Shown: positions 1 through 50,220 of the stretch, piece by piece | Position numbering within the stretch: position 1 is the stretch's first letter | How the letters are laid out: every line of letters begins with the position of its first letter | Assembly (NCBI GenBank): GCA_964562105.1 | Contig: CAZLRP010000003.1 | Location: forward strand, 15,718 to 65,937 | Source of the DNA: an uncultured Candidatus Saccharibacteria bacterium | GTDB taxonomy: Bacteria; Patescibacteriota; Minisyncoccia; Phycocordibacterales; GWA1-40-21 | Direction: 5' to 3' | Length of the DNA: 50,220 bases | Notes under the pieces: model-generated | Told to the model about the DNA's origin: nothing | Seen by the model: the letters and a program-made list of their open reading frames with translations, nothing else | Databases searched by the model: none | Position numbers and translations under genes: made by a program

Positions 1-39
1 AGACAAGACCTAAAGAGTTGGCAAGCATCATAGAAAAAT

Positions 40-71
40 AAAAACTGCAGATTTCACTCTGCAGTTTTTTG
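40..71. terminator. Bidirectional intrinsic terminator, copy 1 of 3 identical copies
   Basis: AAAAACTGCAG-ATTTCACT-CTGCAGTTTTTTG. Identical 32-mer at 1065-1096 and 1815-1846. Lies between a + strand gene end (..IIEK*, stop near 40) and the sigma factor 3' end. Confidence 0.85.
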
Positions 72-95
72 TTGATTATCAACTATGAAATTAAC

Positions 96-959
96 CTAAA
101 ATAAATTATGGGGTATGTAGCGATTTCTTAAAAAAGCTCGGCGTATTTTTTCTAACGCTTTTTCTTGGATTAGACGAACCATTTCCCGAGTGACATTCAT
201 TTTAGATCCTATTTCATTCAAAACTTTTGGAATGCCGTCATTAAATCCATACCGTTCTCTAATAACGAATTCCTCTTTCTCATTCAGATTTTTCTTTAGC
301 CATTTTCCCCAATTTTCATGATCAACTTTATAGTTAGCCATATCAAACGGATTAATAGCCAATTTATCCTCTATGAAATCTGACAACAATTTCCCTTCAT
401 TGTTTTCCTCATTCTTATTCATTACAGGCTGGTCCAAAGAAATGATTTTACTATCTAATCCTAACAATTTTTTTGCTTTACTCTCTGAAATTTTCATTCT
501 TCGGGCGATTTCCTTTGCGTGCGGTTTCTTTCCAAACTTCTGAATGAATTCCCGTGAGATTTTTTTAGCCTTTAAAACATCTAAATTGAGATTGTCCGGC
601 AGTCTGATTGTTTTTCCTTTTCTTGCGATACCTCTTATCATTGATTGTTCTATCCATGGAACGGCATAAGAAGAAAATCTGGTTCCATGTCCAAGCTTAT
701 ATTTTTCCACCGCTTTTAAAAGCCCGTCATTTCCTTCTCCTATCAAATCCATAAAATCAAGTCCGCAATTAAAGAATCTTTTTGCGACATATACCACAAG
801 TCTCAGATTGCCTTCAGTCAATTTTTTTACAGCTTCTTTATCTCCCTTATTTTTTCTCTCAGTAAGTTTTATTTCCTCTTTTCTTGTCAAAAGAGGTTTT
901 GACTGAATTTGCTTCAAATATATTTTGAAACTTTCATCTGAATACGCCGTTCTTTTCAT
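96..959 (-). CDS. Sigma-70 family RNA polymerase sigma factor (RpoD/RpoS-like regions 1.2-4, no region 1.1), divergent
   Basis: Region 1.2 SFKIYLKQI..LLTRKEE; region 2 NLRLVVYVAKRF/DLIGEGNDGLLKAVEKY/RFSSYAVPWIEQ..TIRLP; region 4 LNEIGSKMNVTREMVRLIQEKAL. SD-like AAGGGGTG upstream. Confidence 0.9.
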   Translation of the reverse strand: MKRTAYSDESFKIYLKQIQSKPLLTRKEEIKLTERKNKGDKEAVKKLTEGNLRLVVYVAKRFFNCGLDFMDLIGEGNDGLLKAVEKYKLGHGTRFSSYAVPWIEQSMIRGIARKGKTIRLPDNLNLDVLKAKKISREFIQKFGKKPHAKEIARRMKISESKAKKLLGLDSKIISLDQPVMNKNEENNEGKLLSDFIEDKLAINPFDMANYKVDHENWGKWLKKNLNEKEEFVIRERYGFNDGIPKVLNEIGSKMNVTREMVRLIQEKALEKIRRAFLRNRYIPHNLF

Positions 960-1064
960 TTATATCACCCCTTTGGATAACTTTTTATTAATTAGCTTCT
1001 GTACAGCATGATGCACAAATAAATACATTTTGTCAAGCAGGGTAATAAAAAAACAGAACATATA

Positions 1065-1096
1065 AAAAACTGCAGATTTCACTCTGCAGTTTTTTG
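1065..1096. terminator. Intrinsic terminator, copy 2
   Basis: Identical to 40-71; downstream of the 1113-1340 gene on the minus strand. Confidence 0.85.
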
Positions 1097-1112
1097 TTTT
1101 TCGTTAGCTACC

Positions 1113-1340
1113 CTACATTATTAACATAAATTCAGCTGACCCTAGTAGTATTAGAATTATTGCAACAAATACCAATAGGGGACTATGTCCATAAAGCCAG
1201 CTTACAAATCGATTTTCTGGTTCATAAAATATCTTTTTGTCATAAGGGTAGTAATGGATGACCAATACTATCTCAATTGCAAAGATGACAAATCCTAAAA
1301 AAAGCATTGCCGAGCTAATCCAATGGATTAAATCGAACAT
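1113..1340 (-). CDS. Small 2-TM membrane protein (paralog family A, copy 1)
   Basis: 75 aa, two hydrophobic helices around RFVSWLYGHS. Strong SD AAGGAGGAGG, own TTGACA promoter and own terminator. Confidence 0.75.
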   Translation of the reverse strand: MFDLIHWISSAMLFLGFVIFAIEIVLVIHYYPYDKKIFYEPENRFVSWLYGHSPLLVFVAIILILLGSAEFMLIM

Positions 1341-1434
1341 ATTTTCCTCCTCCTTTTTACGAATAGTTTTCTTCTGTGTATAATGCTATATCAATTAAAG
1401 AAGTTATGTCAAGTTTGCTTTTAAAAAAAATAAA

Positions 1435-1461
1435 AAACCGCAGTAATGAAACCTGCGGTTT
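1435..1461. terminator. Intrinsic terminator, diverged variant of the 40-71 family
   Basis: AAACCGCAG-TAATGAAAC-CTGCGGTTT; stem changes are compensatory relative to AAACTGCAG/CTGCAGTTT. Confidence 0.7.
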
Positions 1462-1481
1462 GTTGGTTGGTATTGTCCCAA

Positions 1482-1727
1482 CTATTTTAAACCAATATCT
1501 AAACCGAATCCTCCTATCAGCATACATACGGTTGATATTACCATTAAATCTATCCCAATTTTATTGAACAAAATATTATGTTTACAATACCAGAGAATAA
1601 ACCGTTTTGTTCCATAATAATAGGATGTACCATCAGCGGTGGTGGCTACAAATAGCCCTAGAAACAATGTTACTATACCGATAGAAGTCATTGAAAGAAA
1701 CACATTATTCTTAATTAATAAGAACAC
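1482..1727 (-). CDS. Small 2-TM membrane protein (paralog family A, copy 2); start revised to GTG at 1727
   Basis: SD AAGGAGG lies 5 nt before an in-frame GTG at 1727. The ORF-track start at 1784 overlaps the promoter. Loop motif KRFILWYCKHNIL. Confidence 0.7.
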   Translation of the reverse strand: MFLLIKNNVFLSMTSIGIVTLFLGLFVATTADGTSYYYGTKRFILWYCKHNILFNKIGIDLMVISTVCMLIGGFGLDIGLK

Positions 1728-1814
1728 ATTGTCCTCCTTTTTATTTAATTTGCTTTCTATACAGCATAATACACAATTAAACACATTTTGTCAATTTTAC
1801 TTTGAAAAATATAA

Positions 1815-1846
1815 AAAAACTGCAGATTTCACTCTGCAGTTTTTTG
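1815..1846. terminator. Intrinsic terminator, copy 3
   Basis: Identical to 40-71. Confidence 0.85.
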
Positions 1847-1861
1847 CCAATAAATTATTAT

Positions 1862-2083
1862 TTACTTCCACCATGTTAGGCCAGCGCACCCTAATAATAT
1901 ACCGACAAATCCTAGTAGAATCAAAATCCCTCCGATACTGAACAACAAAACATTGTGTTTATAAAGCCAATTCTTAAACTTTTTTTCTCCTTTAAAATCA
2001 TAAGATGCATTCCCAGACAGGATAAAGATAGCAATACCCAGAGCTATCATTACAAAGCCGATACAAACCATTGGATAATACAT
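1862..2083 (-). CDS. Small 2-TM membrane protein (paralog family A, copy 3)
   Basis: 73 aa, loop KKFKNWLYKHNVL. SD AAGGAGG; promoter TTGACA-N17-TATTGT. Confidence 0.75.
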   Translation of the reverse strand: MYYPMVCIGFVMIALGIAIFILSGNASYDFKGEKKFKNWLYKHNVLLFSIGGILILLGFVGILLGCAGLTWWK

Positions 2084-2348
2084 ATTTCCTCCTTCTCGTT
2101 TTTTAAGTTACTTTCATTTAAAACAATACACAAATAAATACATTTTGTCAAGTATTGCGAGAAATTAAGAGAAAACAGGGAAAACGGGGTCAGGAGCCAC
2201 TTATTTTTTTTTAAATATATTATACTTTCCTAAAAAGAATGGTGGCTGACCCCAATGGCCCAATAGCCGAAGTTTCGTAATTCAAAGTATTATATAGTTT
2301 TATTAAAAACCATTGCAAAATTAGAACAAAAAGGTAATATATCATCAT

Positions 2349-2651
2349 ATGAATACAACACAAAAGGGAAAAGTACGATGTATTGTTTTTAAAGATGGCG
2401 ACACGTGGTATGCCGTTGGTTTAGAATTTAATATTGTTGAATCATCAGATGATCCAATGGTTGCTTATAATCTTTTACAGTCAGCGATGCAGGGTTATGT
2501 TGAATCGCAGAAGAAAATAAAAGGTTCTCGTGTTGCCCCACTAAATCAAGAAGCAGATAAAGAGTATGAAGATTTGTGGAATAACTTAAATTCAAAAAAA
2601 CCTGTAAAATCTCCTTATCAGGTAAAATCTTTTGGTTTTGTAAATATCTAA
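2349..2651 (+). CDS. hicB: HicB-like antitoxin (N-terminal RNase H-like fold, no evident DNA-binding domain)
   Basis: CIVFKDGDTWYAVGLEFNIV..SDD..VAYNLLQSAM pattern; adjacent to a HicA-like gene. Confidence 0.7.
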   Translation: MNTTQKGKVRCIVFKDGDTWYAVGLEFNIVESSDDPMVAYNLLQSAMQGYVESQKKIKGSRVAPLNQEADKEYEDLWNNLNSKKPVKSPYQVKSFGFVNI

Positions 2652-2657
2652 AGATAT

Positions 2658-2891
2658 ATGCCGAATGGTATTTTAAATTGGACTTTTAGAGATGTAGAGG
2701 TTTTTCTAAAAGAACATAGTTTTAATTTAAATTATATAAACGGTAGTCATTATTACTATGTTGGTTATATTGATAAAGTTATGCGACAAGTTTGTGTGCC
2801 ACGACATACAAGTTTGTCTATCAAGCCGAGAACTATGAACGGCATTATTTTGCAATCTGGAATTTCAAAAAAGGAATGGTTGAATAACTAG
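2658..2891 (+). CDS. hicA: HicA family mRNA interferase toxin
   Basis: 77 aa with the GSH motif (INGSHYYY), V-x-VP-x-H, and T..GIILQSGI..KEW tail. Confidence 0.85.
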   Translation: MPNGILNWTFRDVEVFLKEHSFNLNYINGSHYYYVGYIDKVMRQVCVPRHTSLSIKPRTMNGIILQSGISKKEWLNN

Positions 2892-2962
2892 GTACTGAGA
2901 GGAGTAGAAAGAATGAGGCTGACCCAATATCCCTCTTTTGTGTGGAAGTAACACAAAAAAGA

Positions 2963-3002
2963 AGGGGGAATATAATGCGCGGTCGTACATTATATTCCCC
3001 CT
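2963..3002. repeat. Dispersed hairpin element (perfect 15-bp stem), copy 1
   Basis: AGGGGGAATATAATG-cgcggtcgta-CATTATATTCCCCCT; near-identical copy at 45472-45511. Confidence 0.8.
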
Positions 3003-3427
3003 CCGCCTCTCTTTGTTGTGAAGACGGTTTGTTTGCCGGTCAGGGAAAAGGTTACTGACAGCTTTTTTTGCGAAGGTGAGACCTTCGAAAGTTTTTAACA
3101 CAGAAAAATGCTTTTGTATAGTCTTGTTTGTTTTTGGGGCAGGTATAAAATCATTGCAGACAAATCCAATTCATAATTCAGAAAAAAGTTTTGGTTTTTA
3201 CAAATGTATTTTATATTAAGATTGAGTGGTCGAATTGATCAATCTCTTTTTAGTGTATATTTAGTAAAATGTGTTGTGGAGTTAAGAAAGCGATGAATTG
3301 TAGTTTCTACTTTGGACGCTTGGACTACAAGGAGCTAGTAGCGTAACCGGTCTTTTGTTGGGATCGGTATTTTTATTTTGTATTTTTATTAACCTTCGTA
3401 TGGATTAGGACTTTAAAAAGCAAATGA

Positions 3428-3498
3428 TTGTCATTCCCGCGTAGGCGGGAATCCAGAATTTAATTCAACTTAGATTCCCGCATTCGCGGGAATGACAA
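3428..3498. mobile_element. Miniature inverted-repeat element (REPIN/MITE-like) with ATTCCC-N8-GGGAAT arms
   Basis: Left arm TTGTCATTCCCGCGTAGGCGGGAATCCAG is identical over 29 bp to the reverse complement of the arm at 35169-35197 flanking the GIY-YIG gene. Confidence 0.75.
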
Positions 3499-3704
3499 CC
3501 TGAATGACTTTATAATTCACAATTAGCAAGGACTGTCATTGCCAAGCTAAAAGTTTTGAGTCTTAATCAGTGCGCGGGTAAATTTTAATACGGAATTAAT
3601 GTTGATTACTTTATACTAGGGGTAACTAAAAAAAGGTCGAAGTAAAGAAAAAGTTAGAAGTTTTTTGAATTGTTAATTAAAAATTATTAGAACAATCCGA
3701 ACAC

Positions 3705-3761
3705 TAACTTTGTCATAGTTGCAATAAACACAATAAACAATGTCAAAGTTAGTGTGCGGAT
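3705..3761. repeat. ATCCGCACACTAACT inverted-repeat element, copy 1 (short)
   Basis: ATCCGAACACTAACTTTGTCAT...ATGTCAAAGTTAGTGTGCGGAT; homologs near 43776-43917 and 47772-47906. End coordinates approximate. Confidence 0.75.
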
Positions 3762-3776
3762 AAAATTATTAACCTC

Positions 3777-3812
3777 GGGCGAAAATATTTTTATTAAAAA
3801 ATATTTTCGCCC
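3777..3812. repeat. Perfect 16-bp hairpin just upstream of the TasA-like operon start
   Basis: GGGCGAAAATATTTTT-atta-AAAAATATTTTCGCCC. Confidence 0.7.
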
Positions 3813-3826
3813 CAATAAAATAAATT

Positions 3827-4888
3827 ATGAAAAAAATATTATTAAGTTTGTCAGTTATAGCAATAGTGGGAGTTATTGCAGTTGGTGCAACCAGAGCATT
3901 GTTCTCTGATACAGAGACATCAACTGGAAATACATTCACAGCCGGAACAATTGATATTTCAATTGATCAGACAAATCCATGGACAAAGAGTTATAACATC
4001 GGTGACTTGAAACCGGGAGAAACGGGTTATATCAACTTTGATATTTCAAACGTTGGAACAAATCCAGTCAATGTTTCCAAGAATTTAAGCGAATTTGTAA
4101 CAACTACTGGTTCAGTAGGATATACATGTGCTGGTGTTACTGCGGGTGTTTCTTCAGAACCAGAATGTGTAGCGGCACAAGCTAACTCTAGTAATGACGT
4201 AAATGATGTTCAAACTAAGATTATTTATGACTTGAGCGTAGAAGTTTATAACTCAGCAGGCACAAAAATTTGGTGGCAAGCAATTTACACTGGTGCCGAG
4301 AATAAAAGCCTAGCTGATATTTACGGAAGTGGACAGTATGTTGCACTCGGTATGATTCCAGCTGGAGGACATATGAAAGTCACTCAAAGCTATCACTTTA
4401 ATTCAAATGCAGGTAATGAATATCAGGGGGATACATTATCATTTAAGATGACCATTAATGGTGAACAACTACCTCAAGGCGAAACTGGTATAACAACCGT
4501 TGCTTTGGAAAATAAAGTACAAGGAACAAATAGTATTTGGGATATTGTACAGGGTGATAGTATAGATGGAACTTTAAGCTATAAGGTTCAAAGCCCAACG
4601 TTTGATTATACTTTCACTGGTAAAGTAGCGGCTACAGACAACTACACATTGATTTATGTTGGTACTACAAATGATTATCCAGGCGTAGGAAGTAAAGTTC
4701 TTGGAACAGGAAGTTTTGTTGCAGGAACCCCACTTACAATTAGTGGATCGGTTAATATTGGTGCAAGCATTACCAATGGAAAGGTTTGGTTGATCCCAAC
4801 CAGTTCTTACAATGGCAGTATAATGACATCATGGCCAGCTTCAAATATCTTGTTTGAAACAGGATTAATCAATTACACAAAAATTTAA
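3827..4888 (+). CDS. SipW-cognate signal peptide protein, TasA/CalY (camelysin-like) family with a C-terminal extra domain
   Basis: N-terminus ..VGAT/RALFSDTETSTGNTFTAGTIDI, then LKPGETG; C-terminal GNEYQGDTLSFKMTINGEQ of the TasA-like core. Confidence 0.85.
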   Translation: MKKILLSLSVIAIVGVIAVGATRALFSDTETSTGNTFTAGTIDISIDQTNPWTKSYNIGDLKPGETGYINFDISNVGTNPVNVSKNLSEFVTTTGSVGYTCAGVTAGVSSEPECVAAQANSSNDVNDVQTKIIYDLSVEVYNSAGTKIWWQAIYTGAENKSLADIYGSGQYVALGMIPAGGHMKVTQSYHFNSNAGNEYQGDTLSFKMTINGEQLPQGETGITTVALENKVQGTNSIWDIVQGDSIDGTLSYKVQSPTFDYTFTGKVAATDNYTLIYVGTTNDYPGVGSKVLGTGSFVAGTPLTISGSVNIGASITNGKVWLIPTSSYNGSIMTSWPASNILFETGLINYTKI

Positions 4889-4984
4889 GCTTTAGTTAAA
4901 GCTCCAGTACTAGAACCTGCGGGTTCAGTACAGGGTTGAGATTTTTTAACCTTGCTCTTCTTGTGAAAGACTGAGGTTGTAAAT

Positions 4985-5083
4985 CCTCACACCAATTACT
5001 TTGGTGTGAGGTGGCGATAGGGGAACTTGTCCCCGCGCCAAATAAGTTTAGAAAAAATCGGATAGACTTATTTGGTGTGGGGG
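4985..5083. repeat. Cluster of CC(C/T)C(G/A)C(A/G)CCAA...TTGGTGTG(A/G)GG palindromes
   Basis: Hairpin 4985-5011 and IR 5031-5083; related IR ACCCAGCACCATTTTT/AAAAATGGTGCTGGGT at 13922-14021. Confidence 0.65.
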
Positions 5084-5132
5084 TAATCAAAGAAACAAAA
5101 TTAATTTTATGAAAAAAGGCATAAAAAAAGAT

Positions 5133-6923
5133 ATGAAAAAAATAATTATCAGCTTGTGCATTATTGCTGTTGTGGCGGTGGTTGCTGTTGGTACTACTCA
5201 CTCCTATTTTTCTGATACCGAAACAAGCAATAATAATATTATTCAAACAGGTACAGTTGATGTAGATATTGATGGACAAAATCCTTGGACTGGCAAATTT
5301 GATTGGGAAAATATCAGACCAGGCGACACCAAAGAAATAACTTTTGTAATACACAATATTGGTACTTATCCGATTAAACTTTGGAAAATTATTAAAAATT
5401 TAACTACCGAAGAAAATGGAATCGCTGGGCCAGAACAAGACTGGTATACCGATAATAATGTCGGAGTCGCCAAGAATGACATTGATACGGCGATGGTTTA
5501 TGAAATGTATGTTGATGGTCAGATTGCTGTTGAAAAAGAAGCCGGAATCACACTGGATAAAATTAAAAATTATTATATGAATTTGGTGAAATTGGATACG
5601 GCGACAGACCCAAGCTATACCGGTCCGAATCCAAATGGCAGTGGGATATTAAACCCAGGAGGTTCGGTAACGGTTGTTCAGAGATATCATTTTAAAGAAG
5701 ATACCGGCAATTGGGCTCAAAGCGACAAAATGATTTTTGATATAGAAATTTTAGCACAGCAAGTCAGTGCGCCAGAACCAGTGAAGCAGTTGTCTTTTAT
5801 AAACAATAAAAATGTATTAGATAACAGTTGGAGCACGATAGCGGACAGTAGGGTTGGGCTTTTGAAATATGATTCAATAGCGCAAACTTTCAATTATAAT
5901 TTTCTTGGAGTTGGGCTTAGTCCTGCTACAAATTATTGTTTGATTTATTCCAAAGATCCTTGGACTGGAGGGGAAAAGATTTTAATTGACAAAGGTATGT
6001 CAGATGCGAATGGAAAAGTAAGTTTGATAGGCTCAATGGATACTGGTGATTTGCCAAATGCTGATGATGGTAATTATCCAACCGGAGCAAAAATTTGGTC
6101 TTTACCCTGTTCTAGCTCAGGCTATAATGAAAGTAGCCAAAGTGTCGGTTGGCCACCGCAAAATGATTGGCTTTTTGATAATTGGCCAGGGTTTATAAAA
6201 TATACGAATGGAGAAACGCCAGCTGAGCCAGCTGATGATCCACCTGCTAGTGGCAGTCAAACCATAATTATAAACGAATTAGGTGGCGATATTGGCAATC
6301 AATATGGTTATCAATTTGGAGGATATCCAACTGCAAATGTAACTTTTACATACAATACGCCAGCTCCCAATAAATTAAGCGGAACTATTACAGCTACGGG
6401 GTTGAAACCTTACGCAACCTATCAGGTAAAATTTATTGGTGATCCAACTAATGAAATGGCGAATGAATACATTGGATATAAAGGCAGATGGACAGTAACC
6501 AATGTCTCTTGTTCTGGTTCAGGGTGCAACAGAACAGATGCTCAATATGAAGCTAATAAAATTTCGCATGCTGAAACTATCGCTGGATATTTGGTTTGGG
6601 ATTTTTTCACGGCTGATTCAAGCGGTAATGCGACAAAAGTTGTGGAAACTGCAAACAGTTATCATGTGCTTTGGTCTGGTGGCGGAACATGCAATACGGT
6701 TGCCAATACTTATTTGGCAAATTTGGATTCAGCGCATCCTACTATTAAATTTTCTCCCGCGGACAAAGTTGATGGAGAAATTGAACGTGGCACCTGTGGC
6801 GGTTTGACCTTGAATCCTGGTACTTATGATTTAAAAATGGTGTTGACCGAAGAATCGTTCCATCAAAGTCCAGGCACTTGGGCAGAAGTATTAATGAAAG
6901 ATATTAATTTTGTTATCAATTAA
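5133..6923 (+). CDS. SipW-cognate TasA-family protein with C-terminal extension domains (start probably 5133; track start 5109)
   Basis: ..VGTT/HSYFSDTETSNNNIIQTGTVDV; IRPGDTK; GNWAQSDKMIFDIEILAQQ; paralogous to 3827-4888. Confidence 0.85.
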   Translation: MKKIIISLCIIAVVAVVAVGTTHSYFSDTETSNNNIIQTGTVDVDIDGQNPWTGKFDWENIRPGDTKEITFVIHNIGTYPIKLWKIIKNLTTEENGIAGPEQDWYTDNNVGVAKNDIDTAMVYEMYVDGQIAVEKEAGITLDKIKNYYMNLVKLDTATDPSYTGPNPNGSGILNPGGSVTVVQRYHFKEDTGNWAQSDKMIFDIEILAQQVSAPEPVKQLSFINNKNVLDNSWSTIADSRVGLLKYDSIAQTFNYNFLGVGLSPATNYCLIYSKDPWTGGEKILIDKGMSDANGKVSLIGSMDTGDLPNADDGNYPTGAKIWSLPCSSSGYNESSQSVGWPPQNDWLFDNWPGFIKYTNGETPAEPADDPPASGSQTIIINELGGDIGNQYGYQFGGYPTANVTFTYNTPAPNKLSGTITATGLKPYATYQVKFIGDPTNEMANEYIGYKGRWTVTNVSCSGSGCNRTDAQYEANKISHAETIAGYLVWDFFTADSSGNATKVVETANSYHVLWSGGGTCNTVANTYLANLDSAHPTIKFSPADKVDGEIERGTCGGLTLNPGTYDLKMVLTEESFHQSPGTWAEVLMKDINFVIN

Positions 6924-6933
6924 AAAATGTACC

Positions 6934-7497
6934 ATGACTGCTAAAATACTAAAAACTCTATATTATTTGTTTCTGATTTGTATATCGGCGGTTGCTTTGT
7001 TGTTGATTATTTCTATTTTTCCGGTTACGGGCAATATAAAATTTCTGACTGTACTTTCTGGCTCTATGGAGCCAGCGATACATACCGGAAGCGTAGTGAT
7101 AGTAAAACCATCGGCAAGTTATGCGGTTGGGGATGTTATTACGTTTGGTCCAAACACAAAAACCCAAATACCGACAACTCACAGGATTATGGAAATTCGT
7201 GCGCAGGAAGGCCAAATGGTTTATAAAACTCAGGGCGATGCCAACAATGCTGAAGATTCCAAGGAAGTTTTTAGGAAAGATATTATCGGTAAAGTTTATA
7301 TTTCTATGCCATATGCGGGGTTTGTCATTGATTTTGTCAGGAAGCCACTCGGCATGGTTTTGGTAATTATTTTACCAGCACTTTTCATTGTTTATGACGA
7401 AGTTAAAAGAATAATATTGGAAATAAAGAAAATAAGAAAATCTAAATTTGCGGTAGGCCAAGAAAAAATTTCTAATAATACAGAAAATAATGTTTAA
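6934..7497 (+). CDS. sipW: Signal peptidase I, SipW/ER-type (S26B)
   Basis: VLSGSMEP (catalytic Ser), TTHRI (His instead of Lys), KTQGDANNAED; TM segments at both ends. Confidence 0.9.
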   Translation: MTAKILKTLYYLFLICISAVALLLIISIFPVTGNIKFLTVLSGSMEPAIHTGSVVIVKPSASYAVGDVITFGPNTKTQIPTTHRIMEIRAQEGQMVYKTQGDANNAEDSKEVFRKDIIGKVYISMPYAGFVIDFVRKPLGMVLVIILPALFIVYDEVKRIILEIKKIRKSKFAVGQEKISNNTENNV

Positions 7498-9727
7498 ATT
7501 AATAATAAAAAGAAATAAGAAAATTTTCAAGAAACTTTTGATGAGTTTCAGAAAAATTGAGCGAAAATCTAAAAAGTTTGCAATATTCTGTTTGAAAAAA
7601 AGCGGTATTATCCGAGATAAAAGAAAAAAACAATCTGTATGTGAAAAAATATTATTTAGATTTGCGACTATTATACTTATGGTTGCAGTGAGTATAGGAA
7701 TTTTAAATATTTCTCCAACAGATGCTTATTTTAATGACACGGAAAGTTCTACTGCCAATACTTATACAGTCGGAACGTTGGATTTTAGTGTAACTCCAGC
7801 TGGCGATTTTTCTCCTCAACCTACGCCAACACAAAATAGTTTACGGGATATTACGGTAGCGAAACTAGGCGATTTAGATTTTCAATATAAAGTGAAAGCA
7901 AGTAATGTTAGCGGTAGTTTTTGCCAGAATTTAAATTTAAAGGCGACTTTGAATGGCACTACTTTGTATGATGGTAATTTAACTAATTTTTATATTGCAA
8001 CGACGACTGACTTGGGAACTATTAATTTTACGGCCAGCTCAAACGCTCATAGTTTTAATCAAACTTGTAATTTTGATTTGGTTTTTATCGGCTGGCAGGT
8101 GAATTTAAATAATGAAAATTTAGGATTTAGCGATAAAAAAATAATCAGCAATAGTATCGTAGGAGGGCAAGATCAAGACGATGTGGTCTTGAATGAATTT
8201 TTGCCAAATCCTACGGGGGCTGATACGCAAGATGGTATTTTGGGTGAATGGGTTGAATTTTATAACAACAGCAACCACTCTATTGACATGACAGGTTGGT
8301 ATACGGAGGACGCTATAGGTGCAAGCCACAGAAAAATAATCAGCACGGCAACAACCTATAATGGCCAAACAACTATTGGCGCTAAAGGTAGCGGTTCTGA
8401 ATGGCTGGTATTGTTTATGAACGGCGAAATTTTAAATAATACAGGCGACACAATCAATCTTTATGATAATTATGGCGGGCTAGTTGATACTCACAGTTAT
8501 AACGGTTCTAATTACAATGTTAATGACACGCCGGGTGGAACTAATAATTTAGTTGCTTATCTGCCTTTCAATAATGATCTTTTGGACAAGAGCGGAAACA
8601 ACAATAATGGCACAAATAATGGTACAACCTTTACTACAGTTTCAAATGGGAAAGCTGAAGAGGCATTGAATTTGACAGGTACGCAATATGTAGAAATTCC
8701 AGATTCAGCCAGTTTGGATATTGCCAACCAAATCACGCTTGAGGCTTGGGTTTATCCAACAGCTTGGAGCTCTAATGAAAATAATATTTTGACTAAAGCA
8801 GGTGATGGTGACTATGGAGTTTGGAATTTGCACTATAAAACTGGCGGAGGTGGTTTTAGGTTTGAGTTGAATAATGGAGGAGTCTCTCATGCTTTATTTG
8901 AATCATCTCCTTCAACTGCTTTAGATACTTGGTATCATGTCGTGGGTGTGTATGATGGTAGCGAGATGAAACTTTATGTTAATGGAGTTTTGAAAGGTTC
9001 TTTGGCTACTAGCGGAAATATTGCTACCAACAACTCGCCGTTAAGAATTGGCAAGCAATTTTGGTGGAGTAATATCTATTCATATTGGTCAGGTAGAATT
9101 GACGAAGTCAAAATTTATAATCGTGCCTTAAGCGCGACAGAAGTTTTGGAACATTTTAATACTGTTAACGATGGAGCAACAAGTATTCCAGAAAATAAAT
9201 CTTTCGCTAGAATTCCAGATGGCGTAGGAGCATGGATTGATCCAATACCAACACCTGGCGGAACTAATAATTTCTCGGATATTTTGGAAACAATATCGGC
9301 AACAACAACTGAAGAATTTATAGCGACGTCAACTTCAGAAAATTCTGTCACCGGTGCTGACATTCCAGAAAATATCGCTATTAGCACAGAATCAGTAGAA
9401 TCAATTGCTACAACGACTGCTACAACAACTGCTACAACAACAGAAAATATTATTGAAGATTTATCGGCAACCTCAACACCGGAAATTGTGCCAGATATTG
9501 CTCCGGAAAATAATACGGATACGGCAAGCACAACTTCTCCTGTTGTTGACGCGGAAGCGGTTGTTGATATATCAGTACTAGTCGCACCAGAAGAAACAGT
9601 TGAAACAGAAGAAGTGGAAGAAGAAACTCAGCCTTTGCTAGAAGCTACGGAGAGCGAAGCAGAAGAAACCGAAGTATCAGAAACGGTAGAAGAAAATGTA
9701 GCAAATAATGTTGAAGAAATTATATAA
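7490..9727 (+). CDS. SipW-cognate secreted protein: TasA-like domain, lamin-tail domain, LamG/ConA-like domain and acidic Thr/Glu tail
   Basis: TDAYFNDTESSTANTYTVGTLDF; VVLNEFLPNP..EWVEFYN (LTD); ITLEAWVYP..WYHVVGVYDG..LYVNG..GRIDEVKIYNRAL (LamG). Confidence 0.8.
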   Translation: MFKLIIKRNKKIFKKLLMSFRKIERKSKKFAIFCLKKSGIIRDKRKKQSVCEKILFRFATIILMVAVSIGILNISPTDAYFNDTESSTANTYTVGTLDFSVTPAGDFSPQPTPTQNSLRDITVAKLGDLDFQYKVKASNVSGSFCQNLNLKATLNGTTLYDGNLTNFYIATTTDLGTINFTASSNAHSFNQTCNFDLVFIGWQVNLNNENLGFSDKKIISNSIVGGQDQDDVVLNEFLPNPTGADTQDGILGEWVEFYNNSNHSIDMTGWYTEDAIGASHRKIISTATTYNGQTTIGAKGSGSEWLVLFMNGEILNNTGDTINLYDNYGGLVDTHSYNGSNYNVNDTPGGTNNLVAYLPFNNDLLDKSGNNNNGTNNGTTFTTVSNGKAEEALNLTGTQYVEIPDSASLDIANQITLEAWVYPTAWSSNENNILTKAGDGDYGVWNLHYKTGGGGFRFELNNGGVSHALFESSPSTALDTWYHVVGVYDGSEMKLYVNGVLKGSLATSGNIATNNSPLRIGKQFWWSNIYSYWSGRIDEVKIYNRALSATEVLEHFNTVNDGATSIPENKSFARIPDGVGAWIDPIPTPGGTNNFSDILETISATTTEEFIATSTSENSVTGADIPENIAISTESVESIATTTATTTATTTENIIEDLSATSTPEIVPDIAPENNTDTASTTSPVVDAEAVVDISVLVAPEETVETEEVEEETQPLLEATESEAEETEVSETVEENVANNVEEII

Positions 9728-9734
9728 AAATTAT

Positions 9735-10985
9735 ATGAAAAACTTTCTTAAAATTTCAATACTTTCAATTGTCACCATAATAACATTTGGCAGTTTTACC
9801 GGTGTTACTTTAGCTCAACCTGCTATTCCACCTCTATCTGTTCAGTTTCAAAACGAACCTCTTTTCAATGAAGCTAATTTTGTACCAGGAAATGAAGTGA
9901 CTCGTACAGTTGGAGTTTCAAATAATTCAGGCACACCTCAAGACATAATTGTTGAAGCTATAAATGCTGTTGATACTGGCGGTCTTGGAGACAAACTTAA
10001 TCTTGTTATTAAAGAAGGAGATGTGTCGCGATATACCGGTACACTAGGAGCGTTTCTTCGTGCCGGAGAAGTTTCACTTTCTGCACTTTCTAATGGTACT
10101 AACACCACTTACTCATTTGGTATCACATTTGAAAGCGACGCTGACAATAATCTACAAAATAAAACACTTGGTTTTGATTTGTGCGTTGGTTTCCAAGGAG
10201 GAGATAAACATTGTGGCGATACTGTTATAAGTGATGAAGGCGGTGGCGCCGATGATGGTGGCTCAGGTGATACGGGCGGTGGTACCATTCCTGGCACTGG
10301 TGGGAGTGGAGGAAGCAGTGGAGGAGGAAGCGGTTTTCCAGTAGCTCCTATTCCACTTATTATAAGTAATGAGCAGGCAAACGATAATGTTGTGTTGGAG
10401 ACAAGTACAATGGTTGTCACTTGGAATACTAATAAATTATCAACCAGTCAGGTTGTTTATGGTCTGGTTTCCGAAGGCCCATACACTTTAGATTTGAATG
10501 CAGCCAACTTTGGTTACCCATTTGCAACGGTTGATGATCCTACAAAAGTTATGAATCACTCTATGACTTTGACCGGACTTGTAACAGGACAAACTTATCT
10601 ATATCGTGTTGTTTCTCGCGCTTCACCGGCAACAGTGAGCTTTGAACATGAGTTTACGGTGCCTGTATTTGCGCTCGGCACACAAATAAATGAACAAAAT
10701 AATTTGTTTCTACAGCAACAAGGTGTGGATGAGACATCGGGTGCAAACACTTTCAGTGCCGGAGGGGTAGTAGGTAATTCAGATGGAACTGGAAATACTA
10801 CTTCATCTTCAACCGGGACAAGTAGTGAAGATACGAGTGATAACTCAAATCAATTTGCCACAGCTTTCTTCGGGGCAGGATTCTTGTCGTGGCAGTTTGG
10901 ACTATTCCTCTTACTGGCGTTGCTCCTAATCCTATTTATTATTTGGAGAAGAAGAAAGCACGATGAAGATACTCCGATAAACTAA
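9735..10985 (+). CDS. Secreted, C-terminally membrane-anchored protein (TasA-like N-domain, Gly linker, FN3/purple-acid-phosphatase-N-like domain)
   Basis: Signal peptide; NFVPGNEV..NNLQNKTLGFD; Gly-rich linker; VTWNTNKLSTSQVVYG..H.MTLTGL..GQTYLYRVVS; TM helix followed by WRRRK. Confidence 0.75.
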   Translation: MKNFLKISILSIVTIITFGSFTGVTLAQPAIPPLSVQFQNEPLFNEANFVPGNEVTRTVGVSNNSGTPQDIIVEAINAVDTGGLGDKLNLVIKEGDVSRYTGTLGAFLRAGEVSLSALSNGTNTTYSFGITFESDADNNLQNKTLGFDLCVGFQGGDKHCGDTVISDEGGGADDGGSGDTGGGTIPGTGGSGGSSGGGSGFPVAPIPLIISNEQANDNVVLETSTMVVTWNTNKLSTSQVVYGLVSEGPYTLDLNAANFGYPFATVDDPTKVMNHSMTLTGLVTGQTYLYRVVSRASPATVSFEHEFTVPVFALGTQINEQNNLFLQQQGVDETSGANTFSAGGVVGNSDGTGNTTSSSTGTSSEDTSDNSNQFATAFFGAGFLSWQFGLFLLLALLLILFIIWRRRKHDEDTPIN

Positions 10986-11035
10986 TTTTAGTTAACTAAA
11001 TTACATAATCAAAAACTCCTAAGTTCACCATGGCG

Positions 11036-11236
11036 TGAGGAAGCAAAAGTCTTTGCTTCTGTAATACTCATTGAGGTTTTCTGCAATTACGCTATAGCGT
11101 AATTGCAGAAAACCTCAATGAGTGGACAGTTCCTGTAAGGTGAGGAAGTGAAAGTCTTCACTTCCGCAAGACTCATTGAGATTTTTTATGAACACAGTGA
11201 AATAAAAAATCCAATGAGTGGACAGTTCCTGTAAGG
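11036..11236. repeat. Two tandem ~100-bp structured repeat units nested in a hairpin
   Basis: Units 11036-11140 and 11141-11236. Each runs TGAGGAAG-hairpin(AGTC loop)-ACTCATTG..CAATGAGT-GGACAGTTCCTGTAAGG. Confidence 0.8.
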
Positions 11237-11460
11237 AATTTGGGGTTTTTTGTATTTTGACAAAATTATCGCATATATGCTATAATACTAATGTCAGAAA
11301 AGAAAGAACATTAACAATCGAATACAAAAGAAAGACACCTCTCTCCATTTGCAACTCATTTTTTGGGTTTCAGGTTGGGAGGGGCGGTCTGGTAATTAGC
11401 CGGATGATTTTGCTTCGTCGAGCAAAATCAAAAAAGCCTTTCTCTTAATTTTTCAATAAC

Positions 11461-11652
11461 ATGAAAATTTTAGGAGCAATTGGATTTGGTTTGGCAATTA
11501 TCATACTTCGTTTTTTAATGCCTGATGTATTTCATGCATTAGAAAAAACCCTCCTGTCGTTCTTTGATGTTCTACAGACCGGACTTTCCATTGGAGGAAA
11601 TTCTATGTCTGCAGGAGCATTGATTCCTCAATTACCACAACTACCTATTTAG
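11461..11652 (+). CDS. Small hypothetical membrane protein
   Basis: 63 aa with a hydrophobic N-terminus; followed by a terminator at 11677-11709. Confidence 0.65.
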   Translation: MKILGAIGFGLAIIILRFLMPDVFHALEKTLLSFFDVLQTGLSIGGNSMSAGALIPQLPQLPI

Positions 11653-11676
11653 GTTTAGTTGTCGGCGATAGACAGG

Positions 11677-11709
11677 AAAAAACAGTCAGCCCCAAGCTGA
11701 CTGTTTTTT
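11677..11709. terminator. Intrinsic terminator
   Basis: AAAAAACAGTCAGC-cccaa-GCTGACTGTTTTTT. Confidence 0.75.
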
Positions 11710-11721
11710 AATTGTGTTTAA

Positions 11722-11811
11722 GTCTTTGCGAGCGAATGCGAAGCAATCTAGGTTTGAATTGTATCAATAATTAAATTATATCTGGATTGCTTCGCATTCG
11801 CTCGCAAAGAC
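11722..11811. repeat. REPIN-like inverted repeat (30-bp arms, 1 mismatch)
   Basis: GTCTTTGCGAGCGAATGCGAAGCAATCTAG ... CTGGATTGCTTCGCATTCGCTCGCAAAGAC. Confidence 0.75.
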
Positions 11812-11874
11812 AGATTACAATTGAAAAAAAACAATAAACAAGCTATTATCATGATGGTCTCAAAGAATATTTAG

Positions 11875-11947
11875 GCCATTGTAGCTCAGTTGGTAGAGCA
11901 CGTCATTGGTAATGACGAGGTCACCAGTTCGATCCTGGTCAATGGCT
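11875..11947 (+). tRNA. tRNA-Thr(GGT)
   Basis: Acceptor GCCATTG/CAATGGC; D arm AGCTCAGTTGGTAGAGC; anticodon CGTCA-TTGGTAA-TGACG; T loop TTCGATC; no encoded CCA. Confidence 0.95.
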
Positions 11948-12098
11948 CAACGAGCGAAGCGAGTTGAGCCTATTGAGTGAGCCAACTGCTTGGCTCACGA
12001 CCAGGATCGAAAGGTTTTTCCATACGAGCGTAGCGAGGCGGAAAAACACCTGGCTATGTAGTAGCCGATTCTGGTCAATGACAATTTGGAGTGATATT

Positions 12099-12171
12099 GC
12101 CACCTTAGCTCAGTTGGTAGAGCACCACTTTCGTAAAGTGGGGGTCCCCGGTTCGATCCTGGGAGGTGGCT
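12099..12171 (+). tRNA. tRNA-Thr(CGT)
   Basis: Acceptor GCCACCT/AGGTGGC; anticodon CCACT-TTCGTAA-AGTGG; T loop TTCGATC. Confidence 0.95.
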
Positions 12172-12177
12172 CATGGA

Positions 12178-12298
12178 ATCCCGTACGAAATCGCGGACGC
12201 GAATTAGTGCGGGGAACAAGCGGTTGATTTTATTAGTTAATTATAATGGGATAGCCGACAAAATTTATATTTCGTCCGCGTCCTATTTCGTACGGGAT
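12178..12298. repeat. Inverted-repeat element enclosing a putative -10 box and abutting the prfB start
   Basis: ATCCCGTACGAAAT/ATTTCGTACGGGAT (14 bp) plus inner CGCGGACG/CGTCCGCG; TATAAT at 12242-12247. Confidence 0.65.
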
Positions 12299-13169
12299 GG
12301 AAGATATGGAGAAAAAAATCAAAGAACTTGAAAAAGAGATGATGTCTCCGGATTTTTGGAATGATAAAGCCAAGGCCCAGGCGATATTGAAAGAGCTGAA
12401 TTTTTTAAAATCCGAAGTTTTAGGAAAAGATAAATATAATAAAGGTCATGCCATTATGACTATTTTTTCCGGAGCAGGCGGGGATGATGCGGAAGATTTT
12501 TCGCGAATCTTATTTGAAATGTATTCAAAATTTTTTACAAAAAATATTTGGGATTACAAAATACTGGATGAAACTGAAAATGATCATGGCGGATACAGAA
12601 ATATTACGATTGAAGTTTTAGGTCCAAATGCTTACGGACTTTTAAAACATGAATCGGGAGTTCATCGTCTCGTGCGTCTTTCGCCGTTCAATTCCAAAAA
12701 TTTAAGACAAACTTCTTTTTCCCTTGTTGAAGTCGTGCCAAAAATTGAAAAAGATGCCGACATACAAATATCAGAGAATGATTTGAGAATAGACATTTCA
12801 AAAGCGGGAGGCCCGGGAGGACAAAATGTAAACAAAAGAGAAACTGCGGTAAGAATAACTCATATTCCGACTGGCATATCTGTAAGGTGCACTTCACAAA
12901 GGTCTCAAGCGCAAAATAAAGAAAAAGCGATTCAAATCCTCAAAGGAAAATTATTCAAACTTAGGGAAGAAGAAAACATAACGAGACATGAGGGATTACA
13001 TATAAGCAAGTCCACTTCAATAGAATGGGGAAATCAGATTCGTTCTTATGTATTTCATCCATACAAAATGATTAAAGACCATCGTACGAATGTTGAAACG
13101 AGCAATATTGATAAAGTTTTGAACGGAGATCTCGATGAATTTATTGAAAAGGAGAAAACTCTTGGGTAA
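12297..13169 (+). CDS. prfB: Peptide chain release factor 2 (shortened N-domain)
   Basis: SPF tripeptide (RLVRLSPFN), GGQ (GGPGGQNVNK), WGNQIRSYV. The start may be the second Met. Confidence 0.9.
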   Translation: MEDMEKKIKELEKEMMSPDFWNDKAKAQAILKELNFLKSEVLGKDKYNKGHAIMTIFSGAGGDDAEDFSRILFEMYSKFFTKNIWDYKILDETENDHGGYRNITIEVLGPNAYGLLKHESGVHRLVRLSPFNSKNLRQTSFSLVEVVPKIEKDADIQISENDLRIDISKAGGPGGQNVNKRETAVRITHIPTGISVRCTSQRSQAQNKEKAIQILKGKLFKLREEENITRHEGLHISKSTSIEWGNQIRSYVFHPYKMIKDHRTNVETSNIDKVLNGDLDEFIEKEKTLG

Positions 13170-13210
13170 TTTCTTTTATTCAAAAAAAATTGTGATATAC
13201 TGTCTAACAT

Positions 13211-13891
13211 ATGATAGTTTTTGATAAGGTAACAAAAATATACCAAGACGGAACTGTGGCTTTAGATGAGGTTAGTTTGATCATTGAGCCAAAAGAGTTT
13301 ATTTCCATAGTTGGACATTCAGGAGCCGGTAAAACCACTCTTGTAAAAATGCTTTTGGTGGAAGAAGGACCAACTTCAGGAAAAGTATTTTATGAATCTT
13401 TGGATGTAAACAAGCTTGTAAAACACGAAATCCATCATTTTAGAAGAAAAATAGGCACGGTTTTTCAAGATTTTAAACTTTTATCAAATAAAACCGTATA
13501 TGAAAATATAGCATTTGCCATGGAGATGTCCGGAAGATGCGATGATGAAATTTGTTCGGATGTTCCCCATGTGCTTGATTTGGTAGATTTAACCCAAAAA
13601 GCTTACAATTTTCCTCACGAGCTTTCTGGAGGAGAAAAGCAAAGGGTTGCGATAGCGAGAGCCATTGTAAATCAGCCAGATGTTATCATTGCCGATGAAC
13701 CTACAGGAAATCTTGATCCTATAAATACTCGTGATATTATTCAAATATTGAAAAAAATAAATGATCTTGGGACAACGGTAATCCTTACCACCCACAACAA
13801 AGGCGTCATAGATTCCTTGAAAAAAAGAGTTATTACAATGGAAAATGGTAAGATTATAAGAGACGATGAAATGGGAAAATATGTTTTATAA
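13211..13891 (+). CDS. ftsE: Cell division ATP-binding protein FtsE
   Basis: GHSGAGKT, VFQDFKLL, LSGGEKQRVAIARA, ADEPTGNLDP; upstream of ftsX. Confidence 0.9.
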   Translation: MIVFDKVTKIYQDGTVALDEVSLIIEPKEFISIVGHSGAGKTTLVKMLLVEEGPTSGKVFYESLDVNKLVKHEIHHFRRKIGTVFQDFKLLSNKTVYENIAFAMEMSGRCDDEICSDVPHVLDLVDLTQKAYNFPHELSGGEKQRVAIARAIVNQPDVIIADEPTGNLDPINTRDIIQILKKINDLGTTVILTTHNKGVIDSLKKRVITMENGKIIRDDEMGKYVL

Positions 13892-13921
13892 AATAAGGAG
13901 CGAAGCGACTATATTTTATTA

Positions 13922-14021
13922 ACCCAGCACCATTTTTAGCAGATATCCTTCACAAATAAGCTTAAATAAGCAAAAAAACAATAATTTACAAATAGTATAA
14001 TTTTAAAAAATGGTGCTGGGT
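13922..14021. repeat. 16-bp perfect inverted repeat between ftsE and ftsX
   Basis: ACCCAGCACCATTTTT ... AAAAATGGTGCTGGGT, flanked by GAGCGAAGCGA-type motifs. Confidence 0.7.
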
Positions 14022-14060
14022 GATGATTTTTATAATCGCTCCGCTCATTAAAAATCAATC

Positions 14061-14993
14061 ATGTTCGGGCTATCAACAAAAAGAGTTTTTAAATCAGGAT
14101 TACAAAATTTCTTCAGAAATGGTTTTGTATCGCTGTCTTCTGTTTTGGTAATGACAGTTACTCTTTTTATAATAACATCGATCATTTTATTGGGAGGACT
14201 TTTAAACTACGGTTTGGATCAAGTAAAAAATAAAGTTGATATAAACGTATATTTTGTTACAACAGCAACGGAAATCGAAGTTTTATCAACCAAAAAATCT
14301 TTGGAAGAAATACCCGAAGTTTCCTCAATAGAATATATTTCAAGAGAACAGGCTCTGATTAATTTTAAAGAGAAGCATAAAGGTGACAGTTTGACTCTGC
14401 AGGCTCTTGACGAATTAAATGAAAATCCTCTTGGAGCAACTTTAAATATCAAGGCAAAAGACCCTTCTCAGTATGCCGGCATAGCAAAATATCTGGATAA
14501 TATGAGTAGTGGAGTCTTATCTCAAGAGAGCTCAAAAATTATAGACAAGATAAACTATGCGCAAAATAAAGTTAGCATAGACAGGCTCAATACCATAATT
14601 AATTCCGTCAATATGCTGGGTCTTTGGTTTGCAATTATTTTTATTTTTATATCAATTGTGGTTACCTTTACTACAATCAAGCTTACTATTTTTATGGCTC
14701 GCGATGAAATATCCGTCATGCGTCTAGTTGGTGCTTCGGATACATATGTAAAAGGTCCATTTCTTGTAAGCGGTCTTTTGTGCGGGATTATTTCAACGAT
14801 AATTATTTTAATCACTTTTGTATTAATTACTTTTGCGATAAATCATTATTACGGATCATATTTTGTAGGTTTTAATTTGTTTAAATATTATATAACGCAT
14901 TTTTTGCAAATATTCCTCATCATTTTTGGTTCAGGAATAATACTCAGTTCGCTTTCTAGTTATTTAGCCGTACATAAATATTTGAGAAAATAA
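14061..14993 (+). CDS. ftsX: Cell division permease FtsX
   Basis: N-terminal TM, extracytoplasmic ENPLGAT motif, REI..MRLVGA..YVKGPF, and C-terminal TMs. Confidence 0.9.
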   Translation: MFGLSTKRVFKSGLQNFFRNGFVSLSSVLVMTVTLFIITSIILLGGLLNYGLDQVKNKVDINVYFVTTATEIEVLSTKKSLEEIPEVSSIEYISREQALINFKEKHKGDSLTLQALDELNENPLGATLNIKAKDPSQYAGIAKYLDNMSSGVLSQESSKIIDKINYAQNKVSIDRLNTIINSVNMLGLWFAIIFIFISIVVTFTTIKLTIFMARDEISVMRLVGASDTYVKGPFLVSGLLCGIISTIIILITFVLITFAINHYYGSYFVGFNLFKYYITHFLQIFLIIFGSGIILSSLSSYLAVHKYLRK

Positions 14994-15006
14994 TTAACTC
15001 AATTAT

Positions 15007-15042
15007 AAAAGCCGTTTTGACTTTAAAGTCAAAACGGCTTTT
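15007..15042. terminator. Perfect 36-nt palindrome, probable bidirectional terminator
   Basis: AAAAGCCGTTTTGACTTT|AAAGTCAAAACGGCTTTT after ftsX. Confidence 0.7.
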
Positions 15043-15142
15043 AACTTGAAAAAGAGTGTATTTTAAAGTATTCTTTGTTTATTGCGGGATCGTCTAACTT
15101 GCCCGTCAAATTTTTGTTCATTGCAAAGCTGGTCTTTAGAGC

Positions 15143-15213
15143 TGGGAGATCGTCTAATGGTAGGACACGTCCCTCTGGAGGACGTTATCCTGGTTCGAGT
15201 CCAGGTCTCCCAG
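15143..15213 (+). tRNA. tRNA-Gln(CTG)
   Basis: Acceptor TGGGAGA/TCTCCCA; anticodon CGTCC-CTCTGGA-GGACG; T arm CCTGG-TTCGAGT-CCAGG. Confidence 0.95.
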
Positions 15214-15335
15214 CTTTGCAGAGCAGAACTAAATTGCGCCAATGTAGTGTTTACCCTTTGCCATGAGAACGCACCCAATATACTTTTCTCTAAGAAAGTA
15301 TATAATTGTAGTATACGAAAGTGAGATTAAGCATT

Positions 15336-15728
15336 ATGGATAATTCGGTTAAAAATGAAAATAGGGGCAATAAAATATTTTTTATAGTATTTTTTCTTTT
15401 GATTGTTGCCTCTGTTGGCGTAACTTTTTATAAAATAGTCATTGTAAAAAATTATCAAATTGTTGCTCAAGTTTCTTGTGACCCAACTGTTGAGAGATGT
15501 TTTATGAGTACATGTGATCCGGCAACAGACGAAACTTGCGATGCTCTTTCATCTACCACTTATTACAAAAATATTAGCAAAAATGCCGGTACGATTTATA
15601 CTTGCGAAAAGACTGAAGAAAAAATCGGCTGTGGAGAAGAGCTAAGTTGTATGATAGGGGAGTCAAATTGCTCCTATACTCTGTGCGATCCATCCCAGCT
15701 CGTTGATGATGAACAATGTTCGGAATAG
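15336..15728 (+). CDS. Membrane-anchored Cys-rich (10 Cys) extracytoplasmic hypothetical protein
   Basis: One TM helix then SCDP..CF..C..C..C..C..C..C..C..C. ATG at 15336 preferred over GTG at 15321. Confidence 0.7.
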   Translation: MDNSVKNENRGNKIFFIVFFLLIVASVGVTFYKIVIVKNYQIVAQVSCDPTVERCFMSTCDPATDETCDALSSTTYYKNISKNAGTIYTCEKTEEKIGCGEELSCMIGESNCSYTLCDPSQLVDDEQCSE

Positions 15729-15793
15729 TTTTTTTTGAAAATAGAAAGAGGATTTTATTTTCTTTTTGGTTTGTTTAGATATATAATATAGGT

Positions 15794-16579
15794 ATGTTAA
15801 AAAGTACAAATCATTTAAAATCTATTCTCTCCTACATCCTCGGAGCCACTCTCGTAATTGGGGGAGTAGTCTTTGCTGGTACACTTACTCCTTCAGTAAG
15901 CATAGATACAGCAAACTTTGTAACTTTATCTGACATATACAACAAAATCATACTGAATACATACTCTACTTCTACTCACTCAATATCCACCACATCAGCT
16001 CCTGTAGCATCAATGTACACTCTTCTTGAAATATGGAATGGAATCCCCGCAATTGACTCCAGTAAAATGCTAGATACATACTCTCTAATGGGAGTTACAG
16101 GCGCAATAGCCGTAAAAACAAACGATAATGCAGTTACAATCACTTCCACTTCTACAAACAAACTTCTTCTTACTGTTCCAGCAGGTTATTATGGCGGTTC
16201 TGCTACTGTTTCTACAACTTCCACTTCTTTTGACCCCGCTAATATTGCAAATGGGGTGAATATTTTTGGAATCACAGGAACATTAGGAGTAGTATGGGAT
16301 ACTGCCGAGGTTGGTACTATGGATTGGGCTACAGCCGTCTCTACTTGCACAGGACGTGGATCCAGACTTCCAACTGAAGGAGAATTAATGAAGGGGTTAT
16401 CTGATCAATTTATACAGAGTCCAGCGATAGCTGATGGTTTTGTTCAAGAGGATTCTTATTGGTCAAGCAATGTGTTTTCATTTAATGACAGTTATGCTTG
16501 GCAAGCTTCAGCTGGCGAAAGTATAATGAGTGGTACTGGAGTAAAAACCTCTCTTGGATTAGTACGTTGTGTTCACTAG
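15794..16579 (+). CDS. Surface protein with a C-terminal DUF1566/CLec-like domain (paralog 1)
   Basis: Signal/TM, Thr/Ser-rich stalk, C-terminal RLPTEGEL..YWSS..AW..LVRCVH. Confidence 0.75.
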   Translation: MLKSTNHLKSILSYILGATLVIGGVVFAGTLTPSVSIDTANFVTLSDIYNKIILNTYSTSTHSISTTSAPVASMYTLLEIWNGIPAIDSSKMLDTYSLMGVTGAIAVKTNDNAVTITSTSTNKLLLTVPAGYYGGSATVSTTSTSFDPANIANGVNIFGITGTLGVVWDTAEVGTMDWATAVSTCTGRGSRLPTEGELMKGLSDQFIQSPAIADGFVQEDSYWSSNVFSFNDSYAWQASAGESIMSGTGVKTSLGLVRCVH

Positions 16580-16656
16580 GTTTTAATTTTTAGATGATTT
16601 TATTAATTAATAAATAAGATTAAATTCGTTTATAATTTAATATTAATAATGTTATT

Positions 16657-17370
16657 GTGTTAAAATTCTCAAATTTTTTTAAACATCTTCTTTCGTACAT
16701 TCTCGGAGCCACTCTCGTAATTGGGGGAGTAGTCTTTGCCGGTACACTTACTCCTTCAGTAAGCACAGATACGGCAAACTTTGTAACTTTATCTGATATA
16801 TACAACAAAATTATACTGAATACATACTCTACTTCCACTCACTCTATATCCACCACATCAGCTCCAACTGCTTCAATGCATACACTATATGAAATATACA
16901 ATATCATACCTACCTTATTACCTGCCACTATTCTCACCAATACCACCATTATGGGTGTAGCAGGAACTTACAACACATCAAATCTTATCCCAGGTAATGT
17001 AGCTACAGGAACCGCTTATGGAACAAGTTCTGTGGGGACTCTTGTTGAAGCACAAGCTACGGAGTGGGATGCAACTGATAATCCTGCCGGTAATGTTAAT
17101 TGGTTTGCGGGAGGTACGTATTGTGCCAGTCTTTCATCAGTCGGAGGAACAAAAGACGGAATGCCTTGGAGATTGCCATCGCAAACTGAATTGATAGCTA
17201 AATATAACGGAGATCATTCTGGTTTTGAGGAGTACGGTACGTATTGGTCTGGTACTACGGATACAGATCCGGAACACAGTGACTCCGCCTACGGTGTCCA
17301 TATGACATTTGGTCCCGCATGTTGCGCTAGCAAATTATATCTAACCGCGCTTATTCGCTGTGTTCGTTAA
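16657..17370 (+). CDS. Surface protein with a C-terminal DUF1566/CLec-like domain (paralog 2)
   Basis: N-terminal ~80 aa nearly identical to paralog 1; C-terminal WRLPSQTEL..YWSGT..AY..LIRCVR. Confidence 0.75.
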   Translation: MLKFSNFFKHLLSYILGATLVIGGVVFAGTLTPSVSTDTANFVTLSDIYNKIILNTYSTSTHSISTTSAPTASMHTLYEIYNIIPTLLPATILTNTTIMGVAGTYNTSNLIPGNVATGTAYGTSSVGTLVEAQATEWDATDNPAGNVNWFAGGTYCASLSSVGGTKDGMPWRLPSQTELIAKYNGDHSGFEEYGTYWSGTTDTDPEHSDSAYGVHMTFGPACCASKLYLTALIRCVR

Positions 17371-17404
17371 TTTACCTCTATTTTCACACAATGTAGTGTA
17401 GTTC

Positions 17405-17476
17405 TTGACAAACCACCTAAACAAATCTATAATCAAGATAGAAAGTCATTGCTGATTCTGATGAATCGGTGAGTTG
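17405..17476 (+). promoter_or_regulatory. Sigma70 promoter plus conserved structured 5' leader, copy 1
   Basis: TTGACA-N17-TATAAT, then TAGAAAGTCATTGCTGATTC-TGAT-GAATCGGTGAGTTG; homologs at 20214 and 22453. Confidence 0.85.
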
Positions 17477-17523
17477 AAAAATAAAAAATCTGATAAAAAG
17501 GACGTTCCTTAAAGGAGGACGAT

Positions 17524-18867
17524 ATGTACAGGGAATTAAAATCACCAATTGCCGTTCAATTAGAGATGACAACAAAATGTAATCACAAATGTATCCACTG
17601 TTACAATCATTGGAGGAAAGATTCCGTACGAGATAAGACCCTCAGTGAAGATGATGTAAAAAATATCATTGAAAATCTGAGAAAAAGTGAAGTTCCCAGC
17701 TTACTGATTACGGGTGGAGAACCGATGCTTTATCCTGATTTGATGCTCAAGGCACTTGAAATTGGGAAAAGTGCTGGGTTGGAGTATTCCTTAAATTCTA
17801 ACCTGACACTTGTAACTCCAGAAATTGCAAAAAAGTTAAAGAAACTAAAAATTGGTGTGTTAACGTCAATTTTATCTTTTGACAGAAATGTGCATGATAG
17901 TATAACAACGTTAGATGGTTCTTTTGATAGACTCATTGCGGGAGTTAAGCTCATGCAGAGGTATGGAGTTTCAGTTAGTGCGAATATGGTGGTCATGCAA
18001 AAAAACATAGACCAAATTTATGAGACAGGTAAGTTTGTTCATGGTTTGGGCTTGTCGGGGTTTAGAGCAACGAAAGTTCACCCGGCACAGGGATCATCAG
18101 ATTTCGAGAAAATAAAACTTCCACCAGAAAGAATTGTTGAAATTTTTGACAACCTTATCAAATTAAGAGAAGATTTCGGGCTCAAGGTTGATTCTCTAAC
18201 CACATACCCAACATGTCTTGTAAAAGACATGGATCGTTATGGTCAATTTATCCTAAGGCGAAGTTGTAGTGCTGGTAAAACTGGTTGTACAATAGGTGCT
18301 GATGGACAAGTTCGGCCATGTGGACACTCTGACGATAATTATGGCAATGCTACCGAAGAATCACTTCTTCAGATTTGGCCAAGATTGAAAAAGTGGAGAG
18401 ATGATTCTTTATTACCAAAAGAGTGTAAGGAATGTAAGTATGTTATCGAATGTAGTGGCGGTTGTCGCATGGATTGCAAATTCTATGGAAAAATCGATTC
18501 AATGGATCCATATGCGACGGGAAAAGATTTTAATTACATTCCTCAAAAACCAGAAAAAGTTGTACTTCTCCATTCTGAAACAGAGTTGATTATTGATCCG
18601 ACTCTTCGTTTTAGGCTAGAGAAATTCGGGTCGGTATTGATTGTTGAAAACAATGTCACATCAATAATTAGCCCAGATTCCGCAAAGTTGTTGAAGGAAC
18701 TAATGGGCACAATTTTTACACTGAATAGTATTTCCAATAAATATGGACTCGACGTGGAAATTGTGCGTAATTTTTTTACAAGCTTACGCAAGCAAAAAGT
18801 TATCTGTTTGTCGGATAAAATCTCTAAAGTAAAAGAAAGGAGGTTGTGTTATGGCAAAAACTCTTAA
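17524..18867 (+). CDS. Radical SAM/SPASM domain peptide maturase with a probable C-terminal RRE (PqqD/MftB-like) domain
   Basis: CNHKCIHC (CxxxCxxC); ITGGEP; SPASM CSAG..C..GADGQVRPC and CKEC-x5-C-x3-C; C-terminal LRFRLEKFGSVL followed by helices. SD AAGGAGG. Confidence 0.9.
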   Translation: MYRELKSPIAVQLEMTTKCNHKCIHCYNHWRKDSVRDKTLSEDDVKNIIENLRKSEVPSLLITGGEPMLYPDLMLKALEIGKSAGLEYSLNSNLTLVTPEIAKKLKKLKIGVLTSILSFDRNVHDSITTLDGSFDRLIAGVKLMQRYGVSVSANMVVMQKNIDQIYETGKFVHGLGLSGFRATKVHPAQGSSDFEKIKLPPERIVEIFDNLIKLREDFGLKVDSLTTYPTCLVKDMDRYGQFILRRSCSAGKTGCTIGADGQVRPCGHSDDNYGNATEESLLQIWPRLKKWRDDSLLPKECKECKYVIECSGGCRMDCKFYGKIDSMDPYATGKDFNYIPQKPEKVVLLHSETELIIDPTLRFRLEKFGSVLIVENNVTSIISPDSAKLLKELMGTIFTLNSISNKYGLDVEIVRNFFTSLRKQKVICLSDKISKVKERRLCYGKNS

Positions 18868-18988
18868 TTTAGGGTTTGTCCAAATGGCAACTGCGGGTAA
18901 TATGTTCGGGAATAGTTCCGAACACTTAAGCTGCGATTGCGTCAGTTGTAATTGCGACTGCTGGTGCGATTACGACAAAGGTAATTAA
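18851..18988 (+). CDS. Putative RiPP precursor peptide 1 (45 aa, 6 Cys); not in ORF track
   Basis: Manual translation MAKTLNLGFVQMATAGNMFGNSSEHLSCDCVSCNCDCWCDYDKGN. SD GAAAGGAGG, overlaps the rSAM stop, terminator follows. Confidence 0.85.
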   Translation: MAKTLNLGFVQMATAGNMFGNSSEHLSCDCVSCNCDCWCDYDKGN

Positions 18989-19008
18989 AGTCTTATAATA
19001 AAGACTTG

Positions 19009-19038
19009 CTGGCTAATAGAAATATTAGCCAGTTTTTT
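19009..19038 (+). terminator. Intrinsic terminator after precursor 1
   Basis: CTGGCTAATA-gaaa-TATTAGCCAG-TTTTTT. Confidence 0.8.
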
Positions 19039-19133
19039 ATTAGATTGACAAATCACTTCAATTAGTATTACAATTATTTTAGAAGGTTATTATCGATAGG
19101 GTATGAACAAAATTCTTAATAAGGAGGTAAGCC

Positions 19134-19253
19134 ATGAAAGAAACATTAGAGTTGGGATTTGTTGCATTGGTTGATGGTCAGGTAGATACGAATGCAAGTA
19201 ATGATCTTAATGTTTGCGACTGCTACTCTACAATCCCAGGCAATCCAAATTAG
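19134..19253 (+). CDS. Putative RiPP precursor peptide 2 (39 aa, CDC); not in ORF track
   Basis: Manual translation MKETLELGFVALVDGQVDTNASNDLNVCDCYSTIPGNPN. SD AAGGAGGT; own TTGACA..TACAAT promoter; shares TL-x-LGFV leader and CDC with peptide 1. Confidence 0.8.
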   Translation: MKETLELGFVALVDGQVDTNASNDLNVCDCYSTIPGNPN

Positions 19254-19273
19254 AGTCTTATAGCAAACACTCG

Positions 19274-19301
19274 CTGGTCAACGAAATGTTGACCAGTTTT
19301 T
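19274..19301 (+). terminator. Intrinsic terminator after precursor 2 (homologous to 19009-19038)
   Basis: CTGGTCAAC-gaaat-GTTGACCAG-TTTTT. Confidence 0.8.
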
Positions 19302-19332
19302 ATTTAAGTTAAATATAGCGTATAATAATGAA

Positions 19333-20178
19333 ATGAAAAAAATAATTTTAAAAATTAGCCAAGAGACAGAAACAAAGTTTTTTTCTAGATTTTTGCATAG
19401 CAAGTTATTTCCTCAGCATAAATACATGATTTTTTCTAGTTTTCCAGAATTAAAAGAAAAGATTGATTCGTCAAAGAAAAAAGAAAAAATAATCATTAGA
19501 GAATTTTTAACAAAAATTAGAGAAGATAATAAAGACAATATAGAAAAATCAATAATTTTTATTAAAAATGAAATAGAAAAAAAAGGAGAAAAAAGTTTAC
19601 AAATTTTAGCTAATTTAATGGATTATAAATGGAAGCTAAAAAGTGAAGATTATATTCTAATGCCAACCCTTTTGCCGTTCTGCCCATTTGAAGACAATAC
19701 TTTTCTATATTCAATATACAGGTCTTTAAAAGGTAAAGTAGAATATCCTGATGTACTGGCTGTTTCTATGCATGAAATATCCCATTTTATTTTTTTTGAT
19801 ATTTTGAAAGATAAAAAAATTGAATTAAATCAAGATCTCCTTTATTTTGTAAAAGAGCTAGTCGCACCAGTACTAGTGTACCAAGATGATTTTGATGAGC
19901 TTTTTAAAAAAGGAATTATTGGAAACTATAATGTTTTAGAAATTTATTTTGAACAAAATAATAAAATAGTAAAGGCTTTTGATTATTTTCTTGAAATGTT
20001 TATTAAAAATAGACAAACAAAAAAAGATTTTAGTAATTTTCTTAGTGAAATGATTTCCATTAGCAAAAAAATAGAACCAGAGATAAAGGGAAAGATAGCT
20101 TTTTATAATAAAAATGGAATGAACATAATGAAAGATCCTGAACTTTTAAAAAAATTCCAAGAACCTATCAAAATTTAA
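19333..20178 (+). CDS. Hypothetical protein with a HExxH (zincin-like) motif
   Basis: SMHEISHFIF; TATAAT 6 nt before the ATG (leaderless-type). Confidence 0.6.
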   Translation: MKKIILKISQETETKFFSRFLHSKLFPQHKYMIFSSFPELKEKIDSSKKKEKIIIREFLTKIREDNKDNIEKSIIFIKNEIEKKGEKSLQILANLMDYKWKLKSEDYILMPTLLPFCPFEDNTFLYSIYRSLKGKVEYPDVLAVSMHEISHFIFFDILKDKKIELNQDLLYFVKELVAPVLVYQDDFDELFKKGIIGNYNVLEIYFEQNNKIVKAFDYFLEMFIKNRQTKKDFSNFLSEMISISKKIEPEIKGKIAFYNKNGMNIMKDPELLKKFQEPIKI

Positions 20179-20213
20179 TAATAATCCTAAAAAGGGGAGT
20201 ATCTGTGTAGCCC

Positions 20214-20285
20214 TTGACAAACCACCTAAACAAATCTATAATTAAGGTAGAAAGTCATTGCTGATTCTGAAGAATCGGTGAGTTG
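20214..20285 (+). promoter_or_regulatory. Sigma70 promoter plus structured leader, copy 2
   Basis: First 29 nt (TTGACA..TATAAT) identical to copy 1; leader TAGAAAGTCATTGCTGATTCTGAAGAATCGGTGAGTTG. Confidence 0.85.
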
Positions 20286-20312
20286 TTAAAATAAAAAAAG
20301 AGGAGGTTTGTC

Positions 20313-20876
20313 ATGGAAACTAGGCGTATTTTTTTAAGACCGGCTGAAAAGTCGGACATTCCTCTTTTATATATTTGGAGGAATACCGAATCGTATCGGG
20401 AACTTTTTTCCGGAAGAAGAAATATTATCAGTATGGAAGAATTTGAGGTGGAATATAAGCGGGACGCCGAAAGACTCAAACATGTACAGTTTCTTGTTTG
20501 TTTGAAAACAAACAAGAACCCCATTGGTTTGATATATTCATACAACTATGTTCCAACTGATGGACATGTTTTTATGGGTATATTTGTAGACGAACACTTT
20601 CGTAAGATTGGTTATGGAGCAGAAGCGACGATTTTATTCGTTAAGTTTCTGTTTGACATGTATCCAATACATAAAGTGTTGGCAGAAATATACTCCTACA
20701 ATAAGCCGTCTTTATCTGGGTCAAAGAATCTCGGTTTTGTTGTAGAGGGTGAATTCAAAAATCACCGCTTCTATAAAGGGAGGTATTGGAATGTTCTGAG
20801 AATGGCCCTTTATAGAGAAAATTTAGCACGATTAGAAAAGATTCATAACAAAATCTCTTTAATAAACAGTTCATAA
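20313..20876 (+). CDS. GNAT N-acyltransferase, RimJ/RimL family
   Basis: IFLRP N-terminus; FRKIGYGAEA acyl-CoA motif; N..S..G..NLGF..EG; SD GAGGAGGT. Confidence 0.85.
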   Translation: METRRIFLRPAEKSDIPLLYIWRNTESYRELFSGRRNIISMEEFEVEYKRDAERLKHVQFLVCLKTNKNPIGLIYSYNYVPTDGHVFMGIFVDEHFRKIGYGAEATILFVKFLFDMYPIHKVLAEIYSYNKPSLSGSKNLGFVVEGEFKNHRFYKGRYWNVLRMALYRENLARLEKIHNKISLINSS

Positions 20877-20915
20877 TAATTATGAACTAAATCAAAAAGA
20901 AAGGAGGTAGTCCAA

Positions 20916-21077
20916 ATGACGAAATTCTTAACCGGTGGCGGTGGCGACGGAGATGAAGACGACGGTCAGAAAGTCGATGAAGATTTCGATGATACGGCCG
21001 CAAGTGAACAGGGAAATGACACACCAGAACCCTCTGAACCAGCTGAGCCTTCCGAACCGTCCGTTCCAGATCAGTAG
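20916..21077 (+). CDS. Putative 53-aa acidic Gly/Asp/Pro-rich peptide; not in ORF track
   Basis: Manual translation MTKFLTGGGGDGDEDDGQKVDEDFDDTAASEQGNDTPEPSEPAEPSEPSVPDQ. SD GAAAGGAGGT; terminator follows immediately. Confidence 0.75.
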   Translation: MTKFLTGGGGDGDEDDGQKVDEDFDDTAASEQGNDTPEPSEPAEPSEPSVPDQ

Positions 21078-21089
21078 TTCCATTTAGTA

Positions 21090-21135
21090 AAATGGGGAGA
21101 ATCTTACTTTAAAGTTCTCCCCATTTATTTTTTTT
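21090..21135 (+). terminator. Intrinsic terminator after the acidic peptide
   Basis: AAATGGGGAGAA..TTCTCCCCATTT followed by a T-run. Confidence 0.75.
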
Positions 21136-21152
21136 AATGTATAATTATTATC

Positions 21153-22436
21153 ATGAGTAAATCAAGAGAACTAGGAATAGAATTTTATAAAGAAAAATTA
21201 CCAAACAATTCTTCTATTTTTTTATATAAAAGAAAGGGTTTTCCGATAAACATACAGATTGTTTTTAATGCAGGTGCTCGTTTTGGTAAAAAACCGGGCA
21301 TATCGCATTTTTTGGAACATTTATTACTAGCTGGATCAAAAAAATATCCAACAAAAGATGCCCTCTGTGTTCCATTAGAAAATATTGGTGGATCAATAGG
21401 TGCGTCTACTGGCTCAGAATTTTTATACATCAATGTAAATATAGCGGACAAAGAAGATATAGACATTGCTATTGATGTGATCAATGAATCGGTTAATAAT
21501 TCGTTATTTGATAGTAAAACCATCGAAAATGAAAGAAAAGCCATTCTTTCTGAAATCGGTAATAGAAAATCAAACCCCTCATCAAATGTTTGGGATATTT
21601 ATAAAAAAGTATTTTTTCAAGAAACTATTCTTCAAAATTCAGGCTTGGGCACGTCGGAGATAGTTTCTAGTACCACAAAAGAAGAACTTGTTGATGAATA
21701 CTCAAGACTTATAAAAGAGGGACGCCCGACTATAATGGTAAGTGGGGATGTTGATATAGATTCTTTGAAGGATAAATTTAGTATTATTTTAAATGGGACA
21801 AAAGATATTTTTTCAGGTCTTATCGGAACAAGTTTACCTATAGTAAAAAACAAACGTATTGAGGTTGAAGAATATACAGCTGATCAAGTTCATATGATTT
21901 TAGGTTTTCGAACAGGCATACATTCTATTGTAGATAATATTCCAGCACATATATTATCTATGTTGCTGGCTAAAGGCAGAACTTCTATATTAATGTCTGA
22001 ATTGAGATACAAAAATGGTTTGATATATAATATTAGTGGTTCGTCTAATTATTTTGCTGATTATTCAATGTGGCTTATAAATACATCAACAGATAAGAAA
22101 AATGTTCAAAAAGTAATAGATCTCATTCTTTTGGAAATAAATAAAATTAAAAATAATGGTATTACTGAAGATCAATTGAATTTTGTTCGGTCAAAATCAA
22201 TTAAATCACTAAAATTTTCATTACAAACATCCGCATCTTTAGTTAATTCTAATATAATTGAAGTGATGATGAATCAAAATGATTCTTATACATTGGATGA
22301 TTTTGTTACTGATATGGAAAAAGTAACAGTAGAAGATATTTTAAAATGTGCTCAAAATATATTTAATACGGATAATTTTTTTATCGCACTTTGTGGCAAT
22401 ATAGAAGAAAAGGATATCAAAATAAATATATCTTAA
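21153..22436 (+). CDS. M16 family (pitrilysin-like) zinc peptidase
   Basis: Inverted zinc motif GISHFLEHLL (HxxEH), ERKAILSE, and C-terminal ELRYKNGLIYNI. Confidence 0.9.
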   Translation: MSKSRELGIEFYKEKLPNNSSIFLYKRKGFPINIQIVFNAGARFGKKPGISHFLEHLLLAGSKKYPTKDALCVPLENIGGSIGASTGSEFLYINVNIADKEDIDIAIDVINESVNNSLFDSKTIENERKAILSEIGNRKSNPSSNVWDIYKKVFFQETILQNSGLGTSEIVSSTTKEELVDEYSRLIKEGRPTIMVSGDVDIDSLKDKFSIILNGTKDIFSGLIGTSLPIVKNKRIEVEEYTADQVHMILGFRTGIHSIVDNIPAHILSMLLAKGRTSILMSELRYKNGLIYNISGSSNYFADYSMWLINTSTDKKNVQKVIDLILLEINKIKNNGITEDQLNFVRSKSIKSLKFSLQTSASLVNSNIIEVMMNQNDSYTLDDFVTDMEKVTVEDILKCAQNIFNTDNFFIALCGNIEEKDIKINIS

Positions 22437-22452
22437 GGTAAGTATCCATTTC

Positions 22453-22523
22453 TTGACAAATAATTAAATTGTTCTATAATCGTGGATAGAAAGTCATTGC
22501 CGATTCGAAGAATCGGTGAGTTG
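22453..22523 (+). promoter_or_regulatory. Sigma70 promoter plus structured leader, copy 3
   Basis: TTGACA-N16-TATAAT; TAGAAAGTCATTGCCGATTC-GAA-GAATCGGTGAGTTG. Confidence 0.85.
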
Positions 22524-22561
22524 TTAAAATTCAAAAAATCTTTGGAAAAAGGAGGTGTGAG

Positions 22562-23044
22562 ATGAACACTGTTTTGTTTGCTGAACGAGTGGCCAGTTAT
22601 GGCACTTTGACCATTATTACAGTCTTAGTTGATGAAATTGTTTGGCCGGCAGTAGTTTTATGGCAGGGCCCAGTCATTGGCGGATTTATTATGTTCTGCA
22701 TCTCGCTTTTAATTAATCTCATTTTGATCTGGTCATATGACAAGATTAAAAAAGATGTTTTTGCTTTTGAGACTCTTCGTGAGATGGCAGATCAAAAACA
22801 AAAGAGTTTTGGTAAGCGAATACTTGCATGGTTCATCAGAGCCGGTAAGGTGCCTGCATTCATTGCGATTTCATTTTATGACCCGTTTCTTTCCGTGATT
22901 TATATGCGGAAGGGAGTAGAAAAGTATAAAATGGAAAAGCGTGACTGGGGATATTTTGGATTAGCAATGATAATCGGCTGTGTTGGCTGGACGCTTTGTT
23001 GGCAGGGAGTTTTTATTACTGCTAAAGCGGTTTTTGGACTATAA
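22562..23044 (+). CDS. Hypothetical integral membrane protein (about 3-4 TM)
   Basis: 160 aa with hydrophobic segments; SD AAGGAGGTG; hairpin terminator at about 23045-23076. Confidence 0.75.
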   Translation: MNTVLFAERVASYGTLTIITVLVDEIVWPAVVLWQGPVIGGFIMFCISLLINLILIWSYDKIKKDVFAFETLREMADQKQKSFGKRILAWFIRAGKVPAFIAISFYDPFLSVIYMRKGVEKYKMEKRDWGYFGLAMIIGCVGWTLCWQGVFITAKAVFGL

Positions 23045-23208
23045 ACGGCGAGGATATTTATTTATCCCCGCCGTTTTTCTTTCTGACAAAATTTTACTTG
23101 TATACAACCTTTTTGACCCCTATGTCTTTTTTGATAAGGAGTTAAAAAAGTGTATTGATGCAAATTGTAATTGTCGCTTCGAAAGTAGTTTGTTTTATGT
23201 TTCGATTT

Positions 23209-23823
23209 CTATCGTTTATATAAGATTTTTATAACCCCAATTAATTCAGGAAAGTTTCTGATATTAAAATGTCCCCTATCATTGAATGAGTTTGAAGAAG
23301 CATTTGGTAATTTTTCTTTATATTTTTCAAAATCAGTAAAAGGAACAATTTTATCGTCTGTGCTATGGAAGAGAATAATATCTTTTACTTGGTTAATGAC
23401 ACTTTGAAAATCATCATTGAACAGGAAGTCGGTATTTATATTATAGTTATTATTTTTTCCACTGTAAGGTGGTGCTATAAGAATAAGAGCTTTAACTTTT
23501 TTAGGGAATAGTGATTCTGACAAATATTTCACTAGAAACAAGCCACCCAAAGAGTGTCCTATTAAAGTGATGTCATCATCTAAAAATGGTATGAGTTTTT
23601 CAAACCAAATTTTCCATTCAGTATATTTCGCATTTTCTTTATTCGGCATCCTAGGAGTAAATATTTCAAATTCATTTCTAAGATTTTCTTCAAAATCATC
23701 CTTCCAGTCTTTTCTTGATATAAAATCATCTCTACTAACTTTTTTTTCTTTTAGTCGAACTAAAAAGTCGTCTTTTGTATCATATACATATCCTCCATGA
23801 ATAATTACAATCTGTTTTTTCAT
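23209..23823 (-). CDS. Alpha/beta hydrolase, RBBP9/YdeN family
   Basis: IIHGG, IGHSLGG nucleophile elbow, HSTDDKIVP, DRGHF. Confidence 0.85.
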   Translation of the reverse strand: MKKQIVIIHGGYVYDTKDDFLVRLKEKKVSRDDFISRKDWKDDFEENLRNEFEIFTPRMPNKENAKYTEWKIWFEKLIPFLDDDITLIGHSLGGLFLVKYLSESLFPKKVKALILIAPPYSGKNNNYNINTDFLFNDDFQSVINQVKDIILFHSTDDKIVPFTDFEKYKEKLPNASSNSFNDRGHFNIRNFPELIGVIKILYKR

Positions 23824-23838
23824 ATTTTATCAAATTAA

Positions 23839-25092
23839 CTATGACATTACTAAAACTTGTGCAGTATCATCTGAATCCTTTTTAGAAAAAACTGTATGAC
23901 CTCTTTTTGTTTCAATTATTAATTTTCCTTTATATTTAGGATAATTGTTTGTCACAATTTTTTCTACCAAGCCATAATTCTCAACTATATTTAAACCAGC
24001 TTTGGGGCATAAATTAATTAAAAGAGTACTCGTGATTGATATAGTAGACCATACATTATAGTTATTTTTGCATAAGTTGGCAACTAGTTCAACTATTTTT
24101 TCAGAATTAACGGCTGAGGTCGCATAGAGCCTTTCTCCATCAATTAAACAACATGAAAGAATATTTCCTTCATTATCTAATTCATAAGCTACCGAATTAA
24201 TTTTATCATTGAATAGTTTGGTCGGATCAAATCTTTTACCAAACTGTGAAGCGACAAAAGCAGATAATTTAGTTTTTACATCAGGAACTAGTTCTTCAAC
24301 TGAGCTTGAGAAAAATCCATCAGAAACTTTTAATTTTTGTTTTTTTATATTTAGATCATCAAAAATACCTTTTGTGTCGTAACCTTCAAACAGATCCAAT
24401 ATTTGTCCCGAGTTAATATTTCCAAACAGTGGTTTAAGTTTATGGCGTCTGTGCGGATTTTTTGCAAAAAAATCAATAACCATAGGTAATGATTCATTAA
24501 TTATATTCATCGTTTCTTCCGAAACTTTTAAATCAGGGATTCTGGATATTTGCTTAAGTGCACTAATAATTTTCATTGGATCATTCTTTGCCAGCTCAGC
24601 GTCCATGAATCTAAATTCCTTGTTCATAATTTCTAACTGAAAATCAGGGTTTAATATTTTTAATGAGTCTAAATCAAAAGCACAGCAACTTAAATTTGAA
24701 TCAGCAGTTGCAATAAGCTCAGAAACCGTTTTTTCTCCAATACTAGCAACCTGTATTTCTTTTCCATTCAACATATAATTAAAAACATTAGCATCTTTTT
24801 TAAAGGAGTATTTTCCTTCGACGAATTTTACATCTTCCTCCCAATCCATTTCAGTAAACCCTAAGCTTTCCAGATTTTTTTTAATATCTTCCACTGACAT
24901 TCTAGACATAAAATCGAAGTCAGCTGGATATTTATGAAGAATAATATCTCTAACTGCACCACCGATTAAAAAACTGTTATTTCCAAATATTTTTATAGAT
25001 TCATTAATTGGCAGTAATTCTATGATTTTGTTCTCGACTCTTGAAATTTCCCCCGTTTCTTTCGGGTCTAAATTTGAGGGTATTTTTTCCAT
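23839..25092 (-). CDS. Divergent class II tRNA nucleotidyltransferase/poly(A) polymerase-family protein with an unknown C-terminal domain
   Basis: IGGAVRD..YPADFDF (motif A); the later RRDFTIN and DPLRxxR motifs are degenerate. Confidence 0.7.
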   Translation of the reverse strand: MEKIPSNLDPKETGEISRVENKIIELLPINESIKIFGNNSFLIGGAVRDIILHKYPADFDFMSRMSVEDIKKNLESLGFTEMDWEEDVKFVEGKYSFKKDANVFNYMLNGKEIQVASIGEKTVSELIATADSNLSCCAFDLDSLKILNPDFQLEIMNKEFRFMDAELAKNDPMKIISALKQISRIPDLKVSEETMNIINESLPMVIDFFAKNPHRRHKLKPLFGNINSGQILDLFEGYDTKGIFDDLNIKKQKLKVSDGFFSSSVEELVPDVKTKLSAFVASQFGKRFDPTKLFNDKINSVAYELDNEGNILSCCLIDGERLYATSAVNSEKIVELVANLCKNNYNVWSTISITSTLLINLCPKAGLNIVENYGLVEKIVTNNYPKYKGKLIIETKRGHTVFSKKDSDDTAQVLVMS

Positions 25093-25156
25093 GTTCTAAA
25101 TATAGCATATTTCTGAAAATGAGTATATAATATTGATATAAATAGCGATACCAATC

Positions 25157-25927
25157 ATGAATATAGATGATATATATACGCCGATAGATGAGGCAAAAAA
25201 AGAAATACAGAGACGATGGAATAATCCTATTTTGAGAAAAAAAGCGGAAGATTTTTTTGAGGGTAATTTACCAGAAGTTTTCAAAAATGAACCTAGAGCA
25301 ATATTAGCTCGAGGAATTCTTACTCCTAATTTTGAAACAAGATATTTTCTTGATCTGATGGATCTTATTGAACTTAAGCCAGTATGCGGTGAATTTCATG
25401 ATGATAAATTTTGCACTATGAATAAAGATAAAATCCATCTTGGAAAGTTAGTTTTTCTTCGCAAATCTAATAAAACAAACAATGATGTAATAGATAAAAA
25501 AACTATTATTGATTTAGAAAAATACGAGAACAAACCTTTTAAGGAAATAAAAACTTTATATAACAAAAGTCTAGTTGATTTCCATCATCATTTGTATAAT
25601 AAAGAGTATAAAGAGATTATGAACTTTTTTGACATTTCTATTTTTAAAAAAAAAGGTGAAACGGCAAAAGAAGTTTATGAAAAAATTTTTACTCTTTGTA
25701 TTGCGAGCGGTGTTTTATTTGAAAATTTTATAGCCAAAGAGAGAGAACATGAAAAAAAATTTACTGAGGAAGTTGTTTTACCCGCATTCAAATCAGTTTG
25801 CGATAAATTTAATCTAAAACCTTTGATTATTCCGCTTTTACCTCTAAAAAACGAAGAAAGAGAGATATGGGATTGGTATCCTGGGCATTTAGAAAAAGAA
25901 GTTGATGGTTTTTTAACAAATAATTAA
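25157..25927 (+). CDS. Hypothetical protein, apparently co-transcribed with the sensor kinase
   Basis: 256-aa ORF ending 7 nt before the kinase start; no family recognised. Confidence 0.7.
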   Translation: MNIDDIYTPIDEAKKEIQRRWNNPILRKKAEDFFEGNLPEVFKNEPRAILARGILTPNFETRYFLDLMDLIELKPVCGEFHDDKFCTMNKDKIHLGKLVFLRKSNKTNNDVIDKKTIIDLEKYENKPFKEIKTLYNKSLVDFHHHLYNKEYKEIMNFFDISIFKKKGETAKEVYEKIFTLCIASGVLFENFIAKEREHEKKFTEEVVLPAFKSVCDKFNLKPLIIPLLPLKNEEREIWDWYPGHLEKEVDGFLTNN

Positions 25928-25934
25928 TAATAAA

Positions 25935-27572
25935 ATGGATCATAATTTAATTACGAATCTTGAAACTTGTTTGCCCTCACTTATGGATGTTCTAAATGGA
26001 AATCTCAATTTATTATACTATTCGCATTTACCAACAATAATTATTTCTTTATTTTTAGGTTTTTTTGTTTTATTCAAAAGCAGAGAAAAATTATTATCTA
26101 GAGTTTTCTTTTTTTTATCTCTAGTTTTTGCTTTATGGTCAATTCTAGATTTGTATACATGGTTAAGTTTTGATACCAGAATAATAATGTTTACATGGTC
26201 ACTTACTGGTTTAGTGGAAGTTCTTTTCTTTGTCCTAAGTTTCTATTTTTTGTATGTATTTTTTGAAAAGAAAGATGTTCTCTTTAGATATAAACTACTC
26301 GGAGTAATTATCTTGCTGCCTTTAATTATAATGATACCTTTAAAGCTTAATCTATTAGGATTTAATTCTGATGGGTGTTATGCCTTAGAAAATAATTACT
26401 CCCTATATTATAAATATTTTATTGAAATAATCCTATCCATTATTATTGTTATCTTTTCTTTAATAAAAATTCGACAACAAGTAGATAAAAATTTAAGAAA
26501 ACAATTAGTATTTTTGTTTTGGGGAATTATGTTGTTTCTTTTTTCTTTTTTCTCTGCTGTATTTTTAAGTGGTTATTTGGTAGATGCAGGTTGGGGAGTC
26601 AAAGGTTACAGTGTTGAGATTTATGGTTTGTTTGGAACTATTATTTTTATGGCCTTTCTTGCATATCTCATCGTTAAATTTAAAGCCTTCAATATCAAAC
26701 TCATCGGTGCGCAGGCGCTTGTTTGGTCACTTATAATTATTATTGGTTCTCAGTTTGCTTTTATACAAAATCCAACAAACAAAATTCTCACGACTATTAC
26801 ATTGATTATTTCTGGTGTAGTTGGTCTCATGATTGTTCGTGGGGTAAAAAAAGAAATTTTTCTTCGAGAAAAGCTTGAAGTGGCAAATGCGGGACAAGCA
26901 AACCTTATCCATCTTATGAATCATCAGATTAAAGGATATTTAACTATCAGTAAAAATGTTCTAGCGGAACTTCTCACGGATGATTATGGCAAAGTACCGG
27001 AAGAAGCAAAAGAAATAATTACAAAAGGTTTGGAAAGTTCCAACAGAGGAGTCAGATATGTCACGGATATATTGAAAGGAGCAAGCGCAGAAAGCGGAAC
27101 TCTGACTTACAATATGCAAAAAATTGATTTCAAGGAAATCGTTTTGACTACGATTGAAAGCAGAAAAGAAATAATAGAAAATAAAAAGCTGAAACTTGAA
27201 GTAGATATTGCAGATGGCGACTATAATATGACGGGTGATAGATCACAGCTTGGAGAGGCCGTCAGAAATCTGATAGAAAATTCTGTTTATTATACTATCG
27301 CAGGAGGGATAGCTATTCATTTGAAACACAAGGCCGGAAAAATACTTTTTTCAGTGAAAGATACAGGTGTTGGAATCAAACATGAAGATAGATCTAAAAT
27401 ATTCAAAGCCGGAGGTGTTGGTAGCGATTCCATAAAAATAAACGTTAATAGCTCAGGTTATGGTCTTGCTTTTGTAAAAGGTGTAGTAGAAAAACATAAT
27501 GGCAAAGCTTGGTTTGAATCCGCCGGTGCTGGCCACGGCTCAACTTTCTTCGTAGAACTGCCGGTGGAATAA
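25935..27572 (+). CDS. Sensor histidine kinase with a multi-TM (HisKA_7TM-like) N-terminus
   Basis: H-box MNHQIKGYL, N-box NLIENS, DTGVGI, GYGLAFVK, GHGSTFFVELP. Confidence 0.9.
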   Translation: MDHNLITNLETCLPSLMDVLNGNLNLLYYSHLPTIIISLFLGFFVLFKSREKLLSRVFFFLSLVFALWSILDLYTWLSFDTRIIMFTWSLTGLVEVLFFVLSFYFLYVFFEKKDVLFRYKLLGVIILLPLIIMIPLKLNLLGFNSDGCYALENNYSLYYKYFIEIILSIIIVIFSLIKIRQQVDKNLRKQLVFLFWGIMLFLFSFFSAVFLSGYLVDAGWGVKGYSVEIYGLFGTIIFMAFLAYLIVKFKAFNIKLIGAQALVWSLIIIIGSQFAFIQNPTNKILTTITLIISGVVGLMIVRGVKKEIFLREKLEVANAGQANLIHLMNHQIKGYLTISKNVLAELLTDDYGKVPEEAKEIITKGLESSNRGVRYVTDILKGASAESGTLTYNMQKIDFKEIVLTTIESRKEIIENKKLKLEVDIADGDYNMTGDRSQLGEAVRNLIENSVYYTIAGGIAIHLKHKAGKILFSVKDTGVGIKHEDRSKIFKAGGVGSDSIKINVNSSGYGLAFVKGVVEKHNGKAWFESAGAGHGSTFFVELPVE

Positions 27573-27577
27573 GATTT
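27538..27577 (+). repeat. Kinase 3'-end direct repeat, copy 1 (native)
   Basis: GCTCAACTTTCTTCGTAGAACTGCCGGTGGAATAAGATTT; 40-bp identical copy at 29418-29457, 34-bp copy at 28775-28808. Confidence 0.9.
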
Positions 27578-27709
27578 TTTTCAAAAATTTATAAAATCAT
27601 TGTTTTTTAAGATATTTGACTTTTATCTATTCGCCTGGTACACTCCGTCTCGGGTATCTTAAATGTTTTAAGATAAATCAAGTACTTTAATAGAAAGGAG
27701 GTAGCAAAT

Positions 27710-27934
27710 ATGGCTAAAAAGAAGTTTTCTCGTAAAGAAAGATCAGATGCTGATGGCTTTTTTGTGTCAGGCCCCACTTTTATTACAAACAGAAGAACGT
27801 GCGTTTCTGTTAAGATAATGAGAAGTGCTGTCAAAGTTAGGCACACAAAGGATCACGGACGTATTCTGACTTTTAGCCACCCCGAATGGAAAGCGTTCAT
27901 CAAGGGGGTGAAAGACAATGAGTTTGATTTGTAA
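27710..27934 (+). CDS. DUF397 (BldB-like) domain protein
   Basis: CVSV...VKVRHTKD.G..LTFSHPEWKAFIKGVKDNEFDL matches the DUF397 pattern CVEV..V.VRDSK..G..L.F...W..F..GVK..EF. SD GAAAGGAGGT, promoter TTGACT-N17-TACACT, terminator at about 27947-27989. Confidence 0.8.
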   Translation: MAKKKFSRKERSDADGFFVSGPTFITNRRTCVSVKIMRSAVKVRHTKDHGRILTFSHPEWKAFIKGVKDNEFDL

Positions 27935-28004
27935 TAACTCATTAGAATATCCACAACCTTTGTAATTTAGAGGTTGTGGATGTTTTTTTATATTAATAAT
28001 ATAT

Positions 28005-28721
28005 ATGAAAATAAAAATAGAGTTAAAAAATAAAAAAAGTAAGTATATTTATGGTGATATGCTTAAAAATAAAAAAGCAAAAACTCTTGTGTTATTTATG
28101 AGTGGTTTTTCTGGTGGCAGAAATTCAAAACTTTTTGTAAATGCATCAAACGTTTTTTTAAAAAATGGTTTTGACACCTTACGATTTAATTTTTTTCAAG
28201 AAAAAGGAACAAATAATACCTTAAGACCGGAAGAAATTTCCTTTTCTGTTTATGCCTCTGAATTGGCAAATATTATAAATCATTTCGAAAAGAGATACTC
28301 AAGAATTATTTTGGTTGGTCATAGTTTTGGGACAATAATATCAATATTATTTTTAAATAAATATAGAAAATATATAAAAAAAATTGGACTCGTTTTTTGG
28401 GAACCAACGCTTTTGCCATGGAAAGAAAAATTTATGAAAGAAGATTTTATTTTTGATATAAAGAAAAAAATATATTATGGAAAAAACACTAAAGAGATTA
28501 TGAATGAAATTTTTTATCAAGAATGTATTACTACAAACATATCTAAAATTTTTCACTCATTGAACAAAAATACTTGTGTTTTTGCTGCGAAAAATAGCGC
28601 AGACAAAGATGCTACTAAATTTAGTTCCAAACCTATAATTATAAAGAACACAAATCATTTTTTTGACGGCAAGAATGCCCAAAAGGAATTATTTGATAAA
28701 ACAATAAAATTCTTGAGATAA
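28005..28721 (+). CDS. Alpha/beta hydrolase
   Basis: MSGFSGG, DTLRFNF, VGHSFGT nucleophile elbow, NHFF. Confidence 0.8.
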   Translation: MKIKIELKNKKSKYIYGDMLKNKKAKTLVLFMSGFSGGRNSKLFVNASNVFLKNGFDTLRFNFFQEKGTNNTLRPEEISFSVYASELANIINHFEKRYSRIILVGHSFGTIISILFLNKYRKYIKKIGLVFWEPTLLPWKEKFMKEDFIFDIKKKIYYGKNTKEIMNEIFYQECITTNISKIFHSLNKNTCVFAAKNSADKDATKFSSKPIIIKNTNHFFDGKNAQKELFDKTIKFLR

Positions 28722-28774
28722 TAGTTAAACTGGCAAGAGAAACATTTATAAAATATATGTATAATAAAGGTTAC

Positions 28775-28808
28775 ACTTTCTTCGTAGAACTGCCGGTGGA
28801 ATAAGATT
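28775..28808 (+). repeat. Kinase 3'-end direct repeat, copy 2
   Basis: 34 bp identical to 27543-27576. Confidence 0.9.
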
Positions 28809-28814
28809 ATTTTT

Positions 28815-28889
28815 GAAACAAAAAGAGGGCACACTGTCTTTTCTAAGAAAGATTCCAATGATACTCCTCAGGTTTTGGTAATGTCATAA
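28815..28889 (+). pseudogene. Orphan 3' tail (24 codons plus stop) of a homolog of the 23839-25092 gene
   Basis: ETKRGHTVFSKKDSNDTPQVLVMS* vs ETKRGHTVFSKKDSDDTAQVLVMS* (22/24 aa identical). Confidence 0.85.
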
Positions 28890-28902
28890 TTAATATATAA
28901 AT

Positions 28903-29409
28903 ATGAACAAACAAAATATCGGTTATATTGCGGCAGATTTTCAAGAAAAAGATAAAATAGAAATCATAAATTGGTCAAAAACCATACGAGATAATGATTT
29001 ATACATTACTTCAATTGATGGAAAAACCAAAGGGGGTCATATGACAGACGATTTACATTTAACCTTCTTTTATGGTCTTGATGAGGATCTTATTAATAAA
29101 AATGATGTTCAAGATTTTATCAATACCATTAATCTAGAAAGCATAGAAATAGGTAAAATTGATATTTTTCCAGTAGCAGATCAAACTTGTGAAGTTTTAT
29201 ATTTATCTGTAGAAGATCAACTTGGTAAGATTAGAAAATATAATGAAACATTTAAAAAATTTCCGCATTTTACTGAATTTCAAAAAAAAGAATTTATACC
29301 TCATATCACAATTGCATTTGTAAAAAAGGGATTTGATGTAAATAAATTTACTTATACTGGTTCAAAAATTTTAAATATCAAAGAAATAATTCATCATTTT
29401 AAAATTTAG
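28903..29409 (+). CDS. 2H phosphoesterase superfamily protein (two HxT motifs)
   Basis: DLHLTFFYG and FIPHITIAF; N-terminal GYIAADFQE. Confidence 0.8.
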   Translation: MNKQNIGYIAADFQEKDKIEIINWSKTIRDNDLYITSIDGKTKGGHMTDDLHLTFFYGLDEDLINKNDVQDFINTINLESIEIGKIDIFPVADQTCEVLYLSVEDQLGKIRKYNETFKKFPHFTEFQKKEFIPHITIAFVKKGFDVNKFTYTGSKILNIKEIIHHFKI

Positions 29410-29417
29410 AAACAACA

Positions 29418-29457
29418 GCTCAACTTTCTTCGTAGAACTGCCGGTGGAATAAGATTT
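29418..29457 (+). repeat. Kinase 3'-end direct repeat, copy 3
   Basis: 40 bp identical to 27538-27577. Confidence 0.9.
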
Positions 29458-29604
29458 GTTATTTTATTAAATTAAATATACATAATTACAAGAATTTGAC
29501 ATATTTATAATTTACTTGTATTATCAAATGTAGAAGTATAGGGAAGAAGATAAATTCTATCCTGTTGAAAAATAGCGCCAAAGCGCAAAAAAAGGAGGTT
29601 CATC

Positions 29605-30699
29605 ATGTTATGTCCATCTATTGTTAGTATTCCAATTACACCCCGTAGTACCCCAAAGCTTGGACTTATGCTCATTCCATTTATCATGGATGTCATAGGT
29701 AATAAGATGGGACTTGATAAGGTATTGGCGCTCAATGTTAGTGGTTCTAAATTATTCAATGACAATGTTGAAAGTTGTGTTCAAGAATATTTTCAAGCCA
29801 ATTCTGGGCTGGGAATTGCTCCAGATTATATCTGGAGAGATGATCAGAAAGAGAATATCTATTGGATAAATATTCTATTTCAACAACTTGTAGCTGATGG
29901 GTATGTATTTAGAGATGAGAGACTCATATTACGTTGTCCTTGTCGTGTGGTAGAAACTTTGGCATTAGCTGATAATATCTCAAATACAAGGAGATTGTAT
30001 GAACGAGTAGGCAATGTTGTACATTGTAAAATATGTGGAGGAGCAATACTTCAAGAAAAAGATAATGTTTATCTATTTCAAGTCCCAGATTTGTTAATCG
30101 ATTGGCACATTACTCCAGTTTTTACCAAAATGGAAATCGTTAATTTAGCAAAGAAATTTGCTGGAGTTCAACTTCTTATTTCTAGAACAAGACCTTCTGC
30201 AATTCCTCTTTGGACAGGGAAAGAGTACATTTTTTTAGATGTTGATTTTGGTTGGCAATTATTTCTACCGATATTGAGTCGTCTCGGTCATAAACCAGAG
30301 GTATTTATTGGTAGCCAAAAAAATCTATTCGGATGCTATCTTTCAATGCTATTGTCATATCTCATAGACAAGACAACTCCGGAACTTATTGTTCCTGGAT
30401 ATTGTGTGACAAAAACAATGGAAGATAAATTCATAACCGATTCTTTTTTAGAATGGAATGAATCATCCGCAAGAATTTTTTTGGCCTGTCACTCTACTTT
30501 TCGAAAGAAAGAGATTGGTTTTACTGCTTCACTACTTCCATTAATAAAAAGAATTTTACGGAAGCCACATGTTAGAGTCTTGTGTCAAAAACGTTTATCT
30601 TTATCTGAAGCAATAAATCAGTGTGACGGTTCTGTTGTTCGTAAGCTTCTTGCAACAGATAAATATGAACATGAAATATTTAGCGGTATGATACGGTAA
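29605..30699 (+). CDS. Class I aminoacyl-tRNA synthetase (MetRS-like) catalytic-domain paralog with degenerate HIGH and no KMSKS
   Basis: Colinear with MetRS: IP..TPKLGLM (LP..IHLGHM), MDV (ADV), GLGIAPDY..EN..L..DGYV, CPC/CKICG knuckle, LLISR (DISR), FIG, PGY. SD AAGGAGGT; promoter TTGACA-N17-TATTAT. Confidence 0.7.
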   Translation: MLCPSIVSIPITPRSTPKLGLMLIPFIMDVIGNKMGLDKVLALNVSGSKLFNDNVESCVQEYFQANSGLGIAPDYIWRDDQKENIYWINILFQQLVADGYVFRDERLILRCPCRVVETLALADNISNTRRLYERVGNVVHCKICGGAILQEKDNVYLFQVPDLLIDWHITPVFTKMEIVNLAKKFAGVQLLISRTRPSAIPLWTGKEYIFLDVDFGWQLFLPILSRLGHKPEVFIGSQKNLFGCYLSMLLSYLIDKTTPELIVPGYCVTKTMEDKFITDSFLEWNESSARIFLACHSTFRKKEIGFTASLLPLIKRILRKPHVRVLCQKRLSLSEAINQCDGSVVRKLLATDKYEHEIFSGMIR

Positions 30700-30730
30700 C
30701 TATTTCAATTACAAAAAGGAGGTAATAGCT

Positions 30731-31468
30731 ATGGATTCACTTAGTAGGTTTGTTGCAGAATGCGGATTTATTTTTAAGAAAAATTTACTCTGCATTCTTC
30801 TTCTCGGATCGACACAACGCGATGATAATAATCCATTCTCAGACATTGATATTGTTATTATTATCAAGACGATGGATACTAATCAAGTAGTGCAACTAAG
30901 ATCAATTACCAGATCATTAGATAAACTTCTTGATTGTTCAATCTTGTGTAAAGATGAGCTTTCGGATAACTCAAATGATTTCTGTATAGGTTCACACGGA
31001 TGCTATCAACTTGAGCTTGTATTAAAAAAAGCCAAATGTATCTGGGGAGAAAATATACTTTTATCAATGGAGAGTCCAACACAACACAAGATCAGAGTCA
31101 GTATTGCTCGTAAGGTTATTGAATACACATGGTGGATTAGAAGAATGTTTATTGAATCAAATAGAGAGAGGTCACTTGAGATGAATTATAATCTCAATAG
31201 TCGCCTTATCAAAATGATTCGAGATATTCTCTATCTTCACGGTAATACTAATAGTATAATTGACTCTGTTGAAAATATTCTAAAAATATTTATTTTAGAA
31301 TATGCTGAGATGTTTACAGAAACTGAACGATTGACGATAATCGGTCTCGGCAAAAGTAGATATATTAACACTAACACATCAAACATGAGTGATGATTATT
31401 TATTGTTAAGATATTCTATAGCCAATAAAATTCATAAGAGAGTGACTGAGATTATCAAAAGCGAGTAA
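30731..31468 (+). CDS. Pol-beta superfamily nucleotidyltransferase (minimal NTase plus helical C-domain)
   Basis: LLGST..DDNNPFSDIDIVII (GS + DxD); SD AAGGAGGT; palindrome at 31457-31488 after the gene. Confidence 0.8.
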   Translation: MDSLSRFVAECGFIFKKNLLCILLLGSTQRDDNNPFSDIDIVIIIKTMDTNQVVQLRSITRSLDKLLDCSILCKDELSDNSNDFCIGSHGCYQLELVLKKAKCIWGENILLSMESPTQHKIRVSIARKVIEYTWWIRRMFIESNRERSLEMNYNLNSRLIKMIRDILYLHGNTNSIIDSVENILKIFILEYAEMFTETERLTIIGLGKSRYINTNTSNMSDDYLLLRYSIANKIHKRVTEIIKSE

Positions 31469-31504
31469 CTTGTAAGTTACTCGCTTTTATATTATTCTAT
31501 ATTT

Positions 31505-32254
31505 ATGATATTTAGAGGAAAATTTGAGGATATTGTTTTTGAGTTCGGTGTTGTGGATAACGCTAAATGCACAGTTATTATTTGTGATGGTCTTCCCTCC
31601 GTTCCAAAACAAAAAGAACTTCTTACTTATTTGAATAATCATGGATGTAATGTTTTTTATCCTCGTTATCGTGGAACGTGGGAAAGCGGTGGAGAATTTC
31701 TCGCACAATCACCATCTAATGATATTATTGATTTCGTGGAATTTGTTAAGATGGGAGAAATTACCGAACTTTATGGTAACAAGACTTTTTCTGTAAAAGG
31801 CCCAATACACCTTATTGGATCAAGTTTTGGCGGGTCAGTAGCGCTTTCCTCAGTAGATGATTCTAATGTAGATAAAATTGTAGTATTTTCTCCAATTATT
31901 GACTTTAAATTACAAAATAATAATGGAACAGAACAAGATTTAAACTTGCTTGGAAAATTTATAACAAAAGCCTTTGGTAATGGTTATAGATATAAGAATG
32001 AGAATTGGGAGTTAATGGTGTCTGGTAAATTATTTAATCCACCTGAAATGATAGAATCTAATAGGACAAAAGATATATTAATTGCTTATGATTTATTAGA
32101 CGACACGATTGATTATCAAAAAATAATTGATTATTCTTCAAAAAATAATATCAAGAATATTCTCTCAGAGAATACTGGGCATCTAAGTTTTTCAAAAATT
32201 CCACAAAATATATGGGCACAGGTTTTTGATTTTCTTTTCTCGGATAAAAATTAA
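31505..32254 (+). CDS. Alpha/beta hydrolase (S9-like)
   Basis: CDGLPS, YPRYRGTWES, IGSSFGG, DDTI, GHLS. Confidence 0.8.
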   Translation: MIFRGKFEDIVFEFGVVDNAKCTVIICDGLPSVPKQKELLTYLNNHGCNVFYPRYRGTWESGGEFLAQSPSNDIIDFVEFVKMGEITELYGNKTFSVKGPIHLIGSSFGGSVALSSVDDSNVDKIVVFSPIIDFKLQNNNGTEQDLNLLGKFITKAFGNGYRYKNENWELMVSGKLFNPPEMIESNRTKDILIAYDLLDDTIDYQKIIDYSSKNNIKNILSENTGHLSFSKIPQNIWAQVFDFLFSDKN

Positions 32255-32278
32255 TAGAATTACCGGTGAAATAAAATT
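32255..32278 (+). repeat. Degenerate kinase 3'-end repeat, copy 4
   Basis: TAGAATTACCGGTGAAATAAAATT vs TAGAACTGCCGGTGGAATAAGATT (20/24); reads ELPVK* vs ELPVE*. Confidence 0.55.
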
Positions 32279-32286
32279 AATTATAA

Positions 32287-34110
32287 ATGGAAAATAAAAC
32301 AATAGACGATAATAAGAATAGACTTTCGTTTTGGGATTTTTTGGCCACACTAAAGTGGCTCTTTGCTTTTAATTTTAAATTATCTCCTTGGATTGCAACA
32401 TCACAGGTTATAGTTAGAATATTTTTAGATACCAGCCCGTTGCTTAATGCTTTTATTTTTGCCAAACTTTTGGACAAAATAATTAAGATTGCTAGCAGTT
32501 CAAATTCTAATCTCGATGACATTGCTCCATTATTGGGACTTTTGCTTATTTTAAATTTGGTAATTTCTGCCTTAAATTCAGCTTACACTTATGTATCTAA
32601 TATGATGATGCAAATGTCCAACTATAAAGTACCGATAATTTTAGCCAAACATATCAATTCACTTGGAATTCAAACGTTGGAAAATCCTGAGGTTGTTAAT
32701 AAAATCCAAAGAGCAAGAGAAACTATTAATTCTATAAATAATGATTTCGAAAGGATGATAATATTTGTTGCCAGAGTCATAGTATTGATTTCCGCATCAA
32801 TTATAGTTATAAAAATAATGCCACTTATAGCTCTAATTATTGTTGTTGCTATCATTCCTGAGCTTATTTGTAATAGAGTATACATGAGAAAAAATTGGGG
32901 TTTTTGGCATTCTGAAACGGAAAATAGTCGCAGGGCTTTTTCTGCCACAGGATCATTAAATGAAGTGACAAATTTGCAAGAAATAACGATTACCTCATCT
33001 TTTCGATTACTAAGTAATGTTTTTACTAATTTTACGAATTATTATATAGCTGGGCAAAGAAAAATCATGAAAAGCTGGCAGTTTTTTGGTTTTTTCTTAG
33101 GTTCAATAACAGATATTGCAAGTATTTTTGGCTATTTCTCAATTTTAAAAAATTTATTTTATAAATTAATATCTGTTGGTGATGTGACTTTCCAAATGAG
33201 AGCACTAGATATGTTTACCAATAATTTCTCGATGGTTGTTAATGGTTTTGGCGGTCTTTATGAGCGTTCTATCAGAATTAATGAAGTTAAAATCGTTTTT
33301 GATATGAAACCAATGGTAGAGGATGGCAATATAAAATTACCAAAATTAGAAATAACTCCTAGTATTAAATTTGAGAACATTAGTTTTAAATATCCCGGTG
33401 CCGATAGTTATGTTATTAAAAATCTTAATCTTGACATCAAATCCGGAGAAAAAATAGCTATAGTTGGTGAAAATGGCGCAGGTAAAACAACTTTGGTAAA
33501 ACTTTTGAGCAGGTTCTACAAAGTAGATGATGGATCTATTTTATTAAATGATATAAATATTAATAATATAGAGATAGAAAGCTGGTATAAAAATTTAGGA
33601 GTATTATTTCAAGATTACAATACTTATCCTTATTTGACGCTTAAAGAAAATATTTATCTGGGAAAGTCTGATGAACCTTTGGATATGTCTAAAATTCAAG
33701 TTGCAGCACAACAGGCAAATGTTAACTCTTTTATTGAAGGTTACAAAAATGGCTATGATCAGGTTTTGAGTGAAAAATACAAGGGAGGTACACGTCCGAG
33801 CACTGGGCAATGGCAAAAAATAGCTATAGCTAGATTTTTCTATCGTAATTCACCGGTAGTAGTGTTTGATGAACCAACCGCTTCAATAGATGCTGTTTCT
33901 GAGGCCGAAATTTTTGGCAAGATTTATGATTTCTTCACAGACAAAACGGTCATAATTATTTCTCATAGATTTTCTACAGTTCGCAATGCTGACAAGATCT
34001 ATGTTTTGGATAAGGGAGAAATAATTGAAAGTGGAAACCATGATGAACTTATAAAATTAGAAGGAAAATATTATAAAGCATTCAATATTCAAGCAAAAGG
34101 ATATAAATAG
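32287..34110 (+). CDS. ABC exporter, fused TMD-NBD
   Basis: Multi-TM N-half; GENGAGKT; variant signature PSTGQWQ; VFDEPT; SHRFSTV. Confidence 0.9.
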   Translation: MENKTIDDNKNRLSFWDFLATLKWLFAFNFKLSPWIATSQVIVRIFLDTSPLLNAFIFAKLLDKIIKIASSSNSNLDDIAPLLGLLLILNLVISALNSAYTYVSNMMMQMSNYKVPIILAKHINSLGIQTLENPEVVNKIQRARETINSINNDFERMIIFVARVIVLISASIIVIKIMPLIALIIVVAIIPELICNRVYMRKNWGFWHSETENSRRAFSATGSLNEVTNLQEITITSSFRLLSNVFTNFTNYYIAGQRKIMKSWQFFGFFLGSITDIASIFGYFSILKNLFYKLISVGDVTFQMRALDMFTNNFSMVVNGFGGLYERSIRINEVKIVFDMKPMVEDGNIKLPKLEITPSIKFENISFKYPGADSYVIKNLNLDIKSGEKIAIVGENGAGKTTLVKLLSRFYKVDDGSILLNDININNIEIESWYKNLGVLFQDYNTYPYLTLKENIYLGKSDEPLDMSKIQVAAQQANVNSFIEGYKNGYDQVLSEKYKGGTRPSTGQWQKIAIARFFYRNSPVVVFDEPTASIDAVSEAEIFGKIYDFFTDKTVIIISHRFSTVRNADKIYVLDKGEIIESGNHDELIKLEGKYYKAFNIQAKGYK

Positions 34111-34216
34111 ATAACTTGCATTTTGTCCGATAATAGAGCAAAATTATGCATTAAGTGTTATTAATTAAATATCCCAGTCAAATAAAAATACTTTGACGGG
34201 ACAAGAACAAAATATT

Positions 34217-34738
34217 ATGGGAAATTTTGATCAAGGTAGAGGAAATCGTTTTGGTGGAGGTAATAGAGGTGGTGGAGGCAGACCCAGTTTTGGTGGTGGA
34301 AGGCCAAGTTTTAGAAGAGAAGACAGAGGTCCTGTTACTATGACCCAGGTTACTTGTGATGAATGTAAGAAGCCTTGTGAAGTTCCTTTTAGACCAACAG
34401 CGGGCAAGCCGGTGTATTGCAATGACTGCTTCAGAAATCACGGAGGTGGAAGCCAGGATAGAGGACCAAGAAAGGATTTCAATAGACCAGCTCCAAGATC
34501 TAGCTTCGGAAGCAATGACCCTAGTCAAATAAAAAGCCAATTTGACGGGGCAGGAGGCGGAAATGATATAAAGAAACAGTTGGAATCGTTAAATGTAAAA
34601 TTAGACAAGCTCATTTCTTCTATAGAAAATCTTTCTCAAGGGAAATCTGCTCAAAAAACAGAAATCGTGAAAAGTATGACAGTTTCTACTCCAAAGAAAG
34701 AAGTCAAGAAATCTCCAAAGAAAAAAGTTAAAAAATAA
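34217..34738 (+). CDS. CxxC-x17-CxxC zinc-ribbon protein with an RG-rich N-terminus
   Basis: CDEC..CEVPFRPTAGKPVYCNDCF; ATG at 34217 preferred; terminator at 34791-34822. Confidence 0.85.
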   Translation: MGNFDQGRGNRFGGGNRGGGGRPSFGGGRPSFRREDRGPVTMTQVTCDECKKPCEVPFRPTAGKPVYCNDCFRNHGGGSQDRGPRKDFNRPAPRSSFGSNDPSQIKSQFDGAGGGNDIKKQLESLNVKLDKLISSIENLSQGKSAQKTEIVKSMTVSTPKKEVKKSPKKKVKK

Positions 34739-34836
34739 TTTATTAAAATTTTATGAAAATATACGAGCAGGATTGGTAAAAATAAAACATAAAGGCGGTT
34801 TGGCGGAGCCAAACCGCCTTTTGTATTTTATTATTG

Positions 34837-35196
34837 TGTCATTCCCGCGTGGGCGGGAATCCAGTGTGAAATTATAATTCTAAACTTAAATCTTTCCATT
34901 CTGGATTTTCTTTTTCAATCAACCTTCTTTTCCAGAGCCTATTCCATTTTTTTATACATTTTTCTCTTGCGATTGCACTTCCAATATTCGTTGTTTGTTC
35001 ATAATATACAAGCATTTTTATATTGTATTTTTTGGTAAAACCATCAATTAAGCTATTTTTGTGTTCACATACTCTTCTCAATAAATCGTTTGTGACTCCT
35101 GTATATAATGTTCCATCACGCTTGCTTGCTAAAATATAAACGTAATAATACTTCATAAAACCATTATACTGGATTCCCGCCTACGCGGGAATGACA
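34837..35196. mobile_element. GIY-YIG nuclease gene bracketed by 29-bp inverted palindromic repeats (putative small selfish element)
   Basis: Left TGTCATTCCCGCGTGGGCGGGAATCCAGT (34837-34865); right ACTGGATTCCCGCCTACGCGGGAATGACA (35168-35196); 1 mismatch. Confidence 0.7.
34872..35156 (-). CDS. GIY-YIG nuclease (YhbQ/UPF0213-like)
   Basis: YYVYILAS..GTLYTGVT..RRV.EH..AIAREK.IKKW.R.WK..LIE..NP.W.DL. Confidence 0.9.
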   Translation of the reverse strand: MKYYYVYILASKRDGTLYTGVTNDLLRRVCEHKNSLIDGFTKKYNIKMLVYYEQTTNIGSAIAREKCIKKWNRLWKRRLIEKENPEWKDLSLEL

Positions 35197-35248
35197 ATTC
35201 GAAAAAACAAGTATCAAAACTCAAATATATTTGCTATAATCGATTTCT

Positions 35249-36034
35249 ATGACCAACAAAAACAGAGTATTTGCTATAGTGCTTTTTGTCATAATCACAG
35301 GAGGACTAGTACTTTTATATTCAGGTTTTTTTAATTTTCATGCTCCAGACTTGAGAACTTACAAGGGTTGGATGCCTGCACTTATTGGTACTGCTGCCTT
35401 GGTGGATAGTGTTAACCCATGTGCTTTTTCTGTACTATTCTTATCAATTACTTTCTTATTTGGCTTGGGTAAATCAAGAAGGGATGTTGTAAAAGCAGGT
35501 TTAGCTTATGTTTTTGGAATTTTTGCTACCTATACTTTGATAGGACTTGGCATTTTGAAAGTTTTAAGTTTGTTTAATATACCGAATCTAATGTCAAAAA
35601 TAGGAGCAACAGCAATTATAACTTTTGGTGTCGTAGCTCTCATAAATGAATTTTTTCCAAATTTCCCCATAAAGCTTAAAATCCCAAAATTTGCTTACGG
35701 AAATATTGCCAAACTTATGGAAAAAGCTACTCTGCCGGCAGCACTTTTACTAGGTTTTGTTGTAGGTCTTTTTGAATTTCCTTGTACCGGAGGGCCATAT
35801 TTATTTGTACTCGGACTTTTGCATGATGAAAGTAATTTTTTAAAAGGATTGGTATATTTGTTGTTTTATAATCTTGTATTTGTGCTTCCTCTCATTGTTA
35901 TTTTAGCAATATCTGTGAATAAAAAGGTGCTTCAAGTTGTTGATAATATAAGAAGAGCAGAAACCAAAAAAGCTAGAATATGGCTGGCTCTCGCTATGAT
36001 ATTTTTGGGTTCGCTCGTTTTTATGATAAACTGA
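35249..36034 (+). CDS. CcdA/DsbD-beta-like membrane electron transporter
   Basis: DSVNPCAF and FEFPCTGGPY Cys-Pro motifs; multi-TM. Confidence 0.8.
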   Translation: MTNKNRVFAIVLFVIITGGLVLLYSGFFNFHAPDLRTYKGWMPALIGTAALVDSVNPCAFSVLFLSITFLFGLGKSRRDVVKAGLAYVFGIFATYTLIGLGILKVLSLFNIPNLMSKIGATAIITFGVVALINEFFPNFPIKLKIPKFAYGNIAKLMEKATLPAALLLGFVVGLFEFPCTGGPYLFVLGLLHDESNFLKGLVYLLFYNLVFVLPLIVILAISVNKKVLQVVDNIRRAETKKARIWLALAMIFLGSLVFMIN

Positions 36035-36181
36035 AGTACAGTTATAAAGTTATTGAAAAAACAAAAATGACTTGTCCCGTTACAAATAACGAGATGAATC
36101 AAAAAGAAAAATATAAGTTAAATCAAAAATAAAGTAAAATAAGTCGATAAATATTTATAGGCATAAAAATTTGTAACTGGG

Positions 36182-36682
36182 ATGAATAAAGAAATAAATT
36201 ATGAAGAAATAATCAAAAAGGTAGAAGAACTTAAAAAGGGGAAAAACTTTGACCTTTCTACTGAAGAAGATTTAGCTATAGCCATCATGAATCTTATCAG
36301 TCTTGAGGAGCATTTTTTCTTCACGGGTTCAAAGACAGACAAACCGGAATATTTTGATCTTTTACTAGAAGTACGTTCAGTCAGAACAAAACTTCTTGCG
36401 AAGATGATTGACAAGACAGAAGGGGAAGTCTGGTGCATCTCAAAGCATTTATTGGCAACTTCCATGAGACTTTTTGAGGTTGGTACAAAACTTCAATCAG
36501 ATAATAAAAAAGATGAAGCCAGAGAAACATATGAACAAGCTTATAAAATGTTCAATATGTTTTTTGCTTTGAGGCTAAAAATAATTAATATCTGTGATGT
36601 AAAAGATTCAGCCGATGAAAATAAACCTATGACTATGAACGATATTATGGCTAGACTCGTAGATTGTTGTGATGAAAAATAA
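36182..36682 (+). CDS. Hypothetical protein (WCISKH, C-terminal DCC)
   Basis: 166-aa ORF with clean spacing in the operon. Confidence 0.7.
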   Translation: MNKEINYEEIIKKVEELKKGKNFDLSTEEDLAIAIMNLISLEEHFFFTGSKTDKPEYFDLLLEVRSVRTKLLAKMIDKTEGEVWCISKHLLATSMRLFEVGTKLQSDNKKDEARETYEQAYKMFNMFFALRLKIINICDVKDSADENKPMTMNDIMARLVDCCDEK

Positions 36683-36749
36683 GATAAACATACGAATATA
36701 CGAATCATTCGAATGATACGAATGGCTACGAATAAATACAATAAATATT

Positions 36750-37157
36750 ATGAATAGACAAAATAAAATTATCATAGGAAGTGCAGTAATAATTTCTTTA
36801 ATTATAATTATTTTTGCTGTAGTTAGTATTAATAATAAAAACAAAATTCCGGGCTTGTATGATAACTTTGCCCAATGTTTGACGGATAAAGGCGCAATAA
36901 TGTATGGCGCTGAGTGGTGCGCGCATTGCAAAGAACAGAAGGAAATTTTCGGTGATTCATTTAGATTAATTAAATATGTAGAATGTCCGGATAATACGCA
37001 ACTATGTATAGATAGAGGAATACAAGGATACCCCACATGGCTTATAGGGACAAGTACTAAATTGGAAGGCTTTGATAAAAAAACAACAATGAAAGAACTT
37101 TCAGACGCTACAGGATGCCCTCTACCCGATATTAATACAACAAGTACTGTTGAATAA
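36750..37157 (+). CDS. Membrane-anchored thioredoxin-like protein (VKOR-associated Trx type)
   Basis: MYGAEWCAHC, YVECP, cis-Pro GYPTW. Confidence 0.8.
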   Translation: MNRQNKIIIGSAVIISLIIIIFAVVSINNKNKIPGLYDNFAQCLTDKGAIMYGAEWCAHCKEQKEIFGDSFRLIKYVECPDNTQLCIDRGIQGYPTWLIGTSTKLEGFDKKTTMKELSDATGCPLPDINTTSTVE

Positions 37158-37178
37158 AATTTTTAATTTAAATTATTT

Positions 37179-37655
37179 ATGAATAAAAAAACAATTATAT
37201 CGACGACAGCAATTTTAATCGTACTAATATTATTGGTATTGATTTTTGATTGGGGAAGGAAGGGTCAATTGCCAGGCCTGAATAATAATATTTCAACAAG
37301 TACTGTGGAGCAAAATTCTTCTTCTACTCTAGATATGCCTATTGTTGTAAGTTATCCTTTGGACAATCAAGAAGTATCAAGTCCTATAAAAATAAAAGGG
37401 AAAGCGAGAGGGTATTGGTTTTTTGAAGCTTCATTTCCAATACAACTCGCCGACATAGATGGAAATATAATTACCACTGTCATAGCTACAGCAGAAAGTG
37501 ATTGGATGACTACGGATTTTGTAAATTTTACAGCTGAAGTAAATTATGATAATGCTTCAAGCACCGGTCCCGCTTTACTGGTCTTGAAGAGGGATAATCC
37601 TTCTGATAATCCAGAATTTGACCAATCAATTTTTATTCCTGTAATTCTTAAATAG
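37179..37655 (+). CDS. Gmad2-type immunoglobulin-like domain protein, membrane-anchored
   Basis: SSP..IKGKARGYWFFEASFPI..DWMTTDFVNF..DNPSD. Confidence 0.75.
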   Translation: MNKKTIISTTAILIVLILLVLIFDWGRKGQLPGLNNNISTSTVEQNSSSTLDMPIVVSYPLDNQEVSSPIKIKGKARGYWFFEASFPIQLADIDGNIITTVIATAESDWMTTDFVNFTAEVNYDNASSTGPALLVLKRDNPSDNPEFDQSIFIPVILK

Positions 37656-37719
37656 CTTATAGGTTTTAGTTGTTAGGTGTTAGAAAAACAGAAAATCAAT
37701 AATCAATCCAGTCGCTAAA

Positions 37720-38889
37720 ATGAAAAAACTGCTAAATTTTAAAAAATCTACTCTTTTTACGTTATACATATTGGGTTTTATATTTGCTTTCACTTCAGCC
37801 ATACCTGCTTATATAAACTCAAGTTTTTTAACTAGTATAACCAATGAACATGCTATAGGTATCATATATTCAATAGGTTCTATTTTGAGCTTGATTGCGC
37901 TTATATCCATTCCGAAATTTCTAAAAAAATATGGAAATTATAAAGTAATCGTTGCTATTGCCGTAGTTTATTTTTTTGATTTTTTAGGTTTGGCTCTTAT
38001 ATCTAATGTTTATCTTCTGTTGTTTTGCTTCATTATTTTGGGAGCTATGACCACAGTGATTTATTTTAATTTGGATGTTTTTTTGGAACACAACTCTTCT
38101 GATATAAAAACTGGCGGAATAAGAAGCGCTTATTTGACCTGTATAAATCTTGCCTGGCTCATTTCTCCATGGATTGCCGGAATTATTGTTGGCGATTCTT
38201 CTTATAAAAAGATATATTTTATCGTCGCTTTGCTTGTAATACCTATAATTCTTATAATATCTTCAAATTTAAAAAATTTTAAAGATCCAGAATATAAAAC
38301 TTATAATTTATTGGAAACCATAAAAAGTATCAATACGAATAAAAATATTAAAAATATCTGGATGTCCAATTTTTTGTTACAGGTATTTTTTTCTTGGATG
38401 GTTATTTATACGCCAATTTATTTGAACAGGTACATTGGTTTTAGCTGGGGGACTATTGGAATTATGTTTTCTATAATGCTCCTGCCGTTTGTTCTGTTGC
38501 AAATTCCATCGGGATATTTTGCAGACAAAAAATGTGGAGAAAAAGAAATTCTTACAATTGGTTTTATTATTATGGGAATTTCTACCGCTATCATTCCCTT
38601 GATCAGTGACAACAGTTTTTTAATTTGGACATTGATACTTTTTACGACAAGAATAGGTGCGGCCATGGTAGAAGTAATGAATGACACGTATTTTTTTAAG
38701 AATATCAGTGATAAAAATCTAAATACAATAAATTTATATAGAACGACTAATTCTTTAGCTTATATAATTTCTCCTATAATTACTACAATACTCATATTTT
38801 TTGTTCCCTTAGGTAATATCTATTATATTTTGGGGTTGATGATGATTTTCGGACTAAAATATAGCTTGGCGATAAAAGACACCAAATAA
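37720..38889 (+). CDS. MFS transporter
   Basis: About 12 TM; GYFADKKCG loop motif. Confidence 0.85.
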   Translation: MKKLLNFKKSTLFTLYILGFIFAFTSAIPAYINSSFLTSITNEHAIGIIYSIGSILSLIALISIPKFLKKYGNYKVIVAIAVVYFFDFLGLALISNVYLLLFCFIILGAMTTVIYFNLDVFLEHNSSDIKTGGIRSAYLTCINLAWLISPWIAGIIVGDSSYKKIYFIVALLVIPIILIISSNLKNFKDPEYKTYNLLETIKSINTNKNIKNIWMSNFLLQVFFSWMVIYTPIYLNRYIGFSWGTIGIMFSIMLLPFVLLQIPSGYFADKKCGEKEILTIGFIIMGISTAIIPLISDNSFLIWTLILFTTRIGAAMVEVMNDTYFFKNISDKNLNTINLYRTTNSLAYIISPIITTILIFFVPLGNIYYILGLMMIFGLKYSLAIKDTK

Positions 38890-39013
38890 GAATCTTTAAT
38901 TTTGGAAAAATTCTGCGTTGTCGACTCCGTTTGCTCCTGCGCAGTACATTAAAGTACAGCTTAGTCGCAATACTCGTCGCCGTCTTGAATTTTTCTCAAA
39001 ATAAAAGATTCTT
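38888..39013. repeat. Imperfect long hairpin/REP-like element
   Basis: AAGAATCTTT..GAAAAATTC paired with GAATTTTTC..AAAGATTCTT around a GC-richer interior. Confidence 0.5.
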
Positions 39014-39033
39014 GAAATAACTTATTGAAATAC

Positions 39034-39066
39034 AAAAGGCCGGCTCGCTCCGCGAGCCGGCCTTTT
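39034..39066. terminator. Bidirectional terminator between the MFS gene and rnj
   Basis: AAAAGGCCGGCTCGC-tcc-GCGAGCCGGCCTTTT. Confidence 0.8.
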
Positions 39067-39077
39067 GTATTTCTTTT

Positions 39078-41066
39078 TTAAACCCCTATTACCACCGGTA
39101 TAACCATCGGCTTCTTTGCTGTTTCTTGGAATAAATACCTGCTTACATTATCAGTGATTGCATCTTTTAACATATCAAAGTTTATTGGGTTTCCAACAGC
39201 TCCTTCCTCAACTGTTTTTTTAATTATAAATCTCGTGTTTTTTAATAAATCCTGAGATTCTTTCAAGTACACAAAACCTCTTGAAATAATATCCGGAGAT
39301 TTTTTTAATTTGCCAGTATTTACATCAATACTTGCGATAATTACGAACATTCCATCCTGCGCAAGCATTTGTCTATCTCTGATAACAACTTCCTGTACGT
39401 CTCCCACAGAGAATCCGTCCACCATGACGATTCCTGATGGCGCTTTTTCTTTCAGTATTTTTATTTTTGCGCCGTTATCTGTTATTTCAATTATGCTTCC
39501 GTTGTCTGGAACTACGATATTTTCTCTTGGCGTTCCTTTAGCAGAAACTGAAAGCTCAGCATGCATTTTTAGCATATAGTGATGTCCGTGATAGGGCATA
39601 AAGAACTTATAAGGAATCTGTCTATGTATCCACTCTAGTTCTGATTTTTTACCATGTCCTCCAGCATGAACATCACTATCTGCATAAGTAATTATTTTTG
39701 AATCATGCCTAAACAAATTATCTTTTAATCCTGCAACATCTCTTTCATTTCCTGGAACGACAGATGAAGACAAAATAATAGTATCTGTCTTATTTAATTT
39801 TATATATTTATGTGCATTACTAGCCATTCTTGTGAGAGCAGAAAATTCTTCACCTTGTCCTCCTGTGGATAGTACCAAAAGTTTATGTGGAGGATAATCT
39901 TGCATATCTTCAACTGGAATAATGTGTTTTGTATCAGCAAGTTTTAGGTATTTAACAATTTCTATGTTATTTTTCATACTTCTACCTTCTATAACCAATT
40001 TTTTGCTGTATTTCTCAGCTATTTTTATAAAACGTAAAATACGTTCAACTTGAGATGAAAAAGTTGCAATGATAACCCTTCCAGGAGCATTTTTTGCTAT
40101 TTCATCTATTGTTGCAATAACTTGATCCTCGGATATTCCCCAACCCGGTTTTTCTATTCCGGTAGAATCCATCATTAAGAGAAGAATTTTCCTGTTTTGT
40201 AAAACTTTGTATTGTTCAAATTCTTTTTCTTTTGGAACACCATTAACATTATCCACTCTTACATCTCCTGTGGCAACGATATCTCCAAGTGGCGTTTCAA
40301 TTATTATGCCTGTAGAATCTGGAATAGCGTGAGTAATACCAAAAAATCTAATTTTAAGATTAGGGGTAATAGGAAGAAACTCAGTATTTTTATCTATCAT
40401 TTTTATATTTAATTCAGGGAGGTGGGGAAATTCCGTTTGTCTTTTCTTTATTAAAAGTGCCCCAAATTCTCTTGTGTAGATTGGAGGATTACCCAAAGTT
40501 TCCATTATAAAAGGTATTGCCCCAACATGATCTAAGTGACCATGAGTGATTACTAAACCTCTTATTTTTCCTTTTCTTTGTTCAAGATATTTCGTATTTG
40601 GGAGGATGAAATCTATACCAGGAGTTTCTTCAGTTTTGAATTGTATTCCTGCGTCTATAATAATAATATCATCACCATATTCCACTACAGTCATATTTTT
40701 ACCTATTCCTTCAACTCCTCCGAGGGGAATAATTCTTATGTTACCTTCAGCTAGTGGCGGAATTATTTGTTCTCTTTTTGTTGCAAATTCTGAAGTTACT
40801 TTTCTAACCCCATGTTTTCTTTGTACGTTTTTTCTATTGCTATTTTGATTATTAGACTGTCCTTTCCTTACAAAGACAAGATTTTTTCCTGTTTGCACAG
40901 GCGGGTTTGAAGTTCTTAGTTTGTTTAAGTTTTCGGCTACAAAAGATTTGGTGCCGGTATTTATGTTGTTTGAAACTGTGGAAAAAGACCTGCTGTTCTG
41001 GTTGGATTTTATTGGAACAAACTTCTTCTCATTTCCACTATGCTGGTTTTGTTGGTTGTTGATCAT
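39078..41066 (-). CDS. rnj: Ribonuclease J
   Basis: PLGGVEGIGKNM, THGHLDHVG, DVHAGGH, PDIISRGF, PMVIPVVI; long disordered N-terminus. Confidence 0.95.
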   Translation of the reverse strand: MINNQQNQHSGNEKKFVPIKSNQNSRSFSTVSNNINTGTKSFVAENLNKLRTSNPPVQTGKNLVFVRKGQSNNQNSNRKNVQRKHGVRKVTSEFATKREQIIPPLAEGNIRIIPLGGVEGIGKNMTVVEYGDDIIIIDAGIQFKTEETPGIDFILPNTKYLEQRKGKIRGLVITHGHLDHVGAIPFIMETLGNPPIYTREFGALLIKKRQTEFPHLPELNIKMIDKNTEFLPITPNLKIRFFGITHAIPDSTGIIIETPLGDIVATGDVRVDNVNGVPKEKEFEQYKVLQNRKILLLMMDSTGIEKPGWGISEDQVIATIDEIAKNAPGRVIIATFSSQVERILRFIKIAEKYSKKLVIEGRSMKNNIEIVKYLKLADTKHIIPVEDMQDYPPHKLLVLSTGGQGEEFSALTRMASNAHKYIKLNKTDTIILSSSVVPGNERDVAGLKDNLFRHDSKIITYADSDVHAGGHGKKSELEWIHRQIPYKFFMPYHGHHYMLKMHAELSVSAKGTPRENIVVPDNGSIIEITDNGAKIKILKEKAPSGIVMVDGFSVGDVQEVVIRDRQMLAQDGMFVIIASIDVNTGKLKKSPDIISRGFVYLKESQDLLKNTRFIIKKTVEEGAVGNPINFDMLKDAITDNVSRYLFQETAKKPMVIPVVIGV

Positions 41067-41165
41067 ATATTAGCTTGTAGCTTATTAGCTTTTTAGTTAG
41101 TAGGAAATACCTAAAAACTTGAAAACCAAAATATTAATTATTAAATTTATAAATTATTTTTTGAC

Positions 41166-41188
41166 ATTTGGACACTCGGTGTCCAAAT
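41166..41188. repeat. Short REP-like palindrome
   Basis: ATTTGGACAC-tcg-GTGTCCAAAT. Confidence 0.6.
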
Positions 41189-41217
41189 CGGGATTATTTA
41201 TTCGCATATTCGTATGT

Positions 41218-42969
41218 TTACCTAAATATTTTCCAAAGATTGTTTGTCTCTATGTACCAGTTATTTATGTTTAAAAATCTTTCAAATGGCAAAGTAACAG
41301 TTCCAAGCGACAATTCCTTTATTTTTCCTGGTGTAATGTAGATAAAATCTGGCGAATATAAAAACACTGCAGGAACATCTTTTTGGATTTCTTCTGAAAA
41401 AGATTTATATTTATTAATTCTCGCTGATGTGTCAAGTGTTTTTCTGGCATCTTCTAAAAGCTTATCTACTTTTGTATTTGTGTACATGGCAATATTTAAT
41501 CCAGGATCATTTCTTTGAGAAGAATGCCAGAAAGCAAAGAAGTCCATATCTCTACCGATAACTTCTCCATAAAGAAGAGCCTCAAATTTTCTTGGTCTTA
41601 TAATATTTTGTTGCAAATCTCCGAAATCAAATTGATTGATTTCAACTTTTGCACCGATTTTCTCCCAATCGCTTTTTACTAGTTCAGCTGTTTTTACGAG
41701 ATCGGGACTGTTTAATGTGGATATTGTTATAGTAAGTTCTATCGTCTTTGTCTTACTTATTTTTTTACTCATTTTTCCTGTACTTGAACTCATTGTCCAT
41801 CCGGCTTTTGTCAATATGTTAATTGCTGAATCAGCATCTGCAGATGCGTTATTTTCTGTCTCGCTTATTAGACCGGCAGGTATAGGACTATAAAGGGGTT
41901 TACCATAACCAAACAAAACATTATTTACAATATTATTTCTATCCACAGCCAAATCTAATGCTTGCCTAACCTCTTTATATGAAAGAACTTCAGATTGATT
42001 TTGATTGAAGAAAACAGCGAAAATTCTTGGAAGAGGCGATGTCTGTATCTCTGAATTTTTCTGTCTGTCAATATCGGCTATCTTGTCTGGGGATATAGAA
42101 TTCATGAATTCTATCTCTTTTCTATTATATGCTTCTATCAAGGTTTTTTCATCTTTATAAAAATTTATTATAAGCTTATTTATAAACGGCCTGTTTGGGA
42201 CATATTTATCAAACGGAACCAATTCATAATAAGTAGGAATAAGTAGCATATTTTTCTTTAAAGTCTCCATTTTATTGATCTTGTACGGCCCTGAACCTAT
42301 CGGTTCCACATTGTATTGGCTTAAAGGAAATTGATCCGAATTCAAGTTGTCCCACAAATGTTTTGGCAAAATTCCAATGGTCAGGTTTTCTAAAAAAGGA
42401 GAATATGGCTGTTTCAAAATAAATTTAATAGTTTTTTCATCAACCTTTTCGACTTTCACATCATAAAATTCAGGTCTTACGGGACTTTTTGTTGTGCTGT
42501 CCTGTATTTTGTTTATTGTAAATTCAATGTCGTCGGTAGTGACTTTTATTCCGTCTTGAAAATAAATATCATCGCGAAGAATGAAAGTATAAATTAGTCC
42601 ATTATCGGAAATTTCATAGCTTTCGGCCAAATCAGGCACTGGCGTATTCTCTGAAGAAGATTTCATCAATCCTGAATATACAAGAGATGTTAAATCACGA
42701 TCAACATCTGATGTGGCGAGAATTGGGTTTACAAATCTAGGCGATCCTATGATGCCCTCTTTCAAAAAACCGCCATTTGCCGGAACTTGTACCGAAACCA
42801 ATTTGTTAACTTTATTTAATATAGTTAGTCCAGAAAATACGAAAATTATGCACAAAAAATAGAAAAAAAGCTTTTCAGATATACTGAATCCTTTGTTGAT
42901 TTTTGAGAGATCCTTTAAAAATTTAATCTCCCATGTTTTCTTGAGAATTTGTTTGATCTTTTTTTTCAT
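41218..42969 (-). CDS. Peptide ABC transporter substrate-binding protein (SBP family 5), N-terminally anchored
   Basis: NPILA..DRDLTSLVYSGL, PDLAESY, FQDG..VT.DD, PIGSGPY, VRQAL. Confidence 0.85.
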   Translation of the reverse strand: MKKKIKQILKKTWEIKFLKDLSKINKGFSISEKLFFYFLCIIFVFSGLTILNKVNKLVSVQVPANGGFLKEGIIGSPRFVNPILATSDVDRDLTSLVYSGLMKSSSENTPVPDLAESYEISDNGLIYTFILRDDIYFQDGIKVTTDDIEFTINKIQDSTTKSPVRPEFYDVKVEKVDEKTIKFILKQPYSPFLENLTIGILPKHLWDNLNSDQFPLSQYNVEPIGSGPYKINKMETLKKNMLLIPTYYELVPFDKYVPNRPFINKLIINFYKDEKTLIEAYNRKEIEFMNSISPDKIADIDRQKNSEIQTSPLPRIFAVFFNQNQSEVLSYKEVRQALDLAVDRNNIVNNVLFGYGKPLYSPIPAGLISETENNASADADSAINILTKAGWTMSSSTGKMSKKISKTKTIELTITISTLNSPDLVKTAELVKSDWEKIGAKVEINQFDFGDLQQNIIRPRKFEALLYGEVIGRDMDFFAFWHSSQRNDPGLNIAMYTNTKVDKLLEDARKTLDTSARINKYKSFSEEIQKDVPAVFLYSPDFIYITPGKIKELSLGTVTLPFERFLNINNWYIETNNLWKIFR

Positions 42970-43291
42970 CTCGTTTAAAGACAGGTATCGGTCGATGTCG
43001 TTTTCTATAAGAATTATTTATTTAAATTAGTCTAAAATATGCAATGTTACTCATTCTTTCCCTGTGGGCAACTGCGATTTCTAATGGGATTACACGAGTT
43101 AAAAATAATACTGATTTTTTTGAAATATTAATGTCTAGCTCAAATCAAATTCAAAGTGAAGGTGATGGAATCTGCCGGAGTGTGCTGAAATGTATCAGGG
43201 AGGTGAGAAAGAAAAAATTTTTGCCTCGGCAAGACTCCGAACTTTCTACAATCAGAAAATTAAAAATACGCGATTTCTTCTAAAAAATGAT

Positions 43292-43528
43292 TTATTTAAT
43301 TATGATGGTTACTAGGGAGAGCAGAGTAAAAAGCACGCTGATTACTATGGTTATATTAAAAATAACCTTCTCGGAACCCCTTCTTGTGTGATATCCGGCG
43401 TTCCAATTGTCAGCACCGCCAAAGGCGCCACCCGAACTGGCTTCTGATTGCTGTATTAAAACAGCAGCCATCAAAAGTACGGATAAGATTATCTGTATAT
43501 AAGGCAAATATGCAACTAAAGCTGTCAT
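43292..43528 (-). CDS. secG: Preprotein translocase subunit SecG
   Basis: VLIQQS..GGAFGG..TRRG.EK..TI.I.VLF. Confidence 0.9.
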   Translation of the reverse strand: MTALVAYLPYIQIILSVLLMAAVLIQQSEASSGGAFGGADNWNAGYHTRRGSEKVIFNITIVISVLFTLLSLVTIIIK

Positions 43529-43566
43529 TACGGAGATCAGTATAGCAAAATGGAGAAAAATATCAA

Positions 43567-43620
43567 CAGGGTAGTGAATCCTGTAGTTAGCTATGCTCTA
43601 CTTCAGGATTCACTACCCTG
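43567..43620. repeat. GTAG-type REP doublet (17-bp perfect IR)
   Basis: CAGGGTAGTGAATCCTG ... CAGGATTCACTACCCTG. Confidence 0.65.
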
Positions 43621-43775
43621 CAATATCCAGTTTATTTTTTGCCTACATTTAATAAAGAGTATATGGTTTTTTGTAAAGTTTTGTGGTACTATAGCATCCG
43701 TGGCTTTTTCTTTTTGTGTCAGACAGGCCTATTCTTGTTTTTCGAGGCGGGAATAATCAAATCAATTTAATAGTA

Positions 43776-43917
43776 AATCCGCACACTAACTCTGTCATTG
43801 TGTTTTTTGTTACCAAGAGAGATTTGCAAAATTATAAGCAAATTTTCTTGATAAAAGAAAATAATATCGTTAATTATTAAGAACACAATGTAACGATGAC
43901 AGAGTTAGTGTGCGGAT
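43776..43917. repeat. ATCCGCACACTAACT inverted-repeat element, copy 2, directly upstream of lemA
   Basis: 22-bp perfect arms ATCCGCACACTAACTCTGTCAT/ATGACAGAGTTAGTGTGCGGAT plus inner TGTGTT/AACACA. Confidence 0.8.
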
Positions 43918-43929
43918 AAAATCAAAAAT

Positions 43930-44487
43930 ATGACAGGATATATAATATTGGGTATTTTGGTAGTTTTTGTGTTTTGGGCGATTTTTGCTTACAATAAATT
44001 TGTTACTCTTATAAATAGAGCTAAAGAAGCATGGTCAGACATAAATGTACAATTAAAAAGAAGGTATGATCTTATTCCAAATCTTGTAAATACGGTCAAA
44101 GGATATGCTACTCATGAAAGCGAAGCTTTTGAAAATGTTACAAAGGCAAGGGCTCAAGCTATGGGGGCACAAAATATTGTAGATAAAGGTAAAACAGAAA
44201 ATATGCTCACAAGCGCTTTGAAATCTGTTTTTGCGGTGGCGGAAGCTTATCCGGATTTGAAAGCCAACCAAAATTTCTTATCTTTGCAAACAGAGCTTTC
44301 TGATACAGAAAATAAAATTCAAGCTTCAAGAAGATTTTATAATGGAAATGTCAGAGATTTGAATATTGCCGTAGATTCGTTTCCTAGCAATATTATCGCA
44401 AGAGCTTTTCATTTTGTAAAAATGGAACTCTTTACTCTAGACGAAAGCGAAGCTGCTGCAAAGCAACCAGTTGAAGTTAAGTTCTAA
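43930..44487 (+). CDS. lemA: LemA family protein
   Basis: YNKFV..EAWSDINVQLKRRYDLIPNLVNTVKGYA; AEAYPDLKANQNF; RRFYN..V. Confidence 0.95.
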   Translation: MTGYIILGILVVFVFWAIFAYNKFVTLINRAKEAWSDINVQLKRRYDLIPNLVNTVKGYATHESEAFENVTKARAQAMGAQNIVDKGKTENMLTSALKSVFAVAEAYPDLKANQNFLSLQTELSDTENKIQASRRFYNGNVRDLNIAVDSFPSNIIARAFHFVKMELFTLDESEAAAKQPVEVKF

Positions 44488-44527
44488 ATTAAACTGACAC
44501 CCGCTAAAAAGCGGGTGTCTTACGATT

Positions 44528-45448
44528 ATGGCGACATTATATACTCAACAAAATAAAAATATTCACAGAACATGGTTTTTAATGACTATGTTTTTTATTG
44601 TTATGGTTGCTTTGGGGTATTTTATAAGCTATTACTACAACAGTCCTGGTATTTTATATTTTGCGATAATTTTTAGCATAGTCATGAATGTTACGAGTTA
44701 TTGGTATTCAGACAAGATTGTTCTTGCAATGTCTCATGCTGTGGAGGCTAAACATGAAGAATATGTTGATTTGTATCACATTGTAGAAAATCTCTCTATT
44801 ACCGCAGGGCTTCCAATGCCAAAAATTTATGTTATCACTGACGCTTCTCCAAATGCTTTTGCTACAGGAAGAAATAAAGAACATGCAGTAGTAGCGGTAA
44901 CTACGGGGCTTTTGCAAATTTTAAACAGAGTAGAACTTGAAGGGGTGATAGCTCACGAACTTTCTCATATTGGGAATAGAGATATTTTGCTTTCAACTGT
45001 TGTGGTGGTGCTTGTAGGTTTTATTTCAATACTTGCAAATATATTTACGAGAGGGGGCTTAAGAAGTGGTGGTAATAAAAAAGGGGGTAGTGGTGGGATC
45101 ATTATGATAATAGGAATTATTTTTATCATTTTGTCTCCAATAATAGGCAAACTTATTCAGCTTGCTATTTCCAGAAAAAGAGAATTTCTTGCTGATGCTT
45201 CTGGCGCACTTCTTACAAGATATCCAGACGGGCTTGCTTCGGCGCTTCAAAAAATTTCAGATGCGAATATTCCAATGAAAAATCCAAATACTGCGACTGC
45301 TCATCTTTTTATTTCAAATCCATTTGGTAACACCGGTCACGAAAAGTCTACTGACCTCGTGACAAGCAAAAAAGTTTCAAATTTATTCAGCACTCATCCA
45401 CCAATAGAACAAAGAATAAAAGCTTTGATGGGGATGGAAGTAAAATAA
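44528..45448 (+). CDS. htpX: M48 zinc metalloprotease HtpX
   Basis: PNAFATGR, AHELSH, SRKREFLADA, STHPP; follows lemA. Confidence 0.9.
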   Translation: MATLYTQQNKNIHRTWFLMTMFFIVMVALGYFISYYYNSPGILYFAIIFSIVMNVTSYWYSDKIVLAMSHAVEAKHEEYVDLYHIVENLSITAGLPMPKIYVITDASPNAFATGRNKEHAVVAVTTGLLQILNRVELEGVIAHELSHIGNRDILLSTVVVVLVGFISILANIFTRGGLRSGGNKKGGSGGIIMIIGIIFIILSPIIGKLIQLAISRKREFLADASGALLTRYPDGLASALQKISDANIPMKNPNTATAHLFISNPFGNTGHEKSTDLVTSKKVSNLFSTHPPIEQRIKALMGMEVK

Positions 45449-45471
45449 TTTATATCATATTAAAAATCTGA

Positions 45472-45511
45472 AGGGGAATATAATGCGCGGTCGTGAACTT
45501 ATATTCCCCCT
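45472..45511. repeat. Dispersed hairpin element, copy 2 of 2963-3002
   Basis: AGGGGAATATAATGCGCGGTCGTGAACTTATATTCCCCCT. Confidence 0.8.
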
Positions 45512-45751
45512 ATTATTAAATTTTGAAAAATCCAAATAATAGAGTATTATCTGTGACGAGTCTGGAAAGTGTATCGTTTAATTTAATGGAGGGTGAGCTT
45601 GGGGTTGGGGCCCCAAGCGCAAGACCTGTGATAGTTTTATATGAGCGATAGCGAAATATAAAACAGAACAGGTGTACAGATTCTGTAAGAATCGCATAAA
45701 TTTTCAGCAGAAAAAGATTTGTGACCTAGTAGCGCAATTAATAATTTATTT

Positions 45752-45836
45752 GGAGACGTCGCATAGCGGTCTAGTGCGTTCGCTTGGAAAGCGAATGGGG
45801 TGAAAGCTCCCGCGAGTTCGAATCTCGCCGTCTCCG
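45752..45836 (+). tRNA. tRNA-Ser(GGA)
   Basis: Acceptor GGAGACG/CGTCTCC; anticodon TTCGC-TTGGAAA-GCGAA; long variable arm; T loop TTCGAAT. Confidence 0.95.
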
Positions 45837-45859
45837 CATCAAAATTTTAAACAAAAAAA

Positions 45860-45892
45860 CAGCCATCGCTTTTGTTAAAATAGCGATGGCTG
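45860..45892. terminator. Terminator between tRNA-Ser and the PEP-CTERM gene
   Basis: CAGCCATCGCT..AGCGATGGCTG. Confidence 0.7.
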
Positions 45893-45926
45893 CATTGCAT
45901 TGACTGCGACAAACTTAGAAGGGGAT

Positions 45927-46631
45927 CTAAGTTTGCTTCTTCCCGATTCCATGACGTGCGAATCCGATCATTCCTATCAAACCTGTTCCTAAAAGCATCA
46001 TGCTTCCAGGTTCAGGTACTGGGGAGCTACTTACTACATCATTTGCGCATGTGGCTGTACCCCACGTGTAGTTAAACGTTCCATTTGGATCATCTTGCCA
46101 AATACCAGTTTGGACTCTGATTCTATAATCAGGTGAGCCGGATAAAAGGCTATTCCAAACGACGGATCCTCCACCAAAGCTGGAATAACCATAGTTATTT
46201 CCCAAGGTTGCAATTTGAACCGGTATGTTATGGTTATATACATAACCACCGCCTGGATCAAAATTGTCGGAGATTTTATCAGTTCCGACGGCATACATAT
46301 TTCCTGCATAAAAACTACCATGATTTACCAATGGGAGTGCCCACAAATAGTCATTTCCATGATAGTTTTCTTTTATGAAAAAATCTGCTGGCTGTGTGTT
46401 CCACGCACCGACCGTTAGTCCCGCTTGAGGATAGTTAGTGAAAAGATCAAAAGCGATGCTCCCGTTATACACCCCCGGTGTGTAGTTGTACACATTGATG
46501 CCGAAGCTCTCAAATGTAAGAACTCCGATGGCATCGTTGTTCATGTCGTTGACGGTATAAGCTTGAAGGCTTGTTACCGCTAACAACGTTACAAGTAAAA
46601 ACATGGTTGCTAAGAAAACTTTTTTCATCAT
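45927..46631 (-). CDS. PEP-CTERM sorting domain protein
   Basis: Signal peptide; C-terminal VPEPGSMMLLGTGLIGMIGF followed by basic residues; SD GAGGAGGT; promoter TTGACT-N17-TATACT. Confidence 0.9.
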   Translation of the reverse strand: MMKKVFLATMFLLVTLLAVTSLQAYTVNDMNNDAIGVLTFESFGINVYNYTPGVYNGSIAFDLFTNYPQAGLTVGAWNTQPADFFIKENYHGNDYLWALPLVNHGSFYAGNMYAVGTDKISDNFDPGGGYVYNHNIPVQIATLGNNYGYSSFGGGSVVWNSLLSGSPDYRIRVQTGIWQDDPNGTFNYTWGTATCANDVVSSSPVPEPGSMMLLGTGLIGMIGFARHGIGKKQT

Positions 46632-46901
46632 CCTTACCTCCTCTTTCTAAATTTAGGTTCTACAACTTACAAACTTTTTTCACCCCCTTTTTTTATTTTA
46701 ACGTACTTTAAGAGTTACCCAATGTTAGGGAAAACCCCTGTATTTCTAATTGCGAGTATATCTTAAAGTGAATAAAAAGTCAATAGTTATTAATATACAA
46801 AATATAATGATCTGAAGCTAAAAAATAGAATAAAATTACTTTCCATATTTTAATTAATTTACATTTTTGTATTTTATATTAAAAAGATATATTATTATTT
46901 A

Positions 46902-47405
46902 ATGAGACAAAAGATTTTATCTAAAATAATTCTTCTTACAATTCTATTTGCAGTATTTTTTCTCGTATACATTAAATTTTATGACAGAGAAAAGATTTTT
47001 GTAAATAATGAAGTCCCAATATACCAGACGGTTTGCGGAAAATATAAAATAGGCGAAATAAAAATCAACTCTAAAATATTATCAGTAGATATTGCCGATA
47101 ATAATTGCAAGAGAAACCTCGGACTTTCCGGAAAATTATCTTTAAACGAAAGAGGAATGTTTTTTATTTTTGAAAAATTAGGAAATTATGGTTTTTGGAT
47201 GAAAGATATGAATTTTCCGATAGATATTTTGTGGATTGATGATAATTTTAACGTGGTTGGTATAGAAAAAAATATTGCTACAAGCACTTATCCGCAATCA
47301 TATGGCGAAAAATATTTAGCCCAGTATGTTTTAGAAGTATCAGCCGGATATTTTGACCGAAATAATGTAAAAGTTGGAGAAAAAATCGTTTTTAATAAAA
47401 AATAA
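46902..47405 (+). CDS. DUF192 domain protein
   Basis: DIAD..R.LGLSG..GMFFIF..FWMKDMNFPIDILWID..YVLEVSAG. Confidence 0.85.
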   Translation: MRQKILSKIILLTILFAVFFLVYIKFYDREKIFVNNEVPIYQTVCGKYKIGEIKINSKILSVDIADNNCKRNLGLSGKLSLNERGMFFIFEKLGNYGFWMKDMNFPIDILWIDDNFNVVGIEKNIATSTYPQSYGEKYLAQYVLEVSAGYFDRNNVKVGEKIVFNKK

Positions 47406-47418
47406 TTTGATTTGTTTA

Positions 47419-47647
47419 ACTTTTTGCAAGTTCGCCATGGCGAACTTGCAAAAAGTCCAGTTGGTCTGACGAAGATAAAACCTCTTTCTTTTTTTGTTAT
47501 ATTTGCAAAGTTATAGGAAGATGAATTTCAAAAATCAAAGAAAAAATGCCTTTTAAAGGCATTTTTTCTTTGATTTTGATAAAAGAAAAGTGCCATGTGC
47601 CGAGAAATATAATTTTTTTAGTCAAAAAAATTATATTTCTCGGCACA
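47419..47647. repeat. Three long perfect palindromes/hairpins
   Basis: 47419-47456 (19+19), 47531-47577 (23-bp stem), 47596-47647 (24-bp stem, AGTC loop). Confidence 0.8.
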
Positions 47648-47771
47648 GTATCGGCGCAGGGCTTTACACATTATTTTTTTTAGTTTGTTTTTGGTAAAAC
47701 GGCGTTTTTTCTATTCTTTTATGATCGTTTTGGGTGTAAAATTATTTCACAATTTTATTAATTAGTAATTC

Positions 47772-47906
47772 ATCCGCACACTAACTCTATCATTGTGTTT
47801 TTGTTGCTAAGTGGGATTCGTAAATTGATTACCAATCTTATTAGTAAACGGAAGTTAATGTTGTACTATAAACACAATGCAACGATGATAGAGTTAGTGT
47901 GCGGAT
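47772..47906. repeat. ATCCGCACACTAACT inverted-repeat element, copy 3, directly upstream of nrdJ
   Basis: Arms ATCCGCACACTAACTCTATCAT/ATGATAGAGTTAGTGTGCGGAT (compensatory change vs copy 2). Confidence 0.8.
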
Positions 47907-47915
47907 AAACAAAAT

Positions 47916-50189
47916 ATGGTCAAAACTGGAAGCGGCAGAGTAAACCTCATCGTGAGTATTAAAAAAAGAGATGGTCATGTAGTTCCTTTTGATTTATCAA
48001 AAATCACGACTGCTATAAATAAGGCGATGACAATTGTTGGCGAGGGATCTCTTGAGGAAGCAGAGCTTGTTGCGAATAAAGTTTTAGCTGAACTTGTAAA
48101 AATAGCCAAGAAATTCAAGGATTTTCTTCCGGATGTTGAAGGTATCCAAGATATAGTTGAGAGGGAACTTATCTTAAGTGAGTATGTAAAATCAGCAAAG
48201 GAATATATTCTTTACAGACAAGAAAGAAATAAACTCCGAAGTGTTGGAGTCCAAGTCTCTCCGAAATTAAAAAAACTTACAGCCGACAGTAAAAAATATT
48301 TTAAAAATCAACTTGGTGAATTTGTTTATTACAGAACGTATTCAAAATGGATTGATTCGGAAGGCAGAAGAGAAACTTGGATAGAGACGGTGGACAGATA
48401 TGTTTCTTTTATGAAAAACAAACTCGGAAAACTTCTGAAAGATTCCGAGTATGAAGAATTAAGAGACGCGATTCTCAATCAAGAAGTTATGCCGTCAATG
48501 CGACTTTTACAATTTGCAGGTCCTGCTGTAGACAGAACAAATGTCTGCGCTTACAATTGTTCTTTTATTGCTCCGTCTCTTTTAACAGACTTTGCAGAAA
48601 TAATGTATTTGTCAATGTGTGGAACCGGAGTCGGATTTTCTGTTGAAAGTCAAAATGTTCAATCACTTCCGCAAATTAAATTTCAAACAGGGAAAAAATT
48701 GCAAAAATATGTCATTGCGGACAGTAAAGAAGGTTGGGCCGACGCTTTAACTTTTGGTTTGAAAACTTGGTATGAAGGAAATGATGTAGAATTTGATTTT
48801 TCTCTCATTCGCCCTGCCGGTGCAAGATTAAAAACAATGGGAGGAAAAGCTTCTGGTCCTAATCCGCTTATAAGACTTTTAAATTTAACCAGAACAAAAG
48901 TTTTAGCTAAGCAAGGAAGAAGATTATCAAACCTTGATGCTCACGATATTATATGCGCTATAGGGGATTGCGTAGTGGCAGGGGGTGTAAGAAGAAGCGC
49001 TCTCATATCACTTTCCGACTTGGACGATGAGGCAATAAGAGATGCCAAAAAGGGTCAATTTTACCTCACAGAACCTCAAAGAAGCATGGCTAATAATTCT
49101 GCCGTATATGTCCAAAAACCTTCATCTACGGAGTTTTTTGATGAGTGGATAGCTCTTATGAAATCCGGCTCAGGAGAAAGGGGAATATTCAACCGAGGAG
49201 GACTTGCAAAAACCCTTCCTGAAAGAAGATTGAAAATCTTGGGCGGATACACAGGAAATCTGGGGACAAATCCTTGTGGAGAAATTATTTTACAGTCAAA
49301 ACAGTTTTGTAATCTTTCCGAAGTTGTGGCTCGTGTTCGCGATACCGAAGCGGATCTCATAAGAAAAATTAAACTTGCGACACTCTTAGGAACTTATCAG
49401 TCAACCCTCACGAATTTTCAGTATCTTTCAAAAGAATGGAAAGAAAATTGTGAGAAAGAAAGATTACTCGGAGTTTCCATTACAGGCCAGTGGGATTGTC
49501 CTATCGTGCGAAATGCGAAAATTTTAGCTAAATTAAAAAAAGAAGTATTAAAAGCAAATCAGGTTTATGCAAAAAGATTCAAGATAAACAGTTCTACTTG
49601 TACCACTTGCGTAAAACCTTCGGGAACAGTTTCTCAAACAGTTGACTGTGCTTCAGGCATGCATCCAAGATTTGCACCTTACTATATTAGAAGGATAAGA
49701 ATTTCCGCTACGGACTCGCTTTTCAAAATGATTAAAGAACAAGGAGTTCCTTATCAGCCGGAAGTTGGCCAGTCAAAAGAAAATGCAACAACTTATGTTT
49801 TTGAATTTCCTATTAAAGCCCCGAAGGATGCAGTTGTTTCAAAAGACATATCAGCAGTCAAACAACTTGAATTTTGGAAAATGGTAAAAGTAAATTATAC
49901 AGAACACAATCCTTCGGTAACTATTTATGTTGGCTCTGATGAATGGATAGAAGTGGCAAATTGGGTTTACAGTAATTGGGATATTATTGGTGGTTTGTCA
50001 TTCTTGCCAAGAAATGATTATGTTTATCCTTTAGCTCCATATGAAGAGATAACCGAAGAAAAATATAATGAGCTCGTAAAAAAAGTAGGGAACATCGATT
50101 TTTCAAAAATAGTCACTTATGAAATTGCCGATGATTCCGACATGAAAAAAGAATTGGCTTGTGCTGGGGGAATGTGCGAGGTGAATTAG
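47916..50189 (+). CDS. nrdJ: Class II (adenosylcobalamin-dependent) ribonucleoside-triphosphate reductase with an N-terminal ATP cone
   Basis: ATP cone KRDG..VPFD..KI; RTYS; AYNCSF; GGVRRSALI; GTNPCGEI; KPSGTVS; C-terminal CAGGMCE. Confidence 0.9.
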   Translation: MVKTGSGRVNLIVSIKKRDGHVVPFDLSKITTAINKAMTIVGEGSLEEAELVANKVLAELVKIAKKFKDFLPDVEGIQDIVERELILSEYVKSAKEYILYRQERNKLRSVGVQVSPKLKKLTADSKKYFKNQLGEFVYYRTYSKWIDSEGRRETWIETVDRYVSFMKNKLGKLLKDSEYEELRDAILNQEVMPSMRLLQFAGPAVDRTNVCAYNCSFIAPSLLTDFAEIMYLSMCGTGVGFSVESQNVQSLPQIKFQTGKKLQKYVIADSKEGWADALTFGLKTWYEGNDVEFDFSLIRPAGARLKTMGGKASGPNPLIRLLNLTRTKVLAKQGRRLSNLDAHDIICAIGDCVVAGGVRRSALISLSDLDDEAIRDAKKGQFYLTEPQRSMANNSAVYVQKPSSTEFFDEWIALMKSGSGERGIFNRGGLAKTLPERRLKILGGYTGNLGTNPCGEIILQSKQFCNLSEVVARVRDTEADLIRKIKLATLLGTYQSTLTNFQYLSKEWKENCEKERLLGVSITGQWDCPIVRNAKILAKLKKEVLKANQVYAKRFKINSSTCTTCVKPSGTVSQTVDCASGMHPRFAPYYIRRIRISATDSLFKMIKEQGVPYQPEVGQSKENATTYVFEFPIKAPKDAVVSKDISAVKQLEFWKMVKVNYTEHNPSVTIYVGSDEWIEVANWVYSNWDIIGGLSFLPRNDYVYPLAPYEEITEEKYNELVKKVGNIDFSKIVTYEIADDSDMKKELACAGGMCEVN

Positions 50190-50194
50190 TCATT

Positions 50195-50220
50195 AAAAAA
50201 ACCGCTGAAAGGCGGTTTTT
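50195..50220 (+). terminator. Intrinsic terminator after nrdJ (runs to the window edge)
   Basis: AAAAAAACCGC-tgaaag-GCGGTTTTT. Confidence 0.75.

Follow-up and report, generated by a model that had tools for sequence, protein, structure and literature searches.

Results and discussion

In a stretch of 50,220 nucleotides of DNA, which we refer to as the window, we found a gene for a radical SAM (rSAM)/SPASM enzyme followed by two small open reading frames (ORFs) for Cys-containing peptides and by a gene for an HExxH...E protein. We consider it probable that they form a three-part RiPP cassette of maturase, precursors and peptidase, with thioethers as the likeliest modification. The proposal builds on what we observe directly: how the genes are arranged, that this arrangement is conserved, that the peptide is under selection, which domains the enzyme has and that the HExxH family co-occurs with it. 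The cassette is not covered by any NCBIfam equivalog, any Pfam precursor model or any paper that we searched.

Organization of the locus

The interval 17405-19301 runs from the first promoter-like site to the second of two terminators (Table 1). The original prediction of two small ORFs downstream of the rSAM/SPASM gene is exact, both being present precisely where it had put them. The perfect Shine-Dalgarno sites that it claimed are found as well: an AGGAGG-type ribosome-binding site lies 6-7 nt 5' of each ATG, and each peptide gene has its own terminator. Its remark that both ORFs were absent from the ORF track stands only in part. Both peptides are predicted in a large protein collection (P0162, P0165), while the peptide is uncalled in all seven relatives (7/7) that keep a gap of 173-265 nt.

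The start of peptide 1 overlaps the stop of the rSAM gene by 17 nt, and the final ~16 aa of the enzyme form a non-conserved tail in this overlap. In relatives, a hairpin homologous to the peptide 1 terminator, GCCGGCTAGCAGAGATGTTAGCCGGC, is found 3' of the peptide. The two-peptide layout is unique to the window, all relatives examined having one peptide.

The start of the HExxH gene lacks a ribosome-binding site and is closely preceded by a − 10 box, an arrangement also seen in L086, L094, L096, L098, L099 and L100. Judged from the sequence, the mRNA of this gene is probably leaderless.

Other neighbors were considered as members of the cassette and rejected. The M16 peptidase (21153-22436) and GNAT (20313-20876) genes are not conserved partners: L096 is the only locus where both accompany an rSAM homolog, at a distance of 4-5 kb and in another order, and M16 recurs in L087. 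Such rare co-occurrence reflects local synteny and not association. The Lcl_C paralogs upstream (15794-17370) do not co-occur with rSAM homologs.

Table 1. Positions of the cassette features in the window
Feature	Position	Strand	Evidence
Promoter-like site TTGACA-17-TATAAT, 5' of rSAM gene	17405..17433	+	12/12 consensus positions; consensus match only
Radical SAM/SPASM peptide maturase (predicted), 447 aa	17524..18867	+	Pfam Radical_SAM 8e-27, Fer4_12, SPASM
CX3CX2C radical SAM cluster motif (C19, C23, C26)	17578..17601	+	Invariant, 21 aligned homologs
SPASM region: C248, C255, C266, C301, C304, C310, C314	18265..18477	+	Pfam SPASM = residues 248-305
C-terminal domain, residues ~350-430, RRE-like topology (predicted)	18571..18813	+	DSSP of AF2 model
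Peptide 1, 45 aa, leader motif LNLGFVQM, core SCDCVSCNCDCWCDYDKGN	18851..18988	+	Orthologs adjoin rSAM homologs
Intrinsic terminator 3' of peptide 1	19008..19033	+	11-bp stem, then T run
Second promoter-like site TTGACA-18-TACAAT, 5' of peptide 2	19045..19074	+	11/12 consensus positions
Peptide 2, 39 aa, leader TLELGFVAL, core VCDCYSTIPGNPN	19134..19253	+	DNA alignment with peptide 1 region
Intrinsic terminator 3' of peptide 2	19273..19297	+	11-bp stem, then T run
TATAAT − 10 box, 6 nt 5' of HExxH gene ATG	19321..19326	+	Sequence
HExxH...E protein, 281 aa (H147, E148, H151, E175)	19333..20178	+	Motif invariant, 32 sequences

Precursor peptides in the window and in relatives

Peptide 1 contains the six Cys residues that had been predicted, at positions 28, 30, 33, 35, 37 and 39. 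Its orthologs adjoin rSAM homologs in L001, L003, L082, L086 and L094-L100. Across 12 orthologs the core motif C-D-C-W-C-D-[Y/W] is kept while third codon positions vary, with CDCWCD unchanged in all 12 and CDCWCD[YW] invariant despite variation between TGT and TGC and between GAC and GAT. The last nine codons of the core show 204 synonymous versus 94 nonsynonymous pairwise differences, and the leader codons 188 versus 69. Because the core motif is kept through so many synonymous codon changes, this codon pattern identifies peptide 1 as a real gene under purifying selection.

The translations of both peptides bear out the claim of a shared leader and of a CDC motif at residues 28-30 in each. 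Alignment of the two DNA regions reveals that the ribosome-binding site, the 3' sequence and the hairpin are common to both, and on the strength of this alignment we take peptide 2 to be a diverged tandem duplicate of peptide 1.

To estimate how often such peptides accompany the enzyme, we counted Cys-rich ORFs lying on the same strand no more than 600 nt downstream of rSAM genes. Such an ORF is present in 58 of 83 loci compared to 64 of 1137 control windows (5.6 %), an association far beyond chance. The original prediction would have been refuted if the small ORFs were not conserved beside rSAM homologs, and this count upholds it; its pairing of homologous Cys-core precursors with an rSAM/SPASM maturase is supported by these conserved, adjacent precursor-like ORFs. 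Further Cys-rich ORFs are found upstream of the rSAM gene in L004-6, L043 and L056. A regular expression for the leader motif, G[FYIV][VIE][ST][LMIF], matches in 43 of 100 loci; it also catches some false frames, and about 35 of the matches are real precursors, spread across distant subfamilies.

Core length and the number of Cys differ widely from one family member to the next, a hypervariability typical of RiPP families, and nothing except Cys is found in every core. Aromatic residues recur in the cores of other subfamilies, for example in CYCNC..CYV. The core of one large subfamily (ACYCNCGCAC-type), ACYCNCGCACYVTG, has no Asp (Asp/Asn absent), and Asp/Asn is thus not a universal acceptor. 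Thioether acceptor residues are not evident in the cores.

The original prediction also held that the peptides match no SCIFF, subtilosin, mycofactocin or PQQ precursor. Consistent with this, Pfam and NCBIfam models, including the SCIFF-type ones, gave no match to the peptides (NCBIfam at E ≤ 1), and no NCBIfam equivalog model matches the enzyme above its cut-off.

The radical SAM/SPASM enzyme

We collected 166 homologs of the rSAM enzyme, of about 431 aa. In the alignment A1, residues C248, C266, C301, C304, C310 and C314 of the SPASM region are invariant, C255 is almost invariant, and C231, upstream of this region, is invariant too. The enzyme thus has seven or eight conserved Cys beyond CX3CX2C. 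With this motif and the cysteines for SPASM auxiliary clusters, its sequence meets the generic features of an rSAM-SPASM maturase. The AF2 model has a pLDDT of 91, falling below 50 for residues 434-447, and the best Foldseek matches of the model are SuiB, anSME, SkfB, CteB, TigE, PqqE and ChlB.

Two more specific identities were rejected. The top NCBIfam matches, NirJ2 (130.5 bits) and AhbD (123.9 bits), are far below their cut-off of 500 and no heme genes are found nearby, which speaks against a heme d1 or alternative heme enzyme. PADLOC yields only a partial match to prokaryotic viperin (pVip, residues 11-190 of 447); a SPASM domain is present and the NCBIfam viperin score is 68.7 versus a cut-off of 180.

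The C-terminal domain had gone unmentioned in the original prediction. In the AF2 model it is made of 3-4 beta strands (DSSP E355-357, E361-365, E370-374 and E377-382) followed by three helices (H384-393, H400-407 and H411-423), and a beta3-alpha3 topology of this kind is typical of RRE domains. The domain carries an LRFRxExFG motif in which R364, E366 and G369 are conserved. A search of 20 members gave no match to Pfam PqqD in this domain, and a PDB profile search returned only non-significant winged-helix matches (E 0.05-1). A function as leader-binding RRE is no more than an inference from the predicted topology, without binding data.

The HExxH...E protein

The HExxH gene is a third conserved component, on which the original prediction had been silent. 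The HE.SH motif and E175 are invariant in 32 aligned sequences of the family, and of the 48 family ORFs that we found, 46 have HE..H at the corresponding position. Family members are single-domain, mostly helical proteins of 220-290 aa that adjoin the rSAM gene in 45 of 100 loci; Pfam Peptidase_MA_2 proteins occupy the same position instead in L014, L050 and L053. We found 345 representative clusters of the family among 1.84 billion proteins.

The window protein has no Pfam or NCBIfam match, and a PDB sequence search gave nothing significant (best E = 0.2). Its AF2 model has a pLDDT of 95; Foldseek finds weak local matches only (E ≥ 1.1), dominated by M1, M61 and M60-like gluzincins. On its motif we predict a zincin-type metallopeptidase, and we infer that it is probably the leader peptidase.

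Distribution of the cassette

Relatives are mostly reduced-genome CPR/Patescibacteria, with scattered others including archaeal-labelled MAGs. At least 43 CPR-labelled species representatives carry the cassette among the 80 loci listed; a metagenome scan with a single protein yielded no more than 13 loci, most of them not close. In the tiny genomes of CPR/Patescibacteria, biosynthetic clusters are scarce or absent according to standard genome-mining surveys, and the original description of the lineage as one from which few natural products are known holds. Standard pipelines likely miss the cassette or label it 'radical SAM protein', because the precursors are usually uncalled and the putative peptidase is assigned to no family. 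The searched literature contains no description of this cassette family in CPR, although most subscription journals were outside its coverage and absence is not proof.

Proposed maturation and alternatives

We propose that the enzyme would use its C-terminal RRE-like domain to bind the conserved leader strand xK.L.LGFV(S)M and would cross-link the Cys-rich core by 5'-deoxyadenosyl radical chemistry with its auxiliary Fe-S clusters. The likeliest cross-links would be thioethers from Cys sulfur to carbon, as in sactionines or ranthionines. The HExxH...E protein, separately transcribed, would then cleave off the leader. Peptide 1 would be the ancestral substrate, and peptide 2, a tandem duplicate found only in the window and having a single CDC motif, probably a second one. 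Leader binding, thioether chemistry, the role of the peptidase and what the product does biologically are all inferred, with no experimental support for any step, and thioether chemistry is the likeliest guess rather than a result. The missing exporter and immunity genes also weigh against the proposal, as does the fact that the best HMM matches of the enzyme, NirJ2 and AhbD, are heme enzymes rather than RiPP maturases, although all matches fall far short of their cut-offs.

Peptide 2 may instead be a decaying duplicate, leaving peptide 1 as the only peptide matured, which we think possible but doubtful. The third Cys of CDCWCD, invariant in the orthologs of peptide 1, is missing, the core ends in STIPGNPN, and no ortholog is found among the 12 database peptides or the 11 close loci. 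For lack of an ortholog, the case for selection on peptide 2 rests on a single paralog comparison. Nevertheless its ORF is intact, the ribosome-binding site, promoter-like site and terminator are all kept, and CDC has the same residue numbers as in peptide 1. Five of six of the conserved leader residues T4-V10 differ only synonymously between the two peptides (T, L, L, G and V being kept in this way), and because of these synonymous changes a functional peptide 2 can be argued, though not shown. That all the small ORFs arose by chance, next to a NirJ/AhbD-like tetrapyrrole enzyme or another small-molecule rSAM enzyme, is hardly credible: NirJ2 and AhbD are the top NCBIfam matches and one source names one homolog 'MoaA/NirJ family Fe-S oxidoreductase', but the low scores and missing heme genes noted above speak against such an enzyme, and in most loci the peptide ORFs are not only syntenic but also conserved and under purifying selection, which already contradicts a chance origin.

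A different chemistry in the same cassette is unlikely in our judgement, yet it has to be taken seriously. The enzyme could link the invariant aromatic residue (W/Y in DC[WYF]) through C-C or C-O bonds, or carry out epimerisation or oxidation, for example of Cys to formylglycine as done by anSME. The residue right after CDC is an invariant aromatic in the orthologs, aromatics recur in other subfamilies, and SuiB, which makes a Lys-Trp cross-link, and anSME are among the best structural matches; moreover, overall similarity cannot predict what an uncharacterised rSAM enzyme does (PMC10288494). Against this, Cys alone is shared by every core, and to our knowledge thioethers are what the characterised SPASM maturases acting on Cys-rich cores form, an example being StsB with its CxCxC core. 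A product that, rather than resembling an antibiotic, binds metal or serves as a peptide-derived cofactor for the reduced metabolism of the CPR cell, built on a CxC lattice like that of a metallothionein or chalkophore, appears decidedly unlikely. Repeated Cys-x-Cys flanked by Asp/Glu is a classic metal-binding pattern, the window cassette contains no exporter, immunity or C39 protease gene, and the cassette is widespread in genomes with very few biosynthetic clusters. However, core length and Cys number are hypervariable, unlike in the cofactor precursors PqqA and MftA, and if all Cys were present as thioethers, no thiolates would be left for binding metal.

Returning to the RiPP cassette, we suggest only tentatively, and with more doubt than conviction, that it represents an undescribed class characteristic of CPR/Patescibacteria, defined by an rSAM-SPASM enzyme that has an RRE fused to its C-terminus, by a leader of the G-F-V-S-M type, by a core dense in CxC and by a new, dedicated family of small HExxH peptidases. 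Conversion of the dense CxC lattice may yield cross-links of a new topology, for instance very small or ladder-like rings; the lattice may otherwise serve as a metal-binding scaffold in the relationship between episymbiont and host. The peptides, if made, are candidate mediators of the interaction of episymbionts with hosts or competitors. The cassette would also add the dense CxC core as a new substrate scaffold, together with a new leader-RRE pair and a new family of small metallopeptidases.

Comparison with known systems

In the StsA/StsB/StsC system of Streptomyces sparsogenes (and in BlaA/BlaB), as proposed here, an rSAM/SPASM maturase acts on a core with Cys at alternate positions (CxCxC). 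StsB, an MftC-like enzyme, turns this core into three sactionines; the RRE is required and the three S-C-alpha thioethers result in a hairpin (PMC10288494). The StsB model matches the window enzyme with 74.3 bits (cut-off 625) over residues 14-182 only. The Sts RRE is a separate protein, StsC, whereas the RRE-like domain of the window enzyme is fused C-terminally; StsA has a GxGxG acceptor block that the window peptides lack, the leaders differ, and no HExxH partner is reported for Sts. Similarity to other sactipeptide enzymes is limited, with the AlbA model scoring 59.9 versus a cut-off of 850 and SkfB matching only at E = 2e-9 in the PDB sequence search and at 23 % identity in Foldseek.

The ranthipeptides (SCIFF/CteA-CteB, PapA-PapB freyrasin and NxxcA-NxxcB) likewise have short precursors with about six Cys among Asp, Asn, Glu and Thr, and their rSAM-SPASM enzymes, of which CteB is among the best structural matches, form Cys thioethers to beta or gamma carbons. 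Nevertheless the PapB model, with its cut-off at 340, reaches only 74.1 bits, and the best 25 NCBIfam matches of the enzyme do not include the SCIFF maturase model. Cys spacing is CxC in the window precursors compared to Cx3D in ranthipeptides, and the RRE of CteB and PapB is N-terminal.

Mycofactocin (MftA/B/C) and PQQ (PqqA/D/E/F) resemble the cassette, as we propose it, in combining an rSAM-SPASM enzyme, an RRE, a short precursor and a finishing peptidase. Matches of the window enzyme are partial (MftC 90.9 versus a cut-off of 265, PqqE 61.2 versus 381), none of the other genes of either pathway is present, and the MftA and PqqA cores are invariant (C-terminal VY; E..Y), whereas the cores of the window family are Cys-rich, hypervariable and without those motifs.

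The HExxH motif and a downstream Glu are common to the window protein and the clan MA gluzincins (M1, M61, Peptidase_MA_2), and LTA4 hydrolase, aminopeptidase N and an M61 peptidase give weak local structural matches around this motif. Glu follows HExxH at a spacing of 23 residues in the window protein, compared to 18 residues in M1.

Architecture of the cassette and its transcription signals

The arrangement suggested by the original prediction for 17405-19301, a radical SAM (rSAM)/SPASM gene followed by two small Cys-rich ORFs (here pep1 and pep2), is present exactly as described. The ribosome-binding sites it had called perfect are likewise there, with AAGGAGG located 5-7 nt ahead of the ATG of both peptides and also of the rSAM ORF. 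The predicted start coincides with a consensus promoter, and pep1 starts 17 nt ahead of the enzyme stop codon. Compared with its homologs of 431 aa, the rSAM ORF of the window has 16 aa more. This tail, predicted to be disordered (pLDDT <50), overlaps both the start and the ribosome-binding site of pep1, and loss of a stop codon may have resulted in translational coupling.

Features of the window, with promoters and terminators identified by consensus scan
Feature	Position	Strand	Remarks
c-di-GMP-II riboswitch aptamer match	3277-3361	+	59.5 bits (gathering score 53.5); full-length model
ORF about 470 nt downstream of aptamer	3827-4888
Four tRNA genes	11875-12172, 15143-15214, 45752-45837		Thr-GGT, Thr-CGT, Gln-CTG, Ser-GGA
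Tandem paralogs	15794-16579, 16657-17370	+	Lcl_C C-terminal domain
Promoter	17405-17433	+	TTGACA-17-TATAAT, perfect consensus
rSAM ORF	17524-18867	+	447 aa; Pfam Radical_SAM (8e-27), Fer4_12, SPASM
Extra rSAM tail	18820-18867
pep1	18851-18988	+	45 aa; Cys at residues 28, 30, 33, 35, 37, 39
Terminator after pep1	19008-19033	+	11-bp stem
Second promoter-like site	19045-19074	+
pep2	19134-19253	+	39 aa; CDC at residues 28-30
Second terminator, after pep2	19273-19297	+
Start region of HExxH gene	19321-19335		TATAAT box 6 nt before ATG, no ribosome-binding site
HExxH ORF	19333-20178		281 aa
Acidic ORF	20916-21077	+	53 aa; Gly/Asp/Glu/Pro-rich

The peptides are conserved beside the enzyme

We collected 100 loci encoding homologs of the enzyme (L001-L100), 83 of which have enough downstream DNA to look for a small ORF with at least 4 Cys in its last 30 residues, ending at most 600 nt downstream on the same strand as the enzyme. 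Such an ORF was found in 58 of the 83 loci compared to 64 of 1137 control windows (5.6 %). The prediction would have been refuted had the small ORFs not been conserved beside rSAM homologs, and this is not the case. Several apparent misses do have a peptide that fails the strict criterion, and others bear it upstream (for example L004-6, L043 and L056).

The closest relatives (L001, L003, L082, L086 and L094-L100) have one peptide each, of the form xK.L.LGFVSM...GC[DE]CVSCNCDCWCD[YW]... The CDCWCD motif is unchanged in 12 orthologs, with TGT/TGC and GAC/GAT alternating freely. Pairwise differences between these orthologs number 204 synonymous versus 94 nonsynonymous in the last nine core codons; in the leader the numbers are 188 and 69. 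Judging by this synonymous excess in both core and leader, the protein sequence of the peptide is under purifying selection. Subfamilies that differ widely share the leader motif G[FYIV][VIE][ST][LMIF], as GYVSLM...ACYCNCGCACYVTG, GIVSL... or GFESL.../GFETI..., with cores that are hypervariable in length and Cys count. A conserved leader with a variable core is the usual signature of a RiPP family.

Such peptides are easily overlooked: in each of the seven relatives with a gap of 173-265 nt the peptide had been missed by gene calling, and only 12 such peptides are present in a collection of 5.8 billion proteins, none with an informative name. No Pfam or NCBIfam model matches any of them.

As predicted, the two peptides of the window are homologous. 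Their regions align as DNA all the way from ribosome-binding site to terminator hairpin, which identifies pep2 as a tandem duplicate of pep1 that has diverged. One explanation is that pep2 is a decaying copy: we found no second peptide in the relatives, where 173-354 nt separate the enzyme from the next gene compared to 465 nt in the window, and of the three Cys in the invariant CDCWCD the third is absent from pep2. However, T4, L5, L7, G8 and V10 of the pep2 leader are retained through synonymous changes (ACT/ACA, CTT/TTA, TTA/TTG, GGG/GGA and GTC/GTT in pep1/pep2), CDC has the residue numbers it has in pep1, and the ORF is equipped with a ribosome-binding site, a promoter-like site and a terminator of its own. 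We consider that pep2 is probably a functional second substrate, decay being the less likely explanation.

A SPASM enzyme with an RRE-like C-terminal domain

We detected 166 rSAM homologs, nearly all of about 431 aa, mostly from Patescibacteria/CPR bins; those that are named bear only 'radical SAM protein'. At least 43 of 80 species-representative loci are CPR-labelled, others being labelled archaeal, proteobacterial or otherwise (labels unverified).

In an alignment of 21 homologs, C19, C23 and C26 of the CX3CX2C motif are invariant and C231, C248, C255, C266, C301, C304, C310 and C314 are also conserved, the latter set being consistent with SPASM auxiliary clusters; a C-terminal block, LRFRxExFG, is conserved as well. 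The prediction of a new family, with a leader and spacing unlike those of the SCIFF, subtilosin, mycofactocin or PQQ precursors, holds in that every family-level membership test we ran, with maturase cut-offs or precursor models, failed. The enzyme reaches none of the NCBIfam equivalog cut-offs, scoring 130 bits for NirJ2 and 124 for AhbD (cut-off 500 for both), 91 for MftC (265), 74 for PapB (340), 74 for StsB (625) and 60 for AlbA (850).

AF2 modelled the enzyme with confidence (pLDDT 91) outside the non-conserved tail (residues 434-447), and the top PDB matches of the model, at about 20 % identity, are the RiPP/peptide SPASM enzymes SuiB, anSME, SkfB, CteB, TigE, PqqE and ChlB. After the SPASM domain the model places strands at 355-357, 361-365, 370-374 and 377-382 and helices at 384-393, 400-407 and 411-423. 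These strands and helices follow the beta3-alpha3 arrangement of RiPP recognition elements (RREs). Pfam PqqD did not match this domain in 20 members and a PDB profile search returned only non-significant winged-helix matches. Because sequence methods gave no confirmation, we call the domain RRE-like by predicted topology only.

An HExxH protein as candidate leader peptidase

A third component, overlooked in the original prediction, is the HExxH ORF, which has no match in Pfam, NCBIfam or PADLOC. A homolog is found directly 3' of the peptide in every close relative with enough sequence. H147, E148, S150, H151 and E175 are invariant among 32 aligned sequences; HExxH with a downstream Glu is the gluzincin signature. 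AF2 models the protein with very high confidence (pLDDT 95), and the model has no significant structural neighbour in PDB; weak local matches are mostly to M1 (LTA4 hydrolase, aminopeptidase N), M61 and M60-like metallopeptidases.

At more distant loci the gene 3' of the peptide encodes a protein of 220-245 aa; its HE..H is in the same relative place, with a [KR]E[AS]L motif some 25 residues further on. An iterated HMM joins both forms into one family, found beside rSAM in 45 of the 100 loci and comprising 345 representative clusters (50 % identity) among 1.84 billion proteins. Pfam Peptidase_MA_2 proteins take its place in L014, L050 and L053, and the L049 protein looks, from its sequence alone, like a papain-fold (C39-like) peptidase. 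That the HExxH protein is the leader peptidase is a natural inference, and its peptidase role is only inferred.

The gene has a -10 box close to its ATG and no ribosome-binding site, a configuration (5-8 nt) kept in L086, L094, L096 and L098-L100, suggesting a leaderless mRNA separate from the enzyme-precursor operon.

Neighbouring genes

The downstream M16 peptidase and GNAT genes are rejected as cassette members: L096 is the only locus with both near an rSAM homolog, at a distance of 4-5 kb and in another order (L087 also has a nearby M16 gene). In the window, the highly acidic ORF lies between them. The upstream Lcl_C paralogs never co-occur with rSAM homologs. Their N-terminal signal/anchor-like regions are nearly identical and their Lcl_C matches weak, one slightly over and one slightly under the Pfam cut-off. 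About 2.3 kb separate the tRNA-Gln gene from the cassette promoter downstream of it. The window has a GC content of 30-37 %, and the genome carrying the c-di-GMP-II aptamer match is CPR-like in appearance.

In L095 (7609-8934; rSAM 64 % identical) there is no HExxH gene, a phage-integrase-family gene comes directly after a peptide that is longer (67 aa), and upstream are SIR2- and SMC-like genes, which hints that the cassette can occupy mobile or defence-island contexts. Immediately upstream of the L100 cassette, an ATP-grasp (MvdD-like, RimK) gene and a called 44-aa ORF (980-2143) may form an adjoining graspetide-type RiPP cluster. L099 has a second, shorter radical SAM gene upstream (345 aa, 538-1575) and, directly behind its HExxH gene, another member of that family (217 aa, HELTH; 5419-6072).

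Proposed mechanism and alternatives

The observations establish the architecture and conservation of the cassette, the selection on its peptide and the domain composition of its enzyme. They support the predicted pairing of an rSAM/SPASM maturase with Cys-core precursors and leave the chemistry unproven. We infer that the LGFVSM leader would attach to the C-terminal domain as a beta strand, that the rSAM/SPASM core would abstract a hydrogen atom and link the sulfur of a Cys with a carbon in a different residue, and that the HExxH protein would cut off the leader.

Thioether formation is the reaction we favour, with about half of our confidence, because Cys is the sole universal core feature and SPASM maturases set a precedent on Cys-rich cores; to our knowledge, all those characterised on such cores form thioethers. 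StsB, for instance, converts a CxCxC core to three Cys-Gly sactionines (PMC10288494). The PapB-like Cys-to-Asp links of the original prediction are ruled out as general chemistry since the ACYCNCGCAC subfamily has no Asp. It is conceivable that the enzyme makes aromatic cross-links instead, the aromatic residue after CDC being invariant, or that the product has a metal-binding role, for which the CxC/Asp pattern of the core speaks; both remain open alongside thioether formation.

Comparison with known systems

Surveys of Patescibacteria have reported few or no biosynthetic clusters. We found no description of this rSAM-peptide family in the literature; our search did not reach the majority of subscription journals, the large rSAM-RiPP atlases among them, and a prior listing in a bioinformatic survey therefore cannot be excluded. 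The system operates along the lines of established rSAM-SPASM RiPP pathways, and its logic comes nearest to that of StsABC and the ranthipeptides. It differs in the placement of its RRE-like domain, which is C-terminal and fused, an arrangement that is unusual as far as we know, and further in its leader motif, its core pattern and the family of its associated peptidase.

Follow-up and report, generated by a model that had tools for sequence, protein, structure and literature searches.

An apparently reused promoter-plus-5′UTR cassette heads three transcription units of a radical-SAM RiPP-like gene cluster in a Patescibacteria genome

The stretch of DNA analysed here (50,220 nt, hereafter the window) carries a radical-SAM RiPP-like gene cluster in which three plus-strand sites, 17405-17476, 20214-20285 and 22453-22523, each combine a sigma-70 promoter that matches the consensus at 12/12 positions with a downstream TAGAAAGTCATTGCYGATTC(T)GAWGAATCGGTGAGTTG. 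The genes 3′ of copies 1, 2 and 3 encode a radical-SAM/SPASM protein, a GNAT and a membrane protein, respectively. A first-pass annotation had located the three sites and described their downstream genes correctly. The features of the cluster are the following:

17405-17433, plus strand: promoter P1, TTGACA, 17-nt spacer, TATAAT (12/12 consensus)
17440-17476, plus strand: leader copy 1, from the predicted +1 (AGAAAG...) through GAGTTG
17449-17458 and 17463-17472, plus strand: arms of the copy 1 hairpin (10 bp), with loop TGAT at 17459-17462
17524-18867, plus strand: radical SAM/SPASM peptide-maturase-like gene, 447 aa, first gene of transcription unit 1
18851-18988, plus strand: pepA, candidate precursor peptide of 45 aa with six Cys
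19008-19033: terminator-like hairpin after pepA
19045-19074, plus strand: pepB promoter, TTGACA-18-TACAAT
19134-19253, plus strand: pepB, candidate precursor peptide of 39 aa, with a K-x-L-x-LGFV leader in common with pepA
19273-19297: terminator-like hairpin after pepB
19333-20178, plus strand: 281-aa protein with a HEISH motif and no Pfam/NCBIfam family
20214-20242, plus strand: promoter P2, same as P1, spacer included
20249-20285, plus strand: leader copy 2, hairpin arms 20258-20267 and 20272-20281, loop TGAA
20313-20876, plus strand: GNAT acetyltransferase, 187 aa, first gene of transcription unit 2
20916-21077, plus strand: small ORF, 53 aa, acidic and Gly-rich
21153-22436, plus strand: M16 (pitrilysin-type) peptidase, 427 aa, HFLEH motif
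22453-22480, plus strand: promoter P3, TTGACA, 16-nt spacer of other sequence, TATAAT
22488-22523, plus strand: leader copy 3, hairpin arms 22497-22506 and 22510-22519, 3-nt loop GAA
22562-23044, plus strand: membrane protein, 160 aa, no family match, sole gene of transcription unit 3
23046-23078, plus strand: terminator-like hairpin CGGCGAGGAT...ATCCCCGCCG followed by TTTTT, which closes the cluster

The last hairpin was read straight from the sequence; a simple terminator scan did not list it. P2 begins 36 nt past the stop codon of the gene for the 281-aa protein and P3 17 nt past that of the M16 peptidase gene, with no intervening terminator in either case. Homologues of the 281-aa protein are encoded after the radical-SAM gene in the related loci L002, L003, L004/L005 and L008/L009, and a more distant one in L032. 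An acidic ORF similar to that of the window is present in the relative L004 (4052-4165), where it precedes an M16 peptidase gene. The truncated end of locus L073 holds genes for a histidine kinase and an M16 peptidase, as well as a small ORF.

The three copies are real, they exceed chance and they are confirmed by independent assemblies. The 20-mer TAGAAAGTCATTGCYGATTC occurs exactly three times (0.02 expected), and TTGACA-N15-19-TATAAT four times in 50 kb (0.08 expected), three of the four being the cassette sites. The Logan assemblies of runs SRR13007705 and SRR13007709 match the window at 100%, copy-specific differences included, and their contigs end at the repeat. The alignment of copies 1 and 2 runs over 93 nt, 17-nt spacer included, at 90% identity; for copies 2 and 3 the figure is about 81% from −35 to +38 (position counts). 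Since the downstream genes are mutually unrelated, the resemblance reflects reuse of promoter and leader, not gene duplication.

Such promoter reuse, by "putative mobile promoters", was reportedly described by Matus-Garcia, Nijveen and van Passel in 2012. Its definition asks for 50 nt or more at 80% identity or more before non-paralogous genes of one genome (PMC3575422), values that copies 1 and 2 exceed, as does copy 3 against copy 2; the downstream coding sequences (radical-SAM/SPASM, GNAT, unannotated membrane protein) are non-paralogous. Reused segments can bring post-transcriptional elements along, and the published screen looked at the region from −150 to −50 relative to the start codon (PMC3575422), a range that would cover the present copies only partly. 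High similarity of the sequences upstream of non-paralogous genes in one genome is common to both situations. However, the copies described here all fall in a 5-kb part of one biosynthetic cluster, span the whole 5′UTR down to the Shine-Dalgarno sequence (SD), and come without sign of an insertion sequence, terminal inverted repeats or target-site duplication. Inspection of the three copies showed no flanking direct repeats, and the other marks of mobility (MITE ends, copies in other genomes) were not found for the cassette either.

The transcription start is predicted from the distance to the −10 box, with +1 set 7–8 nt past it. The conserved block begins at this predicted +1, and the adjoining upstream discriminator varies (7 nt in copy 3 vs 6 nt in copies 1 and 2). 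Copy 3 differs at 11 of 24 positions of the spacer and discriminator, vs 2 of 38 in the leader (Fisher p = 2e-4), which bears out the earlier proposal that the leader is conserved independently of the promoter spacer. The two leader changes of copy 3, a T to C at a U.G pair and the loss of one loop base, both preserve the fold. Every one of the three differences between the leader copies either affects the loop or converts U.G to C-G (post-hoc p ~0.01).

Each leader is predicted to fold into a 10-bp hairpin of −9.5 to −10.9 kcal/mol. The outer half of the minimum-energy stem comprises U10-A33, U11.G32, G12.U31, C13-G30 and Y14-G29, and the inner half G15-C28, A16-U27, U17-A26, U18-A25 and C19-G24. 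Copy 3 has a C-G pair where copies 1 and 2 have U.G, and the loop is the least conserved portion of the leader. The outer three pairs, U-A, U.G and G.U, include two wobbles that are possible only in RNA. The first-pass annotation was right about the hairpin, about the change from U.G to C-G and about the variability of the loop; the 7-bp core of its fold is also recovered, but within a continuous stem, not under TCA/TGA pairs with a TTG bulge. There is no two-sided covariation among the three copies, in which 9 of the 10 pairs are invariant.

Part of the leader is common property of the genome. TAGAAAG follows the −10 box at 10 of 33 promoter-like sites, compared to a background of 3.7% (p = 2e-7). 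The term "mini-regulon" used earlier is fair for a shared cassette heading three transcription units of one cluster. Of the conserved leader described there, the TAGAAAG part occurs close to promoters of this genome in general and does not mark these genes. The pepB promoter may be a fourth, diverged member of this promoter family: 10 of 17 positions of its spacer match those of copies 1 and 2, and its leader reads TAGAAGGTTATTATCGAT, with no hairpin. The leader that starts at 29496, before the gene at 29605, has the same layout with a different hairpin and a similar A-rich tract (z −3.3/−3.6 for the first 45 nt). The case is weaker for the one from 46783, on the minus strand, whose z is about −1.8 over its first 45 nt and +0.8 over the whole leader. 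Among 29 predicted leaders of the window and related loci, there is no general excess of 5′ structure over upstream controls.

The motif was sought well beyond the window. Exact-pattern scans of genome, metagenome and viral collections, which demanded exact matches at 20–26 positions, returned no copies, and strict patterns had no match in JGI metagenomes and IMG/VR. A flank-only pattern matched GTDB sequences from Christensenellaceae and Phycisphaeraceae, two matches that were discarded, as neither has the hairpin and about three were expected by chance. Over 72 loci (0.58 Mb of related DNA), the covariance model R1 found only the three copies; its best non-self match, in L035 (18 bits, E 0.58), falls within an ORF and is attributed to chance, and a fuzzy regular expression run over the relatives gave only noise. 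In orthologous clusters, whose radical-SAM proteins are 50–76% identical to that of the window, the leaders are unrelated and several of those of the radical-SAM genes have no hairpin at all. With no homologue in the sequences searched, selection is inseparable from recent gene conversion. On this evidence, nothing supports a conserved new RNA family, and the earlier suggestion of a new cis-regulatory RNA motif, in the usual sense, is not supported, given the lack of further copies in the collections searched, the unrelated orthologous leaders and the absence of two-sided covariation.

Palindromic repressor operators just 3′ of +1 are known from the lac O1-type arrangement. By analogy, CYGATTC-N3/4-GAATCGG, centred at about +22, would be the DNA site of a dimeric repressor encoded elsewhere in the genome, which would silence the three perfect-consensus promoters until the cluster is induced. 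This reading is possible, though rather unlikely. Three 12/12 promoters in one cluster would indeed be very strong unless repressed, and a 7-bp inverted repeat with a short spacer lies within the early transcribed region (about +13 to +30) of each, before operons that function together. The half-site centres are 10–11 bp apart, about one helical turn, just past +1, and operators normally turn over fast between relatives. Outside these copies, GATTC-N-GAATC hardly occurs in the window (4 occurrences in all vs 0.6 expected, three of them in these copies); the fourth site, at 45679, belongs to another repeat family and adjoins a tRNA. However, the half-site spacing is not constant, with 4 nt in the first two copies but 3 nt in the third, and the repeat is imperfect in copies 1 and 2, where the Y position is asymmetric whereas the RNA pair is kept. 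The conserved block also reaches asymmetrically past the repeat: the conserved bases beyond the 7-bp palindrome are non-palindromic, yet G.U-paired in RNA.

No candidate for the repressor was seen nearby in the 50 kb of the genome at hand. Pfam searches covered 20 of the roughly 50 ORFs of the window, namely those of the cluster, those of its flanks out to 15.3 and 32.3 kb, and three at the left end. They detected no HTH or other DNA-binding domain except in the sigma factor at 96-959, the other regulator-type finds being an orphan 7TM histidine kinase and HicAB. In L004, the radical-SAM promoter is homologous to that of the acidic ORF and M16 gene, and a 7-bp hairpin follows each, in a hand-registered alignment of one divergent sequence. 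The two stems differ, with 4 of 7 pairs changed on both sides, and could not be read by one repressor. The view that the L004 GNAT leader is the window leader minus its hairpin was dropped, the likeness not being significant (p ~0.05). Between an RNA hairpin and a DNA operator, the balance leans towards RNA.

It is also conceivable, if unlikely, that a recent duplication or short-tract gene conversion spread the promoter and 5′UTR, and that the hairpin, devoid of special function, was carried along. The 90% identity of copies 1 and 2 extends to the neutral spacer and to 9 nt upstream of the −35 box, as is typical of a young duplicate. Both the window and L004 are rich in further repeated intergenic and gene-fragment segments, and the pepB promoter resembles an older copy that lost its hairpin. 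The motif is missing from all relatives, including genomes with an 88% identical FtsE, whose syntenic region lacks the radical-SAM module as well. Against this, the decay of copy 3 is strongly non-uniform (p = 2e-4 to 3e-5), the differences within the leader are all structure-neutral, and a conversion tract would have to start by chance at the predicted +1.

A small riboswitch or transcription attenuator sensing SAM, acyl-CoA, a metal or the product peptide, as suggested earlier, is highly improbable: the three genes do have a common leader, and its short hairpin and A-rich tail in a 5′UTR superficially recall very small aptamers such as preQ1-I, but the sole structure is a 24-nt hairpin with its least conserved portion in the loop, there is no expression platform, and the motif is found in one organism only, being missing from the orthologous clusters with upstream DNA read and from the 0.58 Mb of related loci. 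Rfam 15 at gathering thresholds finds four tRNAs and a c-di-GMP-II riboswitch elsewhere in the window and nothing at the three sites; over 17000-23000, cmscan, a check that the first-pass annotation had proposed, gives only noise with E up to 10, and no family at the leaders. No U-tract follows the stem, whose tail is TGAGTTGWWAAAAT; the terminator scan makes no call at the sites, and a G+C-rich stem followed by a U run is found at none of the three. In folds of the full leader, the SD is either free or engaged in a pairing that changes from copy to copy, and none of the three contexts has an alternative fold that sequesters it. A leader peptide, ATGAATCGGTGA, was rejected as present in copy 1 alone. 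K-turn, C/D-box and split-SD readings, made by eye, relied on bases found in a single copy or lacked the defining G.A pairs. Complementarity to the 5′ flank elsewhere in the window is limited to the copies themselves.

The explanation that we favour, tentatively, is that of a reused promoter-plus-5′UTR cassette through which three operons are expressed together and whose hairpin acts at the RNA level. The cassette would supply a consensus sigma-70 promoter and the usual start context of the genome (T/AGAAAG), then a 10-bp stem-loop (about +10 to +33) with an A-rich tract and a strong SD behind it; a fourth, diverged copy may precede pepB. The three adjacent transcription units would be rSAM-pepA(-pepB-281aa), GNAT-acidic ORF-M16 and the membrane protein. 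Equivalent promoters and the same 5′ RNA structure would couple the output of the three units. The hairpin, which would not be a ligand sensor, is most likely a shared structural tag in the RNA and could be an RNase barrier or a processing determinant; because no terminator parts the units, its role would extend to read-through transcripts. This RNA model, with the TAGAAAG motif and the helix, explains nearly all the conserved bases.

The ermC and aprE messengers of B. subtilis are examples of stability conferred by a 5′ stem-loop. In E. coli, 5′UTR stem-loops determine the stability of the ompA and papA mRNAs; such classical protective stem-loops start within a few nucleotides of the 5′ end, and RppH and RNase E require only few unpaired 5′ nucleotides (PMC3997798). 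The leaders described here resemble them in having a stable hairpin near the 5′ end followed by an A-rich region and a strong SD, a layout that recurs with another sequence in one more leader of the window, and possibly in a second. They differ in that 9 nt (AGAAAGUCA, with G at position 2) are predicted to be unpaired upstream of the stem, which poorly fits a classical 5′-terminal protective stem-loop because RppH and RNase E need so few, and in that the flanks are as strictly conserved as the stem. The hairpin could also bind one trans-acting factor. That the 38-nt leader, hairpin and strictly conserved flanks together, is recognised by a dedicated trans-acting RNA-binding factor, or by the peptide that the cluster itself produces, is quite doubtful. 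If it were, this factor would co-ordinate the translation or decay of all three operons of the RiPP-like cluster. The reduced CPR genome, where transcription factors are few, would then have a private post-transcriptional regulon made by copying one leader.

The best reading of the cassette is a lineage-specific reuse in a radical-SAM RiPP-like cluster of a Paceibacteria-type (Patescibacteria) genome; it does not look like a conserved RNA class or a riboswitch. As far as the sequences searched indicate, the element is confined to one organism and opens no new RNA class, and its mode of action is a proposal. To our knowledge, hardly any work has addressed gene regulation in Patescibacteria (CPR), and none has characterised their RiPP-like clusters. 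The locus provides a clean natural case in which three operons of one pathway are wired together by the copying of a promoter and its 5′UTR. In practical terms, it yields a consensus promoter, a recurrent start context (AGAAR past the −10 box) and a leader layout of hairpin, A-rich tract and SD, which could guide the annotation of transcription units in CPR genomes and the heterologous expression of their clusters.

The first-pass annotation had claimed three copies of a promoter with a hairpin leader, before the rSAM, GNAT and membrane-protein genes, and all three are present exactly as described. They are the heads of three adjacent transcription units in a RiPP-like cluster:

17405-17476 (+), copy 1: promoter P1 and leader, before the rSAM/SPASM gene (17524-18867) and pepA (candidate precursor peptide, 45 aa, six Cys); terminator at 19008-19033
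19045: promoter of pepB, the other candidate precursor gene; terminator at 19273-19297, then a gene for a 281-aa HEISH-motif protein
20214-20285 (+), copy 2: promoter P2 and leader, before the GNAT gene, a 53-aa acidic ORF and an M16 peptidase gene
22453-22523 (+), copy 3: promoter P3 and leader, before the gene of a 160-aa membrane protein; terminator at 23046-23078

No terminator was found before P2 or P3, which lie 36 and 17 nt from the upstream stop codon, so read-through transcripts would have the hairpins internally. The FtsE homologues put the window in the Patescibacteria, near Paceibacteria and Taylorbacteria, and the names on the rSAM homologues are Patescibacteria, Parcubacteria and Saccharimonadales.

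The two candidate precursors (pepA, 18851-18988; pepB, 19134-19253) have a leader K-x-L-x-LGFV in common, and each gene is followed by a terminator-like hairpin of its own. Homologues of pepA lie downstream of the rSAM gene in the related loci L002 and L004/L005. Small acidic, Gly-rich ORFs (GGGGDGDEDDG...; window 20916-21077; L004 4052-4165, +, and 3747-3860, -) form a family that adjoins the M16 peptidase/GNAT/membrane-protein module, and may represent precursors of another type or partner peptides.

The repeat is not a chance event: the window has three + strand occurrences of the 20-mer TAGAAAGTCATTGCYGATTC (0.02 expected by chance), and three of the four perfect promoters (TTGACA-N15-19-TATAAT) in 50 kb, where 0.08 are expected, are the copies. 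Logan assemblies from two sequencing runs (SRR13007705, SRR13007709) match the window at 100%, copy-specific differences included, and their contigs end at the repeat, as expected of a true repeat. In copies 1 and 2, both promoter hexamers, the 17-nt spacer and the 9 nt before the -35 box are the same, and the 37-nt leaders have a single difference, in the loop. Copy 3 retains both hexamers and the leader, with a 16-nt spacer of different sequence, a 7-nt discriminator, a 3-nt loop and a T to C change at a U.G pair.

Each leader is predicted to fold into a continuous 10-bp stem (-9.5 to -10.9 kcal/mol, z-scores -2.4 to -3.2) whose three outermost pairs are U-A, U.G and G.U; the two wobble pairs have no counterpart in double-stranded DNA. 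The hairpin proposed initially is recovered; its TCA/TGA pairing with a bulge is an alternative to the outer stem extension.

The proposal of a conserved RNA motif is not supported. Rfam gives no match at the three sites. A pattern of the flanks alone, with the stem unconstrained, had two matches in 185,579 species genomes, both due to chance, and strict patterns had none in JGI metagenomes and IMG/VR; these scans demand an exact match at 20-26 positions and may have passed over copies that are about 90% identical. Loci of rSAM relatives were collected from metagenomes (57) and, in addition, through protein look-ups; in 17 loci with an rSAM gene of about 50-76% identity, the upstream DNA bears no relation to the motif. 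A covariance model trained on the three copies gave them 68-72 bits; in 0.58 Mb of related loci, nothing else exceeded 18 bits. Nine of the ten stem pairs are invariant among the copies and the tenth varies on one side only, so there is no two-sided covariation among them.

Genomes with an 88% identical FtsE have neither the radical-SAM module downstream of prfB-ftsE-ftsX nor the motif. The truncated end of one such genome, L073, carries a gene for a histidine kinase, a small ORF and a gene for an M16 peptidase. Compared with window 15143-25100, the DNA after prfB-ftsE-ftsX is different in L071 (defence and recombinase genes) and in L073 (other genes), so the sequences indicate that the cluster-bearing region after tRNA-Gln (15143-15214) is variable. 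Its GC content is not unusual.

Part of the leader is not specific to the copies. AGAAR occurs 4-9 nt after the -10 box at 10 of the window's 33 promoter-like sites, compared with 3.7% of all positions (p = 2e-7; p = 1e-5 after dropping two of the three copies), so what begins the "conserved leader" is probably the usual start context in this genome. (T/C)AGAA(A/G), probably the preferred transcription start context, follows the -10 box of the three copies and those at 11257, 19045, 29496, 46783(-), 1794(-), 1412(-) and 1036(-); L002 and L004 have TAGAT/TAGGT at this place. The leader at 29496, before the gene at 29605, is laid out in the same way: it has a hairpin of its own (z -3.3/-3.6 over its first 45 nt), then an A-rich tract resembling that of copy 1. 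The case is weaker for the leader from 46783 (- strand), where z is about -1.8 over the first 45 nt and +0.8 over the whole leader. Among 29 predicted leaders of the window and related loci there is no general excess of structure: the layout is an observation on one or two other leaders of the window, not a rule of the phylum.

L004 has an rSAM of 68% identity. Its rSAM promoter is homologous to its acidic-ORF/M16 promoter, and both have a homologue in the promoter of the L002 rSAM gene (TTTGAC-N17-TGCTACTAT..TAGAT). All three are followed by 7-bp hairpins: ATTTTAG/CTAAAAT (L004 rSAM), GAATGAG/CTCATTC (L004 acidic-ORF/M16) and TTTTAGA/TCTAAAA (L002 rSAM). Between the two L004 leaders, four of the seven pairs are changed on both sides, in a hand-registered alignment with one divergent sequence. 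Several other orthologues have no hairpin. Sequence comparison suggests that shared promoters and a hairpin kept in structure only are older habits of the cluster family.

The closest documented kind is the promoter reuse described as "putative mobile promoters" (PMC3575422), with which the copies agree in identity and non-paralogy, but they show no sign of mobility. That the cassette of promoter and 5'UTR is reused with a hairpin acting in the RNA is given not quite an even chance. This reading is favoured. It accounts for how far the conservation reaches, for the wobble pairs, for the change from U.G to C-G and for the variable loop length, as well as for a conserved block that starts at the predicted +1. 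[quoted passage not shown] A role as a barrier or in processing, or as the binding site of one factor, would be more plausible, and would extend to read-through transcripts as there are no terminators between the units.

A DNA operator is less likely, but the strongest of the rivals. Three perfect promoters invite repression and the half-sites are about one helical turn apart, but this spacing varies between copies, the element is asymmetric, its conserved flanks are not palindromic, and a candidate regulator is lacking: Pfam, run on 20 of the window's roughly 50 ORFs (those of the cluster and of its flanks to 15.3 and 32.3 kb, plus three at the left end), revealed no DNA-binding regulator. 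It did identify a sigma-70-family factor (96-959, -, 287 aa), a 7TM histidine kinase without partner (25935-27572) and a HicA toxin (2658-2891); the adjoining ORF 2349-2651, without Pfam match, is presumed to be HicB.

Slightly slimmer is the chance that the leader merely hitch-hikes on duplication or gene conversion. Copies 1 and 2 are 90% identical over 93 nt, neutral spacer included, which a young duplication alone could explain. The uniform, neutral-like decay that would point to duplication is not seen for copy 3, which differs at 11 of 24 spacer and discriminator positions versus 2 of 38 leader positions (Fisher p = 2e-4, or 3e-5 when the hexamers are counted as well). The leaders of the copies have three differences in all, each of them either in the loop or compatible with pairing; a random change has about a 22% chance of this, which gives about 0.01 for three (a post-hoc estimate). 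The decay of copy 3 would fit selection on the promoter hexamers and the structured leader, a short gene-conversion tract starting near +1 being the alternative. The pepB promoter looks like a fourth, older family member: its spacer matches copies 1 and 2 at 10 of 17 positions, and its leader (TAGAAGGTTATTATCGAT) has neither the 3' arm nor a stable fold.

A riboswitch or attenuator is very improbable; no U run follows the stem, and the leader folds show no consistent SD sequestration.

The window holds other repeats and elements. On the - strand of 1-2200, near-identical promoters (982-1036, 1740-1794, 2097-2151) serve the sigma-factor gene and two of three tandem small membrane-protein genes, with near-identical terminators at 40-73, 1065-1098 and 1815-1848, two of them identical. 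A cyclic-di-GMP-II riboswitch (3277-3361, +; 59.5 bits, gathering score 53.5) precedes the genes of two secreted proteins whose signal peptides are camelysin/TasA-like (3827-4888, 5109-6923). REP-like palindromic repeats (TGTCATTCCCGCG...CGCGGGAATG) occur at 3429-3498, 34837-34873 and 35172-35197, two of them on either side of a GIY-YIG-like small gene (34872-35156, -). Non-coding 11000-11460, without Rfam match, contains long inverted repeats (CTCATTGAGGTTTTCTGCAATTACGC / GCGTAATTGCAGAAAACCTCAATGAG), a repeated ...GGACAGTTCCTGTAAGG element, and the 12/12 consensus promoter at 11257 with its leader of about 175 nt. The 3' end of the 7TM histidine kinase gene (about 46 nt, ...TFFVELPVE stop; 27535-27580) recurs intergenically at 28767-28812 and 29415-29460, and a fragment near 28800-28890 resembles the 3' end of a 417-aa nucleotidyltransferase-like gene (23839-25092). 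The protein at 25157-25927 belongs to a 252-256-aa family without Pfam match that flanks the rSAM gene in L004, where its first ~30 codons are present in five copies (two full genes, three fragments), before unrelated genes (7022-7136, 9117-9231, 13192-13306, 15123-15237, 16497-16611).

The locus is notable mainly as a tidy example of promoter reuse in a CPR biosynthetic cluster, and it is informative on the design of promoters and leaders in CPR genomes.

Follow-up and report, generated by a model that had tools for sequence, protein, structure and literature searches.

The gene for a hyper-acidic 53-residue peptide and the gene for the adjacent M16B zinc peptidase form, as judged by sequence comparison across loci, a conserved core to which a GNAT acetyltransferase is an optional third partner. 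Our favoured reading, tentative and with a probability of about 40%, is that the peptide is disordered and serves as a dedicated substrate of the M16B enzyme, being N-acylated where the GNAT is present. These genes lie in the window, which is the whole 50,220-nucleotide stretch of DNA analysed here (Table 1). A preliminary description had laid them out as promoter and leader, GNAT, Shine-Dalgarno (SD)-led acidic peptide, terminator and M16, and every one of these elements is present.

Table 1 Features of the peptide/M16 region and of the neighbouring units in the window.
Feature	Position	Strand	Remark
rSAM-SPASM unit, same promoter and leader	17405..19297	+	context; outside the conserved pair
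Two Cys-rich precursor ORFs of the rSAM unit	18851-18988, 19134-19253	+	
Consensus sigma-70 promoter of the GNAT/peptide unit, TTGACA-17-TATAAT	20214..20242	+	12/12 matches
Shared 5' leader of the GNAT/peptide unit	20249..20312	+	37-nt block invariant between units
GNAT acetyltransferase, 187 aa, RimJ/RimL/SpeG-like	20313..20876	+	Pfam Acetyltransf_3, 1.1e-13
Shine-Dalgarno of the peptide, AAAGGAGG	20900..20907	+	8 nt 5' of the ATG at 20916
Hyper-acidic small ORF, 53 aa	20916..21077	+	homologous mini-ORFs in other loci
Intrinsic terminator, 12+3 bp stem then T-run	21090..21137	+	ends the GNAT/peptide transcript
TATAAT box of M16	21140..21145	+	7 nt before the M16 ATG; no SD
M16B zinc peptidase, 427 aa	21153..22436	+	both Pfam M16 domains
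Third unit, same promoter and leader; 160-aa membrane protein of no assigned family	22453..23044	+	

We compared the window with loci that carry GNAT, peptide or M16 relatives, numbered L003 to L021. An acidic mini-ORF lies directly upstream of the M16 orthologues of L010 (81% identity), L013/L014 (45%) and L015/L016 (39%), and the genes flanking the peptide/M16 pair on both sides differ in every locus. A small candidate precursor gene clustered with a putative modifying enzyme and a protease is found in the window and in L015/L016, where GNAT, acidic ORF and M16 stand together and no rSAM gene occurs up to 7.4 kb upstream; the module is thus independent of the rSAM unit. Only the ORF and M16 are kept in L010 and L013/L014, from which the GNAT is absent. 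The three-gene module of the preliminary description therefore recurs, but not as a fixed trio, and the tightest partner of the peptide is the M16 peptidase and not the GNAT. Upstream of the M16 orthologues of L017 (37%) and L019 (36%) there is a short acidic SD-led ORF that is alike in composition only, and at more distant orthologues of 34-35% identity (L018, L020/L021) the small ORF is absent.

The peptide, MTKFLTGGGGDGDEDDGQKVDEDFDDTAASEQGNDTPEPSEPAEPSEPSVPDQ, consists of a basic/hydrophobic head (MTKFLT), a GGGGD hinge, an Asp/Glu-rich body and a Pro/Glu/Ser tail that ends in PDQ. It has 10 Asp and 7 Glu but only two Lys (K3 and K19), and a net charge of about -15. The tail had been described as a repeat, and while the tail is there, TRF detects no tandem repeat in it at the DNA level; similarly, the peptide had been taken as unannotated, and it is indeed unnamed, but the gene callers of Logan and one NCBI record do call it. 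Single-sequence AF2 modelling predicts no secondary structure (mean pLDDT 64, pTM 0.15), a result compatible with a substrate of an M16 chamber. Such chambers accept short unfolded substrates.

The peptide ORF is a genuine small gene and no chance ORF, as judged from its SD, its terminator, its synonymous-codon pattern and its conservation across loci. The window has 1353 start-to-stop ORFs of 20-90 aa; an SD precedes 41 of them, and this one alone combines it with at least 30% Asp plus Glu; its SD/start region is a repeat shared with that of the first rSAM precursor. Homologous mini-ORFs are found in four other loci (L003, L010, L013/L014 and L015/L016), and a strong SD and a terminator accompany each compared ORF. 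Against composition-preserving shuffles, the window peptide matches the L010 ORF with a z of 7.2 and the L015 ORF with a z of 4.4, and the L015 ORF matches that of L013 with a z of 5.1 (p <=0.001 throughout), whereby the identical residues mostly differ in their synonymous codon (11/16, 12/19 and 9/13 in the three comparisons).

Across the peptide alignment Met alone is invariant, the conserved core residues are limited to Asp, Glu and Gly, and the C-termini read PDQ, PAE or AGH; the head and the Gly run are semi-conserved among the GNAT-linked peptides. The known homologous peptides number only five, of which two are incomplete or come from short contigs, and the related mini-ORFs are singleton clusters by exact look-up. 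A word search of 5.8 billion proteins and a HMMER scan of 1.84 billion representatives returned the query itself only, and Pfam, NCBIfam, PADLOC and a PDB profile search returned nothing for the peptide. We take the family to be small, fast-evolving and lineage-specific. We found no recognisable leader, exporter or RRE-type protein for the peptide, and no RNA run containing the region; the contig itself occurs in aquatic samples (runs X1 and X2).

Promoters of the same type as that of the GNAT/peptide unit precede the rSAM unit (17405-17433) and the membrane-protein unit (22453-22480). The leader, ordered as a hairpin (20258-20281), an A-rich stretch and an SD, matches the rSAM-unit leader over 93 nt at 90%, and its core recurs in the third unit, where it precedes the gene at 22562 for the membrane protein. 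The 19-nt core has 3 matches in the window versus 0.03 expected. Because they share the consensus promoter and the hairpin leader, the GNAT/peptide transcript, the rSAM-RiPP unit and the membrane protein gene are probably switched on together. No Rfam family matches the leader, either in the whole window at the gathering score or, for the rSAM-unit copy (17380-17540), at a relaxed threshold, and the leader motif, scanned against both JGI metagenome contigs and the genomes of GTDB, gave chance matches only, in unrelated taxa and without the promoter context. The GNAT and the peptide ORF are separated by 39 nt that contain neither promoter nor terminator. The terminator hairpin (21090-21126) has a folding energy of -19.9 kcal/mol (z -4.88; 0/200 shuffles as stable), and an equivalent hairpin with a T-run lies 3' of the small ORF in L010, L013, L015 and L017.

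The M16 protein matches Peptidase_M16 (9.9e-22) and Peptidase_M16_C (4.9e-26), each above the gathering score, and its best solved relative is 3HDI (1.1e-23). Since the HxxEH motif (H52-F-L-E55-H56, conserved in orthologues) and the putative R/Y motif (ELRYKNGLIY, assigned by eye) occur in one chain, the enzyme looks like a homodimeric M16B, and this pair of motifs together with both domains predicts that it is active. Its position behind the terminator and its own -10 box indicate that it lies outside the GNAT/peptide transcript, on an mRNA that is probably leaderless. Most orthologous M16 loci likewise have a -10-like box 6-16 nt upstream and no SD, the exceptions being L013, with the box about 37 nt upstream, and L019, with none.

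The GNAT scores 52.6 bits against Acetyltransf_3 (cut-off 25.4) and carries the acyl-CoA motif R97-K-I-G100-Y-G102 (R/Q-x-x-G-x-G/A), invariant in the alignment; its AF2 model is poor (pLDDT 62.6, from a 3-sequence alignment). The orthogroup is narrow, with four members at 52-76% identity: only three close homologues were found in 5.8 billion proteins, to which the L015 orthologue (52%) is added, and no relatives emerged when the GNAT alignment was run against JGI metagenome contigs and GTDB genomes. In L003 (76%) and L015/L016 (52%) the ORF that follows the GNAT orthologue is acidic, is SD-led and contains a Gly run, and in L004 an SD and an ATG follow the GNAT at the contig end. The search for a conserved small ORF after GNAT homologues that the preliminary description had proposed thus turned one up at every GNAT locus with readable downstream DNA.

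All three GNAT-linked peptides start with a basic head of 6-8 residues followed by GGGG(G)D, and both GNAT-less ones begin M(K/R)(L)NGP(E/G)DDE, a correlation of GNAT and Gly run that compares 3 with 2 peptides. M16 identities group the window with L010 and L013 with L015; these groupings cut across the presence of the GNAT, so the GNAT/head pattern arose at least twice. Acylation of Lys, as previously suggested, does not fit: no Lys is conserved, L003 begins MRRLYS and the L013 peptide has none. The double-glycine leader cleavage suggested alongside it fares no better, as only 6-8 residues precede the Gly run versus about 15-25 in the class II bacteriocin type; Peptidase_C39 has no hit among the window proteins scanned, and the ABC protein at 32287-34110 matches ABC_tran only.

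In the substrate reading, a Gly4-5 hinge would link the basic/hydrophobic 6-8-mer head with the acidic body, and the short unfolded peptide would be processed or turned over by the chambered M16B, itself transcribed separately on an apparently leaderless mRNA. Where present, the GNAT would act as an accessory tailoring enzyme that acylates the N-terminal head, and the alpha-amine would be the likeliest site, as it is the sole nucleophile common to all GNAT-linked heads. A more novel reading, in which the hyper-acidic, disordered peptide with a Pup-like N-terminus (basic head, Gly5, Asp run), N-acylated by a dedicated GNAT and handled by the leaderless homodimeric M16B, is an undescribed protease regulator, protein tag or intracellular signal and not a conventional secreted RiPP, strikes us as improbable.

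The GNAT might instead be unrelated to the peptide and acetylate a small molecule (polyamine or antibiotic-like) or another protein, sharing only operon and synteny. Its best solved relatives are indeed SpeG spermidine acetyltransferases (1.7e-11) and AAC(6') enzymes, with RimJ at 4.6e-4; L010 and L013 do without it; and the small ORF of L003, L004 and L015 has its own promoter through a TTGACA box located at the stop codon of the GNAT. Yet every NCBIfam score is far below its equivalog cut-off (SpeG 34.9 vs 218, RimJ 17.7 vs 190, PseH 39.5 vs 93.1), and both the adjacency at each readable GNAT locus and the co-variation of the head with GNAT presence, over two independent gains or losses, speak for a link, so that we hold this view to be doubtful but worth keeping in mind. 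The conserved adjacency of peptide and M16 could also mean regulation or binding instead of cleavage. The acidic mini-protein would then regulate the M16B, as an inhibitor, chamber plug or substrate mimic, or another basic partner, with the strongly regulated peptide promoter determining how active a leaderless, constitutively produced peptidase is. Peptide and M16 being separate transcription units (terminator, then the -10 box of M16), the absence of predicted structure at such a negative charge and the lack of conserved core residues indicating a defined product all agree with this, but we know of no acidic inhibitor of M16B enzymes that is encoded in trans, the GNAT and the co-varying head would be left unexplained, and more distant M16 orthologues function without such an ORF; on balance a regulator appears rather unlikely.

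In another reading the acidic ORF would serve the rSAM-RiPP cluster as its third precursor or as a helper, M16 would be the leader peptidase for all the peptides, and everything would belong to one cluster. This is suggested by the promoter and leader common to the rSAM, GNAT and membrane units, by the rSAM cassettes upstream of M16 in the window and in L010, and by L011, where the peptide directly upstream of a 76% M16 orthologue is rich in Cys, Gly and Asp and has a precursor-like start (MKET). We nevertheless give it little credence: the acidic ORF lacks Cys and, beyond composition, resembles neither rSAM precursor (p 0.56 and 0.15, respectively), L013 and L015 show the pair without a neighbouring rSAM gene, identity between the window and L010 is 81% for the M16s but only 33% for the rSAM enzymes, and each rSAM cassette has its own, unrelated HExxH protein (the 281-aa HEISH protein, considered as an orthologue of the L010 Peptidase_MA_2 protein, has no similarity to it). 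Least probable is that the ORF arose by chance in GA-rich DNA, or that GNAT toxin and acidic antitoxin form a toxin-antitoxin pair. The peptide stretch does hold several overlapping ORFs in other frames, and acidic, unstable antitoxins are common, but the first is opposed by the SD, terminator, codon pattern and cross-locus conservation already described, and the second by a GNAT that is of the Acetyltransf_3 and not the TacT/AtaT type, by the lack of an RHH/DUF1778 partner or any PADLOC hit, and by the persistence of the peptide without the GNAT.

Among known systems, PqqF/PqqA and AlbE/AlbF are examples of M16B peptidases maturing ribosomal peptides. The class III lanthipeptide proteases Bcn-gP1/gP2 and PttP1/PttP2 are further ones (PMC8960859). 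As in these systems, a chambered peptidase with HxxEH and a putative R/Y pair is genetically linked with the gene for a small unstructured peptide, which the gene of a presumed tailoring enzyme adjoins. Instead of a heterodimer pair, the window M16 appears to have both motifs in a single chain of the 3HDI-like homodimer type, and the peptide differs from those of the known systems in being hyper-acidic, without a Cys, Ser/Thr or Tyr core and without a recognisable leader. PqqF itself does not fit, with 27 bits against the TIGR02110 cut-off of 320 and no Glu-x3-Tyr core in the peptide.

The microviridin N-acetyltransferase is a GNAT tailoring enzyme of a RiPP. Goadsporin GodH is another (PMC5303826). 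Compared by description, the window shares with both the placing of a GNAT gene next to that of a short peptide, on one transcript, and N-alpha acylation, as in these RiPP GNATs, is the only chemistry that fits all GNAT-linked heads. The GodH and microviridin enzymes, however, target the new N-terminus left by leader removal on a heavily modified core, whereas here acylation would presumably fall on the head with which the acidic peptide natively begins, the peptide being otherwise unmodified, and the GNAT is optional in the lineage. With RimJ/RimL/SpeG-type enzymes the window GNAT has the Pfam family and the acyl-CoA motif in common, but not scores near the equivalog cut-offs. In layout the peptide may also resemble the N-terminal region of Pup, a short disordered acidic protein with a basic stretch and then a Gly5-Asp run. 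As a Pup/UBact tag it was rejected, with no Pfam Pup match and no C-terminal GGQ/GGE, and with neither a PafA/Dop ligase nor a proteasome among the window proteins that were scanned.

For most bacterial M16B peptidases the biological role has yet to be established, as PMC8960859 states, and a conserved, linked candidate peptide offers a directly testable handle on one of them, in a lineage not yet culturable. The peptide family, which has no Pfam model, is a small gene of the type missed by automated annotation and RiPP miners. If upheld in a larger sample, the co-variation of GNAT and head would point, at sequence level and in a way seldom available, to the site at which an orphan GNAT has its acceptor.

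Beyond the conserved pair, the membrane-protein unit is not kept beside M16 in other loci, and its 160-aa product shows no similarity to the membrane protein encoded upstream of the L015 GNAT, of which it had been considered an orthologue. The leader copy of this third unit carries a U-to-C change that keeps the pairing, and its loop is shorter. The two precursors of the rSAM unit match each other with a z of 8.6.

The region follows the order given in the preliminary description: promoter and leader, a GNAT acetyltransferase gene, an SD-led ORF of 53 codons, a terminator and an M16 zinc peptidase gene. The small ORF encodes a peptide with 17 Asp and Glu and 2 Lys, and among the 1,353 ORFs of 20–90 aa in the window it alone is both at least 30% acidic and SD-led. 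An AF2 model of the peptide from single-sequence input (mean pLDDT of 64) contains no secondary structure. The source bacterium, aquatic and uncultured, has a G+C content of 34%; G+C at the third codon position is 0.32, 0.35 and 0.38 in the leader-bearing rSAM, GNAT and membrane-protein genes and 0.43 in the acidic ORF, 0.2–0.3 in most of the window, and lower (0.18 each) in the interleaved 281-aa and M16 genes.

Features of the window and of related contigs (L numbers); percentages are identity to the window protein
Feature	Location	Details
Promoter + leader copies	window 17396-17488, 20205-20297, 22445-22537	consensus promoter, 37-nt invariant hairpin leader
GNAT promoter	window 20214-20242	TTGACA-17-TATAAT, perfect
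GNAT	window 20313-20876	187 aa, Acetyltransf_3 type (Pfam), 5' of acidic ORF
SD of acidic ORF	39-nt gap after GNAT	AAAGGAGG
Acidic ORF	window 20916-21077	53 codons
Terminator hairpin	3' of acidic ORF	strong; -19.9 kcal/mol, z -4.9
M16 peptidase	window 21153-22436	427 aa, last in row, after terminator
ORF upstream of M16	L010 (M16 81%)	SD-led, MKLNGPEDDEAEDTDIDDDAATEQGNNPAEPDQ, then terminator
ORF upstream of M16	L013/L014 (M16 45%)	MRNGPGDDEGGDESDSVHNDDGCDHPDNSSDADANSPDTDAGH
ORF upstream of M16	L015/L016 (M16 39%)	MKKKCFCRGGGGGDDDGCVHDDFSDESGPDSPETDAGGDGCGEPAE, preceded by GNAT (52%)
ORF upstream of M16	L011 10-171 (M16 76%)	MKETVEFLRQFKVTGIATPEPAENVINNGKGNACDGCGDGCGGGNGNDDGDGC
TATAAT, then SD-less M16 start	window 21140-21155; L010 3440-3464; L012 25-43; L015 7400-7425	behind small-ORF terminator
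TTGACA at GNAT stop codon	L003 586-600; L004 890-900; L015 7118-7130	overlapping or abutting
Upstream neighbour of pair	window, L015; L010; L013	GNAT; Thr/Val/Pro-rich lipoprotein; membrane protein
Downstream neighbour of pair	window; L012	unrelated membrane protein; DsbB-like protein
Downstream neighbour of pair	L010	184 aa, hydrophobic N-terminal segment, no Pfam match
Downstream neighbour of pair	L013 2223-3244; L015 8746-9761	two tandem SET-domain genes, then histidine kinase
rSAM cassette	window 17524-20178	rSAM-SPASM maturase, Cys-rich precursors of 45 and 39 aa (own terminator each), 281-aa HEISH-motif protein
Equivalent cassette	L010 87-2298	rSAM 33%, unrelated Peptidase_MA_2 protein
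Further rSAM gene	L020 5616-7715	with 37-aa Cys-rich ORF (MKKVTIRFKSAACNPKVTGMAHSGCCDQNGGCHKKHG) and GNAT of another family (Acetyltransf_1)
46-nt stretch	window 27535-27580; 28767-28812, 29415-29460	histidine-kinase end; intergenic copies
c-di-GMP-II riboswitch	window 3277-3361	59.5 bits, over gathering score
Common 5' regions, Lcl_C genes	window 15774-16039, 16637-16902	266 nt, 84% identity
Terminator-like hairpin	window 40-73, 1065-1098, 1815-1848	AAAAACTGCAGATTTCACTCTGCAGTTTTTT, identical copies

Direct searches with the peptide returned only itself, and GNAT has three close homologues, each on a tiny contig; relatives were reached through M16, for which there is a graded series of orthologues. 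Acidic ORFs like the one in the window, which the preliminary description had suggested looking for after GNAT homologues, do occur there, in L015/L016 and in L003, where a homologue (76%) is followed by an SD and MRRLYSGGGGGDGETEQDPDNP, an ORF interrupted by the contig end. Scored against composition-preserving shuffles, the peptide pairs window–L010, window–L015 and L015–L013 reach z values of 7.2, 4.4 and 5.1, and three further pairs p values of 0.012 to 0.016. Identical aligned residues use different synonymous codons in 11 of 16, 12 of 19 and 9 of 13 cases, a signature of selection on the protein, and on this sequence evidence we take the acidic ORF to be a real, translated and fast-evolving gene. 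The family has neither a model nor database relatives. Kinship to the two Cys-rich rSAM precursors was rejected (p of 0.56 and 0.15), and these resemble each other (z of 8.6).

The peptide and M16 form a solid gene pair, retained while all surroundings differ. At M16 identities of 37% (L017) and 36% (L019), short acidic SD-led ORFs still precede the peptidase, with a family likeness in composition only, and at 34–35% (L018, L020/L021) no small ORF lies upstream, so that the pair is restricted to a limited lineage. Distant M16 matches mostly carry the label Patescibacteria; roughly 2.6 kb downstream of the 35% homologue in L020 lies a further rSAM gene.

M16 is a single chain with H52-F-L-E55-H56, an ELRYKNGLIY motif and both Pfam domains, and its best solved relative is 3HDI. 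Its sequence fits the homodimeric M16B type better than the heterodimeric M16B pairs described in lanthipeptide maturation (PMC8960859); it scores under the equivalog cut-offs for PqqF, YfmF and YfmH. Its ATG lacks an SD, and only 7 nt separate it from a TATAAT box behind the terminator T-run, so M16 probably has its own leaderless mRNA, separate from the GNAT/peptide transcript. Most orthologous loci have a -10-like box 6–16 nt upstream (roughly 37 nt in L013, none in L019); in the window, L010, L012 and L015 the start is 6–10 nt past TATAAT, extended to TGnTATAAT in the latter three. The arrangement points to a conserved leaderless mRNA; the other genes shown in these genomes have strong SDs.

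Over 93 nt the GNAT leader and the leader of the rSAM gene at 17524 show 90% identity, and their 37-nt core recurs ahead of the membrane-protein gene at 22562; for a 19-nt core the window has three occurrences, where 0.03 would be expected. The third copy has a diverged promoter spacer, and its leader changes only by pairing-preserving U-to-C exchange and a shorter loop. That the three units are identical in promoter and leader argues for co-expression in this genome. The leader folds a 10-bp hairpin close to the predicted 5' end and, since RNase J is encoded in the window, may stabilise the mRNA; it could equally be a palindromic operator. It matched no Rfam family, and JGI and GTDB scans found no copies.

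GNAT occurs in the window and in L003, L004 and L015/L016 but is missing from L010 and L013. As M16 groups the window with L010 and L013 with L015 (51% identity), GNAT presence changed at least twice. The three GNAT-linked peptides all have a basic/hydrophobic head of 6–8 residues followed by GGGG(G)D, and both GNAT-less ones start M(K/R)(L)NGP(E/G)DDE. This pattern, clean in a small sample, is the sole sequence evidence beyond adjacency that would link GNAT to the peptide. The three heads share no Lys, Ser or Thr; Lys acylation, mentioned earlier as one option, is therefore not borne out, and N-alpha acylation would be the only possibility open to all three. GNAT has the acyl-CoA motif R-x-x-G-x-G and, among solved structures, comes closest to SpeG and AAC(6') enzymes, but it is far under every equivalog cut-off. 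A TTGACA box at the GNAT stop provides the small ORF with a separate promoter in three relatives; no such box is there in the window, which leaves the acidic ORF reliant on the GNAT promoter.

Our preferred reading, at a probability of about 0.4, is that the disordered peptide would be handed to the chambered peptidase as a dedicated substrate, its head being N-acylated where GNAT is present. The arrangement of precursor, tailoring GNAT and M16B protease resembles a minimal RiPP-type locus; the acidic peptide may, however, lack the leader and core of that type, and the GG leader cleavage hinted at before does not fit the peptide, which is no double-glycine leader. PqqA/PqqF, Pup and GNAT toxin–antitoxin identities were rejected in membership tests.

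That GNAT is unrelated to the peptide, a view overlapping with other alternatives, is rather doubtful next to the head pattern; that the peptide, retained with M16, regulates or plugs it is unlikely. A single large rSAM cluster with M16 as common leader peptidase would find support in L011, whose peptide directly upstream of M16 has a start resembling the window's second rSAM precursor, a Cys/Gly/Asp-rich core and a PEPAE stretch like the acidic tail (the contig is too short to show the preceding DNA). It is nonetheless improbable, and the rSAM unit is outside the pair: none lies around L013 and L015, window and L010 share 33% identity in rSAM against 81% in M16, and the HExxH proteins after the precursors are unrelated, a difference between these two loci that looks like cassette replacement at a fixed site. 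A chance ORF, set against the codon signature, or a toxin–antitoxin pair of GNAT and peptide, is very improbable.

Elsewhere in the window, a 46-nt stretch of the last histidine-kinase codons and the bases just past them recurs twice (89–96% identity), bracketing two low-G+C cassettes (a 74-aa ORF with an alpha/beta hydrolase; a 168-aa ORF), which looks like repeated insertion at a single site. Two Lcl_C-domain surface proteins are paralogous, and a terminator-like hairpin is present three times near the window start. The operon downstream of the riboswitch encodes a pair of camelysin-like peptidases (M73) together with a signal peptidase and large surface proteins.

Follow-up and report, generated by a model that had tools for sequence, protein, structure and literature searches.

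The locus is organised around a gene for a sensor histidine kinase, the last 34-46 bp of which are repeated downstream, the copies dividing 4.7 kb into three modules, here termed cassettes A, B and C (Table 1). It lies within the window, the whole stretch of 50,220 nucleotides of DNA that was analysed. The host is a small-genome bacterium of the Parcubacteria type (CPR).

Table 1. Features of the locus, with positions in the window
Feature	Position	Strand	Basis or remarks
PolyA_pol-like + Ser_hydrolase two-gene module	23209-25092	-	Pfam; full-length
7TM sensor histidine kinase	25935-27572	+	HATPase_c + HisKA_7TM domains (Pfam)
Repeat copy 1, resident kinase 3' end	27535-27580	+	…STFFVELPVE* plus 8 nt past the stop; family reference
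Cassette A	27581-28766	+	promoter-like site (27616-27644), DUF397 gene, terminator-like hairpin, alpha/beta hydrolase
DUF397 gene (cassette A)	27710-27934	+	Pfam
Alpha/beta hydrolase (cassette A)	28005-28721	+	Pfam
Kinase-tail relic, copy 2	28767-28812	+	34 bp exact at 28775-28808
PolyA_pol-like 3'-end relic	28813-28913	+	last 24 codons + stop, then spacer
2H/LigT-like phosphoesterase (cassette B)	28903-29409	+	weak family matches (Pfam, NCBIfam)
Kinase-tail relic, copy 3	29415-29460	+	40 bp exact at 29418-29457
Cassette C	29461-32254	+	MetRS-like + nucleotidyltransferase + hydrolase; strong promoter-like site (29496-29524; 11/12 consensus bases)
MetRS-like catalytic-core paralogue (cassette C)	29605-30699	+	predicted structure
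Pol-beta-type nucleotidyltransferase (cassette C)	30731-31468	+	Pfam
Alpha/beta hydrolase (cassette C)	31505-32254	+	Pfam
Degenerate kinase-tail relic, copy 4	32251-32280	+	22/30 bases match; ELPVK*
ABC transporter gene	32287-34110	+	first in the ancestral downstream block; conserved
Membrane protein, DsbD_TM/SfLAP-like	35249-36034	+	conserved across relatives

A repeat search of the window returned a three-copy family in which copies 2 and 3 match the resident kinase end at 89% and 96%, respectively, and the two exact stretches that the original prediction had singled out as recurrences of that end are confirmed. The 30-mer TTCTTCGTAGAACTGCCGGTGGAATAAGAT occurs exactly 3 times, with 0.00 expected. 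The prediction had also pointed to a degenerate fourth copy, and this too is present: a match of such quality is expected 0.005 times per shuffled window, and its core at 32257-32274 (GAATTACCGGTGAAATAA; 0.05 expected) encodes ELPVK*. The four differences in this 18-mer are all GC-to-AT, and 12 nt separate the copy from the conserved ABC gene downstream of it. The most decayed copy is the one farthest from the kinase, and the kinases of relatives terminate in ELPVK*; copy 4 is probably the original kinase end.

Contents of the cassettes and their other contexts

The gene content predicted for the three intervals agrees with the Pfam assignments, with only the 2H/LigT-like match being weak. The gene pair of cassette A is also found in locus L088, where it follows a NUDIX gene and an orthologue of the ABC gene (ABC_32287), and a DUF397 plus hydrolase pair is present in L075. 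The relic that had been noted in the second interval proved to be the 3' end of a PolyA_pol-like gene: it is an 82-103 nt copy, of about 84% identity, of the end of the resident gene at 23839-25092(-) (83.5% over the 103 bp aligned to 23915-23813), with 11 of its 13 differences at codon position 3, and it directly abuts kinase-tail copy 2. The segment 28827-29404 is colinear with the polyA_pol-to-2H junction of L087, in which the two genes form an intact pair, and cassette B corresponds to a 5'-truncated piece of such a pair. As judged from this alignment, the PolyA_pol relic is the truncated left end of cassette B. The phosphoesterase itself weakly matches Pfam 2_5_RNA_ligase2 (E 0.0014) and the NCBIfam 2',3'-cyclic phosphodiesterase family (E 2e-4), and shows 53% amino acid identity to the gene after polyA_pol in L087. 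The full-length PolyA_pol/Ser_hydrolase pair upstream of the kinase, which also occurs in L082-L086, is a further insertion relative to relatives, in which o_22562, hyp_25157 and the kinase are adjacent.

The MetRS-like label given to the first gene of cassette C is supported by structure prediction: the AF2 model (pLDDT 88) has MetRS catalytic cores as all of its top Foldseek matches (E about 2e-14, TM 0.6-0.7), and the protein is thus predicted to adopt an aaRS fold and not a recombinase fold. Genes for aaRS-like proteins recur in these islets. The trio of cassette C (module C) was found in six contexts including the window, with the gene order being the same in the other five, and its locations comprise the kinase end, the end of a Wzy_C gene, the start of grpE and three other sites. 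In L072, it lies between 227-bp repeats (90%) of the Wzy_C gene end plus terminator, and in L075 between 151-bp repeats (96%) of the grpE upstream region and start. The duplication of gene ends is hence not specific to the kinase, with the PolyA_pol gene, the Wzy_C gene and grpE affected likewise. No conserved sequence flanks module C in the four contexts that were aligned, and no flanking repeat was found in three contexts. It adjoins a complete large serine recombinase in L079, while a truncated one lies nearby in L077. All three cassettes are portable modules present elsewhere in Paceibacteria.

The variable interval and kinase relics in related lineages

Orthologues of the kinase were found in 58 Parcubacteria/Paceibacteria loci, the nearest sequence found for the present locus being at about 72% nucleotide identity. 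In L022 and L023 the membrane-protein gene comes immediately after the kinase, whereas in L013, L061, L038, L009, L001 and L067 the two are 0.8-6.3 kb apart. In L009, the kinase is separated from the same downstream genes by an orthologue of the ABC gene (74% amino acid identity; 79% for that of L088). Across nine loci this interval ranges from about 0-60 bp up to the 7.7 kb of the window and holds differing genes, and in none of the 58 loci are the cassette genes of the window found at the post-kinase position. A comparison of L001 with L067 and L059 (about 91% identical) revealed an 862-bp one-gene insertion inside the kinase terminator. On the left the variable interval is bordered by the kinase, the proposed homologous anchor, and on the right, across the lineage, by the membrane-protein gene. 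Because the kinase directly abuts the conserved downstream block in some relatives, the post-kinase interval is, from these comparisons, a variable hotspot throughout this Parcubacteria/Paceibacteria lineage, with varied genes between the same conserved flanks as in MGE-free hotspots of HGT.

Relics of the kinase 3' end downstream of an intact kinase occur independently in 6 of 47 other species-level loci: L019 (688 bp, 68%), L040 (203 bp, 85%; 50 bp, 92%), L050 (76 bp, 88%), L049 (83 bp, 75%), L052 (132+44 bp, 83%; 99 bp, 81%) and L051 (39 bp, 90%), the inverse trend between length and identity being in part a detection bias. Most of them end on the right at the stop codon or within about 10 nt of it, one in L052 ending about 96 nt before the stop. 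Their starts are widely scattered, at distances from the stop that vary between about 30 and 688 bp across lineages, and the lengths of 39-688 bp in these other loci therefore point to there being no single att core. The kinase tails themselves differ in sequence among lineages, for instance in L050, and relics are nevertheless present. Together with the empty or differently occupied sites in relatives and the decayed distal copy, these six loci support the serial accretion at the kinase 3' end that the original prediction had proposed.

The differences between relics and resident genes are strongly patterned: 46 of 57 (81%) fall at codon position 3 (P = 2.7e-13 under a model of uniform decay), a count that covers L040, L050 and the PolyA_pol relic of the window and is uninformative for the identical kinase copies of the window. 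In L040, 24 codons show synonymous and 3 show non-synonymous differences, and in the L072 repeat roughly 5% of coding as against 16% of non-coding bases differ (counted by eye on the alignment). The third-position bias therefore shows that the diverged copies evolved as working genes in separate lineages before they were joined. Such orphan ends derived from other alleles or lineages, as expected under sequential displacement, are seen in L040, L050 and the PolyA_pol relic.

This pattern bears on two other explanations. One would have the kinase end and the DNA behind it duplicated locally in tandem, with the copies later diverging and losing genes, a scheme that accords with the shared orientation of the direct repeats. 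It is extremely improbable, as the genes of the three intervals are unrelated, with no paralogy among the three hydrolases, the nearer relatives of the modules lie in other genomes rather than within the same genome, and the differences favour the third codon position. Another would be a form of recombinase-free mobility not described so far, in which staggered breaks and fill-in create long target-site duplications with a preference for gene ends. Every well-bounded insertion does lie between direct repeats of local sequence of 30-227 bp, and the module ends carry no recognisable site. However, such duplications should begin identical and decay evenly over the codon positions, which is at odds with the third-position bias and with the coding versus non-coding contrast in L072, and module C lacks any flanking repeat in three of its contexts. 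We know of no bacterial mechanism that yields target-site duplications of this kind, and regard this explanation as quite improbable.

Finally, the array could be an assembly chimera, strain variants with different post-kinase genes having been concatenated via the shared 34-40 bp. The window does come from an assembled contig of 65.9 kb, several metagenome or MAG contigs end at or just past the kinase end, and the L076 contig illustrates how repeat-bounded segments give rise to graph cycles. Yet the junction at the left of each relic, where a cassette end meets the tail at -34 or -46, is unique and has to be present in real molecules, ordinary reads are longer than 34-46 bp, and the degraded fourth copy is impossible as an overlap artefact. 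A fixed k-mer overlap is not indicated because the repeat copies differ in length. Moreover, diverged relics (85-92%) that are not collapsible repeats are present in assemblies produced independently by other studies. A chimera is thus very improbable, and would at most have put the cassettes in the wrong order.

Proposed routes of gene entry and comparison with known systems

In keeping with the claim that no integrase was in view, searches of the 40 ORFs of the window detected no integrase, transposase or recombinase domain. In L040 and L050, a scan of the 10 largest ORFs within the inserts and immediately past them likewise gave no recombinase, and the kinase-tail pattern was absent from 2.9 million viral contigs. 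These results weigh against the first of two sources that had been suggested for the array, namely an att-like hotspot served in trans. Under such site-specific integration, the attB would be the final 35-45 bp of the kinase gene, at which small integrase-less attP cassettes would be inserted in tandem by a tyrosine or serine recombinase encoded elsewhere, akin to mobilisable islands served in trans or to arrays of the SCC type at the 3' end of rlmH. In its favour are the three near-identical copies of similar length with an identical right edge, and integration at a gene 3' end with regeneration of the gene is the classic integrase signature; surrogate gene ends borne by the elements would likewise give synonymous divergence, and there is the large serine recombinase beside module C in L079. 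However, large serine recombinases leave crossover identities of about 2 bp and not repeats of 34-227 bp. Beyond the lack of recombinases in the ORFs scanned and of viral matches, the relics start anywhere from about 30 to 688 bp from the stop, lineages with differing kinase tails still have them, other gene ends are duplicated too, module C sits at unrelated 'targets' with no conserved ends, and cassette B begins within a truncated foreign gene. Site-specific integration thus fits poorly, and we consider it unlikely.

The variable lengths of the relics, the duplication of other gene ends and the lack of conserved module ends are all in accord with the second suggestion, homology-anchored cassette capture. 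We hence consider it fairly probable that the islet (27573-32286) was built by homology-anchored, RecA-type capture at a lineage-wide hotspot, with the scars most likely arising from the cell's own homologous recombination rather than from an integrase. Three small self-contained modules would have joined one by one next to the kinase, each from related bacteria that had another module beside their kinase or in its vicinity, and the kinase gene would have served as the homology anchor for host recombination at every addition. In one route, a circularised fragment with the end of a kinase orthologue and its neighbour genes would enter by a single crossover; in the other, homology-facilitated illegitimate recombination (HFIR) would join the non-homologous end just inside the recipient's kinase end. 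Both would yield an intact kinase with new genes behind it and the old kinase end displaced downstream as an orphan scar, so that the kinase-proximal cassette would be the newest and copy 4 the oldest scar. Once formed, a scar could act as a short portable homology arm, allowing a cassette with its scar to move between strains. The RecA-type enzyme, the choice between the routes and the order of events are what we infer from these patterns, and entry of the DNA by natural transformation is plausible.

The capture reading has to contend with the three good copies of the window being near-identical, of similar length (34-46 bp) and sharing the right edge TAAGATT. Near-identical copies with one right edge are also expected from a defined att core, and it is unlikely that three random illegitimate joints would all fall within 46 bp of the end of a gene of 1.6 kb; such clustering would require selection against long identical repeats, co-inheritance of scar and cassette or later trimming. 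The copies, at 34-46 bp, are also close to the shortest length at which RecA-mediated crossover is efficient. The window covers 50 kb of the genome, and a recombinase may be encoded outside it.

Several precedents exist for the steps involved. In E. coli given DNA with one-sided homology, 56 of 60 clones had integrated by single crossover of a circular molecule, and in 14 sequenced clones 109-950 bp of the homologous gene end were duplicated (Amarir-Bouhram et al., 2011, PMC3240628). This Campbell-type arrangement of intact gene, foreign DNA and partial gene-end duplicate resembles that of the window, although it was obtained by laboratory plasmid conjugation and the natural relics described here are as short as 34 bp. 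Integrase-free hotspots, in which variable genes lie between conserved flanks with no mobility proteins, as here, are common, especially in transformable species, with homologous recombination of the flanking genes being credited for their turnover (Oliveira et al., 2017, PMC5635113). In that model a double crossover in both flanks leaves no scar, whereas in the present case resolution on one side would take place within the anchor gene or immediately behind it, thereby duplicating its end. Patescibacteria retain recombination and comEC/pilus genes (PMC12455944).

Close parallels are the Rhs, CDI and T6SS effector-immunity arrays, which are attributed to sequential displacement (Jackson 2009, as cited in PMC5361080; Kirchberger 2017, PMC5361080), and for which, in the case of the orphan 3'-end arrays of T6SS and Rhs, the same explanation has been given (PMC5361080). 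As in those arrays, the window has an anchor gene followed by orphan 3' ends each with different genes: the conserved upstream part of the gene is the anchor, the displaced 3' end stays downstream with its genes, the newest unit would be proximal and no integrase is in view, HFIR having been proposed there (PMC5361080). They differ in that the anchor here is a sensor kinase with a non-polymorphic C-terminus, the cargo consists of unrelated accessory modules rather than toxin tips and immunity genes, the scars in the window span only 34-46 bp and the host is a CPR bacterium.

Tandem islands, such as SCC at rlmH and those at tRNA or tmRNA genes, regenerate a gene end and create direct repeats, with some units being free of a recombinase of their own, but they depend on a defined att core and a dedicated recombinase. 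The window shares with them the regenerated gene end, the repeat-bounded units and the tandem accretion. It departs from them in having no recombinase in view among its 40 ORFs and no constant core, the repeats being 34-46 bp in the window and 39-688 bp in other lineages, while module C, with no conserved ends, occupies unrelated targets. Likewise, the repeat has no palindrome of the Xer/dif kind (a 28-bp site with two 11-bp arms and a 6-bp spacer). The description of the array as integron-like holds as a loose analogy, in that ordered small cassettes are separated by repeats beside a fixed platform gene. It does not extend to the machinery: no Phage_integrase domain that could represent IntI was found in the 40 ORFs of the window, the repeats are the last codons of the neighbouring gene rather than attC structures, and cassettes A and C, instead of being promoterless single-ORF units expressed from Pc, hold two and three genes with their own promoter-like sites. 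A bolder version, to which we accord a small but real chance, is that CPR/Parcubacteria possess a recombinase-free cassette system, in which a module and a short gene-end copy form a unit that RecA excises as a circle and reinserts behind the same gene in other cells, the gene-end copy acting like attC in a homologous-recombination analogue of the integron. If true, such a system would act at the kinase and at other conserved genes.

CPR/Patescibacteria have tiny genomes with few recognisable mobile elements, and their gene gain is poorly understood. This locus and its relatives provide sequence-level scars of gene entry; they show that it occurs beside a conserved gene, from related lineages and apparently without an integrase, with the displaced end left behind. 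If this is general, searches for orphan gene ends would offer a simple map of recent gene gain in uncultured bacteria and could define portable modules, such as the trio of MetRS-like protein, nucleotidyltransferase and hydrolase.

The kinase tail and the variable interval behind it

The window DNA is AT-rich and comes from a Parcubacteria/Paceibacteria-type (CPR) bacterium, and the relatives of its sensor histidine kinase derive almost exclusively from MAGs of the same type. The final codons of the kinase, its stop codon and a few bases beyond recur as direct repeats that partition three groups of genes (cassettes A to C; see table), with the tail 30-mer TTCTTCGTAGAACTGCCGGTGGAATAAGAT showing three exact occurrences in the window against none expected. 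The three good copies resemble each other in length and have a single right edge in common. The fourth (ELPVK*) is degraded through GC-to-AT changes, with 0.005 such matches expected per window; the conserved ABC gene starts 12 nt after it, the expected place of the original kinase end. The repeat search, the 30-mer count and the domain search thus bear out the repeats and the interval gene content of the original prediction; the cassette order is taken from a single assembly, while the junctions are not so dependent. An Rfam search of the kinase-to-ABC interval gave no match. Relics, namely orphan copies of gene ends, were rejected as a genome-wide feature, as the intergenic DNA of the window has just the kinase copies and one PolyA_pol relic.

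For comparison, 58 species-representative loci were retrieved that carry an orthologue of the kinase. In two of them (L022, L023) a membrane-protein gene that lies 7.7 kb from the kinase in the window is immediately 3' of it; in six (L013, L061, L038, L009, L001, L067) this gap measures 0.8-6.3 kb and is filled by other genes, and none of the seven cassette genes of the window was found at this position in any of the 58 loci. L001 differs from L067 and L059 (~91% identical) by an 862-bp one-gene insertion within the kinase terminator hairpin, with more single-gene differences beyond. Such variation in gene content between relatives shows that genes turn over frequently in the interval, and the region 3' of the kinase is a lineage-wide hotspot. 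The PolyA_pol and hydrolase pair upstream of the kinase is also an insertion relative to the relatives. Neither the kinase nor the 2H protein matched any record in exact look-ups, and a metagenome scan with a degenerate tail pattern recovered 13 loci, the closest at only ~72% nucleotide identity.

Within the variable interval lies a gene for a 94-aa GIY-YIG nuclease in a unit bounded by 29-nt inverted repeats (97% complementary); a gene-less palindrome made of this inverted repeat is found elsewhere in the window. As homologues in L013, L061 and L080 occupy other positions, the unit looks mobile, and the nuclease could itself promote local recombination. Two further perfect or near-perfect palindromes have a core 89-97% identical to variable-interval sequences of L061 and L067, against only roughly 70% for neighbouring genes; they may be REP/MITE-like elements, and their Rfam miRNA matches are spurious.

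Other repeated units were also observed in the window. A unit present in three copies combines a promoter (TTGACA/TATAAT), a conserved leader of 50 nt that contains a GATTC…GAATC hairpin, and an RBS. Its copies precede genes for a radical SAM/SPASM protein, a GNAT protein and a small membrane protein; the unit has no Rfam match and may be a shared cis-regulatory leader. A 170-bp repeat is found 5' of both lemA and a large reductase-like gene at 47916, and may serve as a common promoter or leader. Two neighbouring genes share a common 5' part and differ in their 3' parts, forming a conserved-head, variable-tail pair. Finally, a c-di-GMP-II riboswitch scoring above the gathering score is 5' of a cluster of camelysin-like (Peptidase_M73), signal-peptidase and LamG/LTD surface-protein genes.

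Positions and properties of the features in the window and in comparison loci from other genomes or metagenomes (L numbers)
Feature	Locus	Position	Remarks
7TM sensor histidine kinase	window	25935-27572 (+)	domain search
Kinase-tail copy 2	window	28767-28812	34 bp exact
Kinase-tail copy 3	window	29415-29460	40 bp exact
Kinase-tail copy 4	window	32251-32280	22/30 bases match
PolyA_pol + hydrolase pair	window	23209-25092	PolyA_pol 23839-25092
GIY-YIG gene	window	34872-35156 (-)	unit 34837-35196
Gene-less palindrome	window	3427-3498	
Palindromes	window	11035-11236; 11704-11828	58 nt; about 125 nt
Leader units	window	17396-17505; 20205-20299; 22450-22556	79-93% identity
170-bp repeat	window	43765-43932; 47757-47918	77%
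Piece of 170-bp repeat	window	3724-3766	roughly 40 nt, upstream of 3827
Head-sharing genes	window	15794-16579; 16657-17370	240 bp, 87% (15795-16034 vs 16658-16897)
c-di-GMP-II riboswitch	window	3277-3361	59.5 bits
Kinase-end relic	L019		688 bp, 68%; open 268-aa reading frame retained
Kinase-end relics	L040		203 bp, 85%; 50 bp, 92%
Kinase-end relic	L050		76 bp, 88%
Kinase-end relic	L049		83 bp, 75%
Kinase-end relics	L052		132+44 bp, 83%; 99 bp, 81%
Kinase-end relic	L051		39 bp, 90%
ORF directly after kinase	L019	11743-12549	268 aa, intact
aaRS-type islet gene	L040	11742-12953	
aaRS-type islet gene	L050	13265-16511	
aaRS-type islet gene	L052	8924-9862	
aaRS-type islet gene	L051	14525-14833	
aaRS-type islet gene	window	29605-30699	
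Cassette C trio	window	29461-32254	3' of kinase
Cassette C trio	L072		3' of Wzy_C/TPR gene
Cassette C trio	L075		5' of grpE-dnaK
Cassette C trio	L077		within repeat-partitioned array
Cassette C trio	L079		3' of lemA-htpX, adjoining serine recombinase + R-M system
Cassette C trio	L080		DoxX on one side, AspRS on other
GTTCTAAACCYATCTAMCCACCGA copies	L077	1336-1359; 3632-3655; 4836-4859; 5559-5582; 6347-6370	
Tandem duplication	L088	6769-7036	135 bp, 88%

Kinase-end relics and their divergence from the resident gene

When each of the 47 loci having at least 1 kb of downstream sequence was queried with its own kinase end, relics 3' of the intact kinase were detected in six. Their right ends lie mostly at the stop codon or within ~10 nt of it (one L052 relic falls ~96 nt short), their start points are widely different among lineages, and the kinase tails of relic-bearing lineages themselves differ in sequence (e.g., …QQTKELLERWG* in L050). 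The pattern recurs at the kinase in at least seven species-level lineages.

The differences between relic and resident copies are concentrated at third codon positions: 25/30 in L040 (24 codons synonymous, 3 non-synonymous), 3/5 in its second, short relic, 7/9 in L050 and 11/13 in the PolyA_pol relic of the window. The pooled bias, 46/57, has P = 2.7e-13 versus even decay and P = 0.015 when half of the changes are placed in the constrained copy. Similarly, in a repeat flanking the cassette C trio of L072, the coding part is ~5% and the non-coding part ~16% different by a by-eye count from the alignment. This bias and this contrast indicate that both copies diverged as working genes and were joined later; hence, diverged relic and resident copies come from different lineages and were brought side by side through recombination. 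Local duplication followed by decay is ruled out by the third-position concentration, and the same history of divergence in working genes rules out assembly error at loci with diverged relics.

In L019, the intact ORF directly after the full kinase corresponds to the kinase cytoplasmic half (64% amino acid identity), and may represent a displaced kinase end persisting as a soluble kinase gene. The 10 largest ORFs scanned within the L040 and L050 inserts and immediately past them, none of them a recombinase, encode TyrRS, radical SAM, kinase-like ATPase, Fic, AbiEii, HD, methyltransferase and class II aaRS-like proteins. Genes for aaRS or aaRS-like proteins recur in post-kinase islets of different lineages (TyrRS, class II aaRS-like, TrpRS, a TrpRS fragment and the MetRS-like core), and the class II aaRS-like gene adjoins a putative MccF-like LD-carboxypeptidase, called from sequence alone.

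The cassettes in other genomic contexts

The gene remnant left unnamed in the original prediction is a 3'-terminal stretch of a PolyA_pol-like gene; it has 84% identity to the resident copy on the opposite strand and is directly joined to kinase-tail copy 2. In L087 a PolyA_pol orthologue (71% identical) is directly followed by a 2H gene (53% identical), and window 28827-29404 aligns colinearly with this junction. This makes cassette B a fragment of a polyA_pol-2H pair that lacks the 5' part; its left end is an illegitimate joint within a gene and no element boundary. Members of this PolyA_pol-like family (window; L082-L087) give faint Pfam 'Gad2' matches and have either a Ser_hydrolase or else a 2H phosphoesterase as partner; those of L082-L085 lie near VirB4/VirD4-like genes and an AbiEii toxin. 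The family may represent an accessory module that modifies nucleotides or RNA.

The DUF397 and hydrolase pair of cassette A is present in L088, 3' of an ABC orthologue (79% identical) and a NUDIX gene, while in L075 a DUF397 homologue is followed by a Hydrolase_4 gene. Right after the hydrolase of the L088 pair is a tandem duplication with abutting copies, which the same kind of recombination may have left behind.

In cassette C, the MetRS-like label of the original prediction is confirmed by a confident predicted structure (pLDDT 88), whose best matches are all MetRS catalytic cores; this rejects the protein as a hidden recombinase, and searching PDB by sequence returned nothing above noise. 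The family has only ~20 members, with the source-named ones from Paceibacterota/Nomurabacteria, and its gene invariably precedes the same nucleotidyltransferase and hydrolase, the trio occupying six different genomic places. In L072 it is flanked by a 227-bp repeat (90%) of the Wzy_C gene end and terminator, and in L075 by a 151-bp repeat (96%) that spans the sequence upstream of grpE and the initial 22 codons of this gene. Alignments of the trio's flanks in four contexts revealed no conserved cassette ends or inverted repeats. A 2,907-bp 'circular' contig with identical 60-bp ends (L076) is not evidence of a circle: the L075 repeats share an identical part of 67 bp, and an assembly-graph cycle through it explains the contig. 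L077 (also L078) has five direct copies of GTTCTAAACCYATCTAMCCACCGA, one per gap between successive genes, just 5' of the trio. The series starts where a large-serine-recombinase gene, truncated and with Zn_ribbon_recom as its only domain, has its 3' end; this appears to be a genuine cassette array of a different kind, partitioned by repeats.

As these contexts show, all three cassettes are portable modules. PADLOC and NCBIfam searches of their genes gave no firm function, and the three hydrolases were rejected as paralogues of each other.

Probable homology-anchored capture at gene ends

The original prediction proposed serial accretion through either an att-like hotspot served in trans or homology-anchored capture. 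Accretion is supported, given the gene turnover after the kinase, and so is the homology-anchored route, the relics being variable in length and, where diverged, mostly synonymously so, and the modules free of element ends. The att/integrase route is not supported: in keeping with the prediction's own remark that no integrase was in view, Pfam scans detected neither integrase nor transposase nor resolvase among 40 ORFs of the 50-kb window, the small GIY-YIG nuclease being the sole mobile-type gene, and the kinase-tail pattern had no attP match in a viral contig collection. An integrase acting in trans on an att core within the final 35-45 bp of the kinase is improbable; we keep it in view for this genome because of the similar lengths and common right edge of the three good copies.

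The data fit homology-anchored capture, in which DNA from related bacteria would bring part of a kinase orthologue with different neighbours and recombine with the resident kinase. A circularised fragment could integrate via one crossover, yielding an intact kinase followed by the new genes and a partly duplicated kinase end; alternatively, through homology-facilitated illegitimate recombination, a free end could be joined a short distance inside the gene of the recipient. In E. coli, the single crossover was the main outcome for DNA with homology on one side (56/60 clones), with duplications of 109-950 bp among 14 sequenced clones (PMC3240628); the second route is the one put forward for T6SS and Rhs loci with arrays of orphan 3' ends (PMC5361080). 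By both routes, the repeat would end at the stop codon because donor/recipient likeness ceases there, and both would explain the variable relic length, the synonymous differences in diverged relics, the same behaviour at other gene ends and the absence of element ends and of a recombinase. Long identical repeats would be lost again through recombination, which may be why the window, with nearly identical donors, keeps only 34-46 bp scars and why long relics elsewhere are diverged; detection bias contributes to this trend of relic length with identity.

Patescibacteria are reported to retain recombination genes and comEC/pilus uptake genes (PMC12455944), and hotspots that lack an integrase and whose flanking core genes recombine are already known (PMC5635113). 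The window locus is not an integron, and its membership among integrase islands is not demonstrated. Its nearest functional counterparts are sequential-displacement arrays and MGE-free hotspots, from which it differs in its CPR host, in its non-polymorphic sensor-kinase anchor and in having small modules of unassigned function as cargo.

Follow-up and report, generated by a model that had tools for sequence, protein, structure and literature searches.

What does a relative of methionyl-tRNA synthetase (MetRS) do when its ATP motifs are gone and its neighbours are a nucleotidyltransferase (NTase) and a hydrolase? The question is raised by a locus in a 50,220-nt stretch of DNA from an uncultured bacterium (the window), for which a preliminary description had listed a MetRS-like gene (A), an NTase gene (B), a hydrolase gene (C) and an ABC exporter gene (D). 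All of these features are present in the sequence (Table 1), and genes A, B and C, judged real and functional, form a conserved, self-contained three-enzyme module. A 2H phosphoesterase gene lies just upstream of the cassette in the window.

Table 1. Features of the locus, in window coordinates.
Feature	Position	Strand	Basis
Promoter P1 (TTGACA, 17 nt, TATTAT), for the A-B bicistron	29496..29524	+	Promoter scan, leaders of relatives
Gene A, 364-aa MetRS-derived pseudo-synthetase	29605..30699	+	Model, Foldseek, hhalign, conservation
Gene B, 245-aa two-domain Pol-beta nucleotidyltransferase, AadA/ANT(9)-like	30731..31468	+	Pfam, model, Foldseek
Terminator-type hairpin, 14-bp stem and T run, overlapping the B stop codon	31457..31488	+	Conserved in the loci compared
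Putative promoter P2, inside the hairpin, for C	31470..31498	+	Sequence pattern only
Gene C, 249-aa alpha/beta-fold serine esterase or aminopeptidase-like hydrolase	31505..32254	+	Triad, structural relatives
Gene D, MsbA-type ABC exporter, adjoining only in the window genome	32287..34110	+	Domain searches

Gene A has its own near-consensus promoter and Shine-Dalgarno (SD) sequence; upstream of its reading frame the sequence is AAAGGAGG. The MetRS-like motifs noted earlier were located at residue level: KLGL (residues 18-21), a zinc knuckle CPC...CKIC (C111, C113, C141, C144), LLISR (190-194), FIG (234-236), PGY (264-266) and KTMED (270-274). Searches of Pfam, NCBIfam and PDB sequences by phmmer and hmmsearch gave no match, including none to PF09334. 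The class I synthetase fold that the preliminary description had proposed was recovered as class Ia and MetRS-like by three comparisons. With the AlphaFold2 model (pLDDT 88.3, pTM 0.88), the best 50 Foldseek matches in the PDB were all MetRS (best E 4e-14, TM 0.63-0.70, identity 13-16%). Matches in a viral structure library ranked in the order MetRS, LeuRS, CysRS, IleRS, and hhalign of the A family profile against E. coli and one metagenomic MetRS gave 97.1% probability (E 1.2e-10, 347 columns).

Residues K18-L-G-L21 of A correspond to H21-L-G-H24 (HIGH) of MetRS, N44 to D52, S193-R194 to S232-R233 (the 'DISR' motif) and F210/D212/V213/D214/W217 to W253/D255/A256/P257/Y260. The MetRS KMSKS motif (332-336) is a deletion in A, and because A stops opposite MetRS residue ~424 its anticodon-binding bundle is essentially absent. 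A is a MetRS descendant that has kept the catalytic-domain scaffold and zinc-knuckle insertion and has lost both ATP-transition-state motifs. It shares with MetRS (class Ia, PF09334) the Rossmann catalytic domain, the connective-peptide (CP) insertion with a Cys4 zinc knuckle, an ISR(x)R motif, the 'xxLDxxxGx' pocket segment and the stem-contact fold with an RYY-type arginine. It differs in the change of HIGH to KLGL, the deletion of KMSKS, the missing anticodon-binding domain, its constant pairing with an NTase, and the pocket, where D52 has become N, W253 F, P257 D and Y260 W, and H301 is lost. Polar or acidic residues (N44, D79, D212, D214, W217) stand at methionine-pocket positions, and with the pocket so changed A cannot be a methionine-activating synthetase.

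The A family comprises about 340 clusters at E <= 1e-3, all unannotated. Across 80 sequences, 15-58% identical to the window protein, the four knuckle cysteines and D212 are invariant, and P10, N44, D79, E117, P171, S193, R194, D214, W217 and P265 are conserved in at least 90%. The three genes diverge to an equal extent from locus to locus. dN/dS is 0.08 for A, 0.13 for B and 0.055 for C; A orthologs are under strong purifying selection, and the pseudogene-like decay against which the preliminary description had warned was not found in them. That A is a functionless, decaying MetRS fragment in a chance gene order, as might be suspected from the lack of a Pfam match and from the missing HIGH and KMSKS motifs and anticodon domain, has next to no probability. 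It is refuted by the family size, with full-length orthologs in hundreds of clusters, by the invariant residues and by the dN/dS value, and the near-consensus promoter and SD, conserved partners and natural fusions also speak against it.

B matches Pfam NTP_transf_2/Polbeta, with GS27...D38xD40 and D68 (model pLDDT 91.4). Its best Foldseek matches were AAD(9) and AadA (TM 0.63-0.67 over the full length), with ANT(4') also among the closest structures. AadA/ANT(3'')(9) and AAD(9) share with B the two-domain architecture (Pol-beta NTase and helical domain) and the GS...DxD core, but identity is 11-14%, and B scored 12-19 bits against curated ANT families, far under their thresholds of 350-545. 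B also differs in being always coupled to A and in an Arg/Lys-rich helical domain, many of these residues being invariant. In AadA, acidic residues of the helical domain bind aminoglycosides; the Arg/Lys residues of B would fit an RNA 3' end or a polyanionic substrate as well.

Co-occurrence of A and B, proposed earlier as a check, was found in every informative relative. B adjoins A in 13 of 13 close contexts (gaps -4 to 31 nt), and the two are fused in three clusters (P0035, with a B profile match at E 6e-53, P0039 and P0105). A Pol-beta NTase also adjoins A in all 14 subfamily-2 contexts, and lies beside it in L041, L043, L044, L019 and L046. The partner NTases of different A subfamilies can be aligned over the catalytic core only (~48 columns), and one conserved reaction therefore remains unproven; the suggestion that B replaces the adenylation step lost from A is among the points not supported.

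Another reading is a protein-AMPylation switch of the type VII toxin-antitoxin sort, in which B would turn A on or off by adenylylating it, and C would be unrelated or would remove the modification. PMC13000451 describes MntA-type NTases that AMPylate HEPN partners, as well as MNT-HEPN fusions. MntA and HalB are among the weaker structural matches of B, MntA covering only a core of ~120 aa. Such a switch is distinctly improbable here: a HEPN domain is absent, B is a two-domain ANT-like enzyme and not a minimal MNT, A has no recognisable toxic activity, and its invariant pocket residues argue for ligand binding or catalysis, not for a passive target.

The product of C belongs to the alpha/beta hydrolases and has an invariant Ser107/Asp199/His226 triad (motif GSS107FGG); among solved structures it is closest to the cinnamoyl/feruloyl esterases, Est1E and FphH. 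As a partner of the A-B pair the hydrolase proved to be conserved too, following B wherever the contig extends. In one clade a shorter YdeN-type hydrolase takes its place, in subfamily 2 Peptidase_S51, and an S66 gene in the L019 operon may represent a further fold. A serine hydrolase is nearly always present near A-B and its fold is interchangeable; the slot holds non-homologous serine hydrolases (alpha/beta esterase, YdeN-like, Peptidase_S51, Peptidase_S66) whose typical targets are aminoacyl or ester bonds. The exporter, by contrast, had been taken as part of the unit and is a neighbour in the window only: adjacent homologs of D are absent in the other loci, and only generic ABC ATPase matches were obtained, elsewhere in L001/L002, L004/L005 and L035.

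Esterase followed by exporter in the window, together with AAD(9), AadA and ANT(4') as the closest structures to B, would fit a detoxification or resistance module directed against a synthetase-targeting antibiotic of the aminoacyl-adenylate-mimic type. A, as a target-like binding subunit, would present the compound, B would adenylylate and thereby inactivate it as ANT and Lnu do, C hydrolyse it and the ABC pump export it in the window genome. MccF-type S66 and other peptidases cleave aminoacyl-nucleotides, and the S66 gene of the L019 operon agrees with this scheme. It is nevertheless improbable: the pocket of A has diverged from MetRS at Met- and ATP-binding positions, so A would be a poor decoy, the exporter is not conserved, B falls far short of the ANT thresholds, and the A family, which is old and has diversified, includes partners of biosynthetic type (kinases, PRTase, radical-SAM enzyme).

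These partners come from distant subfamilies that share ~20% identity with the window protein, and their substrates may differ. They include fusions with PRTase and HAD, a sulfotransferase-NTase fusion, ribokinase-like PfkB, glycerate kinase, NUDIX, a uridine-kinase-like protein, histidine phosphatase and SDR, and, in subfamily 2, an RlmN/Cfr-like adenine-methylating radical-SAM enzyme without the RNA-binding N-terminal domain. The accessory and fused enzymes of distant members are of nucleoside/sugar-phosphate type. Several cassettes lie beside toxin-antitoxin or defence genes (NYN RNase, HicAB, AbiEii, SocA/Panacea, Fic, NERD and reverse transcriptase in various loci), and in L003 the cassette has tRNA-Ser on one side and, on the other, a serine recombinase after which come type I R-M and a Shedu nuclease; many cassettes are among housekeeping genes.

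Such surroundings bear on a tRNA-directed toxin, abortive-infection defence or RNA-repair module, in which A would be a MetRS-derived adaptor gripping the acceptor end of a tRNA, B would extend the 3' end with nucleotides or AMP or rebuild it, and C would strip the amino acid from charged tRNA. MenT/AbiEii toxins add to the tRNA 3' end, the CP domain of MetRS contacts the acceptor stem, and A, descended from a tRNA-binding enzyme, keeps the CP/zinc-knuckle module. The RlmN/Cfr-like RNA adenine methylase of subfamily 2, the defence-type neighbours, the setting of L003 and the 2H phosphoesterase of the window point the same way. We regard this explanation as rather unlikely, since A is without an anticodon domain, the full-length matches of B are small-molecule ANT enzymes, with MntA limited to the core, and the kinases, PRTase, phosphatases, sulfotransferase and SDR of other subfamilies are ill-suited to an RNA substrate. 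Many cassettes lie amid housekeeping genes, no tRNA gene was consistently linked to the cassette, and phages, plasmids and viral contigs yielded no copies. PADLOC, whose models cover neither A nor C, lends no support to the toxin-antitoxin or anti-phage role that had been offered as an alternative.

The reading that we tentatively prefer, with its chemistry argued from folds, partners and analogy, is that A is a pseudo-synthetase that would bind an adenylate-like ligand or transfer an aminoacyl group, working with the NTase on a nucleoside-type small molecule, and that the esterase would reverse the step. B would carry out NTP-dependent nucleotidylation of a small molecule resembling a nucleoside or sugar, or would provide an adenylate-type species in some other way. 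The vestigial aminoacyl-adenylate site of A would accommodate the adenylate-like ligand, and A would catalyse or direct aminoacyl transfer, the donor being most plausibly aminoacyl-tRNA, as in AcmF, SbzA and cyclodipeptide synthases; the only mildly basic pI of A (~8.9) and the missing anticodon domain count against this. C would hydrolyse the aminoacyl ester or amide, with the product recycled or the cell protected, and the pathway would end in a metabolite of aminoacyl-nucleotide or aminoacyl-nucleoside type. Weighing against the reading as a whole are the invariant Arg/Lys residues in the helical domain of B, the distance of the subfamilies from which the accessory enzymes come, the limited alignment between partner NTases, and the toxin-antitoxin or defence genes beside several cassettes. 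The aminoacyl-nucleotide or tRNA-dependent pathway that we infer, as the preliminary description did, gains indirect support from the nucleoside/sugar-type enzymes of the distant subfamilies and from the published AcmF/AcmE precedent.

AcmF and AcmE, of ascamycin biosynthesis, are the closest analogue of A and C. AcmF is a truncated AlaRS-like enzyme without ATP- and alanine-activation residues, by which a nucleoside sulfamate, sitting at the adenylate position, is aminoacylated from Ala-tRNA, and AcmE is an alpha/beta hydrolase that takes the alanyl group off (PMC12945691). The likeness lies in a motif-stripped synthetase-like enzyme joined by an alpha/beta hydrolase that removes an aminoacyl group; AcmF, however, is class II (AlaRS-derived) and keeps its tRNA-recognition domain. 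SbzA, an IleRS-like aa-tRNA-dependent transferase of SB-203208 biosynthesis (PMC12945691), is a full-length IleRS. Both are from Streptomyces antibiotic clusters and lack an obligate Pol-beta NTase partner. Cyclodipeptide synthases resemble A in a class I synthetase-derived Rossmann fold, loss of the ATP motifs, use of pre-charged aa-tRNA and absence of an anticodon domain (PMC2922099; PMC12945691), but they are TyrRS/TrpRS-related proteins of 230-300 aa without a CP/zinc insertion or NTase partner, and none was among the best 50 PDB Foldseek matches of A. The only MetRS paralog family previously described in non-translational chemistry is the cupin-associated MetRS-like domain of bacterial hydrazine synthetases (PMC2922099, PMC8664883, PMC12376268). 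A cupin gene adjoins one distant A member (L040), but the hydrazine-synthetase paralogs have intact adenylation motifs, which A lacks, and make aminoacyl-AMP, and their fused or adjacent cupin and linked N-hydroxylase are missing from the window protein. Microcin C (MccA/MccB/MccF), invoked earlier, shares the concept of an aminoacyl-nucleotide product accompanied by a serine-peptidase hydrolase and an exporter; here the hydrolase is an alpha/beta esterase, and neither a conserved small precursor ORF nor a conserved adjacent E1/ThiF-type MccB gene or exporter was found. The A module extends the theme of repurposed synthetases.

The two-gene, SD-led operon of the preliminary description was confirmed as an A-B bicistron ending in a conserved terminator hairpin. 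P1, with 11 of 12 matches, scores highest of the promoter-like sites between 27.5 and 35.3 kb. In 10 of 12 close-relative loci a TTGAC[ACT] stands 40-80 nt upstream of A and an A/T-rich -10-like region comes after it (L001 has TTGCAC; L045 has none); no conserved small ORF or riboswitch was found in these leaders. A strong hairpin and then a U tract recur at this position in each of the 11 loci examined, with compensatory stem changes and an invariant CTTG in the loop. P2 consists of a -35 TTGTAA (31470-31475), a 17-nt spacer and a -10 TATTCT (31493-31498) ending 6 nt before the C ATG. In the preferred reading C would have a transcript of its own, started from this promoter within the A-B terminator, and the level of C would thus be set independently of A and B; an own promoter is also known for immunity genes, which favours the tRNA-directed explanation. 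P2 appears to yield a leaderless C mRNA: in seven cleanly aligned 'long-C' loci (window, L001, L003, L004, L006, L008, L013) C is without an SD, and a TAnnnT hexamer, 16-17 nt from the hairpin-loop TTG, stops 6-9 nt short of the C ATG. In L045, where the hairpin did not align, C is likewise without an SD and a TATAAT stands 6 nt before the ATG.

Genes A (MetRS-like protein), B (Pol-beta nucleotidyltransferase, NTase), C (serine hydrolase) and D (ABC exporter) are closely packed on the forward strand in a region of ~31% GC; A, B and C are referred to together as the cassette. The gene A protein returned zero matches in Pfam, NCBIfam (E ≤ 0.1), PHROG and PADLOC, and none among PDB sequences by phmmer or family-profile search; it was identified solely by structural and profile-profile methods, and not by sequence-only searches. 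An AlphaFold2 model was built from a 21-sequence alignment (pLDDT 88.3, pTM 0.88) and compared to the PDB with Foldseek, where the best 50 matches were all MetRS (E down to 4e-14, TM 0.59–0.70, 13–16% identity). In a viral structure library the model matched MetRS best (1e-12), followed by LeuRS, CysRS and IleRS. Alignment of an 80-sequence gene A profile with hhalign gave 97.1% probability (E 1.2e-10, 347 columns) against E. coli MetRS plus metagenomic MetRS, and 74% (E 2.7e-5) against one MetRS alone.

Coordinates of genes A–D and of predicted transcription signals in the window
Feature	Position (nt)	Strand	Size or description
Promoter-like TTGACA-17-TATTAT	29496-29524	+	best such site of the region
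Gene A	29605-30699	+	364 aa
Gene B	30731-31468	+	245 aa
Terminator-type hairpin	31457-31488	+	14-bp stem, at gene B stop codon
Putative promoter in hairpin, TTGTAA	31470-31475	+	sequence pattern
Putative promoter in hairpin, TATTCT	31493-31498	+	sequence pattern
Gene C	31505-32254	+	249 aa
Gene D	32287-34110	+	607 aa, ABC exporter

In the residue map, the HIGH position of MetRS (H21-L-G-H24) is occupied in gene A by K18-L-G-L21, and both HIGH histidines are gone throughout the family. The methionine amino-group binding residue D52 corresponds to N44, S232-R233 of the "DISR" motif to S193-R194 and R356 to R290, and the methionine-pocket wall W253-L-D-A256-P257-I-G-Y260 reads F210-L-D212-V-D214-F-G-W217. 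KMSKS (MetRS 332–338) falls within an alignment gap, the local gene A sequence being VTKTMEDK. In the alignment with the metagenomic MetRS, its CPCC...CKIC zinc knuckle is matched in gene A by the Cys dyads C111xC113 and C141xxC144. The C-terminus of gene A lies opposite MetRS ~424, ahead of the anticodon-binding bundle, and no Anticodon_1 or Anticodon_3 Pfam match was found in the protein. Model and alignments together confirm a predicted class Ia catalytic fold that includes the CP insertion and the zinc knuckle. The preliminary description had aligned the protein with MetRS by eye; that alignment is borne out by the AlphaFold2/Foldseek comparison, hhalign and the residue map, and every motif it named was found in gene A. 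With Asn, Asp and Trp now lining the pocket and the motifs that stabilise the ATP transition state absent, gene A cannot activate methionine as MetRS does. Assignment as an ordinary PF09334 member was rejected, as the protein has no HIGH, KMSKS or anticodon bundle and no above-threshold HMM score.

Close relatives of gene A were collected by word-indexed search (21 proteins of 353–377 aa); a word-indexed profile search added four further proteins only, and a scan of GTDB genomes with the close-family alignment returned 3 loci only. An exhaustive profile search of 1.84 billion representatives gave 340 clusters at E ≤ 1e-3 and 126 at E ≤ 1e-30, counted at 50% identity in metagenomes, with nearly all members 340–400 aa in length. 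In a set of 80 members sharing 15–58% identity with the window protein, no variation occurs at D212 or at the four cysteines, and P10, N44, D79, E117, P171, S193, R194, D214, W217 and P265 show conservation of 90% or more. Strong constraint acts on the frame of the aminoacyl-adenylate site and on the zinc-knuckle insertion. For the closest locus pair, the dN/dS values of A, B and C were 0.08, 0.13 and 0.055, and between more distant loci non-synonymous divergence was nearly equal for the three genes (e.g., 0.246/0.240/0.244), from which it follows that A, B and C are functional and co-inherited and do not form a decaying fragment. Pseudogene-like decay of orthologs, a possibility raised at the outset, was not found; that gene A is dead is refuted by the hundreds of clusters, the invariant residues and the low dN/dS, and its probability is negligible. 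Gene A is the first MetRS-derived lineage in this analysis to have lost both ATP motifs and yet be strongly constrained. All source names for members of the family were "hypothetical protein", with no functional name for any member in any source, and no description of the family was found in the literature and libraries searched. No relatives were found in viral contigs, phage records or plasmid records. The nearest relatives of A and B are named Candidatus Paceibacterota, Nomurabacteria, Tagabacteria and Patescibacteria, from which a CPR/Patescibacteria genome is the most likely source of the window. A 3.9-kb contig labelled as a Nanoarchaeota MAG (JAHKAF010000056.1, locus L011) also carries A and B, with a promoter of bacterial type (TTGACA) and GGAGG as ribosome-binding site; its closest relatives are Patescibacteria, and it is probably misbinned.

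Gene B carries the Pol-beta motifs GS27...D38xD40 and D68, and its helical C-terminal half is highly conserved (61% mean column identity). Its family of 41 proteins is as small as the close gene A subfamily. Modelled alone (pLDDT 91.4), it gave full-length matches to AAD(9)/ANT(9) and AadA/ANT(3'')(9) at TM 0.63–0.67, followed by ANT(4'), the Hailong NTase HalB, MntA and LinB. The full-length matches give gene B the architecture of enzymes that adenylylate a small-molecule hydroxyl: like ANT(3'')(9)/AadA it joins an NTase domain with GS and DxD to a helical domain, whereas against the curated NCBIfam ANT models it scored 12.7–19.3 bits, well short of the cut-offs of 350–545. MntA-HepT type VII toxin-antitoxin systems pair a minimal MNT with a HEPN toxin; gene B instead has 245 aa and two domains, scored 21.9 bits for MntA (cut-off 60), and had no HEPN gene alongside it. 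A toxin-antitoxin-like switch in which gene B AMPylates gene A is a reading given very little weight.

The proposal that A and an NTase belong together was examined in relatives. A and B adjoin in every one of 13 independent close-subfamily contexts (window, L001, L003, L004, L006, L007, L008, L009, L011, L013, L015, L016/17 and L045), with gaps of -4 to 31 nt, and natural A+B fusions form three clusters (P0035, P0039 and P0105), the gene B profile matching residues 386–611 of P0035 with E 6e-53. In a second, distant subfamily from very low-GC metagenome loci (L021–L038), a larger Pol-beta NTase is located directly upstream of A (14/14 contexts), at L036 one gene further away, past the S51 gene. 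Among other distant members, L041, L043, L044 and L019 carry an NTase-like gene just downstream of A, and L046 has one nearby. Partner NTases of different subfamilies could be aligned over the catalytic core only, so orthology across subfamilies is not claimed. The fusions and the invariant adjacency show that gene A works with a nucleotidyltransferase.

Gene C has an invariant Ser107/Asp199/His226 triad, and the solved structures nearest to it in sequence are those of small carboxylesterases. It follows B wherever the contig extends far enough; one clade has a shorter YdeN-type alpha/beta hydrolase in its place, the second subfamily a Peptidase_S51 protein (13/14 contexts), and the L019 operon a Peptidase_S66 gene. 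A serine hydrolase is part of the A-B unit, as had been suggested, and the need seems to be for one of the peptidase/esterase kind with no fixed fold. The ABC exporter, also proposed as a component, did not hold up: no counterpart of gene D was found near relatives, and the same was true of the 2H phosphoesterase and the hydrolase upstream and of the zinc-finger gene downstream. These results bear on a detoxification module directed against a synthetase inhibitor, a reading that would account for the likeness of gene B to resistance enzymes and for the presence of an esterase and a pump; with the gene A pocket diverged, the pump not conserved and the partners in relatives of biosynthetic type, it is considered improbable.

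A Shine-Dalgarno sequence, AAAGGAGG, precedes both A and B. Near-consensus -35 elements (TTGAC[ACT]) were located 40–80 nt 5' of A in 10/12 close-subfamily loci, each followed by an A/T-rich -10-like region; the exceptions were L001 (TTGCAC) and L045 (none). No conserved small ORF or precursor peptide, Rfam element or riboswitch was found in the leader upstream of A. At the gene B stop codon a strong hairpin followed by a U run is present in all 11 loci examined, with compensatory stem changes between loci and an invariant CTTG loop. Gene C has no Shine-Dalgarno sequence in any of the seven cleanly aligned long-C loci (window, L001, L003, L004, L006, L008 and L013), suggesting a possibly leaderless mRNA; in these loci the loop TTG is 16–17 nt from a TAnnnT hexamer that ends 6–9 nt ahead of the gene C ATG. 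At L045, where the hairpin failed to align, gene C also has no Shine-Dalgarno sequence and TATAAT is located 6 nt before the ATG. From this sequence pattern, the A-B terminator may hold an embedded promoter for a leaderless gene C mRNA, in which case A-B and C would be expressed independently. A terminator doubling as the promoter of a leaderless gene would be a compact regulatory device, interesting in itself.

Flanks of the cassette are unrelated from locus to locus, and at some loci are housekeeping genes (GrpE/DnaK, MurB/SecA, AspRS). At L003 (7789-17104) the cassette is flanked by a tRNA-Ser gene and a serine recombinase; a type I R-M system with an embedded Shedu (SduA_C) nuclease comes next, and the region looks like an integrated island. 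Other neighbours are a RiPP-like cluster and AbiEii (L008), a Panacea toxin-antitoxin gene (L009), Fic, transposase, NERD and reverse transcriptase genes (L013) and HicAB and NYN (L015–L017). The cassette is accessory and moving, which does not of itself prove a defence role. No tRNA gene was found consistently linked to it. RiPP-like clusters repeatedly adjoin the cassette: L015 and L016/L017, otherwise syntenic, differ by an insertion directly after gene C that consists of a PqqD/radical-SAM/SPASM gene, a methyltransferase and an ORF of 45 aa, and at L008 (2937-6800) the cassette is followed by a 47-aa ORF, a 501-aa protein, ThiF and a nitroreductase.

Distant members bring further enzymes. 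Gene A is fused to a type I phosphoribosyltransferase (P0117/L019, L044) or, in P0159, to a HAD phosphatase. P0156 is a further fusion, of 879 aa, whose C-terminal 550 aa gave no match. In L018 the A+B fusion is followed by a ribokinase-like PfkB; L019 has a glycerate kinase, L029 and L037 have NUDIX genes, L036 (3409-5307) a sulfotransferase-NTase fusion and L046 an SDR. In L040 (1182-2797), A is followed by a cupin, a histidine phosphatase and a uridine-kinase-like protein. In the second subfamily (GC 22–27%) the operon order is large NTase, A, RlmN/Cfr-like enzyme, Peptidase_S51. The RlmN/Cfr-like radical-SAM adenine methylase (E 6.5e-43) occurs in 9/14 contexts and has no counterpart of the N-terminal ~70 residues of RlmN; L031 and L032 retain only a 93-aa remnant of its gene, which is absent from L021, L029, L035 and L037. 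These distant-subfamily partners look like tailoring enzymes for a small molecule containing ribose, a nucleoside or a nucleotide. Genuine synthetases also occur beside A, with MetRS (L039, 1305-2984) or IleRS (L033, 3239-6343) directly after it and IleRS two genes upstream of the A+B fusion in L018, too few cases for significance. A toxin, defence or repair system directed at tRNA would draw together the tRNA ancestry of gene A, the RlmN-like partner, the conflict-gene neighbours and the putative separate transcription of gene C suggested by its upstream pattern; set against a gene A without an anticodon domain, an ANT-like gene B and the small-molecule accessory enzymes of relatives, it is judged a credible but unlikely account.

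Among published systems, the ascamycin pair consists of AcmF, which aminoacylates a nucleoside sulfamate with Ala-tRNA as donor, and AcmE, an alpha/beta hydrolase that cleaves the alanyl group (PMC12945691). The IleRS-like SbzA and the cyclodipeptide synthases follow the same principle as AcmF (PMC12945691; PMC2922099). AcmF/SbzA-type systems combine a synthetase fold with lost or weak activation and a hydrolase that reverses the acylation; A and C match this arrangement by analogy, gene A not being homologous to AcmF, and AcmF/AcmE is the closest published analogue. So far, the cupin-associated hydrazine synthetases are the sole MetRS paralogs to have been described; their adenylation residues are intact (PMC2922099), so gene A is not one of them. 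Those paralogs also have a fused or adjacent cupin and an N-hydroxylase, neither of which is present in the window or the 13 close contexts; a cupin beside a gene A relative is found only at the distant L040. Cyclodipeptide synthases have a compact TyrRS/TrpRS-like Rossmann fold without CP insertion, whereas gene A is closest to MetRS and has CP and zinc elements. Microcin C-like clusters comprise a short precursor ORF and an MccB (E1/ThiF) adenylyltransferase; the cassette has no conserved small ORF upstream, and ThiF near it is confined to the separate downstream cluster of L008. In the PADLOC-DB 2.0 defence models A and C had no match and gene B only a generic MNT-type match (PDC-S09, PDC-M05A). 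The preliminary observation is confirmed in every detail, and its interpretation, an aminoacyl-nucleotide or tRNA-dependent pathway with an exporter and a microcin C precedent, is partly supported: the class I fold and the conserved NTase and hydrolase partners hold, and the exporter and the microcin C parallel find no support.

Recruitment of a synthetase paralog to other chemistry is a known theme, and MshC, the cyclodipeptide synthases, the hydrazine synthetases, AcmF and SbzA have each given new enzymology. What is new is the combination of a MetRS-derived protein that has lost both ATP motifs with a Pol-beta NTase and an interchangeable serine hydrolase; we know of no characterised aaRS-like system with an obligate nucleotidyltransferase partner. 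In the proposed mechanism, the NTase would make or modify an adenylate-like small molecule, gene A would bind it at the Met-AMP position and catalyse or direct aminoacyl transfer, with aa-tRNA the most plausible acyl donor, and gene C would undo the acylation. This order of events is proposed tentatively, at somewhat less than an even chance. A bolder and rather doubtful form is a "split synthetase", in which the Pol-beta-fold NTase performs activation of the HIGH/KMSKS type and passes the species to the MetRS-derived transferase, giving with the esterase a new class of aminoacyl-nucleotides or -nucleosides. If so, the products would be an antibiotic, a signal or a salvage intermediate, made by ultra-small CPR bacteria, low-GC metagenome bacteria and some high-GC bacteria. 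Once known, the gene A reaction would establish a novel synthesis of aminoacyl-nucleotide-type molecules, a novel conflict system directed at tRNA or a novel logic of resistance. It would also give a function to an accessory module conserved in Patescibacteria, a group with mostly unexplored biochemistry.

Several other features were observed in the window. Directly upstream of the cassette, 28903-29409 encodes a 168-aa, LigT-like 2H phosphoesterase matching phrog_755 "RNA ligase" (E 3e-8), with weak Acb1 and AKAP7 matches. On the other side, 34193-34738 encodes a protein rich in Gly and Arg that has a treble-clef zinc finger (PF23477) and is followed by a perfect 14-bp bidirectional terminator (34791-34821); a small GIY-YIG nuclease gene is on the reverse strand (34872-35156). 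A cyclic-di-GMP-II riboswitch (3277-3361; 59.5 bits, gathering score 53.5) is located upstream of 3827-4888 and 5109-6923 and precedes two camelysin-like (Peptidase_M73) genes; the genes after these encode a lamin-tail/LamG protein and one resembling purple acid phosphatases. Also in the window are a maturase-like gene of the radical-SAM/SPASM type, an M16 peptidase and a nucleotidyltransferase of the CCA-adding/poly(A)-polymerase type, at 17524-18867, 21153-22436 and 23839-25092 (reverse strand), respectively. A small protein of DUF397, a family typical of actinobacterial Xre/DUF397 pairs, is encoded at 27710-27934 although the genome is Patescibacteria-like, and is followed by a long hairpin (27944-27986).
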